Assembly: GCA_965208675.1 (NCBI GenBank)
Contig: OZ242351.1
Coordinates: 512,001 to 576,000, forward strand
DNA from: Candidatus Poribacteria bacterium
GTDB lineage: Bacteria > Poribacteria > WGA-4E > PCPOR2b
Direction of reading: 5' to 3'
DNA length: 64,000 nucleotides
Position numbers and translations under genes: made by a program. Below are positions 1-64,000 of this stretch, in pieces; within the stretch, counting starts at the first letter, position 1; each line of letters starts with the position of its first letter. The notes beneath the pieces are model-generated. The model had not been told where the DNA came from, searched no databases, and saw only the letters and a list, made by a program, of their open reading frames with translations.

Positions 1-2
1 CA

Positions 3-767
3 TTCCGCTTAGCGACTTGGAACATCCGAATCTTCAGTGACAACAGTCGAAGCGACGAAGAGTTGCAACTTATCGCCAATGTGTTGGTAGATTACGATTT
101 CATTGCGATTGTTGAGTTGCGTGATGAAAACGTGTTAAAACGCACGGTGAGTATGCTGGAACTTATGGGTAAGGATTACGATTACGTAATGAGCCGTAAG
201 GTTGGCGGAAAAGTAAAGGAACGTTATGCGTTCTTGTTCGATCAACAGATGGTAGACGTTGTTGAGGCCGGAATGGTGTTTCCCGATCCGAACGATGCTT
301 TTTTCCGTGAGCCGTATTTCGCTTCTTTTAAGGCGGGTGAATTTGACTTTACCGCGATTGCAATTCATGTAATCTGGGGTAATTCCGTCGCCGAACGCAG
401 GAGTGAGGTTCAAGAATTAGCCAACGTGTATCAGACTGTGCAGGACATAAATGGCGCAGAGCAGGATGTGATTCTGCTGGGGGATTTCAACCGTAACCCA
501 GATGACCGAATAGCATATCAGCCATTGTTGGAAATTGCCGGGATGTTACATCTGTTCAATCTGCCGAAAAAATCCCACATCAACGACTCTAGCTTATATG
601 ACAACATCTTTTTCCAGTCGATACATGTTACCGAATACAACAACGAGAGCGGCGTTGACCGTTTTGACGAAACGGATTTTGGAAATAACGACCGAGCGGC
701 ATCTCTTGCAGTAAGCGATCATCGACCGGTATGGTGCGAGTTTCGGATCGACAGAGATGACGATTAA
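3..767 (+). CDS. Endonuclease/exonuclease/phosphatase (DNase I-like) family protein, 5'-truncated by window edge
   Basis: Frame is open from base 3 (FRLATWNIRIF). EEP motifs: IAIVE, LLGDFN, YDNIF, VSDHRPV. Confidence 0.9.
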   Translation, partial: FRLATWNIRIFSDNSRSDEELQLIANVLVDYDFIAIVELRDENVLKRTVSMLELMGKDYDYVMSRKVGGKVKERYAFLFDQQMVDVVEAGMVFPDPNDAFFREPYFASFKAGEFDFTAIAIHVIWGNSVAERRSEVQELANVYQTVQDINGAEQDVILLGDFNRNPDDRIAYQPLLEIAGMLHLFNLPKKSHINDSSLYDNIFFQSIHVTEYNNESGVDRFDETDFGNNDRAASLAVSDHRPVWCEFRIDRDDD

Positions 768-836
768 ATCACCTTAAAACAGCTATGAGAAGGGGGGAAA
801 TTAGCTTTCCAAATGGAGATAAAATATCAACCTTGA

Positions 837-862
837 GAACCTTTTGCCATTGTGAATCGCCT
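837..862 (+). promoter_or_regulatory. Candidate ECF-sigma autoregulatory promoter (GAACCT...CGCCT)
   Basis: GAACCT at 837-842 and CGCCT at 858-862 just upstream of the ECF gene RBS. GAAC is a typical ECF -35 core; the -10 assignment is a guess. Confidence 0.3.
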
Positions 863-881
863 TTATAAATAGAAGGAGGAG

Positions 882-2258
882 GTGGGCACAGTGGATAAAT
901 TCGATAATGAAACACTGGCTCGTTTAAGTGCACAGGGTAATGAAAGCGCGTTCGTTGAGCTAATCCGACGGCATGAACGGCAGTTAGCGGATTTAATCCA
1001 GTATCAACTCGGAAATCGCGGCGACGCTGAAGATGTGCTGCAGGAGACATTAATGCAGGCGTGGGTTGGGATTCGCCATTTACGCGAGCCGAAAACCGTC
1101 GGGCGGTGGCTGCTTCGGATTGCCCAGAATCGTTGCCGTGATTTTCTAAAATCTGCCCAACGCCGAGCCCAGCCGATGGAAGCCGACGAATTAACCCGGC
1201 TCATCGACCGTTTCGGTCATAGGCAGGTTAGGAATAGACATCTTCTCAATGATGCAGTCGCAACCTTAGAGGAGGTGCCGGAAACCGAGCGTAACGCCGC
1301 GCTACTTTTTTACCTTGAAGGATTTACCATTGCCGAAATCGCTGCACGAAGCCGCTGCGCCGAAGGGACGGTTAAGCGGCGCCTGTTTCAGGCACGGGCT
1401 CACCTCCGTCAATCCTTTGGTGTTTCTAACAAAAGGAGGATAAGTCAGATGCAGACGCACAAACCGGGAACCAAAACGCAACCATTTCCGCTCCATCGTC
1501 CGGAGATTGTCATCACCCAAATTAACACAGAGCCATTCTCGGTGGATTGTCCCGAACTCCGATGTTGGTTCATTGTGCCCAAAATCGGGGAGCGTACCCT
1601 GTATGCGAACTATGATCCGATGGATTGGAAACTCACGGAAGTGTATGAGTTACAAGTGGTCAGGCAGAGCCGTGTGCATGATATGGATGGGGTTGAGATT
1701 GACATCTACGCATGGAACTCTCAAACCGGCTGGATGCCATCTGCATGGCAAATACACGGCAGGTTGACTGAAGAGGAGGTGGAGTATTTAGCGGTGTCAC
1801 AACTTTCCGATGGCAAAAAGATATTGTACACCTACCTTGACGAAGATTTCGATTTCGACTGGGGACGAATGCCTCGGAAGGTACAGGACATAGGGCGTTT
1901 CGTGCACCAAGCTAACGGCTCGTTAAAACAGGTACATAGTGTTGACAATGTGGAAGCAAGCGGTGCGGGCGTTTTCTCCGTCTCAATCGGCGACAGACAC
2001 TTTACCTGTCTCCGAATAATTGAACTGGACGCACCTGTCGAAAAGATAGGACGTGACTTTTCAATAACCGAAAGCTACATTACGGAGGTAGGTCGCACCG
2101 TATTGGTCCGGCATTTCTGTCACCCTGAGAGGACAATGTATAATAACCAAGGGATTCGTGAAAGGGTTATCCTTGATAAAGATGTGCAAATTGTAATCGA
2201 CGGCGTCACTTTTGTTCACTGGTATGACGGCATTTCAAATTTGGCGTTTGGATTTTAA
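882..2258 (+). CDS. ECF sigma-70 factor with ~270 aa C-terminal extension
   Basis: Region 2 (DAEDVLQETLMQAW...WLLRIAQNRCRD) and region 4 (EGFTIAEIA...EGTVKRRLFQAR). AGGAGGAG RBS before GTG. Confidence 0.9.
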   Translation: MGTVDKFDNETLARLSAQGNESAFVELIRRHERQLADLIQYQLGNRGDAEDVLQETLMQAWVGIRHLREPKTVGRWLLRIAQNRCRDFLKSAQRRAQPMEADELTRLIDRFGHRQVRNRHLLNDAVATLEEVPETERNAALLFYLEGFTIAEIAARSRCAEGTVKRRLFQARAHLRQSFGVSNKRRISQMQTHKPGTKTQPFPLHRPEIVITQINTEPFSVDCPELRCWFIVPKIGERTLYANYDPMDWKLTEVYELQVVRQSRVHDMDGVEIDIYAWNSQTGWMPSAWQIHGRLTEEEVEYLAVSQLSDGKKILYTYLDEDFDFDWGRMPRKVQDIGRFVHQANGSLKQVHSVDNVEASGAGVFSVSIGDRHFTCLRIIELDAPVEKIGRDFSITESYITEVGRTVLVRHFCHPERTMYNNQGIRERVILDKDVQIVIDGVTFVHWYDGISNLAFGF

Positions 2259-2330
2259 AATATTCCGATCGCCAGGCAATGCCTTTGATATACACTTTTC
2301 ATAAAGGTTAGGCTTTAGGCAGTTCAGTTT

Positions 2331-2354
2331 GTAGTAGCGCAATTTATTGCGCGT
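2331..2354 (+). repeat. GTAG-REP-like palindrome
   Basis: GTAG-TA-GCGCAAT-TT-ATTGCGC-GT: GTAG tetranucleotide followed by a 7-bp hairpin, intergenic. Confidence 0.5.
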
Positions 2355-2476
2355 CCGGCAGGACGTTCACTTCCTTGGCCTGGCATATTTTTTATGTGAA
2401 AACGGTCCGGATAGAGAAATCTCTATCGCCTTCACCATTCGCTCAGTTGATCCCTACTACGTACGTTTGGATGTCT

Positions 2477-2492
2477 AACTGCGTAAGTCCTA
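2477..2492 (+). repeat. 16-bp dispersed repeat (possible IS/MITE end), copy 1
   Basis: AACTGCGTAAGTCCTA, identical to 52203-52218. Confidence 0.55.
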
Positions 2493-2725
2493 CAGATTCT
2501 AATGAAATGCACACGCCTCGAAAAAATATCTCTTTTTCACTGAAATCCCGTGAAGAGTGCATCCAAAACTGTGTATTAGTAATAGCTAACGAAATGTCTT
2601 CCCAACACCTCGCCGAGTCAGTGGTTTCCGCAATCACCGCTCAGTTGCGATTCGGCGATTGTGAGCAACTCGGTGCAAACGGTTAAATTTAAACCATGTT
2701 GAAGAACAAAAAGGAGGCGCCCGGT

Positions 2726-3060
2726 ATGAAAAGAGTGGCATTTCCAATTCGCCAATTTGATTCAATCGACACGGTATTCAGCGGGGGTGCCTCTGATTTC
2801 CGTCCCTCTCTCCACGCGGACGTTGGATGGGTTGCGGCATAGTCCACCTACACGTTGTATGGAGCAGAAGCCTATCAGCGCTGCACTTCTTCTCCGATTT
2901 TTGGCCGTTCCGTATTCATCAATATACGTTTGGCAGTTCAGCAACAAGGACCGGATCGGTGAAATCCCTCCCCCTGAAGTTCCCGGTTTACGCGGCAAAT
3001 TCCTGCATGAAAAGGATAAAGTTTACCTTGGCGCTAATGCGATAAATGGTGAGCCGCGTC
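2726..3060 (+). pseudogene. Probable decayed gene remnant
   Basis: AAGGAGG (2711-2717) then ATG at 2726, but the frame stops at TAG 2840-2842 after 38 codons. Protein-like text continues in other frames (HFFSDFWPF; FSNKDRIGEIPPPEVPG). Confidence 0.35.
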
Positions 3061-3084
3061 AGCTTTTTGGTATTGTTACTTCAC

Positions 3085-3113
3085 TTGAGGGCGTTCTGTT
3101 CGTGTGGTATAAT
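3085..3113 (+). promoter_or_regulatory. Sigma70 promoter for the propeller locus
   Basis: TTGAGG-17bp-TATAAT with extended -10 TG (TGGTATAAT). Confidence 0.7.
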
Positions 3114-3210
3114 GTCGGATTTAGGAAACCTAAATGATTAGCACCGGGGACAAATCTTGGGTGTTGCTGGGCAATTCCACTATGAATCAAAAGTCGGGAG
3201 GGGAACCCTC

Positions 3211-6200
3211 GTGGGTATTTCAGGAGCAAAGTTGACATTAGACAGCCGCTGGTTCATCGTTATCTTATCGCTATTCGGTTGCGCCGGCACCTCGACTGAC
3301 TATATACCGGAGGTAACGAACAAAGATCTGACTTGGAATGCAACCGCGCTTTTGAGTGATCGGGTTAATGCAGTCGCAGCAGATGCCGAACATGTATGGG
3401 TCGGCACCGACAAAGGGGTCAATCGTTTCAATAAACGTGAGAACAGGTGGATAGGTTATACTGTGGAAGATGGGCTGGCGAACAACAAAGTATCCAGCGC
3501 GGCGATTGACGGAGATGTCGTTTGGTTCGGAACAGAGTCCGGCATTTCAAAATATCAGCCAAAAATCGACAAATGGACAACCTACAACCGTGACGACGGC
3601 CTCCCGAGTAACCGCGTATTGGCAGTAGGTGTGGATGGAGTTTATATTTGGTTTGGCACGGCTAAGGGTTTGTGCCGGTATAACAAAGCCATTGACGTGT
3701 GGGCGCTTCGCACCGTTGACGATGGCGGGTTGACCAGCAACCAAATTACCGATATTGCAGTGGAGGACGAATATGTATGGTTTGCGACGGACGAGGGAGT
3801 ATCACGGTACGATAAAAAAATAGATTCGTGGACGCAATTGACCAAAAGCGATGGGTTAGCGGACGAGAAAGTCACTACCATCGCAATTGAGGATGAATTT
3901 ACTTGGTTCGGCACGAAAAATGCCGGTGTGAGCTTATACAGCAACGCTGAGCAGGCGTTTGTAAAGACCTATACGCGAAACGATTTGCTTGAAACCGACA
4001 AGATAAATTACATCTTGGTCGACGGATTGTATATTTGGATCGGAACAGCAAATGAAGGTGTTCAAAGATTCATCAAACCCGCCAATACGTGGATTCACTA
4101 TAGCACAGAAGATGGGCTGCCGTCGTCAAACATCACGGCGATGGCTGTCGATGGCAAGTATATCTGGTTCGGCACGTATGAGGACGGGCTGGCGCGATTC
4201 GACAAGATTAGTGGGCTTTGGACCGCTGTCAAGAGAGAAGAAGGCTTAGTGAGCGATGACGTAAAATCGATTGTTGAGCAGAATGGCAAGCTTTGGATTG
4301 GCACTTCGATGGGGCTAAGTCAATTTGACTTGCAATCAAGGCAGTGGAAAACCTTCGCCAAGGGGCAAGGACTGACGACGAATTACATCACTCGCGTTGT
4401 TGCCGACGATGACGTAATATGGGTGGGCACATCCAAGGGGGTAGGACGGCATCAGAACGGACGGTGGAAATTCTGGCAGCAACAACACGGACTCCCCAGC
4501 GATTTTGTTGTGGATGTGGCGGTAAATAATCAATCGGTTTGGGTCGGAACACGTAATGGTCTATGTCGATATGACGCTAAGAGCGACAGGTGGCATAACT
4601 TCGATAGACTAAAGCATACCTGGATAAAATCCATCGCTTTTGATGACGGTATGTTGTGGCTTGCGACGGACCGCGGATTAGCCCAATTAACAAACTTGAA
4701 CAACAGTGCCTTGACGGAGGTACAAATCGATTTTTATTCATCGCATTGTGCGGATTACGCCAACACAATCTTGGTAGCGGACAGTGCCGTCTGGATCGGC
4801 ACACGGAATGGACTTACGAGATATGGGAAACACGAGAATAGTTGGCGCCATTTTACTGTTGAAGATGGACTTCCGAATAATAACGTCAGGACGCTGGCTG
4901 TGACGGAAAACGCGCTTTGGATCGGTACGCCGAGTGGGTTAACCACATTTCCTCGAAATGAGTGGAACGACTATTCAGGGTTGGAATCGAGTGGATGGCA
5001 GCATTTCAACCTGACGCAGCCTGGGGCGGAGATGGGGCATGAAAATGTCCGGGATATCTGTGTCGTGGATGGTCAGGTCTGGCTGGCTACAATCGGCGGC
5101 TTGGGTGTGTACTCTCTCCAAAACAGTACGTGGAGAGCAATTCGTGCAACGGAACGAACAACTGTTCTGCGTCACGGCGATGTCCACCACACTGCGCTTG
5201 ATGGCTATTGGGTATGGTTTCTGTCATGGCCCAACACCTCCAACGGAGGAATAGTTCGGTATGACAAACGCACACGAACTTGGGGTCATTTCATGAAAGA
5301 AGATGTGACACCAAGCGGACGAAACGGCGAGACGCGGTATATCAGCCAAATCAATTGGATGGAGGTAACCGCTGATAGCGTATGGTTTGCAACCGATGGC
5401 GGTGTACTGGCTTATCACAAAAAATCGGACACGTGGCGGCACTACACGTCGAAAGACGGGTTAGCGGCGGATAAAACGACAACGTTGACGGTTGATGGAA
5501 ATGACGTATGGGTCGTTTTGAGGGATAACCGCATCTGCCGCTATCATCGAAATACGGACGCATGGGATACGCATCAGGTGGTTCTTAAGGAAATTGCGCC
5601 CGGAATGGAATCGTACCGAACGCGAATTGCGGCGGACAATCGGTATGTGTGGGCGCCAGCTCAGAGGGAGGGCGTGGCGCGTTTCGACAAGGTAAACCAA
5701 TCGTGGCGCAGATACACATCGGCAGACGGCTTGTCGAGCGGAACAATCGCATTCATAGCTGTGGACAATAATAATGTTTGGGCTTATGGTGGAGCTAGCG
5801 GTTTAAGCAAGTACGACGAAAACACTGATAGCTGGAGTGTCATTGACGACAAAAAGGGTTTAGCTTCTAATCGGGTTCGTGAAGTCATTTCCGGCGTGGA
5901 TTTTATGTGGGTGTTGCATGACCGCAGGTGGTGGGAAGAAGACGACTATGCGCCGGCAAGTGGACTGCACCGTGCCAATCAGACGTGGCAGCGTTTTCGA
6001 GGGCACCCGGAAAACGTCGGCAACAATTTTACAGATGTGCAGGAAATACGTGAAGTGGTGTGGTTTGGCAGTAATAATCACGGTGTCAGCCGATACGACA
6101 AGGCATCATCGTCATGGACTGTGTTCACGGAAGAAGACGGATTGCTCAACAACCGCGTGATCTATCCATCCCTGAAAATTGATGGCAATTTTCTCTGGAT

Positions 6201-7215
6201 GGGCGGTGGCAGCGGCATCAGTCGCTACGGCCTGCGCGACGATAGCTGGACCGTCTTTACAGGGCGTGCGTCCTTGCCGTCAGATGTTGTCCGCGCCGTG
6301 GCTGTCGATTCTCGTTACGTTTATTGCGGGACAGATCGGGGCGCAACCCGGTACGATAAGCGGCACGACCGATGGCTAGAAGGACAAATTATAGGAGACC
6401 CAGTGAACGCGCTCGCTCACGATGATAAATACGTATGGATAGCGAGCACCAAAGGGGTGATTCGGTTTGACAAGTCGGCGCATTTGACGGACTATCACGA
6501 TGAAGAAAACGGTCTAGCTGACACATTTGCTAAAGTGGCTGACGTGGCGAGCCGTACATTGTGGATCGGCACTGAGAAGGGGGTGAGCAAATACAACACG
6601 CTTTCGGACGACCCGAACGCTTGGGAGACTTTTACTCACGCTGATGACGTAGACACTTTGCAATTAACTCAGAAATACGCCAACAGCCTTGTATACAACC
6701 GTGTTACAAGTATAGCAGTTGGCAATCGTTTCGTCTGGGTAGGTACAGAAAGAGGCGTCAGCCGCTATGACATGAGGAAGGGAACATGGGATACGTATAC
6801 GAAGCATGATGGATTGCATCACAATGAAGTGAGCAGTATTTGTATTGACGGCGATAAGGTGTGGTATGGAGTAACTGGGGGAGTCAGCAAGTTGGATACT
6901 CGGACAGAAGAATGGAGCGCATTCTTGACATCTGACGGATTAGCTAGTGGTCACATTACCTGTATCGCAGCGAGCGATGACTTCGTATGGTTCGGAACGT
7001 TTGATTCGGGCGTGTCTAGATACCACAAGGCAACTGCGACGTGGAGAAAATACACGCAGAAGGATGGGCTTAGCCACAATCGCGTTTTCGACATCGCTGC
7101 GGAAGAGGATTTCATCTGGGTGGGTACTGAGCGCGGATTAAGCCGGTATGACACGACGACGGACACCTGGACAATCTTTACGAAGCATTTTGACAGAGAA
7201 GATGATAGGAGATGA
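3211..7215 (+). CDS. Giant multi-beta-propeller lipoprotein (Reg_prop-like repeats), paralog 1
   Basis: 29 repeats of DGLxxNxVxxIAVDGxxVWxGTxxGxxRYD. Lipobox-like LFG-C after a hydrophobic stretch. Start is GTG 3211 (GGGAGG RBS) or TTG 3232; the ORF track starts at 3157. Confidence 0.85.
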   Translation: MGISGAKLTLDSRWFIVILSLFGCAGTSTDYIPEVTNKDLTWNATALLSDRVNAVAADAEHVWVGTDKGVNRFNKRENRWIGYTVEDGLANNKVSSAAIDGDVVWFGTESGISKYQPKIDKWTTYNRDDGLPSNRVLAVGVDGVYIWFGTAKGLCRYNKAIDVWALRTVDDGGLTSNQITDIAVEDEYVWFATDEGVSRYDKKIDSWTQLTKSDGLADEKVTTIAIEDEFTWFGTKNAGVSLYSNAEQAFVKTYTRNDLLETDKINYILVDGLYIWIGTANEGVQRFIKPANTWIHYSTEDGLPSSNITAMAVDGKYIWFGTYEDGLARFDKISGLWTAVKREEGLVSDDVKSIVEQNGKLWIGTSMGLSQFDLQSRQWKTFAKGQGLTTNYITRVVADDDVIWVGTSKGVGRHQNGRWKFWQQQHGLPSDFVVDVAVNNQSVWVGTRNGLCRYDAKSDRWHNFDRLKHTWIKSIAFDDGMLWLATDRGLAQLTNLNNSALTEVQIDFYSSHCADYANTILVADSAVWIGTRNGLTRYGKHENSWRHFTVEDGLPNNNVRTLAVTENALWIGTPSGLTTFPRNEWNDYSGLESSGWQHFNLTQPGAEMGHENVRDICVVDGQVWLATIGGLGVYSLQNSTWRAIRATERTTVLRHGDVHHTALDGYWVWFLSWPNTSNGGIVRYDKRTRTWGHFMKEDVTPSGRNGETRYISQINWMEVTADSVWFATDGGVLAYHKKSDTWRHYTSKDGLAADKTTTLTVDGNDVWVVLRDNRICRYHRNTDAWDTHQVVLKEIAPGMESYRTRIAADNRYVWAPAQREGVARFDKVNQSWRRYTSADGLSSGTIAFIAVDNNNVWAYGGASGLSKYDENTDSWSVIDDKKGLASNRVREVISGVDFMWVLHDRRWWEEDDYAPASGLHRANQTWQRFRGHPENVGNNFTDVQEIREVVWFGSNNHGVSRYDKASSSWTVFTEEDGLLNNRVIYPSLKIDGNFLWMGGGSGISRYGLRDDSWTVFTGRASLPSDVVRAVAVDSRYVYCGTDRGATRYDKRHDRWLEGQIIGDPVNALAHDDKYVWIASTKGVIRFDKSAHLTDYHDEENGLADTFAKVADVASRTLWIGTEKGVSKYNTLSDDPNAWETFTHADDVDTLQLTQKYANSLVYNRVTSIAVGNRFVWVGTERGVSRYDMRKGTWDTYTKHDGLHHNEVSSICIDGDKVWYGVTGGVSKLDTRTEEWSAFLTSDGLASGHITCIAASDDFVWFGTFDSGVSRYHKATATWRKYTQKDGLSHNRVFDIAAEEDFIWVGTERGLSRYDTTTDTWTIFTKHFDREDDRR

Positions 7216-7302
7216 ATCGAAAAGAGAGCGTGCCATCCAGTTGCGATGCATTGTTCCGCAATTATTCGGACGAACGGTTAGGAATGAGAAAGGAATTTAG
7301 CT

Positions 7303-8238
7303 ATGACCGAAACAAGTAAGGGCGGTCTTGCAATAGCGAAGCACATTGCATCGTCCTACGTTGATGACTCCAGTGTCAAGGTAATTTTAGTCGGCGGTTC
7401 AGTCTCACGCGGCTGCGCAGACGAATACTCCGATCTTGAAATTGGTATCTTCTGGGCGGAGAGGCCATCCGTTCGCATGCGGAAGGCTGCTATCAAACGT
7501 GTCGGCGGAGAACTATGGTCGTTGAACGAGTCGCGGGGGAGTGAGAAGTGGGGACTCAACGAAATTACTGTCAATGGAAAATCCTACGCAGGTACGTTAA
7601 TGGTTTCTACGATACATCTCAGTGTCACAGAAACGGAAGCCCGCCTATCAGACGTTATTGATTGTTACGATACTGACATTGAGAAGCAGGGATTGCTTTC
7701 CGCCATCCAACACGGTTTGCCTTTGCACGGCACGGCGATTTGTGGGCGATGGCAGACTAGGGCATCCGCATACCCTGATGAGCTTGCACGGCGAATGGTT
7801 CGAGAGAACCTCTGGATGGGACCGTGGTTCTGCCCTGAACAGTATATTGGCAGAGACGACCTTCTTGTCCTGTACGATCACTATATTCAGATTGAGCAGG
7901 GCATTCTCAAGGTGCTGTCGGGGCTGAACCGAGTCTATTATCCAACTCCTTATACCAAGTGGATGGATTGGCTCATTCAGCAGATGTCAATTGCCCCGCC
8001 GGACCTATCAGTTCGACTGAAGTCAATTTTCCATGCGGGCGCCGCATCTGCATGGGTTGAACTTAAAACGTTGGTTTTCGAAACTTTATGCTTTGTTGAG
8101 CACCACATGCCTGATGTAGGTACGCCAGTATCGGGTGAACAGAATCCACCCCACGTCAACATGGTATGGGCGAAAAGGCGGTGGATGCCTCACTCACCTT
8201 ACAGCCTCATGCGGAATATCGCCGCAACCGAATATTAG
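7303..8238 (+). CDS. Pol-beta-superfamily nucleotidyltransferase domain protein with helical C-terminal domain
   Basis: GGSVSRGCADEYSDLE matches the GS-x-D-x-D/E NTase signature. AAGGA RBS. Confidence 0.75.
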   Translation: MTETSKGGLAIAKHIASSYVDDSSVKVILVGGSVSRGCADEYSDLEIGIFWAERPSVRMRKAAIKRVGGELWSLNESRGSEKWGLNEITVNGKSYAGTLMVSTIHLSVTETEARLSDVIDCYDTDIEKQGLLSAIQHGLPLHGTAICGRWQTRASAYPDELARRMVRENLWMGPWFCPEQYIGRDDLLVLYDHYIQIEQGILKVLSGLNRVYYPTPYTKWMDWLIQQMSIAPPDLSVRLKSIFHAGAASAWVELKTLVFETLCFVEHHMPDVGTPVSGEQNPPHVNMVWAKRRWMPHSPYSLMRNIAATEY

Positions 8239-8248
8239 GATTACTTAT

Positions 8249-9025
8249 ATGGCAAGCATTTATAACTTTCCCGACGTCTACGATGCCGTGCTTCGATTTC
8301 CACCTGATCAGATTGAAACACAGGTTAACTCCATCCGGCAGTTGCTGAGAGGGCGAGGTGTAACCAAAGGCAGGATGCTCGAACTTGCTTGTGGGACATG
8401 TGCGCATGGAATATTTTTCGCAAAAAGCGGATTTTCTGTAACAAGCATGGACATCAATCCAAACATGCTTGCGAGTGCACAGAATCGAATGGAAACTGCA
8501 GGAGTTAAAATCCAACTCATTCAAGGTGATGTGGTTGATTTTAACCTAAACCATGCGGGTATTGACTGCGCGATTTTTATGGCAGAGACCTTCCCTCTGA
8601 TTACCGCGTATGAAGACGTCAAGAGCCATTTTCAATCGGTGAGACGTCACCTCAAACCGGGCGGACTCTACGTTATTGATATGGATAAACATTACTTCGC
8701 ACCTCCAAAACGTAAAATTGGGAGGTGGGGTGAAAAAACAGTTCGACTTAGCAACGGACAAGTGGAGGTCTGGCACGAGGACTTTCCAGGAGATTGGGTT
8801 GAAGGAGTAAATCGCATGACGATGCACTGCCGAATTCACGTTAACGATACCATTTATGAAACAGCCGATGAATGGAGTCTTCGATACTATAGTCCTTGGA
8901 TACTATCTTTGCTGGCGAGAACATTAGAAGGTTGGAATTTAACCGGATTCTTCTCGCGCCACAATCTGAACCAAGATATTTCCGATGAATCTCACTATTT
9001 CACAGTTTTGGAAAAAGCGTATTAA
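8249..9025 (+). CDS. Class I SAM-dependent methyltransferase
   Basis: MLELACGT motif I, MDINPNML, QGDVVDF, HLKPGGLYVID. ATG 8249 lies just after the upstream stop. Confidence 0.9.
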   Translation: MASIYNFPDVYDAVLRFPPDQIETQVNSIRQLLRGRGVTKGRMLELACGTCAHGIFFAKSGFSVTSMDINPNMLASAQNRMETAGVKIQLIQGDVVDFNLNHAGIDCAIFMAETFPLITAYEDVKSHFQSVRRHLKPGGLYVIDMDKHYFAPPKRKIGRWGEKTVRLSNGQVEVWHEDFPGDWVEGVNRMTMHCRIHVNDTIYETADEWSLRYYSPWILSLLARTLEGWNLTGFFSRHNLNQDISDESHYFTVLEKAY

Positions 9026-9047
9026 ACCGAACACTGAAAGGCGCGCA

Positions 9048-12000
9048 ATGATGTACCAAGTCCACATGATTTTGGGGTTCATGACATTCCTGTTCGTCGC
9101 AATCGGTTTTACGCACGGCTCAGAACAGATGCAACCCGAATTTTTTGACGCTGAAGGGTTGGGAGCAACCAGCCAACTCATTAGTGACCGCGTTCTATCA
9201 CTAGCCGTCGATTCACGCTATGTGTGGGTTGGAACAGATCGGGGATTGAGTCGGTACGATAAACGGAGCGACCAGTGGGACAATTTTACCGTTAAAGACG
9301 GCTTGGCGCATAATACCGTGGTTTCCATCGCTCTAGACAGCGATTTGGCCTGGATTGGTACACGCGATGGTGTGAGTTGTTTTGACGTGCATACAAATAC
9401 CTGGACGCGCTACATGCCGCGTGACGGCTTGGCAGGGCGAGACATCTCCTGCATCGCTGTGGATTCGAGATTCATCTGGTTTGGCACACCAAACGGACTG
9501 TCGCGCTACGACAAAGAGACGAATAGTTGGGCGCAGAAACGCGAAAAGGACGGACTCGCGGGTGACGCGGTGACACGCATTACCATTGATGAAGACTACA
9601 TCTGGATTGGTACGCGGAATGGGATCTCCAGATACGACAAACTCACCGATTCGTGGAACAACTACGACACAAATAGCGGTCTCGTTGACAACAGTGTGGC
9701 AGCTATAGCCGCAGACGGGGATTTTGTGTGGTTCGGTACGGAAGAAAAAGGCCTCAGCCTCTATGACCGGCGGAATTCAGATTTCGTCAGGACGTATACC
9801 AAAAAAGATCAGCTGGCGAGCGATCACATTAGGGCATTAGCAGCCGATGGGACATCTCTGTGGTTAGGAACCGCCGATCGCGGTGTACAGCGATATATCT
9901 TATCTGTGAACACATGGCAGCAATACACGGTTTTAAATCCTGAAAAAACGGAAAATACGGCGCCAACTGGGTTAATTTCCAATCACATAACGGCGATCGC
10001 ACCTGACGGTAATGTGGTGTGGTTCGGCACACACGAACATGGATTGGCACGGCATGACTTGCGCCGCGGAACGTGGAAATTTTACGGCGAAGTAAAAGCG
10101 TTGAGCGATAACGATGTTAAAGATGTGGCTGTAACGGACGAATCGGTTTGGGTAGCGACGCGATTTGGATTGAATCAGGCATCGTATCGGGACGTTGCGG
10201 AGTTTTCGACTGAATGTAATTGGCGAACATTTCGTAAGGCGGACGGCTTGGCGGATAACTATATCACTTGCGTCTTGCAAGTGGAAGAGGACGTTTGGGT
10301 CGGTACGCCGAGTGGTTTGGGGTTGCGGCGTGGAGACGAGGGCGAGTGGATGTTTTTTTCGACGAAAGATGGACTTCCGCATGACTTCGTGACCTGCCTG
10401 GCGTGGCAACCGACGATCAGAGAATCCGAAAAGCGGGAATCACTGGAAGAAACGCGAAAACAAAAGGGGACGGAGGACGAAGACATTCAAACTCGTTATG
10501 ATTCGCGTCTATGGATTGGGACAAAAGCCGGAATTTCGACATACGAACCGCAAAGCCGCCAATGGAATACGTATCCGCCGCCATTGCAAATTTCAGGTCG
10601 CGTTAACGACATTGTATTCGACGGTGATTTCGTCTGGATCGCTACGGAGTATGGACTTGTTTATTATGATGGGGCCGCAGGTGAATCAGGAAAACTGACC
10701 GTAAAGGACGGTTTGCCTGCAGACATGATTAACACGGCTGCTATAGGCAATCGGTCTATATGGGTTGGCACGCAATCGGGCTTATCACAACTGAGCAAAT
10801 CATCATTTAAAACCCGTTCACCCTCGTCCGCCACGCACATACCGCGTTCAAACGTAAGGGCGGTTGCCGTTGATGGCAGGGACGTCTGGATTGGAACTCC
10901 GTCTGGTTTGTATTGCATTGCCGGCGATGCATTTACACATTACACACGCGAGAGCACCGATGGCGGGCTTGTTAGCGATAATGTAAAAGCTATTGAGATA
11001 GACGGCGGCAAAGTTTGGGTCGGTACCACTGCGGGCTTTAGTGTCTTGGATAAGCATGGAAAGAAGTGGTCGAAACATTCCGCGGCGGCAACCACAGAAG
11101 TGCTGCGATCGAATTGGGTAAGCAAGCTCGCCGAGGATGGAACTGATATTTGGTTCGGCAATTGGAATGACTCTGCAGATGGCGCCATTGTAAAGTACGA
11201 TAGACGAACAGATACTTTTCGATTCTTCGACAAAGATGACCTACCATTGAAACCCACCGGCCGACCGATTACGCACATACACGCACTAACTGCAGGCGAA
11301 AATGGGGTTTGGGCCGGCACTAACGGAGGGTTGTTACGCTACGACAAAACGAAGGATTCATGGCGTCATTACACCGTGTATGACGGTCTACCGAACAATG
11401 AAGTCTGGAGTATCGTCTTCGATTTGCCCTACGTATGGACAGCACATATTGGCGGCGTGGTTAGTCGATATTCGATCGCAATGGATGAATGGACGACTTT
11501 CGAAATTTCGCCAAGCGAAACATGGAGCGGAATCGGTTCCATTGCTGTTGACCCGCAATATGTCTGGGTCACGACGATGTGGGATGGGCTCAAGCGATAC
11601 GAAAAATCAACAGGTACATGGACAAATGTCACGGAGGTACACGGTTTGGGTGATAACGAAGCGAACGATCTGCTTGTTGACGGCGAGCATGTCTGGGTCA
11701 CCGGTTGGGGGGATGCCAGCCGATACAATCGGCGAACCGGGGAATGGAATGTCTTCAGCCGGTGGCGCGTGCTCTCCGGTCCGAACATTTACCTCAGTAG
11801 AGGTCTGGACGGAGTTTGGCTTGCATACCCGTGGCTAAGTTGGGGCGATGCAATCGCCTCAAAATATCACAATAAATCCGGATCATGGACAACATTGAAC
11901 GTACCGGAAATTGAAAGGGGCTATTTTGGACGTACAATGCAGGTCGTGGAATCCATTGACAGTGTTTGGTTCGCGGTGGAATGGCTGGGATTGGCTCGAT

Positions 12001-13187
12001 ATAATAAAGGCTCAAACGACTGGACATTCTTCGATGAAAAAAACGGTCTTGCAAGCGGCGAGCTCCATGAGCACTCCATAGTCGTCGACGAAAACTATGT
12101 CTGGGTGGGAACGGCTGGTGGATTGGGTCGGTATGACATTGAGAGAGAGGTCTGGACGACTTTCACGCAGTCGCCGTTAACGCCGATAGGGCGTGCTCGA
12201 AAAGTGTACGCAATTGCGGCTGAAGCGCGTTTTGTGTGGGTGGGAACTCCCAACGGTCTGCATCGATATGACAAAGATACAGACCGATGGTACTCCCCGC
12301 GTCCGAGGGGAAAAGACGGTAACATGCTAGATAATCCAAGCGTCGGTAGTATCGCGATGGACGAAAAATATGTTTGGCTAGGTACTAACGAAGGTGTCTT
12401 GCGATATGATAAAGCCGGAGACTACTGGGAAGTGTACACAGATGAAAACGGCCTTCCGTCCAACGCTGTCCGAGATGTGGCAGTCAGAAGCTACGAAGTG
12501 TGGATTGCGACGGATCATGGTGTCGCGGTATTCAACCGACTGTCTGACGATCCAAATACCTGGGAGTCGCACACGCAGGAGTTGGAAATCAAAGCGATGC
12601 AAGATGTCAAAAGGTACGCGGAGTCGCTCCTGAGCAATGATGTACGGTGTGTCGGAGTCGGCGATAGGTCTATCTGGTTCGGTACGGACAAAGGGCCGTG
12701 CCGTTACGATAGAGAGAAAAAGACATGGATGTCCTTCTTCAAGAGTGTCGCATCTTCGTCGCAAATTGCTGGTTTTTCAGAATCGCCCGCCCATCACGCA
12801 GCGAAGATTGCTGACATCAGCGTCATCGCCGTTGATGAAGATTATGTCTGGATCGGTACCAGTAAAGGCGCAGCAAAGTATCATCTAGTATCCGGGGATT
12901 TCGACACTTTCACCCAATCGGACGGTTTGGCGAGTAATCTAGTTACGTGTATTGCTCTCAACCACGAGGAAATATGGTTCGGATCAGCGAACGCGGGAGT
13001 CACACGACTGAATAAAGTGTCAGGCAAATGGCGCGTCTTTAACGCAACTGATGGTCTGCTCCACGATCGAGTCGAAGCCATTGCGTTTGATGGGGATCAG
13101 CGGTGGTTCGGCACAGAGCTTGGACTGTGTCGGTACGATCCAAAAACCGAAACATGGACAAGTTATGCGGAGGATTTCAATCCTTGA
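9048..13187 (+). CDS. Giant multi-beta-propeller exported protein, paralog 2
   Basis: 29 propeller repeats colinear with paralog 1. Hydrophobic signal peptide (ILGFMTFLFVAIGFTHG). Confidence 0.85.
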   Translation: MMYQVHMILGFMTFLFVAIGFTHGSEQMQPEFFDAEGLGATSQLISDRVLSLAVDSRYVWVGTDRGLSRYDKRSDQWDNFTVKDGLAHNTVVSIALDSDLAWIGTRDGVSCFDVHTNTWTRYMPRDGLAGRDISCIAVDSRFIWFGTPNGLSRYDKETNSWAQKREKDGLAGDAVTRITIDEDYIWIGTRNGISRYDKLTDSWNNYDTNSGLVDNSVAAIAADGDFVWFGTEEKGLSLYDRRNSDFVRTYTKKDQLASDHIRALAADGTSLWLGTADRGVQRYILSVNTWQQYTVLNPEKTENTAPTGLISNHITAIAPDGNVVWFGTHEHGLARHDLRRGTWKFYGEVKALSDNDVKDVAVTDESVWVATRFGLNQASYRDVAEFSTECNWRTFRKADGLADNYITCVLQVEEDVWVGTPSGLGLRRGDEGEWMFFSTKDGLPHDFVTCLAWQPTIRESEKRESLEETRKQKGTEDEDIQTRYDSRLWIGTKAGISTYEPQSRQWNTYPPPLQISGRVNDIVFDGDFVWIATEYGLVYYDGAAGESGKLTVKDGLPADMINTAAIGNRSIWVGTQSGLSQLSKSSFKTRSPSSATHIPRSNVRAVAVDGRDVWIGTPSGLYCIAGDAFTHYTRESTDGGLVSDNVKAIEIDGGKVWVGTTAGFSVLDKHGKKWSKHSAAATTEVLRSNWVSKLAEDGTDIWFGNWNDSADGAIVKYDRRTDTFRFFDKDDLPLKPTGRPITHIHALTAGENGVWAGTNGGLLRYDKTKDSWRHYTVYDGLPNNEVWSIVFDLPYVWTAHIGGVVSRYSIAMDEWTTFEISPSETWSGIGSIAVDPQYVWVTTMWDGLKRYEKSTGTWTNVTEVHGLGDNEANDLLVDGEHVWVTGWGDASRYNRRTGEWNVFSRWRVLSGPNIYLSRGLDGVWLAYPWLSWGDAIASKYHNKSGSWTTLNVPEIERGYFGRTMQVVESIDSVWFAVEWLGLARYNKGSNDWTFFDEKNGLASGELHEHSIVVDENYVWVGTAGGLGRYDIEREVWTTFTQSPLTPIGRARKVYAIAAEARFVWVGTPNGLHRYDKDTDRWYSPRPRGKDGNMLDNPSVGSIAMDEKYVWLGTNEGVLRYDKAGDYWEVYTDENGLPSNAVRDVAVRSYEVWIATDHGVAVFNRLSDDPNTWESHTQELEIKAMQDVKRYAESLLSNDVRCVGVGDRSIWFGTDKGPCRYDREKKTWMSFFKSVASSSQIAGFSESPAHHAAKIADISVIAVDEDYVWIGTSKGAAKYHLVSGDFDTFTQSDGLASNLVTCIALNHEEIWFGSANAGVTRLNKVSGKWRVFNATDGLLHDRVEAIAFDGDQRWFGTELGLCRYDPKTETWTSYAEDFNP

Positions 13188-13220
13188 CGGTCCAAGGATT
13201 TCCTGCAGAGAAATGACAAG

Positions 13221-16200
13221 ATGAAGAAACAGGTGAAATGCACAATACAAATTTTGCTCTACTTATTGCTAATCTCCCTGATCGGGAGCGGTTTGGCTCA
13301 TCTTAACTCAGAGGACGATAAAGTGAAAGTTCTGGAGGAATCAACACTTTCCCAAACGGCATCAGGAAAAACGTTGGTGAGCGATAACATCCGCTGCGTT
13401 TCAACTTCTTCCGACCACGTTTGGGTAGGAACAGACCGAGGTGTCAGCGTCTACAATAAGGCGGATAGCCGTTGGACGAAGTTAGATTGGGAAGACGGTT
13501 TAGTCTCAGATGATGTCACCGCGTTGTCCGCCGATCGAGAGATTCTCTGGGTAGGTACAACTCTGGGTATCAGCCTTTACAACATTGAGAATGGCGGTTT
13601 CACGAATTTTCAACGGCGCGACGGTTTAGCAAGCAACAAAGTCACCGCAATCGCTGTGGACGGAAATTACATCTGGGTCGGTACGGAGTCCGGTATTTCG
13701 CGTTATGATAGGACAACGGGTACATGGGCATTACATCGGGAGAAAGACAAAGATCGGTTTAACTCCATTACCGTAATTGCAGTGGAATCGGAGTATGTTT
13801 GGTTTGGTACAGAAGATGGGCTACGGCGATACGATAAATCTAAGGACGCATGGAACGCTTACACGAAAGAGGACGGGCTGGTGGAAAACCATATCCGTTG
13901 TATTGCATTAAGCCCTGATGCTGTTTGGGTGGGTACAGAGAAATCGGGTGTGAGCAAATACAGTGTAGCCAACCAATCCTTCACCGAAAGCCATACCCGA
14001 ACGGATTTGTTGGAAAGCGATTTCATCAGGGCGATTGCAGTTGACGGCGACAATGTCTGGTTTGGTTCCGCAGACCGCGGAATTCGACGGTTTATTTCAA
14101 CGGTGAATACTTGGTTTAATTACACGGCTGGCAAAGGTTTAGTTAGCGATCACATTTCTTGGCTGCATGTTGATGGCGACCATATTTGGATCGGCAGCTA
14201 CGAGTTCGGTTTGGGTCAATTCGATAAAACGAACGATGGCTGGACATGGTATACAAAGCGAGATTCGCTGGTGTCCAATCAGATCAAATCCGTCGTTTCA
14301 ACTGAGAAGGCACTCTGGATTGGTACGAATAAAGGCCTGAATCGCTATGCACCTCAAAAAAAGTCGTGGAAGACGTTCACCAAGGCAGATGGTCTAGTGA
14401 CAAATTATATTACGCATTTGTCGGTAGGTGTGGATAACAGCACGATATGGGTCGGGACGCCATTGGGATTAGGGACGCTAGTTGGAAAACAGTGGAGATT
14501 CTATACGGAACGACATGGACTGGCAAATGACTACGTTACCGGTATCAGCGCGGTTCCCGGAAAGGTTTGGGTTGCGACCAAGGGTGGAGTGACTTCTTTT
14601 TCCGTAACCGCAACCCTGGAAACTGGGATTGAACAAACCAGCGCATCAACGATTAGGCAAGACTCACCGCGCGTTACATCCCGCGTCACACTTCATGATT
14701 CACAATCGTATCTTACTAGCAAGTGGGTAACCGCCGTCCTGGCAATTGGGGAAGAAGTGTGGGCGGGTACAACAGATGGGCTGTACCGGATAAACGATGA
14801 GACAGGCGAATTTGAGCCCGTTCTGAAAGTTAGTAATTATGTTAACGCACTTGCCTCTAGTGGTGATAAGCAATTGCTGGTTGGCACCCGAAACGGGTTG
14901 TGGATCATAGGGAACGAAAGGTCATCACAAATCACAGAAGGATTGCCGAACTTGAATGTCAGGTCCGTCGCGGTAGACAACGGGACCATCTGGGTAGGAA
15001 CGCCGGGCGGTGTTGCGCGTCTGAATAACGGGAGCGTTAATCAGGTTATTACAATGCAGGCTGGCGGCTTACTTCACGATAATGTACAGAGCATTGCTGC
15101 CGCGGATCGGCAGGTATTTTTCGGTACCGTCGCCGGTCTCGCTATCTATAACGTAGAGAACAGTCAGTGGGAACAATATAAACCGTATTACGATACAAAA
15201 ATTCTTAAAGAGGAACAAATCGGGTGGATTGAGTTGGATGGACACCGCCTGTGGGCGCTCAATTGGTCGTCTTCTCCAAATGGCGCAATTTTTAAATTCG
15301 ATCGGCGCACTGAGACGTGGATCGAATACACGAAAAGCGCACTGCCACTCTCTTCGAAAGTCCCGGTTATCACCGAAATTCACCGTCTGGCGGTAGGAGA
15401 AGAAGATGTCTGGTTTGCCGCTGGTGACGGTGGCGTACTGCGTTACAATAAAGCATCGGATACATGGACCCACATCACTATGTCCACTGGGTTACCGGGA
15501 CACCACGCTACCCTAATCGAGATAGATGGACAAAATGGCGTTTGGGTTTCTTTCCAAGGCGGAGTAGCAGGGCAGTATGATACACGAACGCAAAAATGGG
15601 AGACTGTGAAGGTGGCAGAAGCTGGTGCCGGAACGCGCGTTGAGGATATCGCTTGCACTAACGATTACGTCTGGTTTGCAACAAATAGCGCAGGGATTAG
15701 AAGATATGAACAATCTACGCAAACATGGAATTCGTACACGGAAGCGCAAGGTATGGCGTCGCGGTTTACTCATTGGATCGACGCGGATGGCGAAGGTGTG
15801 TGGACTAGCGGTGGTACTTCTTGGTCATGGGTCAGTGACCGAGGTGTGCGAGGGGTGAGTTTCTATCGTCCAATAGAAAACAGTTGGACGTTTTTTGACT
15901 GGAGAAACGGTTTGCGTGCAGAAGCGACCGGCTACGGACAGGTTGGCGAAAATTATGTTTGGTGTTTTGGATGGGAAGGAATCAACAGATACCATAAAAA
16001 AAGCAAATCTTGGACTTCCTTCAATTCCAGCGATGGTTTGCTAGTCCGTAATGTCCGTGCGGTCGCAATAGACAGTGACGGTTTCTGGGTAGGTTCGGAT
16101 GAAAGGGGTATTTGGAAGTACGCGCAAGCCTCTGGGGCATGGACAGTGTTCACCGTTGAGGACGGTTTAATTGATGGCAGCGTCCAACCATACGCGCTCA

Positions 16201-17303
16201 AAGTAGATCCGGAACATGTGTGGGTTGGAACGTCACAAGGTTTGAGCCGATACGATAAAAGGAGGAGGACATGGATTTCGTTCACCAAACCGACTACATT
16301 GGCAGACCGGCGAGCCGTCTCAGTTGCTGCTGATAGCCAATTCGCATGGGTCGGCACACACCGCGGCTTGAGTCGATACGACAAAATGTACGACAGATGG
16401 AGACATTTTAGGACTGAAAACGAAGAAAACGAGGATAATGGAGACGATGAGCGCGAGGAAAGTAGGGAAGAAAAAAGGAACGAACTGGTAGACAACAGCG
16501 TCGTAGATCTTTCTGTCGGTGTGCGGTACGTTTGGATCGCGACTGAAGGCGGGGTCGGCCGGTACGATAAAATCGCTAATCGGTTTGAATCGTACACCAA
16601 CGAGAATCAACTGCCGAGCGTCGATATCCGGGCAGTTGCAGAGAATAAAAGCGATGTGTGGATTGGGACGAAAAACGGCATTAGCAAGCACAGTATTCTA
16701 TCGGAAGATCGGAATGCCTGGGAAACATATAATGCTGCGATTGAAATCTTGCCAACAGTGAAGGGTAAGTACGCTAGGAGCTTGGAAAATGATGATGTGC
16801 GATGCCTTGCAATCGATGACATTCGAGTTTGGGTCGGAACCAAAACAGGCGTCTCACTCTATGAAATCGAAAAAGGGACGTGGAACACCTTTACTCAAAA
16901 GGATGGGTTGGCTAGTGATGAGGTAAGTTGTATTACACTTGACGGGGGGCGCGTATGGTTCGGGAGCGGGCGCGGTGTGACAGTTTATGATACGGAAAAT
17001 GATACCTGGAAGGTTCTTACAGAAGCGGATGGCTTGGGTTCGAATCTAATCACGTCTATCGCAATCCACCGGAGCCAAATCTGGTTTGGTACATTCGATA
17101 GTGGAACCACTGTGTTAGACAAAATCACCGGAAAATTCACGACCTTCACTAGAGCTGATGGACTTCCTCATAACGGCATCCTGTCGATTGCAGTAGACGG
17201 TAACTATCTCTGGTTCGGCACGCACGGCGGATTGACCCGATTTGATTCTGTAGCTAGGACGTGGACAGTCTATACTGAGCGATTTGACTATGATGGGTTG
17301 TAG
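13221..17303 (+). CDS. Giant multi-beta-propeller exported protein, paralog 3
   Basis: 29 propeller repeats. Sec signal MKKQVK...LLISLIGSGLA. Confidence 0.85.
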   Translation: MKKQVKCTIQILLYLLLISLIGSGLAHLNSEDDKVKVLEESTLSQTASGKTLVSDNIRCVSTSSDHVWVGTDRGVSVYNKADSRWTKLDWEDGLVSDDVTALSADREILWVGTTLGISLYNIENGGFTNFQRRDGLASNKVTAIAVDGNYIWVGTESGISRYDRTTGTWALHREKDKDRFNSITVIAVESEYVWFGTEDGLRRYDKSKDAWNAYTKEDGLVENHIRCIALSPDAVWVGTEKSGVSKYSVANQSFTESHTRTDLLESDFIRAIAVDGDNVWFGSADRGIRRFISTVNTWFNYTAGKGLVSDHISWLHVDGDHIWIGSYEFGLGQFDKTNDGWTWYTKRDSLVSNQIKSVVSTEKALWIGTNKGLNRYAPQKKSWKTFTKADGLVTNYITHLSVGVDNSTIWVGTPLGLGTLVGKQWRFYTERHGLANDYVTGISAVPGKVWVATKGGVTSFSVTATLETGIEQTSASTIRQDSPRVTSRVTLHDSQSYLTSKWVTAVLAIGEEVWAGTTDGLYRINDETGEFEPVLKVSNYVNALASSGDKQLLVGTRNGLWIIGNERSSQITEGLPNLNVRSVAVDNGTIWVGTPGGVARLNNGSVNQVITMQAGGLLHDNVQSIAAADRQVFFGTVAGLAIYNVENSQWEQYKPYYDTKILKEEQIGWIELDGHRLWALNWSSSPNGAIFKFDRRTETWIEYTKSALPLSSKVPVITEIHRLAVGEEDVWFAAGDGGVLRYNKASDTWTHITMSTGLPGHHATLIEIDGQNGVWVSFQGGVAGQYDTRTQKWETVKVAEAGAGTRVEDIACTNDYVWFATNSAGIRRYEQSTQTWNSYTEAQGMASRFTHWIDADGEGVWTSGGTSWSWVSDRGVRGVSFYRPIENSWTFFDWRNGLRAEATGYGQVGENYVWCFGWEGINRYHKKSKSWTSFNSSDGLLVRNVRAVAIDSDGFWVGSDERGIWKYAQASGAWTVFTVEDGLIDGSVQPYALKVDPEHVWVGTSQGLSRYDKRRRTWISFTKPTTLADRRAVSVAADSQFAWVGTHRGLSRYDKMYDRWRHFRTENEENEDNGDDEREESREEKRNELVDNSVVDLSVGVRYVWIATEGGVGRYDKIANRFESYTNENQLPSVDIRAVAENKSDVWIGTKNGISKHSILSEDRNAWETYNAAIEILPTVKGKYARSLENDDVRCLAIDDIRVWVGTKTGVSLYEIEKGTWNTFTQKDGLASDEVSCITLDGGRVWFGSGRGVTVYDTENDTWKVLTEADGLGSNLITSIAIHRSQIWFGTFDSGTTVLDKITGKFTTFTRADGLPHNGILSIAVDGNYLWFGTHGGLTRFDSVARTWTVYTERFDYDGL

Positions 17304-17340
17304 AGCTTGATACACAATACACATTGAGGAAGTTGAGCAG

Positions 17341-19308
17341 ATGAGGATATGGAATTTAAATGTGAAAATTTCAAAGTTTATCTTATACAGCATAGTGTTG
17401 TTTTTACTGATTGGGACTCCTGTCTACCGGGCGGCAGCGGAAGATGTGTACAGTCTATTCGGCAAGCTCTTCCTTTCAGGACGCGTAGAATATGATTTCA
17501 CGAATAAACGAGACTTTATTGCGGACACAGAAGAGGATGCCGTTCGGCAAAACGAGTTTGATTTTGACCGCGTGTTTCGCCGCGGCTTCCACAGTGTCAT
17601 GATTATTGAGGAAACGGCTGGCAACGTCAAGAACATCTTGAGTTTGGGAGAAGTGCCTACCACCTTTACGAAATTCACTTTTGATCAGATTGACCTCTCG
17701 GGTGTACGATGGGATGTCCGGTCAGAGCGTACCGATTGGACGATATTGATGGTACCCGGGTTGCTCAACCCGGTAATTGGCCAAGAAAATGTTCATGGAT
17801 CGGGGATTGGCATACGCGAAGTAACGAAATTCGGGAAGTCTAAGTTTGGAGCTTCTTGGTACTTCCGCGATACGCCTGTATGGGCTTTGGATTTAGAGAC
17901 TAACTTTGCAAATTACGGTTTGAAGGCGGAATTTGCGACGACCCCGAAAGGTGCGTTGAGAAAAAACTTCAGTTCTCGTTTTGATGCGACGACGACGGTG
18001 TTTAAGGCGTTCCGAACCGTTGGTGACACAATCTTCCAGGGGGAGGCCTTTCGCGTCGGACCGCAATTCGATGCCTCGCGTTCTGTCGGGGATAACGACG
18101 ATCAGGACCGTTATAGCGATAACACAACGTTAGATCCGCCCTCATTGATTATTCCGGGCGATTTGGACAAGAATAACAACGGTACGTTCGATTACGAGGA
18201 TGATATTCTACTATTTGACGTTGATGAAGATTTTCTTGATGAAAGGGATCGAAATAACAACGGAATACGAGACGCGGAAGAGAACGACAAAGATCCCAAT
18301 TACGAATTTGATGCTGGACTGCGAGGGATGCGTATGTTCATGAAACGCAAGACAACGCGCGGCAATACCTCCACTGACCTCGAAATTGGAATGCAATTTG
18401 AAAAAGACCTCATGGAAAGGACATTTCAACGCCGTTCAACGGCAACAAAGGCGTTCACCAATCTCATCTACAAAAAAGAACTCTCTCAGAATTCTGATTT
18501 GGTCCTTGAGAACGAACTGAAGTGGGTGAGAGACCACATCCCAGATGAGACCTAGTATTTTGCCGGATTCTTGAGCGAGACAGAAGGGCAACTCTATCGG
18601 GCTAATCCCAATGTGCAGAAATCTGAGGCGGAAGGCGGGTTGGCGTTTTTTAATGTAGATGGCGGCGTTGAGGTAGAGAAGCGGCGAATAGATCCACTCT
18701 TGATGCAGGACGATGCAATAAATACAGCCAAGGTCACTTGGGAATATTCGGGTATTAAGCACATGGTAACGACAGGGCGCGTCAAACTGCGATATAATCT
18801 GGATTTCAACCTTGAAAACGAGCATTACGAGGTCGGCATTCTAAAAACAAACTACCGAATGCGGCCATCCAAATCGCTTGAGATTACGCCGATGTTCAAA
18901 TATACGGTTCGCAACGGTTTCCAGATGGCGGAAGACCGTTTGGAACATCTCTCATTACAGGGGACAATTGATGGTGAAGAGATTTCACGCAATGTTCGAC
19001 TTAATGTAATTGAATCAGCAGATGTACGTGACATGGCGACAGCCTTTATTTTGAAAACCGTTTATCAGTTCACAAAGACTATTAAGATCACGGGCGGCGG
19101 GCAGGTGTTGCTCTTTAATGATATGCTTAAAGATGCGAACGATTTTGTTCGCCAGGCTATTCTAGCCGAGATGGAAAAGAGCTTTGTAGCTTACGAAAAG
19201 GAACTGTTTTTGCACATAGGTGCCAAATACATCGATCAACGCGCCAACGCGGACTTGAACGACGATAATTACATGGAGACATTCGTGCGTGTGTTCGGGA
19301 AGTTCTAG
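17341..19308 (+). pseudogene. Probable outer-membrane beta-barrel with Asp-rich Ca-binding-like insert, split by in-frame TAG at 18553-18555 (655 aa if joined)
   Basis: ORFs 17341-18555 and 18571-19308 share a frame (PDET*YFAGFLSETE). Signal peptide ending AAA-E, alternating amphipathic strands, DxNNNG motifs, C-terminal FVRVFGKF. Confidence 0.7.
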
Positions 19309-19525
19309 GTTGTGTGGGCGTTTCAGTTTCTATAGTCAACTCAATTATTAATTTCACATTCGAGTCGCAAATCAGATTCGTGTGTGCCGTTACAAGGATA
19401 TCAAATCTGTCTATAGGCGAACTCTGTCAATGTCTGTGTTTCTTTGTGCTTACCGCAAATTGTTATACTGAGACAATCTCAATCTCTGTAAGTATGAATG
19501 TAGTTGACTTTACTTGTAATACCAC

Positions 19526-19565
19526 AAAAAAACGCAATGCAGAAGATGAACTTCTGCATTGCGTT
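19526..19565 (-). terminator. Rho-independent terminator of groEL
   Basis: Perfect 15-bp inverted repeat AACGCAATGCAGAAG-N5-CTTCTGCATTGCGTT followed by a U-tract on the minus strand. Confidence 0.85.
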
Positions 19566-19630
19566 AGCATTTTGCTTTAAAATTAGTGTCCTTATCGTAT
19601 GTTACGGAAGTGTCTCATTCCACGCACTTA

Positions 19631-21268
19631 TCAATGGAGATGTCCAGGATGTTGGTGTGCCCCTCCGGCTTCCGGTTTAGGTTCTTCTTCTACCTCCGTG
19701 ACTAATGATTCTGTCGTCAACAATAGGCCTGCTACGCTCGCCGCATTTTGAAGCGCGGATCTGACTACTTTGGTGGGGTCGACGATGCCTGCCTGAAGTA
19801 AATCTTCAAATTCTCCAGTCTGTGCGTTGAAGCCATAACCCTCTTCACCATCTTTGACTTTGGCAACGACTACGGAACTCTCCTCACCTGCGTTGTCAGT
19901 TATCCTCCGTATTGGTGCCTCCAAGGCTCTACGGACGATGTTTACGCCGACCGCCTGATCGCCGTCAAGTTGGCTATCCGAAAGCGCGGAGCTTGCTCTT
20001 AACAGCGCAAGACCTCCCCCCGGAACAATGCCTTCCTCGACAGCAGCGCGCGATGCAGACAACGCATCTTCAAATCGAGTCTTTTTCTCTTTCATCTCCG
20101 TTTCAGTCGCCGCGCCCACCCGAATCACAGCAACTCCGCCCGCTAGTTTCGCTAGACGTTCTTCTAGTTTTTCGCGATCGTAGTCGGAGGTAGTCTCCTC
20201 AATCTGCCGACGAATCTGCTCAATTCGATTTTCAATTTCCGATTTCATACCTGCGCCTTCGACGACCGTGGTATCGTCTTTGTTAACGATAACCCGCTTT
20301 GCACTGCCAAGCATGCCAATTACGAGATTTTCCAACTTAATGCCTATGTCTTCCGATATGACTTGTCCATTGGTAAGAACACCTAAGTCCCCGAGCATCG
20401 CTTTACGCCTGTCACCGAAACCCGGTGCTTTTACAGCGACACATTGACAAACGCCGCGCAGTTTATTCACGACCAATGCGGCTAAAGCTTCCCCTTCAAC
20501 ATCTTCTGCAATGATGAGTAGTGAACGTCCAAGTTGGACAACTTTCTCCAAGATTGGAACAAGGCTAGCCATCGAGCTGATCTTTCCATCATTAATCAAA
20601 ATCAGTGGATCTTCCAGTTCCGTGACCAGTTGTTCGTCGTTGGTCACAAAGTGGGGTGAGAGATATCCGCGGTCAAATTGCATCCCGTCAACATAATCAA
20701 CGTTCGTGTCAGAACTTTTTCCTTCTTCAACGGTGATGACGCCGTCCTCTCCCACATTTTCCATTGCATCTGCGATAAGTCTTCCTATTCCAGAAGCATT
20801 CGCCCGGTCATTGGCTGCAATGGATGCAACTTGTGCAATTTCATCGTGGGTGCTTATGGCTGTACTCTGTTTTTTTAGTGCTTCGACAACAGTCGCCACA
20901 GTTTTCTCAATGCCAATCTTCAATTGCATCGAATCCATGCCAGCGGCAACGCTCTTTAGCCCCTCATGGATGATTTCTTGAGCCAACACAGTTGCGGTGG
21001 TTGTACCATCGCCTGCCACGTCGTTAGTTTTGGTGGCGACCGACTTTAACAATTGTGCGCCCATGTTCTCATATTGATCGGGAAGTTCAATTTCCTTAGC
21101 AACGGTAACACCGTCACTCGCAATTACCGGTGATCCAAAGGACTTTTGGAGTATCACATTGCGGCCGCGGGGACCGAGTGTCACTGTAACCGCTTGCGCG
21201 AGTGTGTCAGCACCCCGCTGGAGGGCTTCTCGGGCTTCTACATCAAAAATCAGCTGCTTTGCTGCCAT
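19631..21268 (-). CDS. groEL: Chaperonin GroEL
   Basis: [40 protein letters not shown]-terminus HQHPGHLH. Confidence 0.98.
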
Positions 21269-21317
21269 ATTTTCTCTCCTGTAGCGTCGATATTTATTTG
21301 CCTGAAAGGTGGGTTTG

Positions 21318-21344
21318 TTAGCACTCTTACAAAGTGAGTGCTAG
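21318..21344 (-). promoter_or_regulatory. CIRCE element (HrcA operator)
   Basis: TTAGCACTC-N9-GAGTGCTAG, one mismatch to the consensus, between the promoter and groEL. Confidence 0.92.
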
Positions 21345-21355
21345 TCGAACACGGA

Positions 21356-21385
21356 ATTATACATCACGCTACCACAAAAAGTCAA
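21356..21385 (-). promoter_or_regulatory. Sigma70 promoter of groEL
   Basis: TTGACT-18bp-TATAAT on the minus strand just upstream of CIRCE. Confidence 0.75.
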
Positions 21386-21436
21386 CCTGATTCCTCAATT
21401 TGAAATCGGCAATTTGCAGATTTGCGATATGCCGTA

Positions 21437-22174
21437 TCAGTTGATGCCTTCCCAGTATTTCCACATGTCTTTAGGCGTTTCATACTTAATTTGATCCAAA
21501 TCTTTCCGGCTCACCCGCCCAATCAGTGCAATCCTAACATCGCGGCTGATGTTTGTGGAGGCTGTGTGCGAAAGCTGATTATGCCAGAAGCAGATATCTC
21601 CCGGTCCGCCCGTAACTTCCACCCCTACACCAAGATCAAAGGGAGCAACGCCACCCTCCAAGCTATCAATATCGTGGTGTCTGAAATACTCGGCAAAAAT
21701 CTTATGGCTCTTCGGCCAAACCATAAACCCACCGCCTTTAGATTCTACTCTGCCGAGATAGATTGTGACGCCCAAGGTAAACACGCTCACACCGCCTTTA
21801 GGGACACCGTTCGAAGGGGTGTAATAGCCGTCAAGATGTCCAGTTGGCGGATGCCATTCACTGTTTGGGGCTGGGAAATTCAGGTGGGGTGTTACCCCGC
21901 CATCGGTATTTAACGTCCCTTTGCCCACCATCTCCTCTGCCATTGCGAACACAGGTTCGGTATAGATGGTCCGCTTGAGGGCGTCTGTTCCGCCGATGTC
22001 GAAGGCCTGATATCCTTTGTCTATCCAAGAATCCGGTTCGTTTCGGTTCGCCTCAACGTTGTTCCAAATGACCTCCAACGCCGCGTCAATTACTTGCGGA
22101 TTGAGCGCATCACGTATTACGACGTATCCCTGTTCCTTGAAGTAATCTTTATCTGCCTTCGTTAGATGAGCCAT
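21437..22174 (-). CDS. Phytanoyl-CoA dioxygenase (PhyH) family Fe(II)/2OG oxygenase
   Basis: FKEQGYVVI, GHLDG (HxD), VWPKSH, GDICFWH...SH, and a late Arg. Confidence 0.85.
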   Translation of the reverse strand: MAHLTKADKDYFKEQGYVVIRDALNPQVIDAALEVIWNNVEANRNEPDSWIDKGYQAFDIGGTDALKRTIYTEPVFAMAEEMVGKGTLNTDGGVTPHLNFPAPNSEWHPPTGHLDGYYTPSNGVPKGGVSVFTLGVTIYLGRVESKGGGFMVWPKSHKIFAEYFRHHDIDSLEGGVAPFDLGVGVEVTGGPGDICFWHNQLSHTASTNISRDVRIALIGRVSRKDLDQIKYETPKDMWKYWEGIN

Positions 22175-22186
22175 TGTGTGCGTTTT

Positions 22187-23401
22187 CTATGCCCAGCCCT
22201 GGCTAACGCCTCCAACCCGCTGCTCGCTAATTTTTTCAAAGTAACCGCTCTTGCGGTACGCCGTCAACGGGTCAGGATCTCTGTCCATTTCCAAACGCAC
22301 TTGCTCAAGCAGCGGTGATGTGTCCGTTTCGTATGCCCGCTGCAATATTCGCTCGGCGTCGATTATTTCACCCGTATCCTGCGCTTCGCCCAGCGCAATT
22401 CGGTCGACGATTAACGCTTTTGCGTATGCAGTTTGTAGGTTGCAGACGGATTGAATGCTCGCTTCAACTTTGGGTTTGAGGTTGTGGCTTTGGTCGATCA
22501 TGTAGGCAATATTCGTCTTAGTACCAGGATCCAACTCTGACGCGGCGAGTTCCGTGTAAATGAGGAAAAGCTCCTGGGGGTTGATTGTTCCAACGGTCAA
22601 ATCATCATCGGCAAACTTTCGGCAGTTGAAGTGGAAACCGCCCAGTTTCCCTTCGTCGATGAGAAAGGCAACGATATATTCGATGTTTGTACCTTGCGCA
22701 TGGTGTCCGAGGTCAATCAGGACCTGCGCCTTATTGCCCAACTTGATTGCCATTACGTAAGCGTTCCCCCAATCTGCGAGGTCGGTATGATAGAACGCAG
22801 GTTCAAAGAATTTGTACTCAATAAGCATGCGTACATCATCATCGAGTGCGTCATAAACCTCGCGCAGGCATTCGTACATCCACCGCTTGCGTTTCCTGAA
22901 ATTTCCTTGGCCGGGAAAATTCGTCCCATCGGCGAACCAGAGGCTGAGCAGCGTGGACCCAGTAATCTGCATAATCTCCACACATTCTAGCATGTGATCG
23001 ACAGCAAGGCGCCGGACAGATGGGGCATGGTTGCAGATGCTTCCAAATTTGTACTCCTGCCCTTGAAAGACGTTCGGATTTATTGCCCCGATTCCAACCC
23101 CGACTTCTGCGGCGTACTGCGTTAGCCCTAGCCAATCATCTGTCTTGTCCCAAGGAATATGTAGAGCGACGGTCGGGGCGATGCCTGTGAATCTGTGGAC
23201 GGTGGCTGCATCTTCAAGGCGTTCGCGAGCATTCCGCGCGGCCCCGGATTGTGCAAATACGCCGAATCGTGTTCCTGAATTGCCGTAACCCCATGATGGG
23301 GTTTCAATGTGTTGCCTTTTGAGTATAGATTTGACCGCCTCAATCTCAATCCCTTGTTTTTCCAGGTCTTCCGCAAGTAGATTGTATTTGGGATTGCTCA
23401 T
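22187..23401 (-). CDS. rhaI: L-rhamnose isomerase (RhaI / Streptomyces-Pseudomonas type)
   Basis: [51 protein letters not shown]. Confidence 0.9.
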
Positions 23402-23550
23402 TCCGTATCGTCCTTGTATTTACCTAGATTTATCGACCTACGCGTGTCCAGCATAAATTCATGCCTGCCGCAATTAAAACCGACCGAATTGATTTTAAGG
23501 CCATGATGGGTTTCGAGACAAGCGGCAATCCCCATTGAAAGCATGCTCAG

Positions 23551-23579
23551 ATAGTAGCACAACTCCCTTTTCTCGTCAA
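23551..23579 (-). promoter_or_regulatory. Sigma70 promoter of rhaI-phyH
   Basis: TTGACG-17bp-TACTAT with extended TG. Confidence 0.65.
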
Positions 23580-23603
23580 CCAAAATAATCCTTGAGAATT
23601 GCC

Positions 23604-23632
23604 TTGATAGAGCTATAGGTGTACGTTATAAT
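23604..23632 (+). promoter_or_regulatory. Sigma70 promoter of glyQS
   Basis: TTGATA-17bp-TATAAT. Confidence 0.75.
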
Positions 23633-23683
23633 GATAAAAGAACCAGTTAAGTCGATATAGGGAAATGGCGTGGAGGAAAAGTA

Positions 23684-24982
23684 ATGGTATCAATGGAAAC
23701 AATCACCTCGCTATGCAAGAGGCGAGGATTTATCTTTCAAAGCAGCGAAATATATGAAGGACTCGCCGGCTGTTGGGATTTCGGTCCGCTCGGTGTTGAA
23801 TTAGTGCGTAACGTGAAGGAAGCCTGGTGGAAAAACGTAGTGCATCAGCGAGATGATATGGTAGGCCTAGATGCGTCAATACTAATGCATCCACAGGCTT
23901 GGGTAGCATCGGGGCACGTTGAGAACTTCACCGATCCGATGGTTGATTGTATGCGTTGTAAACGGCGTTTTCGCGCGGATCACATTGATGGGGTACACTG
24001 TTCTAATTGCGGTGGTGAATTGACCGAAGCGCGGCAATTCAACCTCATGTTCAAGACGTTCATTGGTCCCGTAGAGGACGATGCTTCGCAAGTGTATCTT
24101 CGTCCGGAAACCGCCCAAGGTATCTTTGTTAATTTTAAGAACATTATAGATTCGATGCGCCTAAAAATCCCTTTCGGCATTGCTCAAATCGGCAAGGCGT
24201 TTCGGAACGAAATCACGGTCGGAAATTTTATCTTTCGAGTTCGTGAATTTGAGCAGATGGAAATTGAGTATTTTGTGATTCCAGGCACCGATGAAGAATG
24301 GCACGAGCAGTGGATTTCAAATCGATTTGGCTGGTATTTGCAATTAGGAATTCGGAAAGAGAATCTGAGGTGCCGTCCGCACGAGAAAGATGAGTTAGCA
24401 CACTATAGCAAATCGTGTGTTGATATTGAATATCTTTTCCCAATGGGTTGGTCAGAATTGGAGGGGATCGCCAGCCGCAGCGATCACGATTTATCTGTTC
24501 ATGCTGAACATAGCAAGAAGGATTTGAATTATTATGACCCAGTTGCAGAAACACATTACGTTCCCTATGTCATCGAACCTTCAGTCGGCGTTGGGCGCGC
24601 AGCGTTGGCTTTCCTGATTGATGCTTATAGCGAGGAAGAAGTGGCTGGCAGAAAGCGCACAGTACTTCGAATTCATAAAGACCTCGCACCAATCAAGGCA
24701 GCAGTATTGCCGCTGTTGAGAAATCGGCCTGACATCGTTCAACTTGCTAGAGAGATTACACATGCGTTGCAGAAAGAATTTGTCGCGGTTTACGACGATA
24801 CCGCAGGAATTGGACGTCTGTACCGGCGGCAAGATGAAATTGGCACACCGTATTGCATTACGGTTGATGTCGAGTCTTTGGACGACCACGCCGTCACTAT
24901 CCGCGACCGTGATAGTATGCAACAGATTCGTGTTTCCGTTGACAGAGTCGTAGAGACAGTTACTGAAAAGTTAAAATCTTAA
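23684..24982 (+). CDS. glyQS: Glycine--tRNA ligase, homodimeric class II type
   Basis: LCKRRGFIF, YLRPETAQGIF, FRNEI, REFEQME, IEPSVG, and the anticodon domain (RYRRQDEIG-like). Confidence 0.96.
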   Translation: MVSMETITSLCKRRGFIFQSSEIYEGLAGCWDFGPLGVELVRNVKEAWWKNVVHQRDDMVGLDASILMHPQAWVASGHVENFTDPMVDCMRCKRRFRADHIDGVHCSNCGGELTEARQFNLMFKTFIGPVEDDASQVYLRPETAQGIFVNFKNIIDSMRLKIPFGIAQIGKAFRNEITVGNFIFRVREFEQMEIEYFVIPGTDEEWHEQWISNRFGWYLQLGIRKENLRCRPHEKDELAHYSKSCVDIEYLFPMGWSELEGIASRSDHDLSVHAEHSKKDLNYYDPVAETHYVPYVIEPSVGVGRAALAFLIDAYSEEEVAGRKRTVLRIHKDLAPIKAAVLPLLRNRPDIVQLAREITHALQKEFVAVYDDTAGIGRLYRRQDEIGTPYCITVDVESLDDHAVTIRDRDSMQQIRVSVDRVVETVTEKLKS

Positions 24983-25055
24983 GCCGAATCGCATACATCA
25001 AAATCCAGAAGCGGTGCTTAGACGTTTCACAGCAGAGGTTCAAGGGGAGTTTCTT

Positions 25056-25532
25056 ATGAAAGGGATAATTCGTAAAGCTCAATTGGCTGACGCTGCGCAC
25101 ATGGTTGAACTCTCTGAGCAAAAACGCACGGAGTATGAAAAACATAAGCCCAATTTTTGGCGTAAAGCTCATGATTCCGCCCAAAAGCAGATGCCGTATT
25201 TTGAGCAGCAAATTAGGAGCGACTAGGTAATCGCCCGCATTCATGAACAAAATGGAATAATGGATGGCTTTGTAATCGGTATGCTTGTATCAGCACCGGC
25301 GGTCTATGATCCGGGCGGGCTTAGTTGTTTCATTGACGACTTCGTGGTAAAAAACCCAAATCTTTGGCAAAGTGTAGGCGTGATGTTGCTTAACGAAGTC
25401 TTCCATGAATCTAAGCACCGGGGTGCTGTGCAGAGCATGGTTGTATGCGGGCATCACGATACACCTAAACAGTTAATGCTTGCTTCCACTGATTCTTCTA
25501 TTGCCTCTGAATGGTGGGTAAAAACGTTATAG
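25056..25532 (+). pseudogene. GNAT-family acetyltransferase split by in-frame TAG at 25224-25226
   Basis: GGGGAG RBS then ATG 25056 (MKGIIRKA). Continues in frame as IRSD*VIARIHEQNG...APAVYDPGG...IDDFVV...WQSVG. Confidence 0.75.
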
Positions 25533-25595
25533 AGATTCGCAAAAATACTACAATGAGACTTGAATCACTCATGAAACTAGGAAGGAAAACTCAAA

Positions 25596-26606
25596 GTGAT
25601 ACGCGATGCAATTCAGAAAGTTGTTGATGGGCGGGACCTTACCGAGAATGAAACAGTTGACACGATGAATGAAATCATGAATGGTGAGGCGACCGATGCC
25701 CAAATAGCAAGTTTCATCACCGCTCTACGATTGAAAAAGGAAACCGTTGAAGAGATTATCGGTGCGGCGCGCGTGATGCGTGAAAAAGCTACACCCGTAC
25801 ATACCAGACATTCGTTAGTTGTGGATACATGTAGTACGGGTGGCACCCGATTGGATTCCTTCAACATCTCAACGACATCCGCCTTCGTAGTTGCGGGCGC
25901 AGGGGTGCCGGTGGCAAAACATGGTAATCGAGGGGTGACCCGCGAAAGCGGCAGTGCTAATGTATTGATGGCGCTAGGCGTCAATATTGAAATTACCCCG
26001 GAACATGTCAGTCGGTGTATTGATAACGTTGGTATCGGTTTCCTCTTTGCGCCAATGCTGCATGGGGCTATGAAATATGCAATTGGGCCTCGCCGGGAAA
26101 TTGGAATCCGCACAATTTTCAACACTGTTGCGCCCTTGACTAGCCCGGCGAGTGTTAAAGCACAAGTGGTCGGAGTTTATGCACCTGAACTCACGGAGCA
26201 ACACGCAAACGCGCTCAAAAGTTTTGGGAGTCATCACGCTTTCGTAGTGCACGGCAACGACGGATTAGATGAAATTACGACAACGACAACAACGCGAATT
26301 TCAGAGTTGGTAAATGGCGGCGTTACAAATTATACCCTTGATCCAACCGAATTGGGAATTCCTAAAGCGCATCCTAATGATATCCTAAGTGGCACCCCAG
26401 AACAAAATGCGGAAATGATTCTGCGCATTCTCAACGGCGAGACAGGGCCGAAGCGAAATATTGTTGCGCTCAATGCGGCGGCGGCAATTACCGCTGGCGG
26501 CAAAGCTGAGAATCTTAAGCAAGGATATATGCGTGCAGAAGCATCGATTGATTCAGGAAAGGCTTTGGAGAAATTAGAAGGGTTGAGGTCAATGTCGAAC
26601 GAGTAG
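25596..26606 (+). CDS. trpD: Anthranilate phosphoribosyltransferase (divergent motifs)
   Basis: FNISTT, VAKHGNR, GFLFAP, GLDEI. The PRPP loop reads DTCSTGGT. Confidence 0.88.
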   Translation: MIRDAIQKVVDGRDLTENETVDTMNEIMNGEATDAQIASFITALRLKKETVEEIIGAARVMREKATPVHTRHSLVVDTCSTGGTRLDSFNISTTSAFVVAGAGVPVAKHGNRGVTRESGSANVLMALGVNIEITPEHVSRCIDNVGIGFLFAPMLHGAMKYAIGPRREIGIRTIFNTVAPLTSPASVKAQVVGVYAPELTEQHANALKSFGSHHAFVVHGNDGLDEITTTTTTRISELVNGGVTNYTLDPTELGIPKAHPNDILSGTPEQNAEMILRILNGETGPKRNIVALNAAAAITAGGKAENLKQGYMRAEASIDSGKALEKLEGLRSMSNE

Positions 26607-26629
26607 AAACATTCAAACTAGGTGAAACG

Positions 26630-27670
26630 ATGGATTTGGTCACTTTTGGCGAGGCGATGGTTCGTCTCACTTCACCGGATTTCATGCGGTTCGAACAGGC
26701 GTCATCCTTAAACATGAACGTAGGCGGGGCCGAACTCAACGTTGCTATAAATGGAGCTCAGTTAGGATTGCGCACGGCATGGGTGTCACGGCTTGTTGAC
26801 AATTGGTCGGGCCGCTTTATCCGAAATACAGGGCGCGAGTTTGGTGTTGATATGTCCCATATCGTTTGGGCTCAATATGATGGAATCGGGCTAGAGCGCA
26901 ACGGCTTTTATCACGTTGAACTGGGAGCGGGGCCCCGTGCGAGCAACGTCACGTATGACCGCGGTTATACGGCAATTTCAAAGATTAAACCCGGCGAAGT
27001 GGATTGGCAGTCGGTTTTTGGAGGCTGCCGGTGGTTTCATTTGAGTGGAATTACTCCCGCGTTATCGGAATCCGCGGCCTTAGCATCGTGTGAGGCATTA
27101 CATACCGCACGAGCAATGGGGGTGACAACTAGTTACGATTTGAATTACCGCGCGAAGCTTTGGAGCCCAGAACGCGCGCAAGCCGTCAATCACGAAATAA
27201 TGGAGTATATCTGTATATTAATCGGGAACGAAGAGGATTTTGAGAAAGCGCTCGGCATAACTGCTGAAGGAACGGAAGGCGGCTATAGTAAACTCAATCC
27301 AGAAAGTTACAAAACGGTAGCAAAGTACGCGGCCGATCGTTATGCCAATGTTGAAATGATAGCCACGACTTTGCGCGAGGCAAAATCAGGTTGGTTAAAC
27401 GACTGGCGAACGCTTCTTTTCGACGGGGACGAATTTTACCTGTCCCGCACCTACGAAAATCTCGAACTTGTTGATCGCGTGGGCGGTGGAGACAGCTTCT
27501 CATCAGGTCTAATCTACAGTTTGCTCGGGGGCAAGCCGCCGCAAGAGACGGTTGATTTTGCTGGAGCATACTCGGCACTCGCACATACTTTTCCCGGGGA
27601 TTTTAACTGGGCAACTGCCGAAGAAGCTGAAAAGGCGATTAAGGCAGGCAGTGTGCGAATTGTTCGTTAA
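26630..27670 (+). CDS. kdgK: PfkB-family sugar kinase, 2-keto-3-deoxygluconate kinase-like
   Basis: VTFGE, GGAELNVA, FHLSGITPALS, DLNYRAKLW, DRVGGGDSF. Confidence 0.85.
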   Translation: MDLVTFGEAMVRLTSPDFMRFEQASSLNMNVGGAELNVAINGAQLGLRTAWVSRLVDNWSGRFIRNTGREFGVDMSHIVWAQYDGIGLERNGFYHVELGAGPRASNVTYDRGYTAISKIKPGEVDWQSVFGGCRWFHLSGITPALSESAALASCEALHTARAMGVTTSYDLNYRAKLWSPERAQAVNHEIMEYICILIGNEEDFEKALGITAEGTEGGYSKLNPESYKTVAKYAADRYANVEMIATTLREAKSGWLNDWRTLLFDGDEFYLSRTYENLELVDRVGGGDSFSSGLIYSLLGGKPPQETVDFAGAYSALAHTFPGDFNWATAEEAEKAIKAGSVRIVR

Positions 27671-27700
27671 GCTGCGCCTGCGGATTTAGTCAATTTTCCT

Positions 27701-28726
27701 TCACGTGGTTTTCTGAATCTGGTTTAACTTGTCTTGGACAGTTGTCCACACTTCATCAACCGTTATGAGTTTCATACAGATATTGTCTTTACACTTATCG
27801 GTAAACTGCTTGCACGGGTTGCACGGAACCTGGTGGCGGATGGTTGAATGGATGAGGTCTAGCGGCTGAAAACGCGTATGATTGCCCGGCCCAAACATCG
27901 CGACCGTTGGAGTGCGCATCGCCGCGGAAATGTGCATGGGGCCCGTGTCGTTCGTGATGAAGAGATTACAACTTTCGATTAGCGCAGAGAATTGGCGAAT
28001 AGGCAAATGCGCGGAAAATGTAGTTGCCCGCGCCGCCATCAGGCGGGCGACGTGATTCACAAGTTCTCCCTCGTTTGGACCGCCAAAGATTAGCACTTGT
28101 GCGTCAAAATAATTGGTTATTCGATCGCCGATGACAGCAAAACGGTTGGGCATCCACTCACGCAATTTCCACCCCGCTCCAGGGAATAACCCCACCTTGA
28201 GCCGATTGGGATGAACGCCTTTCGTAACGAGCAGATCACGAGCGCTCTCTCGATCCGAATCCGACAAAAACAGTTCTAACGTGCGATCGGTCGCCTCAAT
28301 GCCCAATGGGCGGAGCAAATCAAAATTCCTATTGATGGCGTGTTTGTTCGCGCGGTCCTGTACACACACCGTGCACATCAATCCATTTGGCCGATGGTAC
28401 CCTACACGGCATTTTGAACCGCTTAAGTACGCCATCAAACTGGTGCGGAACTTACATTGAAAATCAATGGTGAGGCCGAACTTTCTTCGTCTCAGGAGGC
28501 GGACGATTCGCATCATTTCACTGGTATCCCTGTTTTTCGCCCTTTTATCAAAACCAATCACCTCGTCGAGGTGAGGGTTCTCGGAGAGTAAATCGACAAA
28601 CTGTTTTGCAACCAGCATTGAAATCCGCGCGTTTGGGTAGTGCCGTCGTACTGCACGGATTGCCGGGGAAGTAAGGATTATGTCGCCAAGCGAGCTGAGA
28701 CGGATGAGAAGGATGTTTTGTTTCAT
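27701..28726 (-). CDS. Glycosyltransferase family 9 (LPS heptosyltransferase-like)
   Basis: ILLIRLSSLGDIIL, ITNDTGPMH, VAMFGP, C-terminal Cys cluster (CNPC...C...CM). Confidence 0.9.
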   Translation of the reverse strand: MKQNILLIRLSSLGDIILTSPAIRAVRRHYPNARISMLVAKQFVDLLSENPHLDEVIGFDKRAKNRDTSEMMRIVRLLRRRKFGLTIDFQCKFRTSLMAYLSGSKCRVGYHRPNGLMCTVCVQDRANKHAINRNFDLLRPLGIEATDRTLELFLSDSDRESARDLLVTKGVHPNRLKVGLFPGAGWKLREWMPNRFAVIGDRITNYFDAQVLIFGGPNEGELVNHVARLMAARATTFSAHLPIRQFSALIESCNLFITNDTGPMHISAAMRTPTVAMFGPGNHTRFQPLDLIHSTIRHQVPCNPCKQFTDKCKDNICMKLITVDEVWTTVQDKLNQIQKTT

Positions 28727-28753
28727 GTTCGTGGGTTCAATCTTGCATTTGTC

Positions 28754-31700
28754 TTATCGGACAACCGCAAATTTTCCGCTGCGGCTAACTGATTGTTCGC
28801 CGCGAGTCGCTTCCAAGATTAAAATATAAACACCGCTGGCCACACTTTCACCCGCCTGATTTTGACAATTCCAATAGAACTTTCCGGTACTGGAGCCGGG
28901 CGGTTTACCAGTGACATCTTGCCATTCAACAGTGTGTACCAACTGACCTGCGGCGTCATAAATTTTCAGCGTCACGTCCGCTGATTTTGTGAGGTTGAAC
29001 CCGATTTTGACTTCATACTTAGCGGGATTTGGATAGAACGTTACTACGTCGACGAAATCAAAAATTTCGCTAGTGAAAAAGGTCTGGCGATGGTACACCG
29101 AGTTTTCCGTTCGATCAGTAGCCTTAAGCGCCAGGGTATGCTCACCTGCGTTTAGCTCGCTTGGGATGTAAGATAAACGGTCAGTGTTTCGCTCAAAATG
29201 AATTTGGACGGGCCGGCCATCGACGCGCATTTCGATGCTATCAACACCAGAGCCTCCGTCTGTAATCACGCCCTCGACGAAATAGGGACTTAAGGGCACT
29301 TCATCGCCATCTCCAGGCCGAATGGAATGGATAATCTGCGCGTCTTTTTCCGTCATGAGTGCGTAACTACCAAACCGATGTCCGACTGCCTCAAGTGTAC
29401 CGAATTCATTCGTAGTTGTATCAATCGGAATCCAAGATTCGTCCCGCGGGTTCCACCAAAACAGCACCATATCGCCAGTATTCTCTCCCTCCTCAAATCC
29501 GTTGGGTTGTGAATCTATCGTCGTCAGGGCGACGTGCGACGAATCTAAAACCGGACTAGGTCGTGGATAAGGCGAATTAAACCAGAGCAGCGAATCCCAT
29601 TCTTCATAGTTAGCTTCGATAATGTAAACAGCAGGAAGTATTGATAGGCGTCGCTGCATCGCATTATGGTTCTGTGCTGAGACAAGATTCTGATCCGATC
29701 CACTTTGGCTGCGCAATGTCATCTTTAGATCCCGTGCCATGCTTTGGTGGAACAAAACAACTTCGGGACCGCTTTCAACGTAGAGGCGAATGAGAGCGTG
29801 CAGCGGCAGTTGTTCGAGAATGTATTGCGGAAGTCGTGTTGACGCCAATCCCGAGAGTCGATTTCGATCGGTGAAATACCCGACGAGAGGTATTTGGATA
29901 TTTTTCGCATGAATATCCCTGCCGTACTGCGAGGGCTGCACAGTTGCCGAAAGCGAGAATCCATTTTGCGAAGGCGCAATGCGGAACTCGCTCTCGTATC
30001 GAAACAAGCGGACGTCATTTATTTCGACCGGTGCCGTGCCAAGTTCGTTTCTGTCCGACGAATTGAGGTTGAGTGAGTATCCTAACAATGAACCTGATGG
30101 TAAGATTTCGGCGGAACGAATAACGGCAAGGCGTTTATTTGTCTCTACGAAAACTTTCAGCACGTCTTCTGTGCGATTCGCAGAAATAGCGGCGTAAAAT
30201 GGTTGGGTGTCGATAATAGACTCAAAATCAACATTTTCCGTTGAGTTGCCTTGTGTGTCTTGAACTACCAACTTGAATGTGTGCAGCCCATCAACTAATT
30301 CATTCGGCGGTATATGTGTGAATCGCCCGGTTTCAAGATTAAAATCTAAACTATTCCCATCAAAAATCTTCGCGTCTTCCGTACCGTCAAAAACGTACTC
30401 TTGTTCATCAAAACTGAATTGGATTGTAGACGACGCGATTTCACTATCGTCAATTAGGACTGCCGTGATTTTTGTATGGGGTTGTGCGAGAACGGCGCCA
30501 TCGGGGGGAAAAATTTCTGCAATGCCGGGTGGATTCGCATCTTTTCGTACATCTAATTCCGGTTGATAAATGACGCGGCGTAGTATTTCTGCCCGGCGCC
30601 TAATTCGATTTACCGCCTCCACACGGATGAGATTGGCTTCGTCCCCGACATGGTCAGGGTCTTCCGCCTGAAGTGAAAGGGTTCTGCTAAACCGCCGATC
30701 TGGCTGCAGCGGTATTGCCACACCATTTATCTTGAGTTGAACTTCGGCGGTTTTGGTATGTCCGGAAACAGTAACATACGGTACGTTAAGAATGGCGAAG
30801 TCTTGCGGCGATTCAACAACGATCTCAGGCGGGTGATCGCCCCAAACGACGTTTCTGTAGACGCGTGTCTCTAATCCAATTGAATTCTCCGCTTTAATTT
30901 CAATTCGGTTTTCGCCTTCTCGCAACAACAACTGCGATTCAAACCTCCCTTCCTCATCAAGGTACACTGCTGCGTTGTTGAGAGTAACGGTGCGCTGTTG
31001 GTCCGTGCGCCCGTGCACGGTGATAAATCGATCGGATGTGTGCAAGCCTTCAAGCGGGTAGAGAATTTCTAAGCGAGGATATTCATTTTCGACAAAGACC
31101 TTAATTCGATCTTCGATTTCATCGCCATTTGTTGTAACGACAACTAACCTTAAGACATATGCTCCACGTAGTTTGCGTGCATCCCACTGGCCAAGGAACT
31201 TTCCCACTAAAGGGTTAGCATTTTCAATATCGAACGGCTCAGGTGTCACAGGCGCAGTTGATTTCCCACCGATTCGGTGCCACTCGTTAAGCGAAGAGGT
31301 TGAAGCATATTCTAGACGATATTCCCGAAACAATTCGCCTCGGGCGATTCCGAGGAAATTCACCTTACCGTGTACCTGTTCTCCATTGACAGGCCGTTCC
31401 AGCCGTACTTCAATGGGCAGATCAGGGAATTCTATCGACATGAAATATAGTGCATCACTAGATTGATAGACAATGGCTTTTCCATCGGGCGACCAATCAG
31501 CACTTTCAATAAATTGACCGAAGGGAGGAGATTGCCCAGCGCTTGCAATTGGGGAGATTTGCGTGATTTGCCCATCTTGTAAATTGAGGACAAAGGGCGA
31601 TTGCAGGTCTTTACCTTGATCAGATATGAAAAGCATCGATTTTCCATTTGGAGACCAAACTGGTCGAGTTTCATTTGCAAAGCTCTGGTGCAATAATTTT

Positions 31701-34270
31701 TCGCGGGAACCATCAAATTCCATTATCCCAATATTCCAATTGCCATTACGCTTGGTTTGGAATGCTATTTGGCTTGTGTCCGGCGCCCATGTCGGGTATA
31801 CATCTTGATGCGTGTTACGGGTCAATTGAACAGCTTGCAACTCGGCGCCTGAGAAGACTGCTGAAGCATTGCGCGCAACCCAAATCTCAAAATCCCCGTC
31901 TACGTCCGCCGCAAATGCGATTTGTTCACCTCTAGGCGACCAGGCTGGTGTGACTAACCCGGTCCCAAGGCTCGGATGCGAAGACCGTTCCCTTGTTGTG
32001 GCAGACGAAAGGCCAGGTTGTAGGTCATCAGCTCGAATCAGCAAACGATGATCGCCCCCATCCAATCGTATCGTCCAGATTTCCCAATTCCCTCGGCTGC
32101 CAGTGTTCATATGTGTTTCGCTAACGCCGATTTCGACGGCGTGCCGTGATTGAAAAATCAACCGTTCTGAATCGGGGTGCCACGCGGGATTCAGATCGAT
32201 TGCTAAGTCGCGAGTCAGACGCCGCCGCGAGTTGTCCGTGAGACTGAGCAATCAAATGTCCGCTGCTCCTCCCTCGTTACTGGCGAAAGCAATCCTCTTT
32301 CCATCGGGCGACCAGGCCGGTGTCCGAAAAGAAACCTCCGCGTTGAAATCGATTAATGGAATGGTGTTGCCGCTACCTGCTACGGGCAACGGCGGCGTAT
32401 TATCAATGATGAGTGGGACAGTCGTCTTTGCACGATTGCCTGCCGCGTCGACCGCCGTAAGCGCAACGGTATAAACGCCATTGAGGTTTGAAGTGTCCCA
32501 ATCGGCTAACCGCTCTCGCTCAAATTGGGTACGAATAGGGTGGCGCAGTTGCGTCCAAGTCTGCGGTGAAGTCGTTTTCCCAAACCGAAGGCGGCATTCT
32601 AACAGATTGGAATCTACACAGGAAGCAATCACGGGGATGGACCGTGTGACCACCGCATCGGGTTTAGGGAGGTGAATTTTCACAAGCGGGGGATTTCGAT
32701 CGACAAACACCGGAAGCGAAGGCTCAGACAATTCGCTCCGATTTCCGACTGAGTCGGAAGCCTGAATCGCAGCACGATACCAAATGTTATCATCGTTATC
32801 AAACTCAAAGATGCTTTTATTGGTCGATCCGATTTCGGTGAAATCTCCCCCGTCTTTCGAAACAAAAACGTGGTACCGAAATACAATGGCATTCTGAATG
32901 GCTAACTGTTCTAGTGATTCCCATGAAAAAGTGAGGCGCGAGTCATTATCAAACCCCGGATCAGCGTCAGTATCATGGTGGATGGGTTGGGAAGGGCGCG
33001 TCGGGGGAATGGTATCGCGACGACTATAAAAGATCGCCGAGGATATAGATTCACTCGGGGTCGTCGATAGAGAAGGCCTATATTCCCAAACTAGATGGAG
33101 TTGCTCGTTTGGTAAATGACCGGTCTTAGCGATCGATGGTTGTGTCAATTCTGCCTCGACATCGGTAAAATGTCCTGCAGCTGTCCATCCTTGCACCGTT
33201 TGGCGCGAGACACCAATCTCCCAATTGGCTGATTCCCCTACATCTTGCCAAACTAACCACGCATCATTTTGGCGTACCACAATTTGTGGTGCAATTGAAA
33301 GGGAAGAACTCGCCGTGGCTTGTTGAATTTCCGTCCATGCCTCCCCGGAATCTGCGCTCTTGGTGGAAAAGACATTTGCCGGTGCATATTCACTTGAATG
33401 ACACTCCCACGCGACGCACACATGCGATTCAAGCGCCGCAATTGATGGCCTGCGACAAATGCCACCCGAATTGAGGTGGACATCGCTGCCCGGCATCAAG
33501 CCATCCCAACGTTTAAAAAAAATGTTATGGCTTGCGTCCCGGAAATCTAGCCACGTGGCATAGACAGAATTTAAGCCGCCGGCAACGTTTGGTTCACCTG
33601 TTTCCCAATCGCCCGGTGTGATTGACTGAGGCGGTAACCACGTTCGACCACTGTCGGGGCTTAGTGTGATAAAGGCTGTTTTCCGTGCGCCTGGGGTCAA
33701 TGTACTGCTGGAATCAGGTCTGCCCGCTTGACCTTCCCACACAACAGCGATCCAATTACCAATGGTCGATATGGCGATTTTCGGTCGACGGATTGAAGCA
33801 CCATTATTCGATAGTGTCCGATGTGGAATCCAATTTCTCCCATCCCACGACGTATAGCGGCATTGAGTACCGACTGGGTTTGACTCCGACCATACGAAAT
33901 GAAGGCGCTGTTGATCGCAGGCGATTGCGGGTTGTACGGAATCTTTTCCGATGCTCGTAACTCGCTCCTCACGTTCCCACGTCACTCCGCCATCAAGGCT
34001 ATATCGAAAGAAAATTACCCACCTACCAAGTCGGTTGTCGCTCCAAGCAACAAAGATTTTACTTCCATCGGAACAAATCGCCGGATTTTTTGATATTCCA
34101 GAGCCAAGCGATAGGCGTGTGCCTGCGGTCCAGAATTCCGGGGTTGCGTAACATGGATAGATACAAGTCAATTCAAGGAGCCAACAAAATGAAATGTGCA
34201 TTAAAAACCGAGCGATTCTACGGATTGCACCGTGCGGCCCCTTCCCGTTTTCTAGTTTCGCGGTTTTCAC
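28754..34270 (-). pseudogene. Large exported multidomain protein (BNR-like propeller, FN3/Ig-like, PD40/TolB-like propeller, Ig-like repeats, FlgD-Ig/T9SS-like CTD) split by in-frame TGA at 32252-32254 (~1,838 aa if joined)
   Basis: ORFs 32252-34270 and 28754-32251 abut in frame (GGAADI*LLSL, the 'DIW' position of a PD40 repeat). SxDxGxTW boxes, PAWSPDG repeats, YPNP...IYDAAG...WN...G...ASGVY tail. Confidence 0.8.
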
Positions 34271-34273
34271 TTT

Positions 34274-34882
34274 TCACATTTGGCGGAAAAGCCCAACAAC
34301 CTTCCCTAAGACTTGAACCTCAGACACAACAATCGGATCCATATCGGGATTTTCAGGTTTCAAGCTAATTTTGTCGCCCTCATAGAAAAATCGCTTTACC
34401 GTAGCTTCATCGTCGAGCAAGGCAACTACAATGTCCCCTGGGTCTGCAACACTTTGTGATTTCACAACAACCAAATCTCCCTCCAGGATGCCGGCGTCAA
34501 TCATACTCGATCCATTTACCCGGAGGGCGAAGCAAGAATCGTCCTTAATCATATCCTTGGGAACGGGCAGACTTCCTTCTATGTTTTCAGAAGCCAAAAG
34601 AGGTACTCCAGCTGCCACACGCCCAACTATGGGAACTTCAACCGCTTGCGGTAGTCCCTTTTTTGATACATCGTCCAGGATTTCGATTGCCCGCGGTTTT
34701 CCGGTTGCGCGCTTGATGTACCCTTTCTTCTCAATAGCATTCAGATAATCGTGAGCAGCCTTTTCGGAAATTCCAAATGCTCTCCCAGTTTCGCGAACTG
34801 TCGGTGGATACCCGAAGTTCTGTAGGTGATACGAAATATATTCTAGGACTGTCTCCTGTTTTTTCGTCAACGGTTTACGCAT
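34274..34882 (-). CDS. lexA: LexA repressor
   Basis: GYPPTVRE wHTH, VAAG cleavage site, GSSM (catalytic Ser), ATVKR (catalytic Lys). GGAGG RBS. Confidence 0.96.
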   Translation of the reverse strand: MRKPLTKKQETVLEYISYHLQNFGYPPTVRETGRAFGISEKAAHDYLNAIEKKGYIKRATGKPRAIEILDDVSKKGLPQAVEVPIVGRVAAGVPLLASENIEGSLPVPKDMIKDDSCFALRVNGSSMIDAGILEGDLVVVKSQSVADPGDIVVALLDDEATVKRFFYEGDKISLKPENPDMDPIVVSEVQVLGKVVGLFRQM

Positions 34883-34913
34883 TGTACTACCTCCTGCAGA
34901 TTAGAGAATAAGT

Positions 34914-34932
34914 GGCGTATAGAGCATACGCC
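34914..34932 (-). promoter_or_regulatory. Perfect palindrome in lexA leader (candidate LexA operator)
   Basis: GGCGTAT-N5-ATACGCC, about 30 bp upstream of the ATG and downstream of a TTGACA at 34990-34995 (minus strand). Confidence 0.4.
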
Positions 34933-35266
34933 TCGAATGTTGGAAACGATTTCTAGTCACCCTTTAATTCAACTATACACAGGTTAAGATGTCAAGGAAA
35001 AACCGCATACAAGGCAGTGCGAAACGTTTAAACCCGATCAATTCGTGTGCGTCAGCCAATGGAATCGTTGAAAAAAATGGGTTGCATCGCCATTACAGAC
35101 GGCTGCAGGTAGAATTTGGCCAACCCGTAGACCTTGTGCGAATGTCCCTACATAAATTATGAAGCATTGGCATTATGATAGGACCATTGAATTTCATTGG
35201 TGAGGTGACCGAATGTCCACGTGTGAAGCCTCGCTGTTAGTACGATCCACGCAGTTCAGATATCAC

Positions 35267-38005
35267 TTATGCATGTCGGTGCTGCACGAAACTCATTGGA
35301 ATGAGAATCAATAGAGCGGGTATAATCACCCATTTCCATTCTGTAAAGAGCGGCTCTATCCCGAGGATTGGATGCGCTAAGGGGAGATAGACGATGAACA
35401 CGTGTAAACCCATACACGCCAGAATAGTAATTAACAAGGGCACATTCGCTATGATTCTTTTGAGAAGGGATTGCCAAGGATGTCGATGGCATTGAAAGGT
35501 TGCGGCAAGTTGTGTAAAGATTAATATGGAACATGCGACTGTTTGCGCCTGTACCTGTCCCGACGATTGCAAGGTCGCCACAAACCCTACAATTGTCATG
35601 AGTGCAATCCAAAGACTGCGGACCAGGATGTCAAAGCGATAGTCTCTTGAGAGGAAGGGTGAAATCCTGTGGCTTCGGTTGTGCTTCAGCTCGCCCTGTA
35701 TTCGATTTTGGCCGAGCGCAATTAGCGGAATTAAATTGACGATTAGATGGATCCAGATGATGTGATGCAGAGTAAGCGGCATTGGGAATTCGCGCCACAA
35801 CTGCAGCCCTGATCCGATTTGAAGGACGAGCCCAATCAATAGCGTGGTCATCTGTGATAGTGCACAGGTCAACAGCCATCGCATGGAATTTTTAAGGTTG
35901 CTGTGAGCTTCCCGTGCGTGAAGCAGCAGATCGCCAATGTAACGAAATCCGTCCTTGAATATCAAACAACCCGAGTTTTTTTGGATGACGGGAGACGCAC
36001 ATGAAGCGGATGCAATACTGACATCAGCGGCCTCCATTGCCCGTGTGTCAGTAGGCGCTTGTCCGCAAAAACCGACGGAATGATTGTTGTGTTTAAGTTT
36101 TTCTACTAACTTGAGTTTTTGATCTGCAGACGGGCTGCAATATACGAGTAACCGATTGGCAATCGAATCGTAATGTTCATCGCTAAATTTGTCTAGGTCT
36201 GAACGGGATACAACAGCATTTCCATCCTGGATAATACCAAATTCTCGCGCAACGTCTGTCGAATTTTCCTTGTCTTTCTCAGTTATCAGGACGACTTTAA
36301 CTCCTGCACCTAAGCAAAACTCAACGCTCTCTTTGGAACCTTCAAACTCCTGCTGGGTAAAAGCGACTAAACCCAAAAAAGTTAAGTTTCGGCCAATTTC
36401 GTCTTGCGGTGGAAGGGAATTCCGACTTCGATAGGCGACACCAAAAACTTGGGCTCTGTTATCCGACAAATATTGAGCAGCTAGACGAATCATCTGCTTT
36501 TGGTCAAAACTAATACGATCCATGGTTTCGCCGATTTGAATTCGTTGGGCGCCCTGTATTATCGCGTCGGGGTGGCCAAACATAACATTTAAAAACCTGT
36601 TTTCTTGCGTTTCCAAAACAACTGCATTAAAAGGCGGTCCTGCTGCTTCCGTTATTTCAGCGACTTTCGTTAAGGATGCGTCATAATGCTCTAAATCAAA
36701 TCCAATTTGGTCCGCTAGCTTAATCAGTGCTTCAGAAACAACATCTGCCGAAGGGTTTTGGCTGATTAACTCGCGGCTTTTTCCATGGGTCTTGCAAAGC
36801 GTCGCCAGTAAAATCAACAGTTGAAAACCTGGCGAGACTGAGGCATTTGGCGGTAGAGAACCCTCCAGAGCCTCATCAGTCTCTTGAGGAGAAGTCTCGG
36901 CATGTTTTAACCTATCCTCCCACGATTCTCTGTCGATGAGTTCTTCATCAATAAAAACACGAGACGCGGACATTTGCTCTTTCGTGAAATTACCAATTTC
37001 ATTGACGCATACGGCTGTGATGCTGCTGAGCCGCTCAAGGTTTACCGCATCGCGAATACCAATGCCCTTTTTAAACAACCTGTGAGCATTTCCTGCTAGC
37101 GTTGCCCGACACGTTGAAACAATCCCGTCAGGAATGGAAGCGATTACAAAGCCTAGTCCAAGAAAAAGTAGTGATTGCCAATTTTCCTCAAAGCTCTGGC
37201 GTTGAAAGTACCAAGTCGCCAAGACTGCAATCCCTCCTAAAATCAGACCAATAATCTTAAAACGATTATAAACCGAGTCCATCTGAATCTCTGCTTCCGA
37301 TTCCAAATTAAGCGCCGTAGGGACATTGCGATACGGCTGGTTGATTTCTAATTCTTCGCCTGTTCCGACGACAATGGCGCGCCCCTCGCCCTCTAAAACA
37401 AACGTGCCCGCAAAAACCATGTTGGCCTGTTTTTCAGGCGGTACGGTCCGATCGGGCAAGTCATCGATTGTTTTCTGCGTAGACATCGACATGCCGAATA
37501 GCGGAGTTTCATCAACAACCAGATCGTCCGCATCAACTATTCGTGCGTCAGCGGAAATGTAACTCCCTTCAGCTAGGACAAGCAAATCTCCCGGTACAAC
37601 CGATTCAGGTGTGACATTTTCAAGTCGTGCATCCCGAATGACTGAGACTGTAATTTTTAGACTGCGCTTAATTGATTGGTGATGCGAGCGGGATTTGCTA
37701 TCTTGGAAAAACCGCCAAAGCAGGTGGAGGCAGAGAACACCAAAAACAGCGATGGCCTCTAGAAGAGAGCGGTTGGGATAGATATGGATAATTCCAACGA
37801 TGACTAAGATAACAACCGTAACACTAGTCAGTTGCCGCGCGAAGAAGGAAAGGATAGGCCTTTCATGGGATGGTAGAATTGCGTTGTTGCCGTATTCAGC
37901 TCGCCGTGCACTTGCTTCATCACCGCTCAACCCACGCTCAAGATCAGTATTAAACTCATGTAGAATGTATGGAATCTTCTGGGTGTACCAATTAGATGTG
38001 TTCAT
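35267..38005 (-). CDS. P2-type (Ca2+/cation) ATPase homolog with degenerate catalytic motifs
   Basis: P2 architecture (GLS...YGNN, VPGD...ADARI, NMVFAGT...G.G.AIVVGTG, IPDG, FLGLV, C-terminal TM bundle). DKTGTLT is replaced by NEIGNFT. Confidence 0.85.
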   Translation of the reverse strand: MNTSNWYTQKIPYILHEFNTDLERGLSGDEASARRAEYGNNAILPSHERPILSFFARQLTSVTVVILVIVGIIHIYPNRSLLEAIAVFGVLCLHLLWRFFQDSKSRSHHQSIKRSLKITVSVIRDARLENVTPESVVPGDLLVLAEGSYISADARIVDADDLVVDETPLFGMSMSTQKTIDDLPDRTVPPEKQANMVFAGTFVLEGEGRAIVVGTGEELEINQPYRNVPTALNLESEAEIQMDSVYNRFKIIGLILGGIAVLATWYFQRQSFEENWQSLLFLGLGFVIASIPDGIVSTCRATLAGNAHRLFKKGIGIRDAVNLERLSSITAVCVNEIGNFTKEQMSASRVFIDEELIDRESWEDRLKHAETSPQETDEALEGSLPPNASVSPGFQLLILLATLCKTHGKSRELISQNPSADVVSEALIKLADQIGFDLEHYDASLTKVAEITEAAGPPFNAVVLETQENRFLNVMFGHPDAIIQGAQRIQIGETMDRISFDQKQMIRLAAQYLSDNRAQVFGVAYRSRNSLPPQDEIGRNLTFLGLVAFTQQEFEGSKESVEFCLGAGVKVVLITEKDKENSTDVAREFGIIQDGNAVVSRSDLDKFSDEHYDSIANRLLVYCSPSADQKLKLVEKLKHNNHSVGFCGQAPTDTRAMEAADVSIASASCASPVIQKNSGCLIFKDGFRYIGDLLLHAREAHSNLKNSMRWLLTCALSQMTTLLIGLVLQIGSGLQLWREFPMPLTLHHIIWIHLIVNLIPLIALGQNRIQGELKHNRSHRISPFLSRDYRFDILVRSLWIALMTIVGFVATLQSSGQVQAQTVACSILIFTQLAATFQCHRHPWQSLLKRIIANVPLLITILACMGLHVFIVYLPLAHPILGIEPLFTEWKWVIIPALLILIPMSFVQHRHA

Positions 38006-38159
38006 TTTTTAGAAGAGGTTCGCACGGAGCGGTATAAAGAAAAGTACACGAATACACTGCCCAAAGTCAGAAACGTCCTATATCGAAATGATACGTGAAA
38101 TAAATGGAACCAAGCGAATTACATAAATACGCATTCGCTTATAGCTTCGTCTCAATCCA

Positions 38160-39092
38160 CTATTTTCCGCGCGAATTTGTATGTTCTCCTATATGCACGG
38201 CTGCGCCGGTAGAATCAATCGATAGAATCTTTACGTTGCATGACACTCCATGCATTGCAAAAGCTTGATTCATTTGATTAGCGATTTCTTGTTCTGCCTT
38301 AATACAAAAAGCAGCAACACTTGGTCCCGCTCCGCTGAGCGCAATCCCTATTGCGCCTGCTCTCATAGCGGCTTCAGCAACATCGTCAAATCCCGGTACC
38401 AGCGATTTTCGATATGGTTGATGCAACCGGTCACGCATTGCGAGCGGCAACAATTCAAGGTTTCCAGTTGCAAATGCAGCGACGAGTAAGGAGCTGCAAC
38501 TTACGTTGTGCACAGCGTCGCAGAAATTTACAGTGTCGGGCAAAACCCCGCGTGCCCGTTCTGTCGGCATCTGGAAATCTGGTATGGCTACGGCAACGGA
38601 AAGATTCGGTTCACAATCCAATTTGATGGTGTGAACTCGCCCGTCAAGTGTAAGTGATACAACCAACCCTCCAAGTAGAGAAGCGGCAACATTATCTGGA
38701 TGCCCCTCAAGTGCAGTTGCGAAATTGAGTAGTTCGTCCGGCGAAAATGGATCGCCGCAAAGCGCGTTAGCTGTTAACAAACCTCCGAGAATAGCCGTAC
38801 CGCTGCCACCCAAGCCTCGAATTGCCGGGATGCCATTCTCAATACGCAATCTGAGCCCTTTGGGTTGGTAGCAGGATTTCTCAAAAACCACATTTGCAGC
38901 GCGATAGGCAACATTATCGACACCATTGGTAATGATTTCTGAATCAACCCCGCTTACGAGAATTTCAATGCCGGAATCAATCTCTTCTAGTTCAACCGTG
39001 CTGTAAAGTTGGAGGGCCAATCCGAGCGCATCGAAGCCAGGCCCTAAATTCGTGGTGCTTGCCGGAATCCGGGCGATTGCTTTTCGCGGCAT
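38160..39092 (-). CDS. thrB: Homoserine kinase
   Basis: PASTTNLGPGFDALG, EGHPDNVA, DRLHQPYR, LSGAGPS. Confidence 0.95.
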   Translation of the reverse strand: MPRKAIARIPASTTNLGPGFDALGLALQLYSTVELEEIDSGIEILVSGVDSEIITNGVDNVAYRAANVVFEKSCYQPKGLRLRIENGIPAIRGLGGSGTAILGGLLTANALCGDPFSPDELLNFATALEGHPDNVAASLLGGLVVSLTLDGRVHTIKLDCEPNLSVAVAIPDFQMPTERARGVLPDTVNFCDAVHNVSCSSLLVAAFATGNLELLPLAMRDRLHQPYRKSLVPGFDDVAEAAMRAGAIGIALSGAGPSVAAFCIKAEQEIANQMNQAFAMHGVSCNVKILSIDSTGAAVHIGEHTNSRGK

Positions 39093-39100
39093 AAATTTTC

Positions 39101-40270
39101 CTAGTTATTGATGCGTGAAATTGCCGCGTCCATGCGGGTTAATGCTTCGCTGATATTTTCTAAGGAATTTGCATACGACAACCTAATGTAACCGTCACCG
39201 GATTTGCCAAACCCGGTGCCAGACAATACGGCAACGCCCGCCTCTTCAAGCAGATAATCCTCCAACGCTTCGCACGACAGTGGAAGTTGCGTGACATTCG
39301 CCAAGACGTAGAATGCACCAAGCGGTGTAATACAACCGATACCATCAATGGAATTCAATCCTTCCACAATTAAATCACGCCGCTGCCTGAACTCGGTTAC
39401 CATTTGAAGGACGAAATCTTGCGGCCCCTTCAAGGCTTCAATTCCAGCTATCTGTGTGAACGAACAGGTACAGGAATTGGAGTTAATCATCAATTGTGTA
39501 ATTTTTTCCGCCATGGGTTTGGGCGAAATCCCGTATCCCAACCGCCATCCCGTCATCGCATAGGTTTTAGAATGACCTTCAATTAGAATTGTCCGCTCCT
39601 TCATACCGGGAAGGCTGATTATACTTTCATGGACACCTTCATATAAAATGCGCGAATAAACTTCATCTGTTAATACATAAAAATCGTGCTTAATCGCTAA
39701 TTCCGCGATGGCTTCGAGATCAGATTTTTCCAAAATACCGCCCGTTGGATTTTGAGGCGAATTGATGATTAGAAGCCGTGTCCGATCTGAGACTGCTGAG
39801 GCAAGATCTTCAATTCGGAAGCGGAAGTCAACGTCTTCACGCAGCGGAAGTGGAACCGGTGTACCTCCGACAAAGTTGATGACCGATTCGTAAACTGGAA
39901 AGCCGGGGTCGGGATAGATGATTTCACTTCCTGGGTCGGCGAGTGCGAAAATAGTAAAAAAGATAATGGGTTTGGCACCGGGAGTAACTGCGACTTCCTC
40001 AGGATGGACTATGACCCCTCTGGTTTCTGAGATATGCTCAGCCGCGACTTCACGAAATTCAACTAGTCCCGCGGAGGGACCGTATCCGGTGTATCCGTCC
40101 TTCATCGCCTTATACCCCGCTTCGCAGATGTTCATCGGAGTATTGAAATCCGGTTGTCCGATTTCGAGATGTATGATATTCCGGCCTTTTGCTTCTAGAT
40201 CTTTTGCTTTTGCCAGCACTTCGAAGGCGGATTCAGTTCCTAGCCGACTCATTCGCTGTGCAAATCTCAT
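39101..40270 (-). CDS. Class I/II PLP-dependent aminotransferase (aspartate aminotransferase-like)
   Basis: IGQPDF, INSPQNPTG, DEVY, SKTYAMTGWRLG, IRLSYA. Confidence 0.93.
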   Translation of the reverse strand: MRFAQRMSRLGTESAFEVLAKAKDLEAKGRNIIHLEIGQPDFNTPMNICEAGYKAMKDGYTGYGPSAGLVEFREVAAEHISETRGVIVHPEEVAVTPGAKPIIFFTIFALADPGSEIIYPDPGFPVYESVINFVGGTPVPLPLREDVDFRFRIEDLASAVSDRTRLLIINSPQNPTGGILEKSDLEAIAELAIKHDFYVLTDEVYSRILYEGVHESIISLPGMKERTILIEGHSKTYAMTGWRLGYGISPKPMAEKITQLMINSNSCTCSFTQIAGIEALKGPQDFVLQMVTEFRQRRDLIVEGLNSIDGIGCITPLGAFYVLANVTQLPLSCEALEDYLLEEAGVAVLSGTGFGKSGDGYIRLSYANSLENISEALTRMDAAISRINN

Positions 40271-40318
40271 TCAGATTACCTTTCACCTAATCCATCCAAT
40301 AAACTACGGCCTACGCGA

Positions 40319-41356
40319 TTATTCAGAATATTTCATTACGAAACCGTTGTTGCCGGTAATCCAAATATGGTTCGCATCCAGAATGAACAGGTCGTTGACC
40401 GGAACTTTACTAATGATTGTGCCTTCAATGCTCTGGTTTTCCCACGTTTTGCCGCCGTCGGTTGTATGAATGACGATGTTGATTCCCATATCGCCTCCAA
40501 CCGCCCACCCCACCTTCTTGTCGACAAACTGCACACTAGAGAGCGTTTCCTGCGTATTGCTCGATTGTATTTTCCATCTATCTCCACCATTTGTAGTGTG
40601 CAGCACGACGCCGCCTTCACCTACTGCCCATCCGGTTGACGCGTCAATGAAAAATATATCTTTGAGGGTATCTTCAACGTTAGTGGGTTGATCCGCCCAG
40701 GTTTTTCCACCGTCCGTGGTTTTCTTAACGATCCCGTTTTGAACGCCAGCTTGAGGATTCACAAAAACTCCCGCTATCCACCCGGTCGATTCGTCGATAA
40801 ATTGCACGCAGTTGAACAATCCCTCCGGTTCTTCTCCAATTCGAGTAGGGAGCACGCCGCCTTGTATGATATTCCATATTTTCCCGCCGTTCGTTGTTTG
40901 TAAGATGGTTTCTCCCATGCCCACCGCATAACCGATTTCTTTGTTTACAAAGTGAATATCATACAACCAGTTGTCGACTTTACTAGTTTGGATATCCCAT
41001 TGTTTGCCGCCGTTTGATGTGCCGACAATCATCCCATTCGCCCCAACAGCCCAACCGTGCTTCTTATCAAAGAAAAAGACATTCGAGAGAATTTGATTGA
41101 CGGCAACCTCCGCTTTCTCCCATGTTTTCCCGCCGTTCGTCGTATGACCGATATATCCCGGATTCTCCATTTCCAAAGCAGAAACCCCTGCGACCCATCC
41201 TTCTCTCGCACTCACAAATATAATCGCGTTATAATCTCGAATATCCTCATTATCCTGTTCCTGCAGGGCAAACCATAATCCGTCGCCGTAAAGCGCGGTT
41301 GTAAAGACCATGGATGCAAGTAAAAGCGTTGTCAGAAACACTGTCTTGGTGTACAT
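40319..41356 (-). CDS. YCF48/BNR-repeat beta-propeller exported protein
   Basis: Signal peptide and repeated F.D...GWAVG..G.I..T..GG..W. Confidence 0.88.
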   Translation of the reverse strand: MYTKTVFLTTLLLASMVFTTALYGDGLWFALQEQDNEDIRDYNAIIFVSAREGWVAGVSALEMENPGYIGHTTNGGKTWEKAEVAVNQILSNVFFFDKKHGWAVGANGMIVGTSNGGKQWDIQTSKVDNWLYDIHFVNKEIGYAVGMGETILQTTNGGKIWNIIQGGVLPTRIGEEPEGLFNCVQFIDESTGWIAGVFVNPQAGVQNGIVKKTTDGGKTWADQPTNVEDTLKDIFFIDASTGWAVGEGGVVLHTTNGGDRWKIQSSNTQETLSSVQFVDKKVGWAVGGDMGINIVIHTTDGGKTWENQSIEGTIISKVPVNDLFILDANHIWITGNNGFVMKYSE

Positions 41357-41387
41357 TTTTTAGTTGACTCCTTTCAAAATTTTGCGT

Positions 41388-41416
41388 AGTATAGCACTCA
41401 TTGCGGATGCTGTCAA
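41388..41416 (-). promoter_or_regulatory. Sigma70 promoter (YCF48-aminotransferase-thrB)
   Basis: TTGACA-17bp-TATACT with extended TG. Confidence 0.8.
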
Positions 41417-41680
41417 GCACAAACAAGCCTTGATTTATGTGAAGCGTATTTCACAAGGGAGCGTTGCGTAATTTTAGGCAAAACGCGAGTATTGTCAAGA
41501 AATTATCAATGTTGCGTTTTTGTTTACACTGGCTTATGCACCTCCATAATATCAGGTTTGGTTTGATGGCTGTGCTCGGCTATTCGCTTTATCGGATTTT
41601 GAGGTTTGATGTAGGGTAACCAGTGGTACGCGCGGATTATAATTGCGTGATACAATAACTGTCGTAAGGAGGCGGGTTAC

Positions 41681-42565
41681 ATGTTGAATCAAGTAGAGAT
41701 TGACTACTACCACTCAAACGGCTACATCGCAGTTGAAAATGTCCTATCGGTAGAAGAAATCGCTGACCTCCAACGTGTTACAGATGAATTTGTTGAAAAA
41801 TCGCGCGAAGTTGCTGCACATGACGATGTGTTTGATTTGGAACCGGGTCATAGTTCTCAAGCACCACGAGTTCGCCGCATCAAGAATGCAGCAATCCATC
41901 ATTCGGTATATGACCGGACGTTGCGTAACGATCGGATTCTCGACATTGTCGAACAACTTATTGGTCCTGGTGTGAGTCACAACGGCCACAAACTCAACAT
42001 GAAATACCCAAAGTTCGGGAGTCCAGTAGAGTGGCATCAGGATTGGGCGTTCTATCCACACACGAATGACCGCCTGCTAGCGGTCGGTGTAGCGATTGAC
42101 GATATGTTGTTTGAAAACGGCTGCCTGATGGTTATCCCTAAGTCACATAAGGGTCGAATTTTCAATCATCATCAGAACGGTGCCTTCGTTGGCGCAGTCA
42201 CAGATGCTAATTTTCAGCCGAATAATGCCGTTCCCATTGAAGTTAAATCCGGCGGTATATCGATTCATCATGTCCGTACACTGCACGGTTCCGCGCAAAA
42301 CGTCTCAGATAAACCTCGCCGCCTGTTACTCCTGCAGTATTGTGCCGTCGACGCTTGGCCGCTTGTCAAACCGCCAGATTGGCACAATTTTGCCTCGCTT
42401 GTTTTGCGAGGCAAAACCACAAATCAGCCGCATATGACCGCTGTACCCGTTCGGATGCCATTCCCGCAGGGGGCGCGGACCGGTACAATCTACGAAGTTC
42501 AGAGCCTGCTGGAACAGCGTATATTCCGTATGAATAAGCCTGGCGATGGAGGAGCAGCTGGTTGA
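41681..42565 (+). CDS. Phytanoyl-CoA dioxygenase (PhyH) family protein
   Basis: WHQDWAFYP (HxD), NGCLMVIPKSH, HHVRTLHGS...PRR. AAGGAGG RBS. Confidence 0.9.
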   Translation: MLNQVEIDYYHSNGYIAVENVLSVEEIADLQRVTDEFVEKSREVAAHDDVFDLEPGHSSQAPRVRRIKNAAIHHSVYDRTLRNDRILDIVEQLIGPGVSHNGHKLNMKYPKFGSPVEWHQDWAFYPHTNDRLLAVGVAIDDMLFENGCLMVIPKSHKGRIFNHHQNGAFVGAVTDANFQPNNAVPIEVKSGGISIHHVRTLHGSAQNVSDKPRRLLLLQYCAVDAWPLVKPPDWHNFASLVLRGKTTNQPHMTAVPVRMPFPQGARTGTIYEVQSLLEQRIFRMNKPGDGGAAG

Positions 42566-42679
42566 ACGGTACGCAGCGCAATTGGTGTCTGGAAAGCGGT
42601 AATTTTCAGGATTGCGCCGCTCCATAACGGCAGCGAACGCAAAATATAGCCGGTAAATGTGCTTGATTTTGATTGCGTG

Positions 42680-42710
42680 GTAGGGTTGAGGTCTCAGAAA
42701 TCCGACCTAC
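42680..42710 (+). repeat. GTAG...CTAC REP-like imperfect palindrome
   Basis: GTAGGGTTGAGGTCTCAGAAATCCGACCTAC, intergenic. Confidence 0.45.
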
Positions 42711-42754
42711 ATTGATGGAGCGTGGAATAACACTATCCTTACTCAATTTTATTT

Positions 42755-42807
42755 TGTCATAATGGCATACACACAGAGCGAAGCGTTAGCGGGTTGTCAA
42801 CTTGGCA
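42755..42807 (+). promoter_or_regulatory. Two candidate upstream activator sites (TGTCA-N3-TGGCA)
   Basis: TGTCATAATGGCA (42755-42767) and TGTCAACTTGGCA (42795-42807), 40 bp apart, about 135-190 bp upstream of a sigma54 site. Confidence 0.6.
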
Positions 42808-42940
42808 ACCCAAAGGTCGCAGCGGTATCGGCGAAGGTGGAATACCGGCATTTTCAATCCAACGGAATACGAGCCGTCGGAGCGGGTGCCTGCTCGCATT
42901 TGAATAGAATTTCCTCTAATTTTTGATGGATTTTAAGTTT

Positions 42941-42956
42941 TGGCATGCAACTTGCT
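42941..42956 (+). promoter_or_regulatory. Sigma54 (-24/-12) promoter of hsp20
   Basis: TGGCATGCAACTTGCT matches GG-N10-GC, near the TGGCACG-N4-TTGCW consensus. Confidence 0.85.
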
Positions 42957-43030
42957 AAATCTTAGGTCGTCTGATGAAAATGGCATCAGCAACCTAAAAA
43001 CGCTAAACCACAAATTAGGAAGAAAATAAA

Positions 43031-43474
43031 ATGACTAACTTTTCGCGCAGAAACATTTCAAGCATGTACAATAGGATGGACAGAATCTTTGACGACTTCT
43101 TTGGTGGACGGCCCGCATTCCTTCGGTCGGAATCTGGCGATTGGGATTGGAGTCCGCCGGTGGATATCACTGAATCAGATGATTCCCTAGAAATCCGGGC
43201 TGAGGTTCCAGGTCTAACAAAGAACGATGTAAGCGTTGAAGTAAATGAAAACGTCCTGACCGTTAGAGGTGAGAGAAAGCAGGAAAACGGGGACAAGAAT
43301 GAGGCTGTGCATCGTATTGAACGTGCCTATGGCCGATTCCAACGAACTTTCACGTTATCAAAAAGCGTTCGTTCTAAGGACGCGAAGGCATCGTTCAAGG
43401 ACGGAGTGTTGACGCTTTCCATTCCTAAGATTGAACAGCCCAAACCGACAGCGATTCCAATCAGTGTTGAATAA
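43031..43474 (+). CDS. Hsp20/alpha-crystallin small heat-shock protein
   Basis: PPVDITE, AEVPG, LTVRGER, ERAYGRFQRTF, FKDGVLTLSIPK. Confidence 0.95.
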   Translation: MTNFSRRNISSMYNRMDRIFDDFFGGRPAFLRSESGDWDWSPPVDITESDDSLEIRAEVPGLTKNDVSVEVNENVLTVRGERKQENGDKNEAVHRIERAYGRFQRTFTLSKSVRSKDAKASFKDGVLTLSIPKIEQPKPTAIPISVE

Positions 43475-43496
43475 TTACACTGGGTTGGGTTATCAT

Positions 43497-43533
43497 AAAG
43501 GCGTCCCGAACGGAAATACGGGGCGCCTTTTTT
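43497..43533 (+). terminator. Rho-independent terminator of hsp20
   Basis: AAAGGCGTCCCG...CGGGGCGCCTTTTTT. Confidence 0.8.
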
Positions 43534-43658
43534 CAATTTTAATATTGGTACCTAATGTATAATGAAAATTGAAACTTTCCCTAACGCGTTGGTGTGACTG
43601 GAACAGACAAAACAAAATAAAAAAATACTCACCGAAAATTGGTTAGGAGGACAATAAA

Positions 43659-45197
43659 ATGCTTCGAATCTTTTCAACCAAATTGGGAATTGCACTGATT
43701 TTTTGCGTGATTGTTGCAGTAGCAATCTCAACCAAAGTAGATTTCTTCGCAACTAATACGGCAGTCGGTCAGGCTACAGATGACGATTTCGCCTATTTAG
43801 AACGGGCAAACCGTGCTTTTATTGAAGTGATAAACGCTGCGAAACCCTCAGTCGTGCAGATTACGACAACAAAACAGGTGTCGGGCAGGGGCCCGCAACG
43901 TCAATTCGATTTTTTTGATGATGAATTATTCCGATATTGGTTCGGTGAACCCCGTAATCGCCGAAATCCGAATGAACCCCAAGAGGAACGAGAGGTGGAG
44001 GGACTCGGATCAGGGGTAATAGTCACTAAAGACGGATACATCTTGACCAACAATCACGTAATTGATCGCGCGGAGGACATTAAAGTTACCCTTTCGGATG
44101 GGCTAGAATTTGAGGCTGAAGTGGTCGGAAAAGATCCGGGTAAGGACGGAACAGATGTCGCGGTACTGAAGATAGACGGCAGTAATTTGCCCGCCTTGGA
44201 GTTTGGCGACTCGGACGACCTCCAGGTAGGAGAATGGGTTGTTGCGATTGGGTCCCCATTTTCATTAGCACAGACGGTGACACGAGGCGTGGTCAGCGCG
44301 AAAGGTCGTTCAGAGAATGAAATCAAAGTGGTGAGCTATGGAGACTTCATTCAGACCGATGCACCAATTAATCGGGGAAATAGTGGTGGCGCTCTTATAA
44401 ATATACGCGGTCAGTTAGTGGGGATTAATACAGCCATAGTAACGAGCGGAGGTTTTTCTCTGGGTAATGTCGGTGTAGGTTTAGCGATTCCAATCAACCT
44501 CGCGGACCGAATCATGAGGTCGTTAATTGAGAAGGGCGAAGTTGAACGAGGATGGCTGGGAGTTAGCTTACAGGAGATTAATCAGGGTAACGCAGCACAA
44601 TTTGCACTTGCTGAACCCCGCGGTGTTCTAGTTAATAAGGTTGGTAGAAGTTCGCCTGCGGACGAGGCAGGAATGCAGAAAGGTGATGTGATTGTTGAAT
44701 TCAACAACGTTACAATTCGCGATCCAAAACACCTTCGCGATACCGTTGCCATAACAGATGTCGGTAAAACCGTTGACGTGAAAATTATACGACGGGGTAA
44801 AGAGAAATCCTTGAAGGTACGACTTGGCAAACGGACTGGTGAAGCCCTCGCATCTATGGGTGGTTCGTCACCCTATAATCCCGGCGGACAAGACGCAGAA
44901 GCCTTTGCAGGGTTAAGGGTTAGCGAACTCACTGATCGGCTCGCCGCGGAATACCGTCATCAGGGTGAAAAAGGGGTGATTGTCCTAAACGTTGAAAGAA
45001 GGAGTCCTGCTGCGCGAGCAGGTATCCGCAGGGGAGATCTTATTCAAGAAATCCATTGGGAAAAGGTAACTACTATCGCGGATTATCGTGAACGGATTAA
45101 GGCACTATCAGATGAATCCGAGGTCGTATTTTATGTTAGACACAGAAACGGATTACCGGAATATGTCGTACTGAAGAACATCGAATCGCAGAAATGA
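43659..45197 (+). CDS. degP: DegP/HtrA serine protease with two PDZ domains
   Basis: GLGSGVI, LTNNHVI, DVAVLKI, QTDAPINRGNSGGAL, two PDZ domains. AGGAGG RBS. Confidence 0.93.
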   Translation: MLRIFSTKLGIALIFCVIVAVAISTKVDFFATNTAVGQATDDDFAYLERANRAFIEVINAAKPSVVQITTTKQVSGRGPQRQFDFFDDELFRYWFGEPRNRRNPNEPQEEREVEGLGSGVIVTKDGYILTNNHVIDRAEDIKVTLSDGLEFEAEVVGKDPGKDGTDVAVLKIDGSNLPALEFGDSDDLQVGEWVVAIGSPFSLAQTVTRGVVSAKGRSENEIKVVSYGDFIQTDAPINRGNSGGALINIRGQLVGINTAIVTSGGFSLGNVGVGLAIPINLADRIMRSLIEKGEVERGWLGVSLQEINQGNAAQFALAEPRGVLVNKVGRSSPADEAGMQKGDVIVEFNNVTIRDPKHLRDTVAITDVGKTVDVKIIRRGKEKSLKVRLGKRTGEALASMGGSSPYNPGGQDAEAFAGLRVSELTDRLAAEYRHQGEKGVIVLNVERRSPAARAGIRRGDLIQEIHWEKVTTIADYRERIKALSDESEVVFYVRHRNGLPEYVVLKNIESQK

Positions 45198-45446
45198 CCG
45201 TATATGATTCGCCCGAGGATAACATTTCAGCCGGACGTCTCTAACCAGGTCGTGCTGCCACCATTAAACGTATAATAGACATCTTTCCAAAATAATTCCA
45301 CCGCCCGATAGCCCCAGACGGGATCTTCAATCGTCAAATCGAAGATAGTTTTTTCAGACAAATAGAAATCACTGTTACACATCAACATCTAGCCCCAGCG
45401 GGACGGCAGGTGTAAAGCGGCTGCCCTCACATTGGGCTAATACGCT

Positions 45447-45471
45447 GTAGGGGCAACCCTTGTGGTTGCCC
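45447..45471 (+). repeat. GTAG-REP palindrome
   Basis: GTAG-GGGCAACC-CTTGT-GGTTGCCC, a perfect 8-bp stem between convergent genes. Confidence 0.7.
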
Positions 45472-45525
45472 TTAACGCTTCGGTTTTGTCAACTACATTG
45501 AGTTAATTAGGAAAGATGTATAATG

Positions 45526-45572
45526 AAAAGACCGTTAAGCGAGAATTAAGATGTCTACATTCCGCTTAACGG
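45526..45572 (-). terminator. Probable terminator of the large metallopeptidase gene
   Basis: CCGTTAAGCG...CGCTTAACGG inverted repeat right after the stop, followed by TCTTTT on the minus strand. Confidence 0.55.
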
Positions 45573-45574
45573 CC

Positions 45575-48500
45575 TCACTTTAAGAGCACCATATTCCCAG
45601 TGAATTCTTGGCTTTCACCGTTTGACTCGGTGATGCGCAAGAAATAGACATAGAGTCCACTCGCAACTATAACTCCCGCTTCGTTGCGTCCCGTCCAATG
45701 CCCCGCGCTATCACGTCGATGGTAACGCCCCGCAGGCTTAATTCCGAGGTTTTGGCGCCACACCAATAACCCCGACGCCGAATAGATTTCGATCTGTACA
45801 TCTGAAGGTACTGCAAGTTCATAGGGTATCCACACTTCCGGATTAAATGGGTTTGGATAAACCGGCAGTATGCCCGTTTTCTTAACTATGGGCAACTCAA
45901 AATTCGGACGGGACCGCTGTTTCGCCGATTCCACCCAGTACATTAACGCTTCTATCGCTTTCCGAGCATTGGGTGCGAGCCGCGGTTCGCGGCGTAACGC
46001 CGCTAACGCTTTTTCCAATTGGTCAAAATCTATCGCGGTGTACGAAGAATGGTTTGCGCTGGATGTCGCGGGCGGGTTTGTGTCAAAATTACTGCCATTT
46101 GTATTGTGCATCACGCGCATCAATTCTGGGGCTGTACTGGCGCCCTCTTCAAAATGTATCGCCACAAGCACCAAGTCGTCAACGTCAACAACCGCATCCC
46201 CATTGACATCCACGAAAGGAACGGTAATCTGGTCGCTGGCTTTCCCGAAGTGCCTGGCAACCAAAACTAAATCGAATATGTCTATAGTGGCATCTCGGTT
46301 AACATCCCAAGCGGAAGTGTTATTCAACATAACGCCAGGCGTGATACTACTCCAGTCTCGGCTTGCCAAATTGGCCTGGTTCTCTGCCTTGATTCTCGCG
46401 TAGTATGTTGTGTCAAATTCTCCCGTAAAGGTGCGCCGAGTTTTCCCGCTATCTACCGTCTCATCGAAAAGCATACCGGATTGAAAATCTCTAGAATCTA
46501 CATCGATCTGTAGGTGGTAAGCGCTAATACCGCTTGTGTCGTCAACGGCGTCCCATTCAAGTGTGATTTCGCGCGCGTTTGCCGTCTCATTCAACAACCA
46601 GTTGAGATTTGACACTACCGGCGGCGGCGTGCTATCGATTTTGAACCCATAATGACTTGCGTCGGTCCAATAACCTAACGCATCGCGGGCGCGAACATGC
46701 ACCCACCAAACACCGTCGCTCAACCCCGTGAATACTAACGCATTACTTCTGACAAGCGCCTCCGGATGTGTGTCGGGAACCGTTGCAGGTTCCCGATTTA
46801 AGATGAAGCTGTATTGTTGCCTAGCGTCCATCGTCGGTGAGGTCAGCAACTCCATTTGTGGCGAGTTGCTTGCATACCAACGATTGAAGTCTGGATGGGT
46901 GTTTGAGGTAACGATAGGGGGCAAAAGTGGCGTATGGTCAACGACAACGACTCCGTCGCTGTATACGTCGGTTGGCGGATTCTGCGAATCCGAAACAATT
47001 GCACGAAGGTAGTAACTGCCCTCCACAAGAGATTCGGTTTGCCAAGTGAACACTGATCGGTCTTGTGTCAAACCGGATTGAATCAATGTCGAACCGCCCT
47101 GTACGTTGTTACGGTCATAGAACAGCGCGACTGTGAAATTGTCGTCGTCGGAGTCAGATGCTTCCCAAGTAATTTGAAAGGAATCATCTGAGACAGCGCC
47201 TTCAACATTTGGAGCCGTGAATTGAAAGGACGGGGCGGTGTTAGGACGTAAAACCGCGTGGTGGGCGATGTATATTTCCTCAAGCGCCGCCAGCATGGGG
47301 AATTCACGTTTACGCCAAGCAACGGCAATGTCTGTAACGCTCTGGGGTAAGTCGTTGACTAGAATCTCCCAGAGCAAATCGGTTGCGTCGGAGACTCCGT
47401 CGTCATCAACCGCTGGTTGGTGGTCGATAGAATCAGCTGTATCAAAGATATCCCATAAAATGCTTGCTACTGTTCCCTCGACATTTTCCCCTTTAGTGTT
47501 CGATCCCATTCCTTCAACGTGCCCAGTCCACCACTGATTGGATTCGATATTCGGCACGATTTGATTGACGTAACCCTTAACGTTCAACGCGCGGTTATCA
47601 ACAGCTGCTTCCATAAATGCCGCCCAGCCTTCGTTGAAAGCGAAACCAGCATCCGATACTGTTTCAAGTCGGTGAGAGCCATGATACCTGCCTTTCGGCA
47701 CAGAGTTGTAATTGTAACCGTAAGCCGCGGTCATAACCGCGTGTCCATATTCATGGAACATTACTACACGCGTCCACTGATCGCCGTGGGCGATATTGAT
47801 TGTTTCGCTTGATACATGGCCTTCAATTGCTTCAGGAGCGTAGTAGGAGACGTTCTCAGTGCTAGGCCAAATGACGCGCACGGGACGGTCACGTTCCCAA
47901 CCTAGGCGGTTGAGCAAAAAGCCGTGTGCAAGTTGTACGGTGTTAAAAATATAACCAACGGCGCGGTTTGAATTTTGGGAACTCAAGGATAAATGAATTG
48001 TCGTGACGCCATCGGAGACATTACGAACAGTTTCTGAAGCAAACTCATATGCCTCCCCACTAGGACTTCCAATAGACAATACGCGGTTGTCAAATCGCAC
48101 CACGACATAAAGATTACGGGAGGAACTTCTGTTGAAATCCGAGTGCGAAACATTTTCAAATATGAATTCTCCACGGTCGTCAGCGACTGTTTCGTCAATT
48201 TTGATATCGCCGCCATCGGGCAAATCGTGGTAGAGCGCAACTTGGGGGCGGCGTACTGGAAGTTCCGTCCCCTCATTGTCGTTGAAATATACCACCGTAC
48301 CGCGAACCGCCATGTCACTCGCCCAGTTCGGGAAAGCTCGCGCCTGCACATGGGTTTCTAAATTTAGGTCGTCGACTGTTTGGTTAAATGGAACATCGCT
48401 AATTTGAGCGTACCCTGATGCCGCCCAAAGGTATACGTAGAAATGCTCAATTATGGTTTGACCATTTGAAAGCGCCGCGTAGATTGACGCTTGTAGGGGA

Positions 48501-48889
48501 TACACCCCCGGTTGCCCGACATTGATTAATACGCTAAAATTCTGATCCGGGGCATATTGAGAAAAGTAGACTCGATCAAAATGAACGGGCGAACTGGATG
48601 AAATCCCTTCAGGGAGGCGAAACTGAATGCGGGCGTAGCTAGTCACATGCAAGTTGGATCGAATTGTAAAAATGAGCGTGGCATCTTTACCAACTCGCGG
48701 TGCTCGCGTAAGCCGGAGTTTACCATTAAACGCCTGTGGACGGTGAGGTTGATGGGCGAATGCGGAGGAGAGTGTTTCAGCACAGAATATGGAAATTGAA
48801 AGCCATAAAACCAAAAATACGAGCCGCTCAAAACTAACAACGCGAGTTGCCAAGTGTAGCATGTAAAACGAATACCTGCTTGCATTCAT
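45575..48889 (-). CDS. Exported HEXXH zinc metallopeptidase with FN3/Ig-like domains, dockerin-like module and FlgD-Ig/T9SS-like CTD
   Basis: VMFHEYGHAVM plus FNEGWA (gluzincin-type), WDVNRDATIDIFDLVLVARHFG duplicated Ca loop, YPNPFNPEVWIPY tail. Start uncertain (48889 or 48862); the ORF-track start overlaps the upstream gene. Confidence 0.85.
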   Translation of the reverse strand: MNASRYSFYMLHLATRVVSFERLVFLVLWLSISIFCAETLSSAFAHQPHRPQAFNGKLRLTRAPRVGKDATLIFTIRSNLHVTSYARIQFRLPEGISSSSPVHFDRVYFSQYAPDQNFSVLINVGQPGVYPLQASIYAALSNGQTIIEHFYVYLWAASGYAQISDVPFNQTVDDLNLETHVQARAFPNWASDMAVRGTVVYFNDNEGTELPVRRPQVALYHDLPDGGDIKIDETVADDRGEFIFENVSHSDFNRSSSRNLYVVVRFDNRVLSIGSPSGEAYEFASETVRNVSDGVTTIHLSLSSQNSNRAVGYIFNTVQLAHGFLLNRLGWERDRPVRVIWPSTENVSYYAPEAIEGHVSSETINIAHGDQWTRVVMFHEYGHAVMTAAYGYNYNSVPKGRYHGSHRLETVSDAGFAFNEGWAAFMEAAVDNRALNVKGYVNQIVPNIESNQWWTGHVEGMGSNTKGENVEGTVASILWDIFDTADSIDHQPAVDDDGVSDATDLLWEILVNDLPQSVTDIAVAWRKREFPMLAALEEIYIAHHAVLRPNTAPSFQFTAPNVEGAVSDDSFQITWEASDSDDDNFTVALFYDRNNVQGGSTLIQSGLTQDRSVFTWQTESLVEGSYYLRAIVSDSQNPPTDVYSDGVVVVDHTPLLPPIVTSNTHPDFNRWYASNSPQMELLTSPTMDARQQYSFILNREPATVPDTHPEALVRSNALVFTGLSDGVWWVHVRARDALGYWTDASHYGFKIDSTPPPVVSNLNWLLNETANAREITLEWDAVDDTSGISAYHLQIDVDSRDFQSGMLFDETVDSGKTRRTFTGEFDTTYYARIKAENQANLASRDWSSITPGVMLNNTSAWDVNRDATIDIFDLVLVARHFGKASDQITVPFVDVNGDAVVDVDDLVLVAIHFEEGASTAPELMRVMHNTNGSNFDTNPPATSSANHSSYTAIDFDQLEKALAALRREPRLAPNARKAIEALMYWVESAKQRSRPNFELPIVKKTGILPVYPNPFNPEVWIPYELAVPSDVQIEIYSASGLLVWRQNLGIKPAGRYHRRDSAGHWTGRNEAGVIVASGLYVYFLRITESNGESQEFTGNMVLLK

Positions 48890-49002
48890 AGAACATGTGC
48901 TGGTGAAAGTCGTTTTCCCGTCTTCGTCAATCCGATGGTCCGAAACTATCCATGTGCGAAAACAAAATGAAGGTCGCAGTTTTCCTGTTTTCGCGGCTCG
49001 CA

Positions 49003-49653
49003 TTATTGATTTGCGAACCACATACCTAACATCATTCCTATAGCCATTAAGACGATTATTGTCCCGATAACACCCAGCACAAGCTTCCATGTCATCATTG
49101 CCGATTTTCCTTCTTCCTTTGATTCGCCCCTAGAATTTGGCTCGGCCTTTTCAACTTTTCGCGGCCGATTTTGAGGGCAAGCTCGAATTGAGGCTTGTTC
49201 TTCCCGCATTTCCCTCCGTTGCATTCGAATCTTTTCCACCAATCGCACCGTTTCAGACGCTGGTTCATTGGCTGCACGTGAATTCTGTTCAACCGTATTT
49301 GATTCACGTGAGCCCGCGCCATCGGTATCTGACTTTTGTGAAATGGATTGACTTGAAGATTTATAGGGAAGAATTGCATCATCGGCAAATTCCGAGTCCG
49401 CGCTTAAATGGGCATTTGAACGTGTGTCGTACTCAGGTTCAGCGGGTATCGTAGATTTCACTGCATGGGCTTTTTGATATTGATGGTCAATAGCATCACG
49501 ATTTGGGTTGTCAGTTTCAACCTCGGACTGCGCTAATTCGTCCGCCGCAGATTTATCCGATGTGCCCGATGGACGTTTACCCGCCCACATCGCGCGCCGT
49601 TGTTGTTTATATTTCTCCTTCAGTGCTTGCTTTTCTTCTTCGCTCAACTGCAT
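49003..49653 (-). CDS. Hypothetical protein, mostly disordered, with C-terminal transmembrane anchor
   Basis: AGGAG RBS, charged N-terminal helix, low-complexity middle, hydrophobic tail LVLGVIGTIIVLMAIGMMLGMWF. Confidence 0.7.
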   Translation of the reverse strand: MQLSEEEKQALKEKYKQQRRAMWAGKRPSGTSDKSAADELAQSEVETDNPNRDAIDHQYQKAHAVKSTIPAEPEYDTRSNAHLSADSEFADDAILPYKSSSQSISQKSDTDGAGSRESNTVEQNSRAANEPASETVRLVEKIRMQRREMREEQASIRACPQNRPRKVEKAEPNSRGESKEEGKSAMMTWKLVLGVIGTIIVLMAIGMMLGMWFANQ

Positions 49654-49738
49654 GGGTTTTATCTCCTGACACGTGCATTGACCGGTGAACGAGGATTAAT
49701 GCGCGGAACTTTACCATTTTTTCAATTTTCGATGTTCT

Positions 49739-50119
49739 TTATTCAAATAGTTGTTCGATTCTGACCGTGGTTCCACTCTTGACCTGTTTGAACGCTTTCG
49801 CGTCTCCTGTGAGTTTACCGATTACATTGACTGCACTCGCAGGTCGAATTTCATTCACATGGCTTATTGGTGTTGGGCCAAAAAAGATGCATAACGCGGT
49901 ACCGGGCGGCCAATAGCCGAGATCACCTAGTTCGACAACTTCTTGAGGATTTTCAGCGTCTGCATTTAGTGGGATTGAAAAGTAGATTTCATCACCCCAT
50001 GTACTCGCTTGTGCCTCAATAGGCAGCAAATCCCACAGCATCTGCGCCGTTTTGGAGTCATTTAGTTCAGCTTCCATAGCGACAGGATTAGCAGAAATTT
50101 TAATCTTATTGGCGATCAT
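49739..50119 (-). CDS. Cyclophilin-like fold protein (TM1367/DUF369-like)
   Basis: WGDEIYF, GDLGYWPPG.ALCIFFGPTP, PASAVNVIG. Confidence 0.88.
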   Translation of the reverse strand: MIANKIKISANPVAMEAELNDSKTAQMLWDLLPIEAQASTWGDEIYFSIPLNADAENPQEVVELGDLGYWPPGTALCIFFGPTPISHVNEIRPASAVNVIGKLTGDAKAFKQVKSGTTVRIEQLFE

Positions 50120-50360
50120 GACAATTCTTCATTGAAATTCCGGCGGTTGTGATTTGGCGTTGACCTGAATCCTACTTTCTACGATAATAGTAGCTGGATA
50201 TTCGGTATTCTAACATAACCCACTCTATATCCTCAACACAAAAACGTTGAATCCACTCTCGGTGGTGAATGCACAAATACAAGTTGACGTATACGATTCA
50301 TGGTGAATACACGCCAGTCTTCATCAACGACTAGAATTAGGTCAGAATAGGGAGGTTAAA

Positions 50361-51092
50361 ATGCGGCTAAAGAATCGCGTGGCAATTGTTACGGGCGGCG
50401 GACAGGGGATTGGGCGGGCGATTTGCCTCAAGTTTGCCAAAGAGGGTGCAAATATTACAATCGCTGAACAAAATCTGGAAACTGCTGAAGCTGTTGCAAA
50501 GCAGGCTCGCGTACTTGGCATACGTGCGCTCCCAATCTTCACCGATGTTACCGATAGCGATGCTGTTAGTGCAATGGTTTCCCAAACGCTCCATTCCTTT
50601 CAGCGAATTGATATTCTCGTCAATAACGCCGGGATTTTTAGCCATACGCCAATCGAGGAATGTACGGAAGAAGAATGGGATCGTATAATGGCCGTAAATC
50701 TCAAGGGACCTTTTCTCTGTTCGCAGGCGGTAATCGAGGTTATGAAAACGCAGGGGTACGGCAGGATTATTAATCTGGGTTCTGTTGCGGGTAGAGTGGG
50801 AGGTTTGTTTGCCTCAGCGCCTTACGCTTCGTCTAAAGCTGGAGTGATGTGCTTGACAAAATCCTTTGCGCGCCGGCTGGGCAAATACGGAATCACTATC
50901 AACGCTATTGCTCCAGGCGTGGCTGAAACTGAAATGACGAAGGATCACCCTGAAATGACACGGCAAATTCCGCTGGGGCGTGTCGCTGATCCGATGGAGG
51001 TAGCGAACGCCGCACTGTTTCTTGCGTCAGATGAAGGGTCATACCTGACAGGCGTGATTTTAGACGTAAACGGCGGGTTACTGATGCCATGA
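50361..51092 (+). CDS. Short-chain dehydrogenase/reductase (FabG-like)
   Basis: TGGGQGIG, NNAG, YASSK, VNGG. Confidence 0.92.
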   Translation: MRLKNRVAIVTGGGQGIGRAICLKFAKEGANITIAEQNLETAEAVAKQARVLGIRALPIFTDVTDSDAVSAMVSQTLHSFQRIDILVNNAGIFSHTPIEECTEEEWDRIMAVNLKGPFLCSQAVIEVMKTQGYGRIINLGSVAGRVGGLFASAPYASSKAGVMCLTKSFARRLGKYGITINAIAPGVAETEMTKDHPEMTRQIPLGRVADPMEVANAALFLASDEGSYLTGVILDVNGGLLMP

Positions 51093-51128
51093 CCCAGAAA
51101 AACGGACGAATTGACTCGGCGGTTAACG

Positions 51129-52076
51129 TTAACCGAGAATCTCCAATTCACTCTCTGCCCCATGTTCGCGCAGTTCCGCTTCAAGCAGATTCGATGCATG
51201 GCGAAAGGCTTCGGATTGTGACGATTCCGGATGCGATGCGACAATGGGCACGCCAAGGTCACCGCCAGTACAGATTTCCGGATCGATCGGAATCGCCCCC
51301 AAAAATGGGATTCCCAACTTTTCGCTGATTCTCTTCCCACCGTCAGATCTGAAGATGTCTGTACGTGTGTCACAGTGGTCGCAAATGAAATAGCTCATGT
51401 TTTCAACGACACCCAAGATTGGTACGTTAAGCTTCTCAAACATGGCGACGCCTCGCCGAACGTCGGCAAGTGCAACATCTTGGGGTGTAGTTACAATCAC
51501 TGCACCGGTCAGGGGTATGGCTTGAGTTAAGGAGAGGGCGGCGTCTCCGGTGCCTGGCGGCAAATCGATAATCAGATAATCGAGCGAACCCCAGTTGACA
51601 TCGCTTAAGAACTGGCGAATCGCGCTATGCAGCATAGGGCCACGCCAAATCATCGCTTGTTCTTCAGATACCATAAAACCAATCGACATAAGTTTAATAT
51701 TGTGACTAGCGAGCGGAATTAGTTTCCTATCCTGCCCGACCTCTGGCTGTTTGTTTATCCCCATCATGGTCGGGATGCTTGGTCCATAGGCGTCTGCATC
51801 CATTAACCCAACTTTCGCCGCTCCATGCGCCAAAGCGAGTGCTATATTGGTTGCAATTGTCGATTTCCCAACACCGCCTTTGCCGCTCGCAATGGCTATC
51901 TTATATTGAACATCCTGGAGCATCACGTTTTGTTGAGGTATATTTGCCTGTGGCGCGGATGGTTTGGATGCTGCCGAGTTGCCAACCATCTGGAGATCCG
52001 GATGGTGCTTTCCACCTTGTGGCGAGGTCACCTGTTCCTTTGTCACACCACCTTTGTCTTTCTTGAAAAGGTTCAT
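51129..52076 (-). CDS. mrp: Mrp/ApbC/NBP35 Fe-S cluster carrier ATPase
   Basis: SGKGGVGKST, DADAYGPS, WRGPM, DLPPGTGD, ENMS..CDHC. Start set to ATG 52076 (GAGGGG RBS) because the longer ORF runs through a repeat. Confidence 0.92.
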   Translation of the reverse strand: MNLFKKDKGGVTKEQVTSPQGGKHHPDLQMVGNSAASKPSAPQANIPQQNVMLQDVQYKIAIASGKGGVGKSTIATNIALALAHGAAKVGLMDADAYGPSIPTMMGINKQPEVGQDRKLIPLASHNIKLMSIGFMVSEEQAMIWRGPMLHSAIRQFLSDVNWGSLDYLIIDLPPGTGDAALSLTQAIPLTGAVIVTTPQDVALADVRRGVAMFEKLNVPILGVVENMSYFICDHCDTRTDIFRSDGGKRISEKLGIPFLGAIPIDPEICTGGDLGVPIVASHPESSQSEAFRHASNLLEAELREHGAESELEILG

Positions 52077-52130
52077 CTCTATTCCCCTCGTGCGGCCAAA
52101 TTGCCCCGATACACTGTTTTGGACAAAAGG

Positions 52131-52186
52131 TAGTAGGCGTACGCCATGCGCCATACCACTTTACGGCGCACTGGGCGTGCCTACTA
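52131..52186. repeat. Inverted REP doublet (BIME-like)
   Basis: TAGTAGGC..ACGCC.TGCGCC...GGCGCA..GGGCGT-GCCTACTA long imperfect hairpin with GTAG/CTAC ends. Confidence 0.6.
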
Positions 52187-52202
52187 ATTTGCTTTACACT
52201 CC

Positions 52203-52218
52203 AACTGCGTAAGTCCTA
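52203..52218 (+). repeat. 16-bp dispersed repeat (possible IS/MITE end), copy 2
   Basis: AACTGCGTAAGTCCTA, identical to 2477-2492. Confidence 0.55.
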
Positions 52219-52230
52219 GAATCTTTGATA

Positions 52231-52259
52231 ATTTTACCGAACTCCCCAGTTAAAGTCAA
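52231..52259 (-). promoter_or_regulatory. Sigma70 promoter of mrp
   Basis: TTGACT-17bp-TAAAAT. Confidence 0.65.
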
Positions 52260-52339
52260 GTCATACTGACATTTCCCAAACACCTAATTCTTTTCATGTG
52301 CAGGAATGCAACGGGCTTGCACGCAGGTTGGTAATGATG

Positions 52340-54823
52340 TTACAAAACACTTATTGGATCGATATCGACGATTACATCTACATTTTTCGTCGTAACTGCA
52401 TGCGGAATCGCTCCAACGGCGCGTTTGGCGAAATCTCGGAGTGTTTCAACTTGTGCACTTCGCAGCAGGAAATGCCAGCGGAACTTCCCCATAATTTTTG
52501 AAAGCGGCGCAGCGACCGGACCACGAATTATAACGTCTGAGAATTCCTCTGTTTGCAACTTTTCTAAGCAGTGAAGTAGTCGCGATGCTACATGAATCAC
52601 TTCCTTTTCAACCGAGCCGCGGAGTAAAATAGTTGCCGCATGACTAAAAGGCGGGTAAAGGAGCTCCTCTCGATAACCGATTTCCTCTCGGTAAAAACGG
52701 TGGTAGTCGTGTTCCCGTGAGGCTTGAATACTGTAATGCTCGGGCATGTAAGTTTGAATAATGACCTCACCGCCTGCATGACTGCGCCCGGATCGACCGG
52801 CGACCTGTGCTAGCAAATTGAACGCTCGCTCGCCAGCACGGAAATCAGGCAGGTTGAGGGCGGTATCCGCGGAGATTACGCCAACAAGAGTTACATCGGG
52901 AAAATCTAAACCCTTCGCAATCATCTGCGTTCCTACAAGAATGTCAATTTCACCTGATCTGAAGGCGCCTAAGATTTTACGGTGCGCGTCTTTGTGCTTT
53001 GTCGAATCAGTGTCCATACGTTTGACGCTCGCCTGCGGAAACGCCTTAATAGCCTGCTCCTCGACTTGTTGGGTGCCAAGTCCAAAATACCGAAAGTAAA
53101 TGCTGCCGCATTGCGGGCAAACTTCAGGCGTTGGCTTTTCGTATCCGCAGTGATGGCATACCAACCGTTTGGAATGAAAATGAAATGTCAGCGAGATTGA
53201 ACAGTCCTTACACCGTTCGACGTGCCCGCAAGTTCGGCAAAAAACATGGGTTGAGTAACCGCGGCGATTCAGGAACAGTATCACCTGTTTCTGTTGCATG
53301 AGGCGTTTTTCAATTCCCGCCCAAAGATGAACTGAAAATATTGAGCGGTTGCCTTTTTCTAATTCTTCGCGCATGTCGACAATTTGGACGGACGGCATTT
53401 TAATATTCGAGACACGCGAAGGAAGGCTGAGCAGATGAAAATCACCCGCCTTTGCCCGATGGAAACACTCCAACGAGGGCGTGGCAGTACCCAAGATTAC
53501 AGGGCAATCTGCCAATTCTGATCTCTTTAGGGCAACATCGCGAGCGTGATACCGCGGCGCGGCGTCTGTCTGTTTGTAGGAGGTTTCGTGCTCTTCATCG
53601 ACAACAATCAGACCGAGATTGGGCATCGGAGCGAAAACTGCCGACCGCGGGCCCACTACAATGTCCGCATCCCCGGCTTTAATCCGCTGCCACTGATCGA
53701 ATCGTTCTCCGTCTGATAGGTTGCTATGCAGCACCGCTACTCGCTGCCCAAATCGCCCGACAATCCTAGAAACCGTTTGTGGCGTCAAGGCAATTTCTGG
53801 CACTAAGACAATCGTACCTTTTCTCCGCTTCAGGGCGACCGCAATCGATCGCATGTAAATTTCTGTCTTACCACTTCCAGTGACACCGTGTAGGAGAAAT
53901 GCCGTTTTACGATTTTGATTGATTGCCGTCTGGATCTCGCCGAACGCAATGGCTTGATCGGTGTTGAGCGTAATGACTTGCGTCGAGGGCAGCGCCTTTA
54001 AGCTGAGCGGATTTCGTACAGCTTTAACTCTTGTAATTCCAATTAGCCCTTTCCGTTCAAGCGCTCGCAAAGTCGGCAGGCTTGTATGAGTAAGTTTGAT
54101 GAGATCCGTTGCAGTCCAGTTCAAATTCTGCGAGTTGTGCCCTAGGGTAAGTATTAACTCCAATAGTTGAGCTTGTTTTGGCGCACGCTTAATTAATGCT
54201 GAAATCTGAGTCTCAATCTCGGCTATCGGCTTGGTTAATGTAATGACGAGTGTCGTCCGCGGTTTAGATTTAGCTTGAAAATCCGATTTGAGTTCAATCA
54301 ACCCCTTTTCGCGCAACTTGGAAATAACAGGTCTCAATTTTGCATATTCACGTCCAAGTCGGCGAGAGAGTTGGGTTGGAGACATTTCCCCATCCTGCCG
54401 TAAAATTGACAGGATTCGGCTTTGCAGCGGCATCCGCTTCTTCATCACGTCAATTTGTTCGTCAGTCGCTTGCAGATGAATGACGCGGCGTTGCTGTGTC
54501 CGTACTGCCGCCGGAATTGCAATCTTCAATGCCTCTCCCCATGACGACATGTAGTAATCGGCTATCCATTTTGTCAACGACAACAGTTCTTGCGAAAACG
54601 TCGGTGAGTCATCAAGGCAGTCAAGAAGGGGCTTGATTGCAATGGATGGATCGGGGAGAGCCGGTTGGTCAATCAACTCGATAACGACGCCTTCGCGAAC
54701 GCTGCGGCCTAACGCAGCAAGCACACGAGTTCCAGGCTGCACGACTCGAGTGAGGTGATTTGGGATAGCGTAGGAAAACCAGAGATCTTCTGGCAGCGGG
54801 AAAGCCACTTTAGCATATTTCAT
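52340..54823 (-). CDS. priA: Primosomal protein N' helicase
   Basis: GVTGSGKTE, LVPEIALTPQ, DEEHE, LNRRGY, four CxxC, GTQMIAKGLDF, QVAGRSGR, VDIDP. Confidence 0.97.
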   Translation of the reverse strand: MKYAKVAFPLPEDLWFSYAIPNHLTRVVQPGTRVLAALGRSVREGVVIELIDQPALPDPSIAIKPLLDCLDDSPTFSQELLSLTKWIADYYMSSWGEALKIAIPAAVRTQQRRVIHLQATDEQIDVMKKRMPLQSRILSILRQDGEMSPTQLSRRLGREYAKLRPVISKLREKGLIELKSDFQAKSKPRTTLVITLTKPIAEIETQISALIKRAPKQAQLLELILTLGHNSQNLNWTATDLIKLTHTSLPTLRALERKGLIGITRVKAVRNPLSLKALPSTQVITLNTDQAIAFGEIQTAINQNRKTAFLLHGVTGSGKTEIYMRSIAVALKRRKGTIVLVPEIALTPQTVSRIVGRFGQRVAVLHSNLSDGERFDQWQRIKAGDADIVVGPRSAVFAPMPNLGLIVVDEEHETSYKQTDAAPRYHARDVALKRSELADCPVILGTATPSLECFHRAKAGDFHLLSLPSRVSNIKMPSVQIVDMREELEKGNRSIFSVHLWAGIEKRLMQQKQVILFLNRRGYSTHVFCRTCGHVERCKDCSISLTFHFHSKRLVCHHCGYEKPTPEVCPQCGSIYFRYFGLGTQQVEEQAIKAFPQASVKRMDTDSTKHKDAHRKILGAFRSGEIDILVGTQMIAKGLDFPDVTLVGVISADTALNLPDFRAGERAFNLLAQVAGRSGRSHAGGEVIIQTYMPEHYSIQASREHDYHRFYREEIGYREELLYPPFSHAATILLRGSVEKEVIHVASRLLHCLEKLQTEEFSDVIIRGPVAAPLSKIMGKFRWHFLLRSAQVETLRDFAKRAVGAIPHAVTTKNVDVIVDIDPISVL

Positions 54824-55131
54824 AATGGTGGAATGTGGATTTTACGGCTAAACGCGTAGGGAGTTGAACTTTGGTAATTGCTTCCACACGCCATGTACGA
54901 TCATAGGGTAGCATGGTCAGCAATTCGCCCTGAAACGCAAAGAATATGGGGCTTTCGTGTAAAATGTTTTCGTCCTGCCGTTCCGCTATTACACATGCAC
55001 TCTACCATACTTCGAGGTGGAGAGCAACCTCAAATTAAACGAACTATGCCTGAGCGACGGTATCATTTTGCGTGCTAAGTCTGCTATATGAAGCACTGCC
55101 ACCGGTTACATCCTTCCCAACTGACAATCAA

Positions 55132-55160
55132 TTGACGGTCAAGACAGATCATGGTAAAAT
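55132..55160 (+). promoter_or_regulatory. Sigma70 promoter of comEC
   Basis: TTGACG-17bp-TAAAAT with extended TG. Confidence 0.65.
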
Positions 55161-55256
55161 ACGCCGAAATTGTTTGAAATAGAACCGATCAGCATTGGAA
55201 AAATCCAGACGGCTAACCGGAATCAATTTTCCTCGTAATTGCATCAACTACATTAG

Positions 55257-57668
55257 ATGCGCCGCCCCGCTCTTACCACAGTCATTCCATACTCATTAGG
55301 CATCCTTGCCGGCGAAATTCTGCCAATCCCAAGATTTTGGACTTGGCTGATAGTCCTGACATTTCTCATCGCTAGTTTCATCCTACATCAGCGGCTCAAG
55401 AATGCCTTTCGTATTGAAAGTTTAGATAGCACACGCCTTCAGCAAACCCTTCTTCTGTTCGCAATATTTGCCTGCGGCATACTTCGTGTGGGGATTGCTC
55501 TAACCTCTCCCTGTCCTTCGGAACTATACGATAAACCGGTGCGGTTTTCTGGACACCTGTCATATCAGCCTTACCGCGGTGACTTGTGGGACGCTGGCTA
55601 TGCAATCGGAACTATCCAATCTCTGTCCGATGCGGATTTAATGGCTAAGATGAAAATTTTAGTTCGATTTCATGAACCGGTAGCGTTGTGGTACGGCGAT
55701 CACGTTGAAGTTGAAGGCGTGTTGCGCCAACCAAAAGGAAGGCGAAATCCGGGCGGATTCGATTATCGGGCCTATCTCGCGCGTCGGCAAGTCTTTGGGA
55801 TTTTTTTTCCAAATCGCGGTCAAGAAATTTTGCCGACCCACCAAACCGGATTTCCTCCGCTGCGTTGGGCAGAACGCTTGCGTCGACATGTGGAAATTAC
55901 GATCAATCGGTTATATCGCGAGCAACCCGATCATATTCACATTCTCAAGGGAATGCTTTTGGGGAAGCGAGGCGAACTTCCCGCCTCTACATATGATGTT
56001 TTTCGTAACAGTGGTAGCCTACATATTCTTGCTGTGTCGGGGTTGCACGTTGGGTTGATAACCGCTCTCTGTTTTTTAGGTTTTTCTCTCTTCCAATTTC
56101 CCCGTAAAACAGTCTGCATTCTCACCATTGTCTCTATCATAATTTACGCCTGCTTGGTAGGATTTCGCCCGTCAGTGTTGCGAGCGTCATTTATGGCGAT
56201 TCTATTCCTCATCGCGCAGATTGTTGATCGAGATGCCGATCTCGCCAATTTGCTCGCGTTTGCCGCATTATTTCTGTTAATCATTAACCCTGCCCAATTG
56301 TGGAATATCGGTTTCCAACTTTCATTCGCTGCCGTGGCATGCATCATTTATCTCTTGCCCAAGTGGACCGCCTTTATTGCCCGTCATTTTACTGATGGAA
56401 ATAACCATGTTGAGCCTTCCATCTCAAAACTTGAAATAGCTTGGGGAAGCGGTTGGAAGCGAGCCGTTAAATGGTTGGTACTTGCGTTTGGTGTAACTCT
56501 GTCAGCCCAATTAGGTACATTTCTAATCATTGCACGGAGTTTTTGCCGTGCATATCCGCATGGATTGATTGCAGGGCCTTTCGTGGTTGGGCTTACCGCA
56601 CCAATCGTTACCATAACCGCAATTTCAATTATTCTCGGAATGCTGTGGCTTCCGCTTGCAACACCGTTCGTTTATGCCAACCACCTCATCCTCTTTATCT
56701 TCCTTAATATTGTCGAAATCTTCGGCCAACCTTGGGCGGGCGTTAAGATATCACCGCCCGGTTTGGGCTGGATTAGTGTCTACATTGTAGGATGCCTCGC
56801 AATAATACACTGGCGCAGCGTGCGAGAGCATTCAGAAAAAGCGCTGATAATTGGCGCTTCCGTGCTAGCTATCTGGATTTGGGATGCCGCGTTGAAAGAA
56901 GACGGAAACCTTTTAGAAATTACGTTTCTGGACGTCGGTCAGGGCGACGCCGCATTAATTCGATTCCCTGACGGCAAAACTATGCTAATTGATGGTGGCG
57001 CCAATCGGCGCGGTTTTGACAATGGTGAACGCGTCCTCGATCCGTTTTTGTGCCGCGAAGGTGCCTTCAGCCTGGATCTGCTCGTGTTGAGCCATCCGGA
57101 TAACGATCACGGCGGCGGACTAGTTCACATCCTGCGAAATTTCGATGTTAAACGTGTACTGGGTGTGCCGCATCGAGTGCTGCCGCCGCTGACTCACCGG
57201 TATCTGCATCAAATTGTCGATCAAAAAGGCATCCCGCATGATTTCGGTAATGCAGGGAAAATTCAACTGACATCGACCGGGCAGGTTGAGATATTGCATC
57301 CACGGGATGAAGCGTCAGTAAATCTCACGGATTCGGAAATCAACAACGATTCGCTCGTGCTTAAGATTACCTATGGGAATGTACGGACGCTTTTTACAGG
57401 CGACATAAAACAGGAAATTGAATTCGATTTAATCTCGGATGGTTACGATTTACGTGCGGATTTTTTCAAGGCGCCTCACCACGGCAGCGCATCGTCCAGC
57501 AGTTCCGAATTCCTCGCAGCCGCACGCCCACGGGCAGCCATTTTTTCGGTCGGCACCCGAAATCGATACGGATTTCCATCTGAAAAAGTTGTCAAGCGCT
57601 ATCAAGAATTGGGCTGCCGCATATTGCGCACAGATCAGCTCGGTGCAATCAACTTAAGAACCGATTGA
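55257..57668 (+). CDS. comEC: DNA uptake channel ComEC/Rec2 (final ~11 aa apparently cut off by TGA; frame continues to 57701)
   Basis: RNPGGFDY, HILAVSGLH, GFQLSF, LDVGQGD, SHPDNDH, PHHGS, RTD..GAI. Ends LRTD*RRCWIRHYAE*. Confidence 0.93.
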   Translation: MRRPALTTVIPYSLGILAGEILPIPRFWTWLIVLTFLIASFILHQRLKNAFRIESLDSTRLQQTLLLFAIFACGILRVGIALTSPCPSELYDKPVRFSGHLSYQPYRGDLWDAGYAIGTIQSLSDADLMAKMKILVRFHEPVALWYGDHVEVEGVLRQPKGRRNPGGFDYRAYLARRQVFGIFFPNRGQEILPTHQTGFPPLRWAERLRRHVEITINRLYREQPDHIHILKGMLLGKRGELPASTYDVFRNSGSLHILAVSGLHVGLITALCFLGFSLFQFPRKTVCILTIVSIIIYACLVGFRPSVLRASFMAILFLIAQIVDRDADLANLLAFAALFLLIINPAQLWNIGFQLSFAAVACIIYLLPKWTAFIARHFTDGNNHVEPSISKLEIAWGSGWKRAVKWLVLAFGVTLSAQLGTFLIIARSFCRAYPHGLIAGPFVVGLTAPIVTITAISIILGMLWLPLATPFVYANHLILFIFLNIVEIFGQPWAGVKISPPGLGWISVYIVGCLAIIHWRSVREHSEKALIIGASVLAIWIWDAALKEDGNLLEITFLDVGQGDAALIRFPDGKTMLIDGGANRRGFDNGERVLDPFLCREGAFSLDLLVLSHPDNDHGGGLVHILRNFDVKRVLGVPHRVLPPLTHRYLHQIVDQKGIPHDFGNAGKIQLTSTGQVEILHPRDEASVNLTDSEINNDSLVLKITYGNVRTLFTGDIKQEIEFDLISDGYDLRADFFKAPHHGSASSSSSEFLAAARPRAAIFSVGTRNRYGFPSEKVVKRYQELGCRILRTDQLGAINLRTD

Positions 57669-57810
57669 CGTCGGTGCTGGATTAGGCATTACGCAGAATG
57701 ATAGCCGATTTCAGGTAAATGGTTTAGCCTAGATTGCTCAATCATCCGATGGGATTCAACCGCCTTCTGTCTGATGGAAATGTGCAAGATTGGTACTTCA
57801 CTTTTTCCTT

Positions 57811-57839
57811 TTGACATAAAAACCCAGCAGTGATACACT
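57811..57839 (+). promoter_or_regulatory. Sigma70 promoter of nnr
   Basis: TTGACA-17bp-TACACT with extended TG. Confidence 0.75.
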
Positions 57840-57965
57840 CTATCTTGAGAATAGCTGAGAGAAAAAGCGTAGATTCCACTGATTGTTCACCAAACCCGAT
57901 GACAATCTCTGGATAACGCTCTATACTACAACGGCCGTGGTTGACGATATCGGTTGAGAGTGAAC

Positions 57966-59531
57966 ATGAAAGTCGTTACCGCAAACGAGATGCGTCAGAT
58001 TGACGAACAGACGATTCACGGTATCGGGATTCCCGGTATTGTGCTCATGGAAAATGCCGGCGGAGCGGTCGTCGCCGCAATTCAAAAGCACTTCTCAGAA
58101 TGTCGGCGTGTCGCCGTTGTGGTAGGAAAGGGAAATAATGGCGGAGATGGGTTGGTTGTTGCCAGAAAACTTGCGCTTACGGGTCTGTCCGTTCAGGTTA
58201 TTCTCGTTTCTCCATCCAATGAATTCACGGGCGATGCCTTAATCAATTTACAAATTGCCCAGAATCTCAATCTCCCCATTTCGCAAGTGCTTTCTCAACC
58301 TGAACTCGATCTATTGCAACCCCAGATATCGGAGTACGATTTAATAGTCGATGCAATTCTTGGTACGGGACTGCGGGGCGCGGTTCGTGGATTTGTTGCT
58401 AGCGTCATTACGTGTATTAACGAAAGCGGTGCTCCGATTGTCGCCATCGATCTCCCCTCTGGTCTACAAGCGGATACAGGTGCAATAGAGGGCGCGTGTA
58501 TCGAAGCTTCCTATACCGTCACAATTGGACTGCCCAAGCGTGGCTTGCTGATTCATCCGGGCGCGGACACGACCGGAAAACTGGAAATCGCCGATATAGG
58601 GTTCCCACGAAACGTTGTCGAATCGTTAAAGGTTCGGGTGAATTTTACTCAGTCGGACGATGCCTCTAAATTAATTCCGCCTCGCTACTGCCATTCACAC
58701 AAAGGCACGTATGGGCGTGTTTTTGTGGCGGCAGGATCTGCCGGCATGACCGGTGCCGCAACTTTAACCAGCCAAGCTGCATACCGTGTTGGTGCTGGCT
58801 TGGTAACTGTCGGCATCCCCAAAAGCCTCAACCCGATTTTAGAAGCTAAACTGACCGAGGTGATGACGCTGCCGTTGTGCGAGGCGGATGCGCAAACCTT
58901 GGCGCTAGATGCAGGTTCGAAAATTCTCGAATTTGTCGAAAGGACGGAATCTATTCTAGCGATTGGTCCTGGACTCTCACAACATCCAGAAACAGTTGCC
59001 CTCGTTCACAACCTAATCCGCGAATGCGAACGTCCAATCGTCATTGACGCCGACGCGTTGAATGCACTCGCAAAATCGACGAAGCTACTCTCATATTTAC
59101 CGCCCCAAACCGTGCTGACCCCGCATCCCGGTGAAATGGCACGGCTCATTGGCGGGACAGTCTTCGAAGTTGAAGGAGATCGAATCGGCATTGCACAGCG
59201 GTTTGCGCGGGAACATGATGTCACACTTGTTCTTAAAGGAGCTCCCACGGTCGTTGCAAGCGGCAACGGCCGTGTGTGGATTAACTCAACGGGCAATTCT
59301 GGTATGGCGACTGGGGGTATGGGTGACGTACTGACGGGAGTAATTGCTGGATTCATGGCTCAGAAATCATCAAGTCTTGATGCTGCAATACTAGGTGTAT
59401 ACCTCCACGGACTAGCAGCGGACATCACCGCGGAAACAATTGGAGTGCATGGATTGATGGCGGGAGATGTGTTGGACGCACTTCCTAATGCAATTCATTC
59501 GTGCGGTGGTAGTAGATTGGGCATGCCGTGA
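57966..59531 (+). CDS. nnr: Bifunctional NAD(P)HX epimerase/dehydratase
   Basis: LMENAG, GKGNNGGDG, IDLPSG, HKGTYG, IDADALN, TPHPGE, ATGGMGDVL. Confidence 0.95.
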   Translation: MKVVTANEMRQIDEQTIHGIGIPGIVLMENAGGAVVAAIQKHFSECRRVAVVVGKGNNGGDGLVVARKLALTGLSVQVILVSPSNEFTGDALINLQIAQNLNLPISQVLSQPELDLLQPQISEYDLIVDAILGTGLRGAVRGFVASVITCINESGAPIVAIDLPSGLQADTGAIEGACIEASYTVTIGLPKRGLLIHPGADTTGKLEIADIGFPRNVVESLKVRVNFTQSDDASKLIPPRYCHSHKGTYGRVFVAAGSAGMTGAATLTSQAAYRVGAGLVTVGIPKSLNPILEAKLTEVMTLPLCEADAQTLALDAGSKILEFVERTESILAIGPGLSQHPETVALVHNLIRECERPIVIDADALNALAKSTKLLSYLPPQTVLTPHPGEMARLIGGTVFEVEGDRIGIAQRFAREHDVTLVLKGAPTVVASGNGRVWINSTGNSGMATGGMGDVLTGVIAGFMAQKSSSLDAAILGVYLHGLAADITAETIGVHGLMAGDVLDALPNAIHSCGGSRLGMP

Positions 59532-59762
59532 AGACACTCATTCAACCTGCCAGCATTTCAATTACATCAGCTAATCCATGGATAAATTGAAACTCAAACA
59601 CTCAATTTGACGTGCTGTTTATTAAAGTGTTGGGTTTCACTGGCATTACGAAATTTCCAAGTAGAAATAAACCTTGAGTTTCCGTTGTAATGCTGAGCGT
59701 CTTTGATTTGTTATGTCAACTCCGCCTATTGAACTTTTTGAACAAGATATTAGGAGAATCAG

Positions 59763-60545
59763 ATGCATCTCAAGTTAACCGGAAAAGTTGCTGTCATCAC
59801 GGGTGGCAGTGAAGGTACAGGATACGCCATTGCGATGCGGCTTTCTGAGTGCGGCGCAAAAGTTGCAATCTGTGCACGGCGCGAAGCTGTCCTGAAGCAG
59901 GCAGCACAGGACATTCAAGCTAAGACTGGGAACGATGTGCTCGCCATTTCCGCCGATGTGACAATACCGGAAGCGCTGGAGGGATTTGTTCAAGGCATCG
60001 TTGACAACTTCGGGCGAATCGATATTCTAATCAACAACGCCGGACGGGCGACGGGAGCACCCTTTGAAAAGGTTACAGATGAGGATTGGTACGAAGATTT
60101 AAATCTTAAGCTGATGGCGGCTGTGCGTTGCTCTCGGCTGGTTATCCCTCATTTGAGAGCCGCTGGCGGCGGTCGCATAATTAACATTACACACCCCGGC
60201 GGAAAACAGCCCGGCGCTGGCACCTGTCCGACCTCGGTCAGCCGTGCAGCGGGAATCGCTTTGACTAAAGCCCTCTCTAAGGATTTACTGCGTGACAAAA
60301 TTCTGGTCAATACGGTCTGTTTGACCTCCATTAAGACAGCGCAAGGTGTTCGCGGCTGGCGAGCGCAAGGATCGCCGGGCACCCTTGAGGAATACTGGAG
60401 TCAGCAGGGAAAGAATCATCCGCTTGGGCGTCTCGGAGAAGCCGCTGAGGTTGCGGATTTGGTCGCCTTCCTCGTTTCGGATAGCGCGGAATTCATTACC
60501 GGAACGGCAATCAACATTGATGGCGGCCTATCGGCGGTAGTCTGA
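59763..60545 (+). CDS. Short-chain dehydrogenase/reductase (atypical: YxxxK replaced by TSVSR)
   Basis: TGGSEGTG, NNAG, PLGRLG, IDGG. AGGAG RBS. Confidence 0.88.
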   Translation: MHLKLTGKVAVITGGSEGTGYAIAMRLSECGAKVAICARREAVLKQAAQDIQAKTGNDVLAISADVTIPEALEGFVQGIVDNFGRIDILINNAGRATGAPFEKVTDEDWYEDLNLKLMAAVRCSRLVIPHLRAAGGGRIINITHPGGKQPGAGTCPTSVSRAAGIALTKALSKDLLRDKILVNTVCLTSIKTAQGVRGWRAQGSPGTLEEYWSQQGKNHPLGRLGEAAEVADLVAFLVSDSAEFITGTAINIDGGLSAVV

Positions 60546-60754
60546 TAGCGGTTTGACCAAAACTGTGCTGTTAAAATTATCACAATACTCTCATTTTTGT
60601 TGAATGGAATAATGCCAATACCGATGATCCGGCAATCCGAGTCAGGTCATCGTTGCTCTGCAAACATGACCTTCAATCATTCGTTGAAGATTCCTAAAAC
60701 GCGCGGACGTGAATAGTCCCAAATCTAAACCTGGCTTTAGAAGGGGGTGAGTAA

Positions 60755-61297
60755 ATGACTTTAGGGGAGGTTTTTGATTTATCTCAGGATATTGAATTGA
60801 GGCACGCGAAATTATATGCGTCGCTCTCTCTTATGCTGGGCGATGTCGATGAGCGTGTCGCACGATTTTGGCAAAATATGAGCGCGGAGGAGTGGCAACA
60901 CTATATTCTCATTGATTTCGGGCGATCATTGTGTGCCCGCGCGTTTGGACTAGATGCGCCGGCGACAGGATTGCCTGAGACCTCTATCCAAAAAATCGTT
61001 CAGGCGTTAGATGAGCACGAGCGTCGAGTGAACGAAAAGCCCATTACCCTCAATGAAGCGTTTGAAATTGCCATCGCAATTGAAGGAAGTGAAGCGGACA
61101 CAATTTATATGGATCTGCTGGATACGATAAAAAGAGCAATCTATAAGGGAAATCAAACCTACCTTCTAAGCCGAGTCACACAAATTGAAAAAGATGTGCT
61201 GGCTCACGTCGATCGTCTGATTGATGCAACCAAAAGTTTCGCGAAAGATCCTGATCTCGTTCGGAAAGCACACATCCTGAAAGATCGCCATCATTGA
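60755..61297 (+). CDS. Ferritin-like/rubrerythrin-family protein
   Basis: DIE...LY, EEWQH, AIAIEGSE, late His: four-helix di-iron pattern. Confidence 0.7.
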   Translation: MTLGEVFDLSQDIELRHAKLYASLSLMLGDVDERVARFWQNMSAEEWQHYILIDFGRSLCARAFGLDAPATGLPETSIQKIVQALDEHERRVNEKPITLNEAFEIAIAIEGSEADTIYMDLLDTIKRAIYKGNQTYLLSRVTQIEKDVLAHVDRLIDATKSFAKDPDLVRKAHILKDRHH

Positions 61298-61359
61298 TGC
61301 GTAGGAACGACGCGGTGTCGACTTAGTAACGCTGATACGGTTATTTTGAGTGCAATGAC

Positions 61360-63885
61360 TTGATCACACCCGACATTTATACCACGATAACGAGTGACTC
61401 GGTCGAACAATTGGCGCTTATACTTGCTAGCCGCGAGTTTACCGCAATCGAGCGGTTGGAACCTATCGCCGATTTTGAAGAAATAATTTCATTCACAACG
61501 GAAAATCCGACGCCAGTTGGACACTCTAATCGAAATCCGGTCTGGCGTCTAGAATCTGTTGCAGCAAGAATTATTGAGGCGGTTGCGGTTTCAGTGCATG
61601 AACCGGTGATACGGGATGCCGGCTGGAGAGTTCTTGCGCAGATTATCCTTGAGCACACAGAGTATCTCTACACCTACCACCATTCCCACAACCCACGCGA
61701 ACGACTCCAAGCGGGTGCAGCGCTGGCGCTTGTCAGCAGTCTTTGCCCGATGCTTTCGCAGAGCACCGCTTGGCGGCTCGCCGGGTTTGCGCGGATTGCG
61801 GAATCAATTCCCAAAATTGACGATGTCCCATCTTACGTGATTGAACACATAGATGCGGCGTTTGAGTTGGCGCGTGACCTTGATCTCCCTATATTAGGCG
61901 AGGCGATTGATCGCTACGGCACAACCATGAATCGAGATTTTTCTTGGGATAAGCGATTGCACTTTGAGCTCAGTGATGCCGAATTGTTCACTCATCTGAA
62001 TCTGTGTCATCCCGGTTTTGAGGAGGTTAAATCCGAATGGGAAAACGGGAATCTTCAAGAGGCAAAACTGGCTCATACGTCAGTGAAACAATCATTCCTC
62101 AATTGCAAAAACTGGGCTGACCTTTGGACATTGCCATATAGCCGCAGGGTTGCAGATTTACTGGAACTTGGGTCTGACGAGTTTCCCGATTCCGACGTTT
62201 TTCACCAAGAACGGCCGGCGGAGATGCGTCGTCGGTTTGTGAATGAATGCTCAAAGTTTTTTTCCGGCGGGCAGACCTACGCTGAAAGTCCCGCCGCCAT
62301 GTCCTTCGATATGGCAAAATCCTACCTTGAGCTCGCCCGATACTTTTCAGCCTATCAAGGACTTGACAATACAGATTTCCATTTGGAAACGAGCGCGATT
62401 GGAATTGCCGCGCTAATCTTCCCGGAATGGAGAGACCAAGAACAGTTTCTCAAACTCGCACTGCGGCGTTATAAATGGTTTCACGACGAGTGCGTCCTCC
62501 CGGACGGTCTCCAATGTGGCAGTATGAACACCGCCCACCATTTCGCAATTATTTGCCTTCTCAATTTTAATCAACTTGCACGCCGCTGCGGCATTCCTCT
62601 GCCTAAACAATTCAACCGGCGTTGTGAAATGATGATCGAGGCACTCATGTATCTCAGCCTACCGGATGCGAGTCGCCGTCCTTTAATTCAATCCGGCTCA
62701 GTGGATATGAATGTGAGCAAACTCTGTGATGTCGCCCACGCAGTCTTCCATCGAGAAGATTTTTTGTACATAGGGTCCGGCGGAGCGGCGGGACAGGCGC
62801 CTCACGAGACGTCCCATGCCTTTCCTTACACAGGCTATTATGTCATGCGAGACTATTGGAAGGCAGACGGTCAGTACCTAGTCTTTAATAGCGGCGATCC
62901 AACCTCTAAATGTCAACGCGGGGATAAACTCAACTTCTTTCTTTACGCTTACGGGCGGTCGCTGATTGTCGATTCAGGAGGCCTGCTTGTGGAGGATTGT
63001 CATTCAATCCGTAAGCACAACACCGTGACTATTGACGGTAAACGACAATGTCGTCCTTGGTTAAATAGTGCAGCACGGGTTCCAAACCCTGATAACAAGT
63101 GGCTATCGACACCATTATTCGATTTTGTCGAGGGTTGGCACAAAGACGGTTATGTACCTGGAGACGCGATCAACCGCAATCCACTTCTCCATCACAAACG
63201 ATCGATATTTTACGTTAAAGAAAAGGCACAATCTCGGTGCACAGTTCCAGCGGGGGGCGGATATTTTATCCTTCACGATTTAATCCTCGGCGATGGTGAG
63301 CATAATCTAGAACAGATTTTTCACCTCGCGTCCGTGAGTTGCAATCACATAAAGATGTATGACAACAACACCGTGCGCACAGTCGAATCAAATGTAAGCA
63401 ACTTGGTGGTCGCACCGGTTAGCGGCGGGCAACATCTGGATGTTCGATTGCACTGCAGACAAACTGAAACCGCCGGTTGCCCAACAGTAACTGAATTACC
63501 GCCTAGTGAGTTGACTTACATCGCAAAACGGTCCCTCCCGACAGTCATGAACACCGTTTTGTTGCCGCTTCGTCCGGGCGTGGAGACGGTTCCAGAGCTC
63601 CATAAGAATGAAGTGTCAACCGATCCGGATGTGCTTGCAACAGGATTCACGGTAGAACACGGCAGAACTACCGATTTCGTCCTCATTTCAGACGACGGGT
63701 ATACTGTCATGTCGACTGAGGATGTGGAGTTTGTTGGCGAATATCTATTCCTACGGCTTTGTGATAACGGGAAACTTCAGCGGGTAATGATTATCAACGG
63801 ACAGTTTCTGAAGTGGAGAGGGGATGTGGTGGTAGACCTTGCGGCACCGCGAACACATTATGAATCGAGTGCCTACGGAGAATAA
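61360..63885 (+). CDS. Heparinase II/III family protein (altered active-site motifs)
   Basis: LPDGLQ, AFPYTGYYVMR..W, DKLNF.LYAYGR.LIVDSG, HNTVTIDG, HKRSIFY. Confidence 0.8.
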   Translation: MITPDIYTTITSDSVEQLALILASREFTAIERLEPIADFEEIISFTTENPTPVGHSNRNPVWRLESVAARIIEAVAVSVHEPVIRDAGWRVLAQIILEHTEYLYTYHHSHNPRERLQAGAALALVSSLCPMLSQSTAWRLAGFARIAESIPKIDDVPSYVIEHIDAAFELARDLDLPILGEAIDRYGTTMNRDFSWDKRLHFELSDAELFTHLNLCHPGFEEVKSEWENGNLQEAKLAHTSVKQSFLNCKNWADLWTLPYSRRVADLLELGSDEFPDSDVFHQERPAEMRRRFVNECSKFFSGGQTYAESPAAMSFDMAKSYLELARYFSAYQGLDNTDFHLETSAIGIAALIFPEWRDQEQFLKLALRRYKWFHDECVLPDGLQCGSMNTAHHFAIICLLNFNQLARRCGIPLPKQFNRRCEMMIEALMYLSLPDASRRPLIQSGSVDMNVSKLCDVAHAVFHREDFLYIGSGGAAGQAPHETSHAFPYTGYYVMRDYWKADGQYLVFNSGDPTSKCQRGDKLNFFLYAYGRSLIVDSGGLLVEDCHSIRKHNTVTIDGKRQCRPWLNSAARVPNPDNKWLSTPLFDFVEGWHKDGYVPGDAINRNPLLHHKRSIFYVKEKAQSRCTVPAGGGYFILHDLILGDGEHNLEQIFHLASVSCNHIKMYDNNTVRTVESNVSNLVVAPVSGGQHLDVRLHCRQTETAGCPTVTELPPSELTYIAKRSLPTVMNTVLLPLRPGVETVPELHKNEVSTDPDVLATGFTVEHGRTTDFVLISDDGYTVMSTEDVEFVGEYLFLRLCDNGKLQRVMIINGQFLKWRGDVVVDLAAPRTHYESSAYGE

Positions 63886-64000
63886 CATGGAACGATTATC
63901 AACTCAACACGGGGTGCCAGCCCATGTTGTACACCGTTATTTTGAACACCGCGTTAATTATACTCCAGATGCAGCCAAGTGAATAATCCCCTAACATCAA

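Follow-up and report, generated by a model that had tools for sequence, protein, structure and literature searches.

The window is a stretch of 64,000 nucleotides from a bacterium of the Poribacteria, which are abundant, uncultured sponge symbionts. The locus described here occupies positions 3085 to 19308, and all of its genes lie on the + strand. P1 (3232..7215), identified from ORFs, Pfam matches, alignment and a structural model, encodes a 29-blade multi-propeller lipoprotein with the lipobox LFGC. P2 (9048..13187; ORF and alignment) and P3 (13221..17303) encode two further 29-blade multi-propellers with signal peptides; P2 has no lipobox Cys here, and in P3 a Ser replaces the lipobox Cys of most orthologs. 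The last gene (17341..19308) encodes a 655-aa outer-membrane barrel and is interrupted in this strain. As called, the three propeller ORFs measure 1352, 1400 and 1360 aa, in line with a sequence-only reading of this DNA that had described three co-oriented paralogs of about 1,350–1,400 aa. The row of three paralogs and a barrel in that reading is correct in order, but two small passenger genes separate P1 from P2: a nucleotidyltransferase-like/DUF4037 gene (7303..8238; profile match below cut-off) and a class I SAM methyltransferase gene (8249..9025; Pfam), present in 3/28 and 6/28 of the relatives' trio loci, respectively.

A sigma-70-like promoter with an extended -10 element (TTGAGG-17-TG-TATAAT; 3085..3113, + strand) precedes the propeller genes. 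The site ranked first in a promoter scan (10/12 plus TG) that was at chance level overall (21 sites compared with 21.5 in shuffles). The single promoter proposed for this position is therefore supported not by its score, but because it stands out as a conserved island in all four of the aligned same-genus genomes. The ORF caller places the start of P1 at 3157; judged from the sequence, TTG at 3232 is the more likely start, with ATG at that site in two relatives and a ribosome-site-like AGGAG upstream. For P2, the more likely start is ATG at 9048/9051.

Giant propeller proteins

P1, P2 and P3 are 34–35% identical in pairwise comparison. Each contains 29 repeat cores by manual count from a core listing and a three-way alignment, the number first proposed, and a strict version of the core pattern is found 22, 22 and 24 times, respectively (shuffle mean <1, maximum 5 in 500 shuffles). 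The sequence landmarks expected at the same repeat numbers in each paralog were all found, at blade 15 and between blades 25 and 26. Pfam assigns these proteins exclusively to Reg_prop/PorZ_N-type propeller families (Reg_prop PF07494, 116–123 bits with a cut-off of 20.4), and the best NCBIfam match is PorZ (NF052228), at 118–124 bits against a cut-off of 260. Among solved structures, sequence matches are confined to Reg_prop sensor domains of the BT4663/BT3049/BT4673 type, and in the ESM Atlas the recognition of P1 was below threshold. The proteins are the largest of the Reg_prop type met in this analysis.

The first 14 blades have their top fold match in the periplasmic sensor domains of hybrid two-component systems (BT4663, 4a2l; BT3049, 3v9f; BT4673), with which they share Reg_prop repeats. 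The Poribacteria propellers differ from these sensors in having 29 blades instead of 14, in carrying a lipoprotein signal, in the angle between propellers (rmsd 14–21 Å), and in lacking the Y_Y_Y domain, membrane helix and kinase. Pfam finds no Y_Y_Y or kinase domain in P1–P3, no 19-residue hydrophobic window exceeds 1.4 past the signal peptide, and in the alignment the chains stop right after blade 29, which bears out the earlier claim that all three elements are absent. The propellers carry conserved C-terminal tails. The difference in export signals noted earlier also holds, the lipobox Cys being present in P1 and absent from P2 and P3. Across the family, a lipobox-like Cys occurs in 35/36 P1, 20/29 P2 and 49/56 P3 proteins, and in 54/55 proteins of a fourth, single type. 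The Cys of P2 and P3 was lost on two occasions, in the lineage of the window and in genus g11; P1 retained its Cys in both.

The model of P1, which covers 27 of the 29 blades, is confident (pLDDT 89.9, pTM 0.86) and shows serial propellers. In fold searches it scores highest with the sugar-sensing domains of BT4663 and BT3049 (Z 33.0, rmsd 14–15 Å over 543–560 residues), and PorZ is also matched (Z 27.3, rmsd 8.9 Å over 552 residues). From the sequence, four stacked propellers of 7+7+8+7 blades had been proposed. The serial multi-propeller fold and the first two propellers (7+7) agree with this arrangement, but the 8+7 remainder is unsupported: for the last 15 blades, fold searches and blade-profile comparison do not discriminate 8+7 from 7+8. 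Blades 15–22 of P1 (5158..6264, + strand), in the third propeller region, have Trp/Tyr-rich, paralog-specific B-C loops and are a candidate ligand face. In a post hoc count with author-set loop boundaries and no shuffle control, these loops hold 4.0–4.5 Trp/Tyr per protein in all four subfamilies, compared with ≤0.13 in blades 8–14 and ≤0.55 in blades 23–29. The outer blocks (blades 1–7 and 23–29) are the most alike between paralogs, with inter-subfamily identities of 0.51 and 0.47, whereas the inner blocks reach 0.36 and 0.38.

P1, P2, P3 and the single type form four deep clades, each with support of 1.0, in a FastTree phylogeny of 72 sequences subsampled from 187 and rooted on a distant fifth paralog; the branching order of the clades is not settled. 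Clades this deep rule out that the single type gave rise to the trio through a recent tandem duplication. A natural P1-P2 fusion, suggested by long open-frame figures in G012 and G024, was ruled out on the DNA.

The barrel and its premature stop codon

The barrel region appears as two ORFs (17341–18555 and 18571–19308), which are a single frame split by a premature TAG at the invariant Trp405 (18553..18555, + strand). The same position is TGG (Trp) in 18/18 relatives and in 6/6 other samples. A sequencing error is unlikely, as the TAG is also present, at a depth of 38–40, in short-read contigs from what is probably the source sample, although these are not independent. Recoding is ruled out by the TGG codons of the relatives and samples, and by the lack of a CUA-anticodon tRNA among 49 ARAGORN calls. 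The product would retain 15 of 24 strands. Because the TAG truncates the barrel, the gene is broken and the full module is probably absent as a working machine in this strain.

An intact ortholog, 94% identical, is predicted to fold as a 24-stranded barrel (DSSP strand count); the outer-membrane barrel read from the sequence thus stands as a fold, with the gene broken in this strain. In the model, strand 1 starts at residue 9 of the mature protein and there is no N-terminal plug; periplasmic turns are short, outer loops are long and the charged lumen is conserved. Conservation is 0.90 at lumen-facing and 0.79 at lipid-facing positions, with many invariant Arg/Lys and Glu, and long loops on the predicted outer side are also conserved. 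The most conserved of these is an 87-residue acidic loop on the predicted extracellular side (18058..18318, + strand), which in the ortholog has 27 Asp/Glu and two Dx[DN]xxG-type motifs and is modeled with low confidence (pLDDT <50). Neither profile matches nor the model point to a periplasmic handling domain such as POTRA or TPR.

The intact ortholog has no Pfam and no NCBIfam match, and in the ESM Atlas the barrel falls in unnamed clusters only. By rmsd and aligned length, the nearest barrels are the ushers FimD (348 aligned, 4.7 Å) and PapC (338 aligned, 6.0 Å), with 6–7% identity and Z of about 10, level with generic porins. The generic fold matches with high scores include polysaccharide secretins (4y25, Z 13.8; 9h80, Z 12.8), at rmsd >9 Å. 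Fold searches found no close structural relative, which does not in itself prove a new fold. The earlier suggestion that the complex is undescribed agrees with these results, in which Pfam, NCBIfam and fold searches give no assignment to a characterised family, and the barrel opens a superfamily that has no Pfam or NCBIfam model. Distant relatives of the barrel in Latescibacterota sit beside secretion-type genes, and a giant propeller was found within about 10 kb in 0/79 of these loci. Distant barrels occur in operons with CTD cargo, TPR, DUF4159 and MotA/ExbB genes. One distant barrel paralog is near a Wzz-like gene.

Joint distribution across Poribacteria

The barrel is found in 140/176 Poribacteria genomes and a giant propeller in 139/176. 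Both genes occur in 139/176, neither in 36/176 and the barrel alone in one, an 81%-complete assembly, although such profile counts overstate independence because kin share gene content. A propeller lies directly upstream of 119/140 barrels, and the proposed linkage of the two in related genomes is thus confirmed. In deep-branching families, propeller and barrel genes are not neighbours; the non-adjacent pairs include ten on different contigs and three far apart on the same contig. Losses of both genes fall inside several genera (both present in 27/40 genomes of g8, 8/10 of g11, 2/3 of g10 and 1/3 of g15).

The trio, by contrast, is found in 30/176 genomes. Among the 139 module-bearing genomes, about 109 have no member of the P3 subfamily, and most of these have one propeller of the fourth subfamily. 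Where the trio locus is complete, the order P1-P2-P3-barrel is invariant (29/29 loci, two families). One paralog is split in 4/28 of the relatives' trios, and G016, G019 and G035 have lost all three genes as one segment. Two genomes without the trio retained the barrel and a single propeller; in G035, the barrel is reduced to a remnant. The conserved unit is at least one giant propeller plus one barrel and not the trio, and the suggestion that the three paralogs must assemble together fails on the genomes without P3, the trio deletions and the split paralogs.

Two controls behave differently. The fifth, distant propeller (C1:1947096-1951445) occurs in 17/176 genomes, three of them barrel-less, and this distribution rules it out as part of the module; a SprA-like gene is present in 41/41 genomes. 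Metagenome scans with distant P1 orthologs as query returned no matches. In the mapped loci, the neighbourhood of the pair shows no recurrent glycosidase, sulfatase, TonB or ExbBD gene, so neither the ligand nor an energy source is indicated.

A putative lid-and-pore module and its rivals

The pair is likely an undescribed catch-and-import device, probably for sugar polymers. More specifically, we tentatively favour, at somewhat under even confidence, an outer-membrane module of two parts, a lipid-anchored propeller lid that would catch a ligand, probably a glycan, and a barrel pore that would receive it. This proposal starts from exported 29-blade propellers that have no output domain and that co-occur with and adjoin a single-copy barrel. 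The predicted components are a rigid series of 7-bladed propellers and a plug-less barrel. The lipoproteins would lie on the extracellular face of the outer membrane, where the propeller would physically bind the outside of the barrel as a lid. The docking frame would consist of blades 1–7 and 23–29, whereas the ligand would be bound by the Trp-rich surface of blades 15–22, which differs between paralogs. The acidic loop may bind Ca2+ and could act as a gate by packing against the invariant Arg/Lys inside the lumen. P1, P2, P3 and the fourth subfamily could act as alternative lids of differing specificity on the same barrel, with no obligatory trio.

On the best reading by analogy, such a lid would work like BtuG on BtuB, though outside that family. 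BtuG is described, in the accessible part of the source, as a seven-bladed propeller lipoprotein that forms an extracellular lid on its barrel (10.1101/2022.11.17.516869). The likeness to BtuB-BtuG and SusC-SusD is that a lipoprotein is encoded beside a barrel (adjoining in 119/140, with a lipobox-like Cys in most members), and capping would follow by analogy. Conversely, the Poribacteria lid has 29 blades, and its barrel is predicted to have 24 strands and not the 22 of BtuB/SusC, has no plug or TonB-receptor Pfam match, and reaches a TM-score of at most about 0.3 with TonB-dependent transporters. SusD has no match in this genome; the pair bears on surface capture of large substrates by Poribacteria. 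A bolder and doubtful version makes the pair a phylum-wide import machine unrelated to TonB-dependent transporters. Its plug-less 24-stranded barrel would be gated by a Ca2+-bound loop and served by interchangeable 150-kDa four-propeller lids, the third propeller setting glycan specificity. This machine would be the first of a wider barrel superfamily forming arrays within ExbBD-/T9SS-linked operons in Latescibacterota and Gemmatimonadota.

It is unlikely that the pair serves type IX-like secretion as an accessory arm in the manner of PorZ on PorQ, with the propeller bound to an anionic glycan of the cell surface and the barrel keeping it there for cargo attachment or display. As far as the accessible text of two sources goes, PorZ-PorQ also combines a surface protein with a barrel and a glycan ligand (PMC8545088, PMC5121618), and the propeller repeats are related (PF21544; NF052228 below cut-off). 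In favour of this reading, PorZ gives the best NCBIfam match and is recovered among the fold matches (Z 27.3). The genome contains a SprA-like gene, PorV-family genes, two PorU-like genes and 54 CTD matches, DUF4159 and PorV-family genes often converge on the barrel in genus g5, and operons that contain distant barrels also encode CTD cargo, TPR, DUF4159 and MotA/ExbB. However, the PorZ score is far below its cut-off, and the barrel matches neither NF033709 nor PF19572 nor any other PorV/PorQ family, while true PorV-family genes lie elsewhere in the genome. None of the 54 TIGR04183 CTD matches falls on P1–P3, which have a lipid anchor instead. PorZ is essential for type IX secretion in P. gingivalis according to the part of the report at hand (PMC8545088), whereas the pair is dispensable: 11 of the 41 genomes with the universal SprA-like gene lack it. 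A better PorZ candidate, a 1806-aa Reg_prop protein with a CTD, lies elsewhere beside a PorV-family gene. A heterotrimer of P1, P2 and P3 on the barrel, serving as a surface scaffold or adhesin for which one lipid anchor is enough, is quite unlikely. Its invariant gene order, the block deletions and the twofold loss of Cys from P2 and P3 (P1 and nearly all single-type proteins keeping theirs) would fit, but one propeller is enough in most genomes, a trio member is split in some relatives, and anchor loss equally fits docking on the barrel or soluble release. The pair is also present in deep-branching families, which would make a sponge-specific adhesin role unneeded.

Two further explanations concern export. 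The barrel is improbable as a dedicated exporter or surface anchor of the propeller lipoproteins (Slam- or two-partner-like), with propellers acting alone outside, although a single-copy barrel serves one to four propellers in strict co-occurrence, the propellers have conserved C-terminal tails and the nearest barrels are ushers. PapC and FimD have 24 strands, as predicted for the Poribacteria barrel, and the usher match, tied with generic porins, may reflect strand number only; the model has no usher plug or periplasmic handling domain, and no pilin or chaperone gene is nearby. Periplasmic lipoproteins guiding a polymer out through the barrel, following the logic of PgaA, AlgE/AlgK and PelBC, are very improbable. 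The secretin fold matches, the basic lumen residues and the Wzz-like gene near a distant paralog point in that direction; against it, no glycosyltransferase or synthase gene recurs beside the pair, the secretin matches exceed 9 Å and the long loops that are conserved face outward in the predicted topology.

No prior description of the Poribacteria propeller-barrel pair was found in the literature open without subscription. In one sponge metaproteome, Poribacteria account for 27–33% of peptides, according to the accessible part of the report (10.64898/2026.10.20.760564). As a lid-and-pore candidate, the two-gene module spans about four fifths of the phylum and offers an unclassified barrel and a concrete target for expression and structure determination, and the natural nonsense allele and natural deletions provide loss-of-function lineages for comparison.

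The conserved unit and its distribution

In the closed 4.89-Mb genome that holds the window (G000:C1:512001–576000), long ORFs encode three giant propeller proteins, P1 (ending at 7215), P2 (ending at 13187) and P3 (13221–17303), which are 34–35% identical to one another over their whole length and are followed by the gene for an outer-membrane barrel. Named matches of P1 and of the barrel are Candidatus Poribacteria, and sponge metagenomes contain DNA near-identical to the window. The two small genes between P1 and P2, a DUF4037/nucleotidyltransferase-like ORF and a SAM methyltransferase, recur in 3/28 and 6/28 of the relatives' trio loci and look like passengers. Gaps across the six genes are 10–87 bases, which is compatible with one operon. 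The promoter that the sequence-only reading had placed at 3085–3113 is conserved between divergent flanks in 4/4 same-genus genomes, but the promoter scan as a whole stayed at chance level. An ECF sigma factor gene (882–2258), with a 280-aa C-terminal extension outside any Pfam family, lies upstream of this site in all four. Between the barrel and a convergent groEL gene, a 15-pair hairpin with a T run (19531–19565, minus strand) is likely the groEL terminator.

That earlier reading had taken the trio plus barrel as the unit. Gene order is indeed P1-P2-P3-barrel in 29/29 complete trio loci, but P3 orthologs occur in only 30 of 176 Poribacteria genomes (three genera), and the trio is a minority form. 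Most other genomes encode one propeller of a fourth subfamily (the single type), and genus g5 contains both arrangements; the four subfamilies are deep clades (support 1.0 each). In G016 and G019 the trio has been deleted and the barrel and a single propeller kept; in G035 the trio is lost, the single type is absent and a barrel remnant is left. The conserved unit is the pair, and the trio is a lineage-specific paralog set.

The barrel profile has a match in 140/176 genomes and the C-terminal half of a giant propeller in 139/176, and the two lists are identical except for one 81%-complete assembly. Joint absences fall both within and between genera; no probability is attached to this co-occurrence because kin are not independent. 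As controls, the SprA-like gene was present in 41/41 genomes and a fifth, distant propeller in 17/176, three of these without the barrel. This fifth giant propeller (1449 aa; G000:C1:1947096–1951445, L041:9096–13445, minus strand) is 24% identical to P1–P3, is followed by a Pro-rich DUF4159 gene and is independent of the barrel. In 119/140 genomes (113 from listed rows and 6 in mapped loci) the barrel is preceded, on its own strand, by a propeller gene whose end is no more than 1.5 kb away. For the remaining barrels the propeller lies 3–7 kb upstream (2), downstream (3), far away on the same contig (3), on a different contig (10) or is unplaced (3), and linkage is mostly absent from deep-branching families. 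The module decays repeatedly. Split propeller or barrel genes were seen in L051, L127, L094, L097, L059 and L088 (from G029, G023, G059, G063, G040 and G109), several of them by transposase-like insertions.

Predicted folds and a nonsense allele

Each of P1, P2 and P3 contains 29 four-stranded repeat units in register, a count made earlier by eye and borne out by the core listing and the three-way alignment. A strict core pattern is about 25-fold over shuffles, and the landmark motifs then named are present where they had been placed. Pfam assigns the repeats to the Reg_prop and PorZ_N propeller families and detects no Y_Y_Y, kinase or sorting domain in the three proteins, confirming the reported lack of the first two. 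A lipobox-like Cys, scored by our own pattern and not SignalP, is present in most members (single type 54/55, P1 35/36, P3 49/56, P2 20/29); P2 and P3 lost it in the window's lineage and again in genus g11. The P1 model (residues 62–1261, 27/29 blades; pLDDT 89.9, pTM 0.86) matches seven-bladed propellers over its residues 1–291 and the double propellers BT4663, BT3049 and PorZ over 1–596, so its first two propellers are predicted to be 7+7. This agrees with the first half of the proposed 7+7+8+7 division; the last 15 blades were not divided by the fold matches. B–C loops, located on one face of the propeller and subfamily-specific in sequence, carry 4.0–4.5 Trp/Tyr per protein in blades 15–22 of all four subfamilies, compared with 0.55–1.9 in blades 1–7, at most 0.13 in 8–14 and at most 0.55 in 23–29. 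Sugar-binding sites typically show exposed Trp clusters.

The barrel was modelled from an intact ortholog, 94% identical (pLDDT 72, pTM 0.66). The model has 24 membrane strands, short turns alternating with long loops, and would lack an N-terminal plug because strands start at mature residue 9. Conservation is higher at positions facing the lumen than at those facing lipid, with the register assigned by hydropathy. An 87-residue acidic loop (conservation 0.93), not resolved in the model, belongs to a region shared with many distant relatives of 700–1100 aa; full-length close homologs form one 50% cluster, with one outlier at 31%.

In the window the barrel gene is a single frame (17341–19308) with TAG at codon 405, which is Trp (TGG) in 18/18 aligned relatives. 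TAG stands in the contigs from what is probably the source sample (one sample, 2 runs), and six other samples from six studies, 95–99% alike, carry TGG. No amber-reading tRNA was called in the genome, and within the listed barrel matches of 140 genomes an internal stop is seen in this genome alone, three others being in pieces. The TAG is a strain-level nonsense mutation; the product would stop after 15 of the 24 strands and lack the terminal Phe, and this strain's copy of the module is probably inactive. An in-frame TAG also occurs in a CTD-bearing gene (G000:C1:2853859–2854119), possibly another such allele.

Putative function and type IX-like genes

As far as searched, the pair is real, conserved and undescribed, and its function is putative. 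No description was found in the literature on Poribacteria propellers, barrels and type IX secretion, nor a relevant match in PMC8546597, and supplements of a metaproteome preprint (10.64898/2026.10.20.760564) may list the proteins. Co-occurrence, linkage, export signals and the lack of output domains are shown, and the folds are predicted; a partnership of propeller and barrel is highly probable. Of five readings, uptake by a lid and pore ranks ahead, with a little under even chances: the propeller would bind the barrel at the cell surface, capture a ligand there and hand it to a gated pore, much as BtuG–BtuB works (10.1101/2022.11.17.516869). Unlike that system's kind, however, the pair falls outside the TonB-dependent transporters; it also falls outside PorZ and PorV/PorQ, and the giant propellers outside the hybrid sensors.

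A secretion-accessory arm like PorZ/PorQ, the propeller and barrel of the type IX attachment complex (PMC5121618 and PMC8545088), is unlikely but the strongest of the rivals. Its main support comes from the type IX-like set of G000 and from the operons of distant barrels. The set comprises a 2178-aa SprA-like protein, PorV-family genes, 54 CTD matches and two roughly 2100-aa PorU-like proteins (G000:C1:3218107–3224643; 179307; 4419762; 4189688–4195069; 3854392–3859119). Against this arm, the pair is dispensable whereas SprA-like genes are universal, and G000 encodes a better PorZ/PorQ-like candidate than P1–P3, a 1806-aa Reg_prop and CTD protein (G000:C1:1471073–1478653, L223:5074–12654) with a 718-aa PorV-family gene directly after it. 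An obligatory scaffold of P1, P2 and P3, in keeping with their constant order but not with the trio's rarity, is slightly less likely again. All fold-search matches of the barrel were of a generic porin kind (top Z 14.2, with rmsd 7.8 Å; TM no higher than 0.39), and in size the ushers came nearest. A dedicated exporter is improbable, and polymer export through the barrel a shade more so.

One distant barrel relative led to operons in Latescibacterota and Gemmatimonadota (L141–L219) that combine arrays of 2–4 tandem acidic-loop barrels with CTD-bearing F5/8 and FlgD proteins, a giant 1080-aa TPR protein, DUF5683, two DUF4159 proteins, and PorV-like and MotA/ExbB genes. None of these 79 loci has a P1–P3-type propeller within about 10 kb, and the recurrent operon has the appearance of an energised envelope system not described before. 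G000 itself encodes a distant 1109-aa barrel paralog with a lipobox-like Cys (G000:C1:2969620–2972950, L042:7621–10950, minus strand), upstream of MotA/ExbB and ExbD genes. Nearly all of the 41 searched relatives have similar proteins; in G034, G075 and G083 these are 1–21 kb from the pair. Elsewhere in the window (28754–34270, minus strand), two consecutive ORFs of 672 and 1165 aa have BNR, PD40, Ig and C-terminal FlgD/CTD matches; the PD40 repeat spans their junction, which points to a single secreted gene that a stop has divided.
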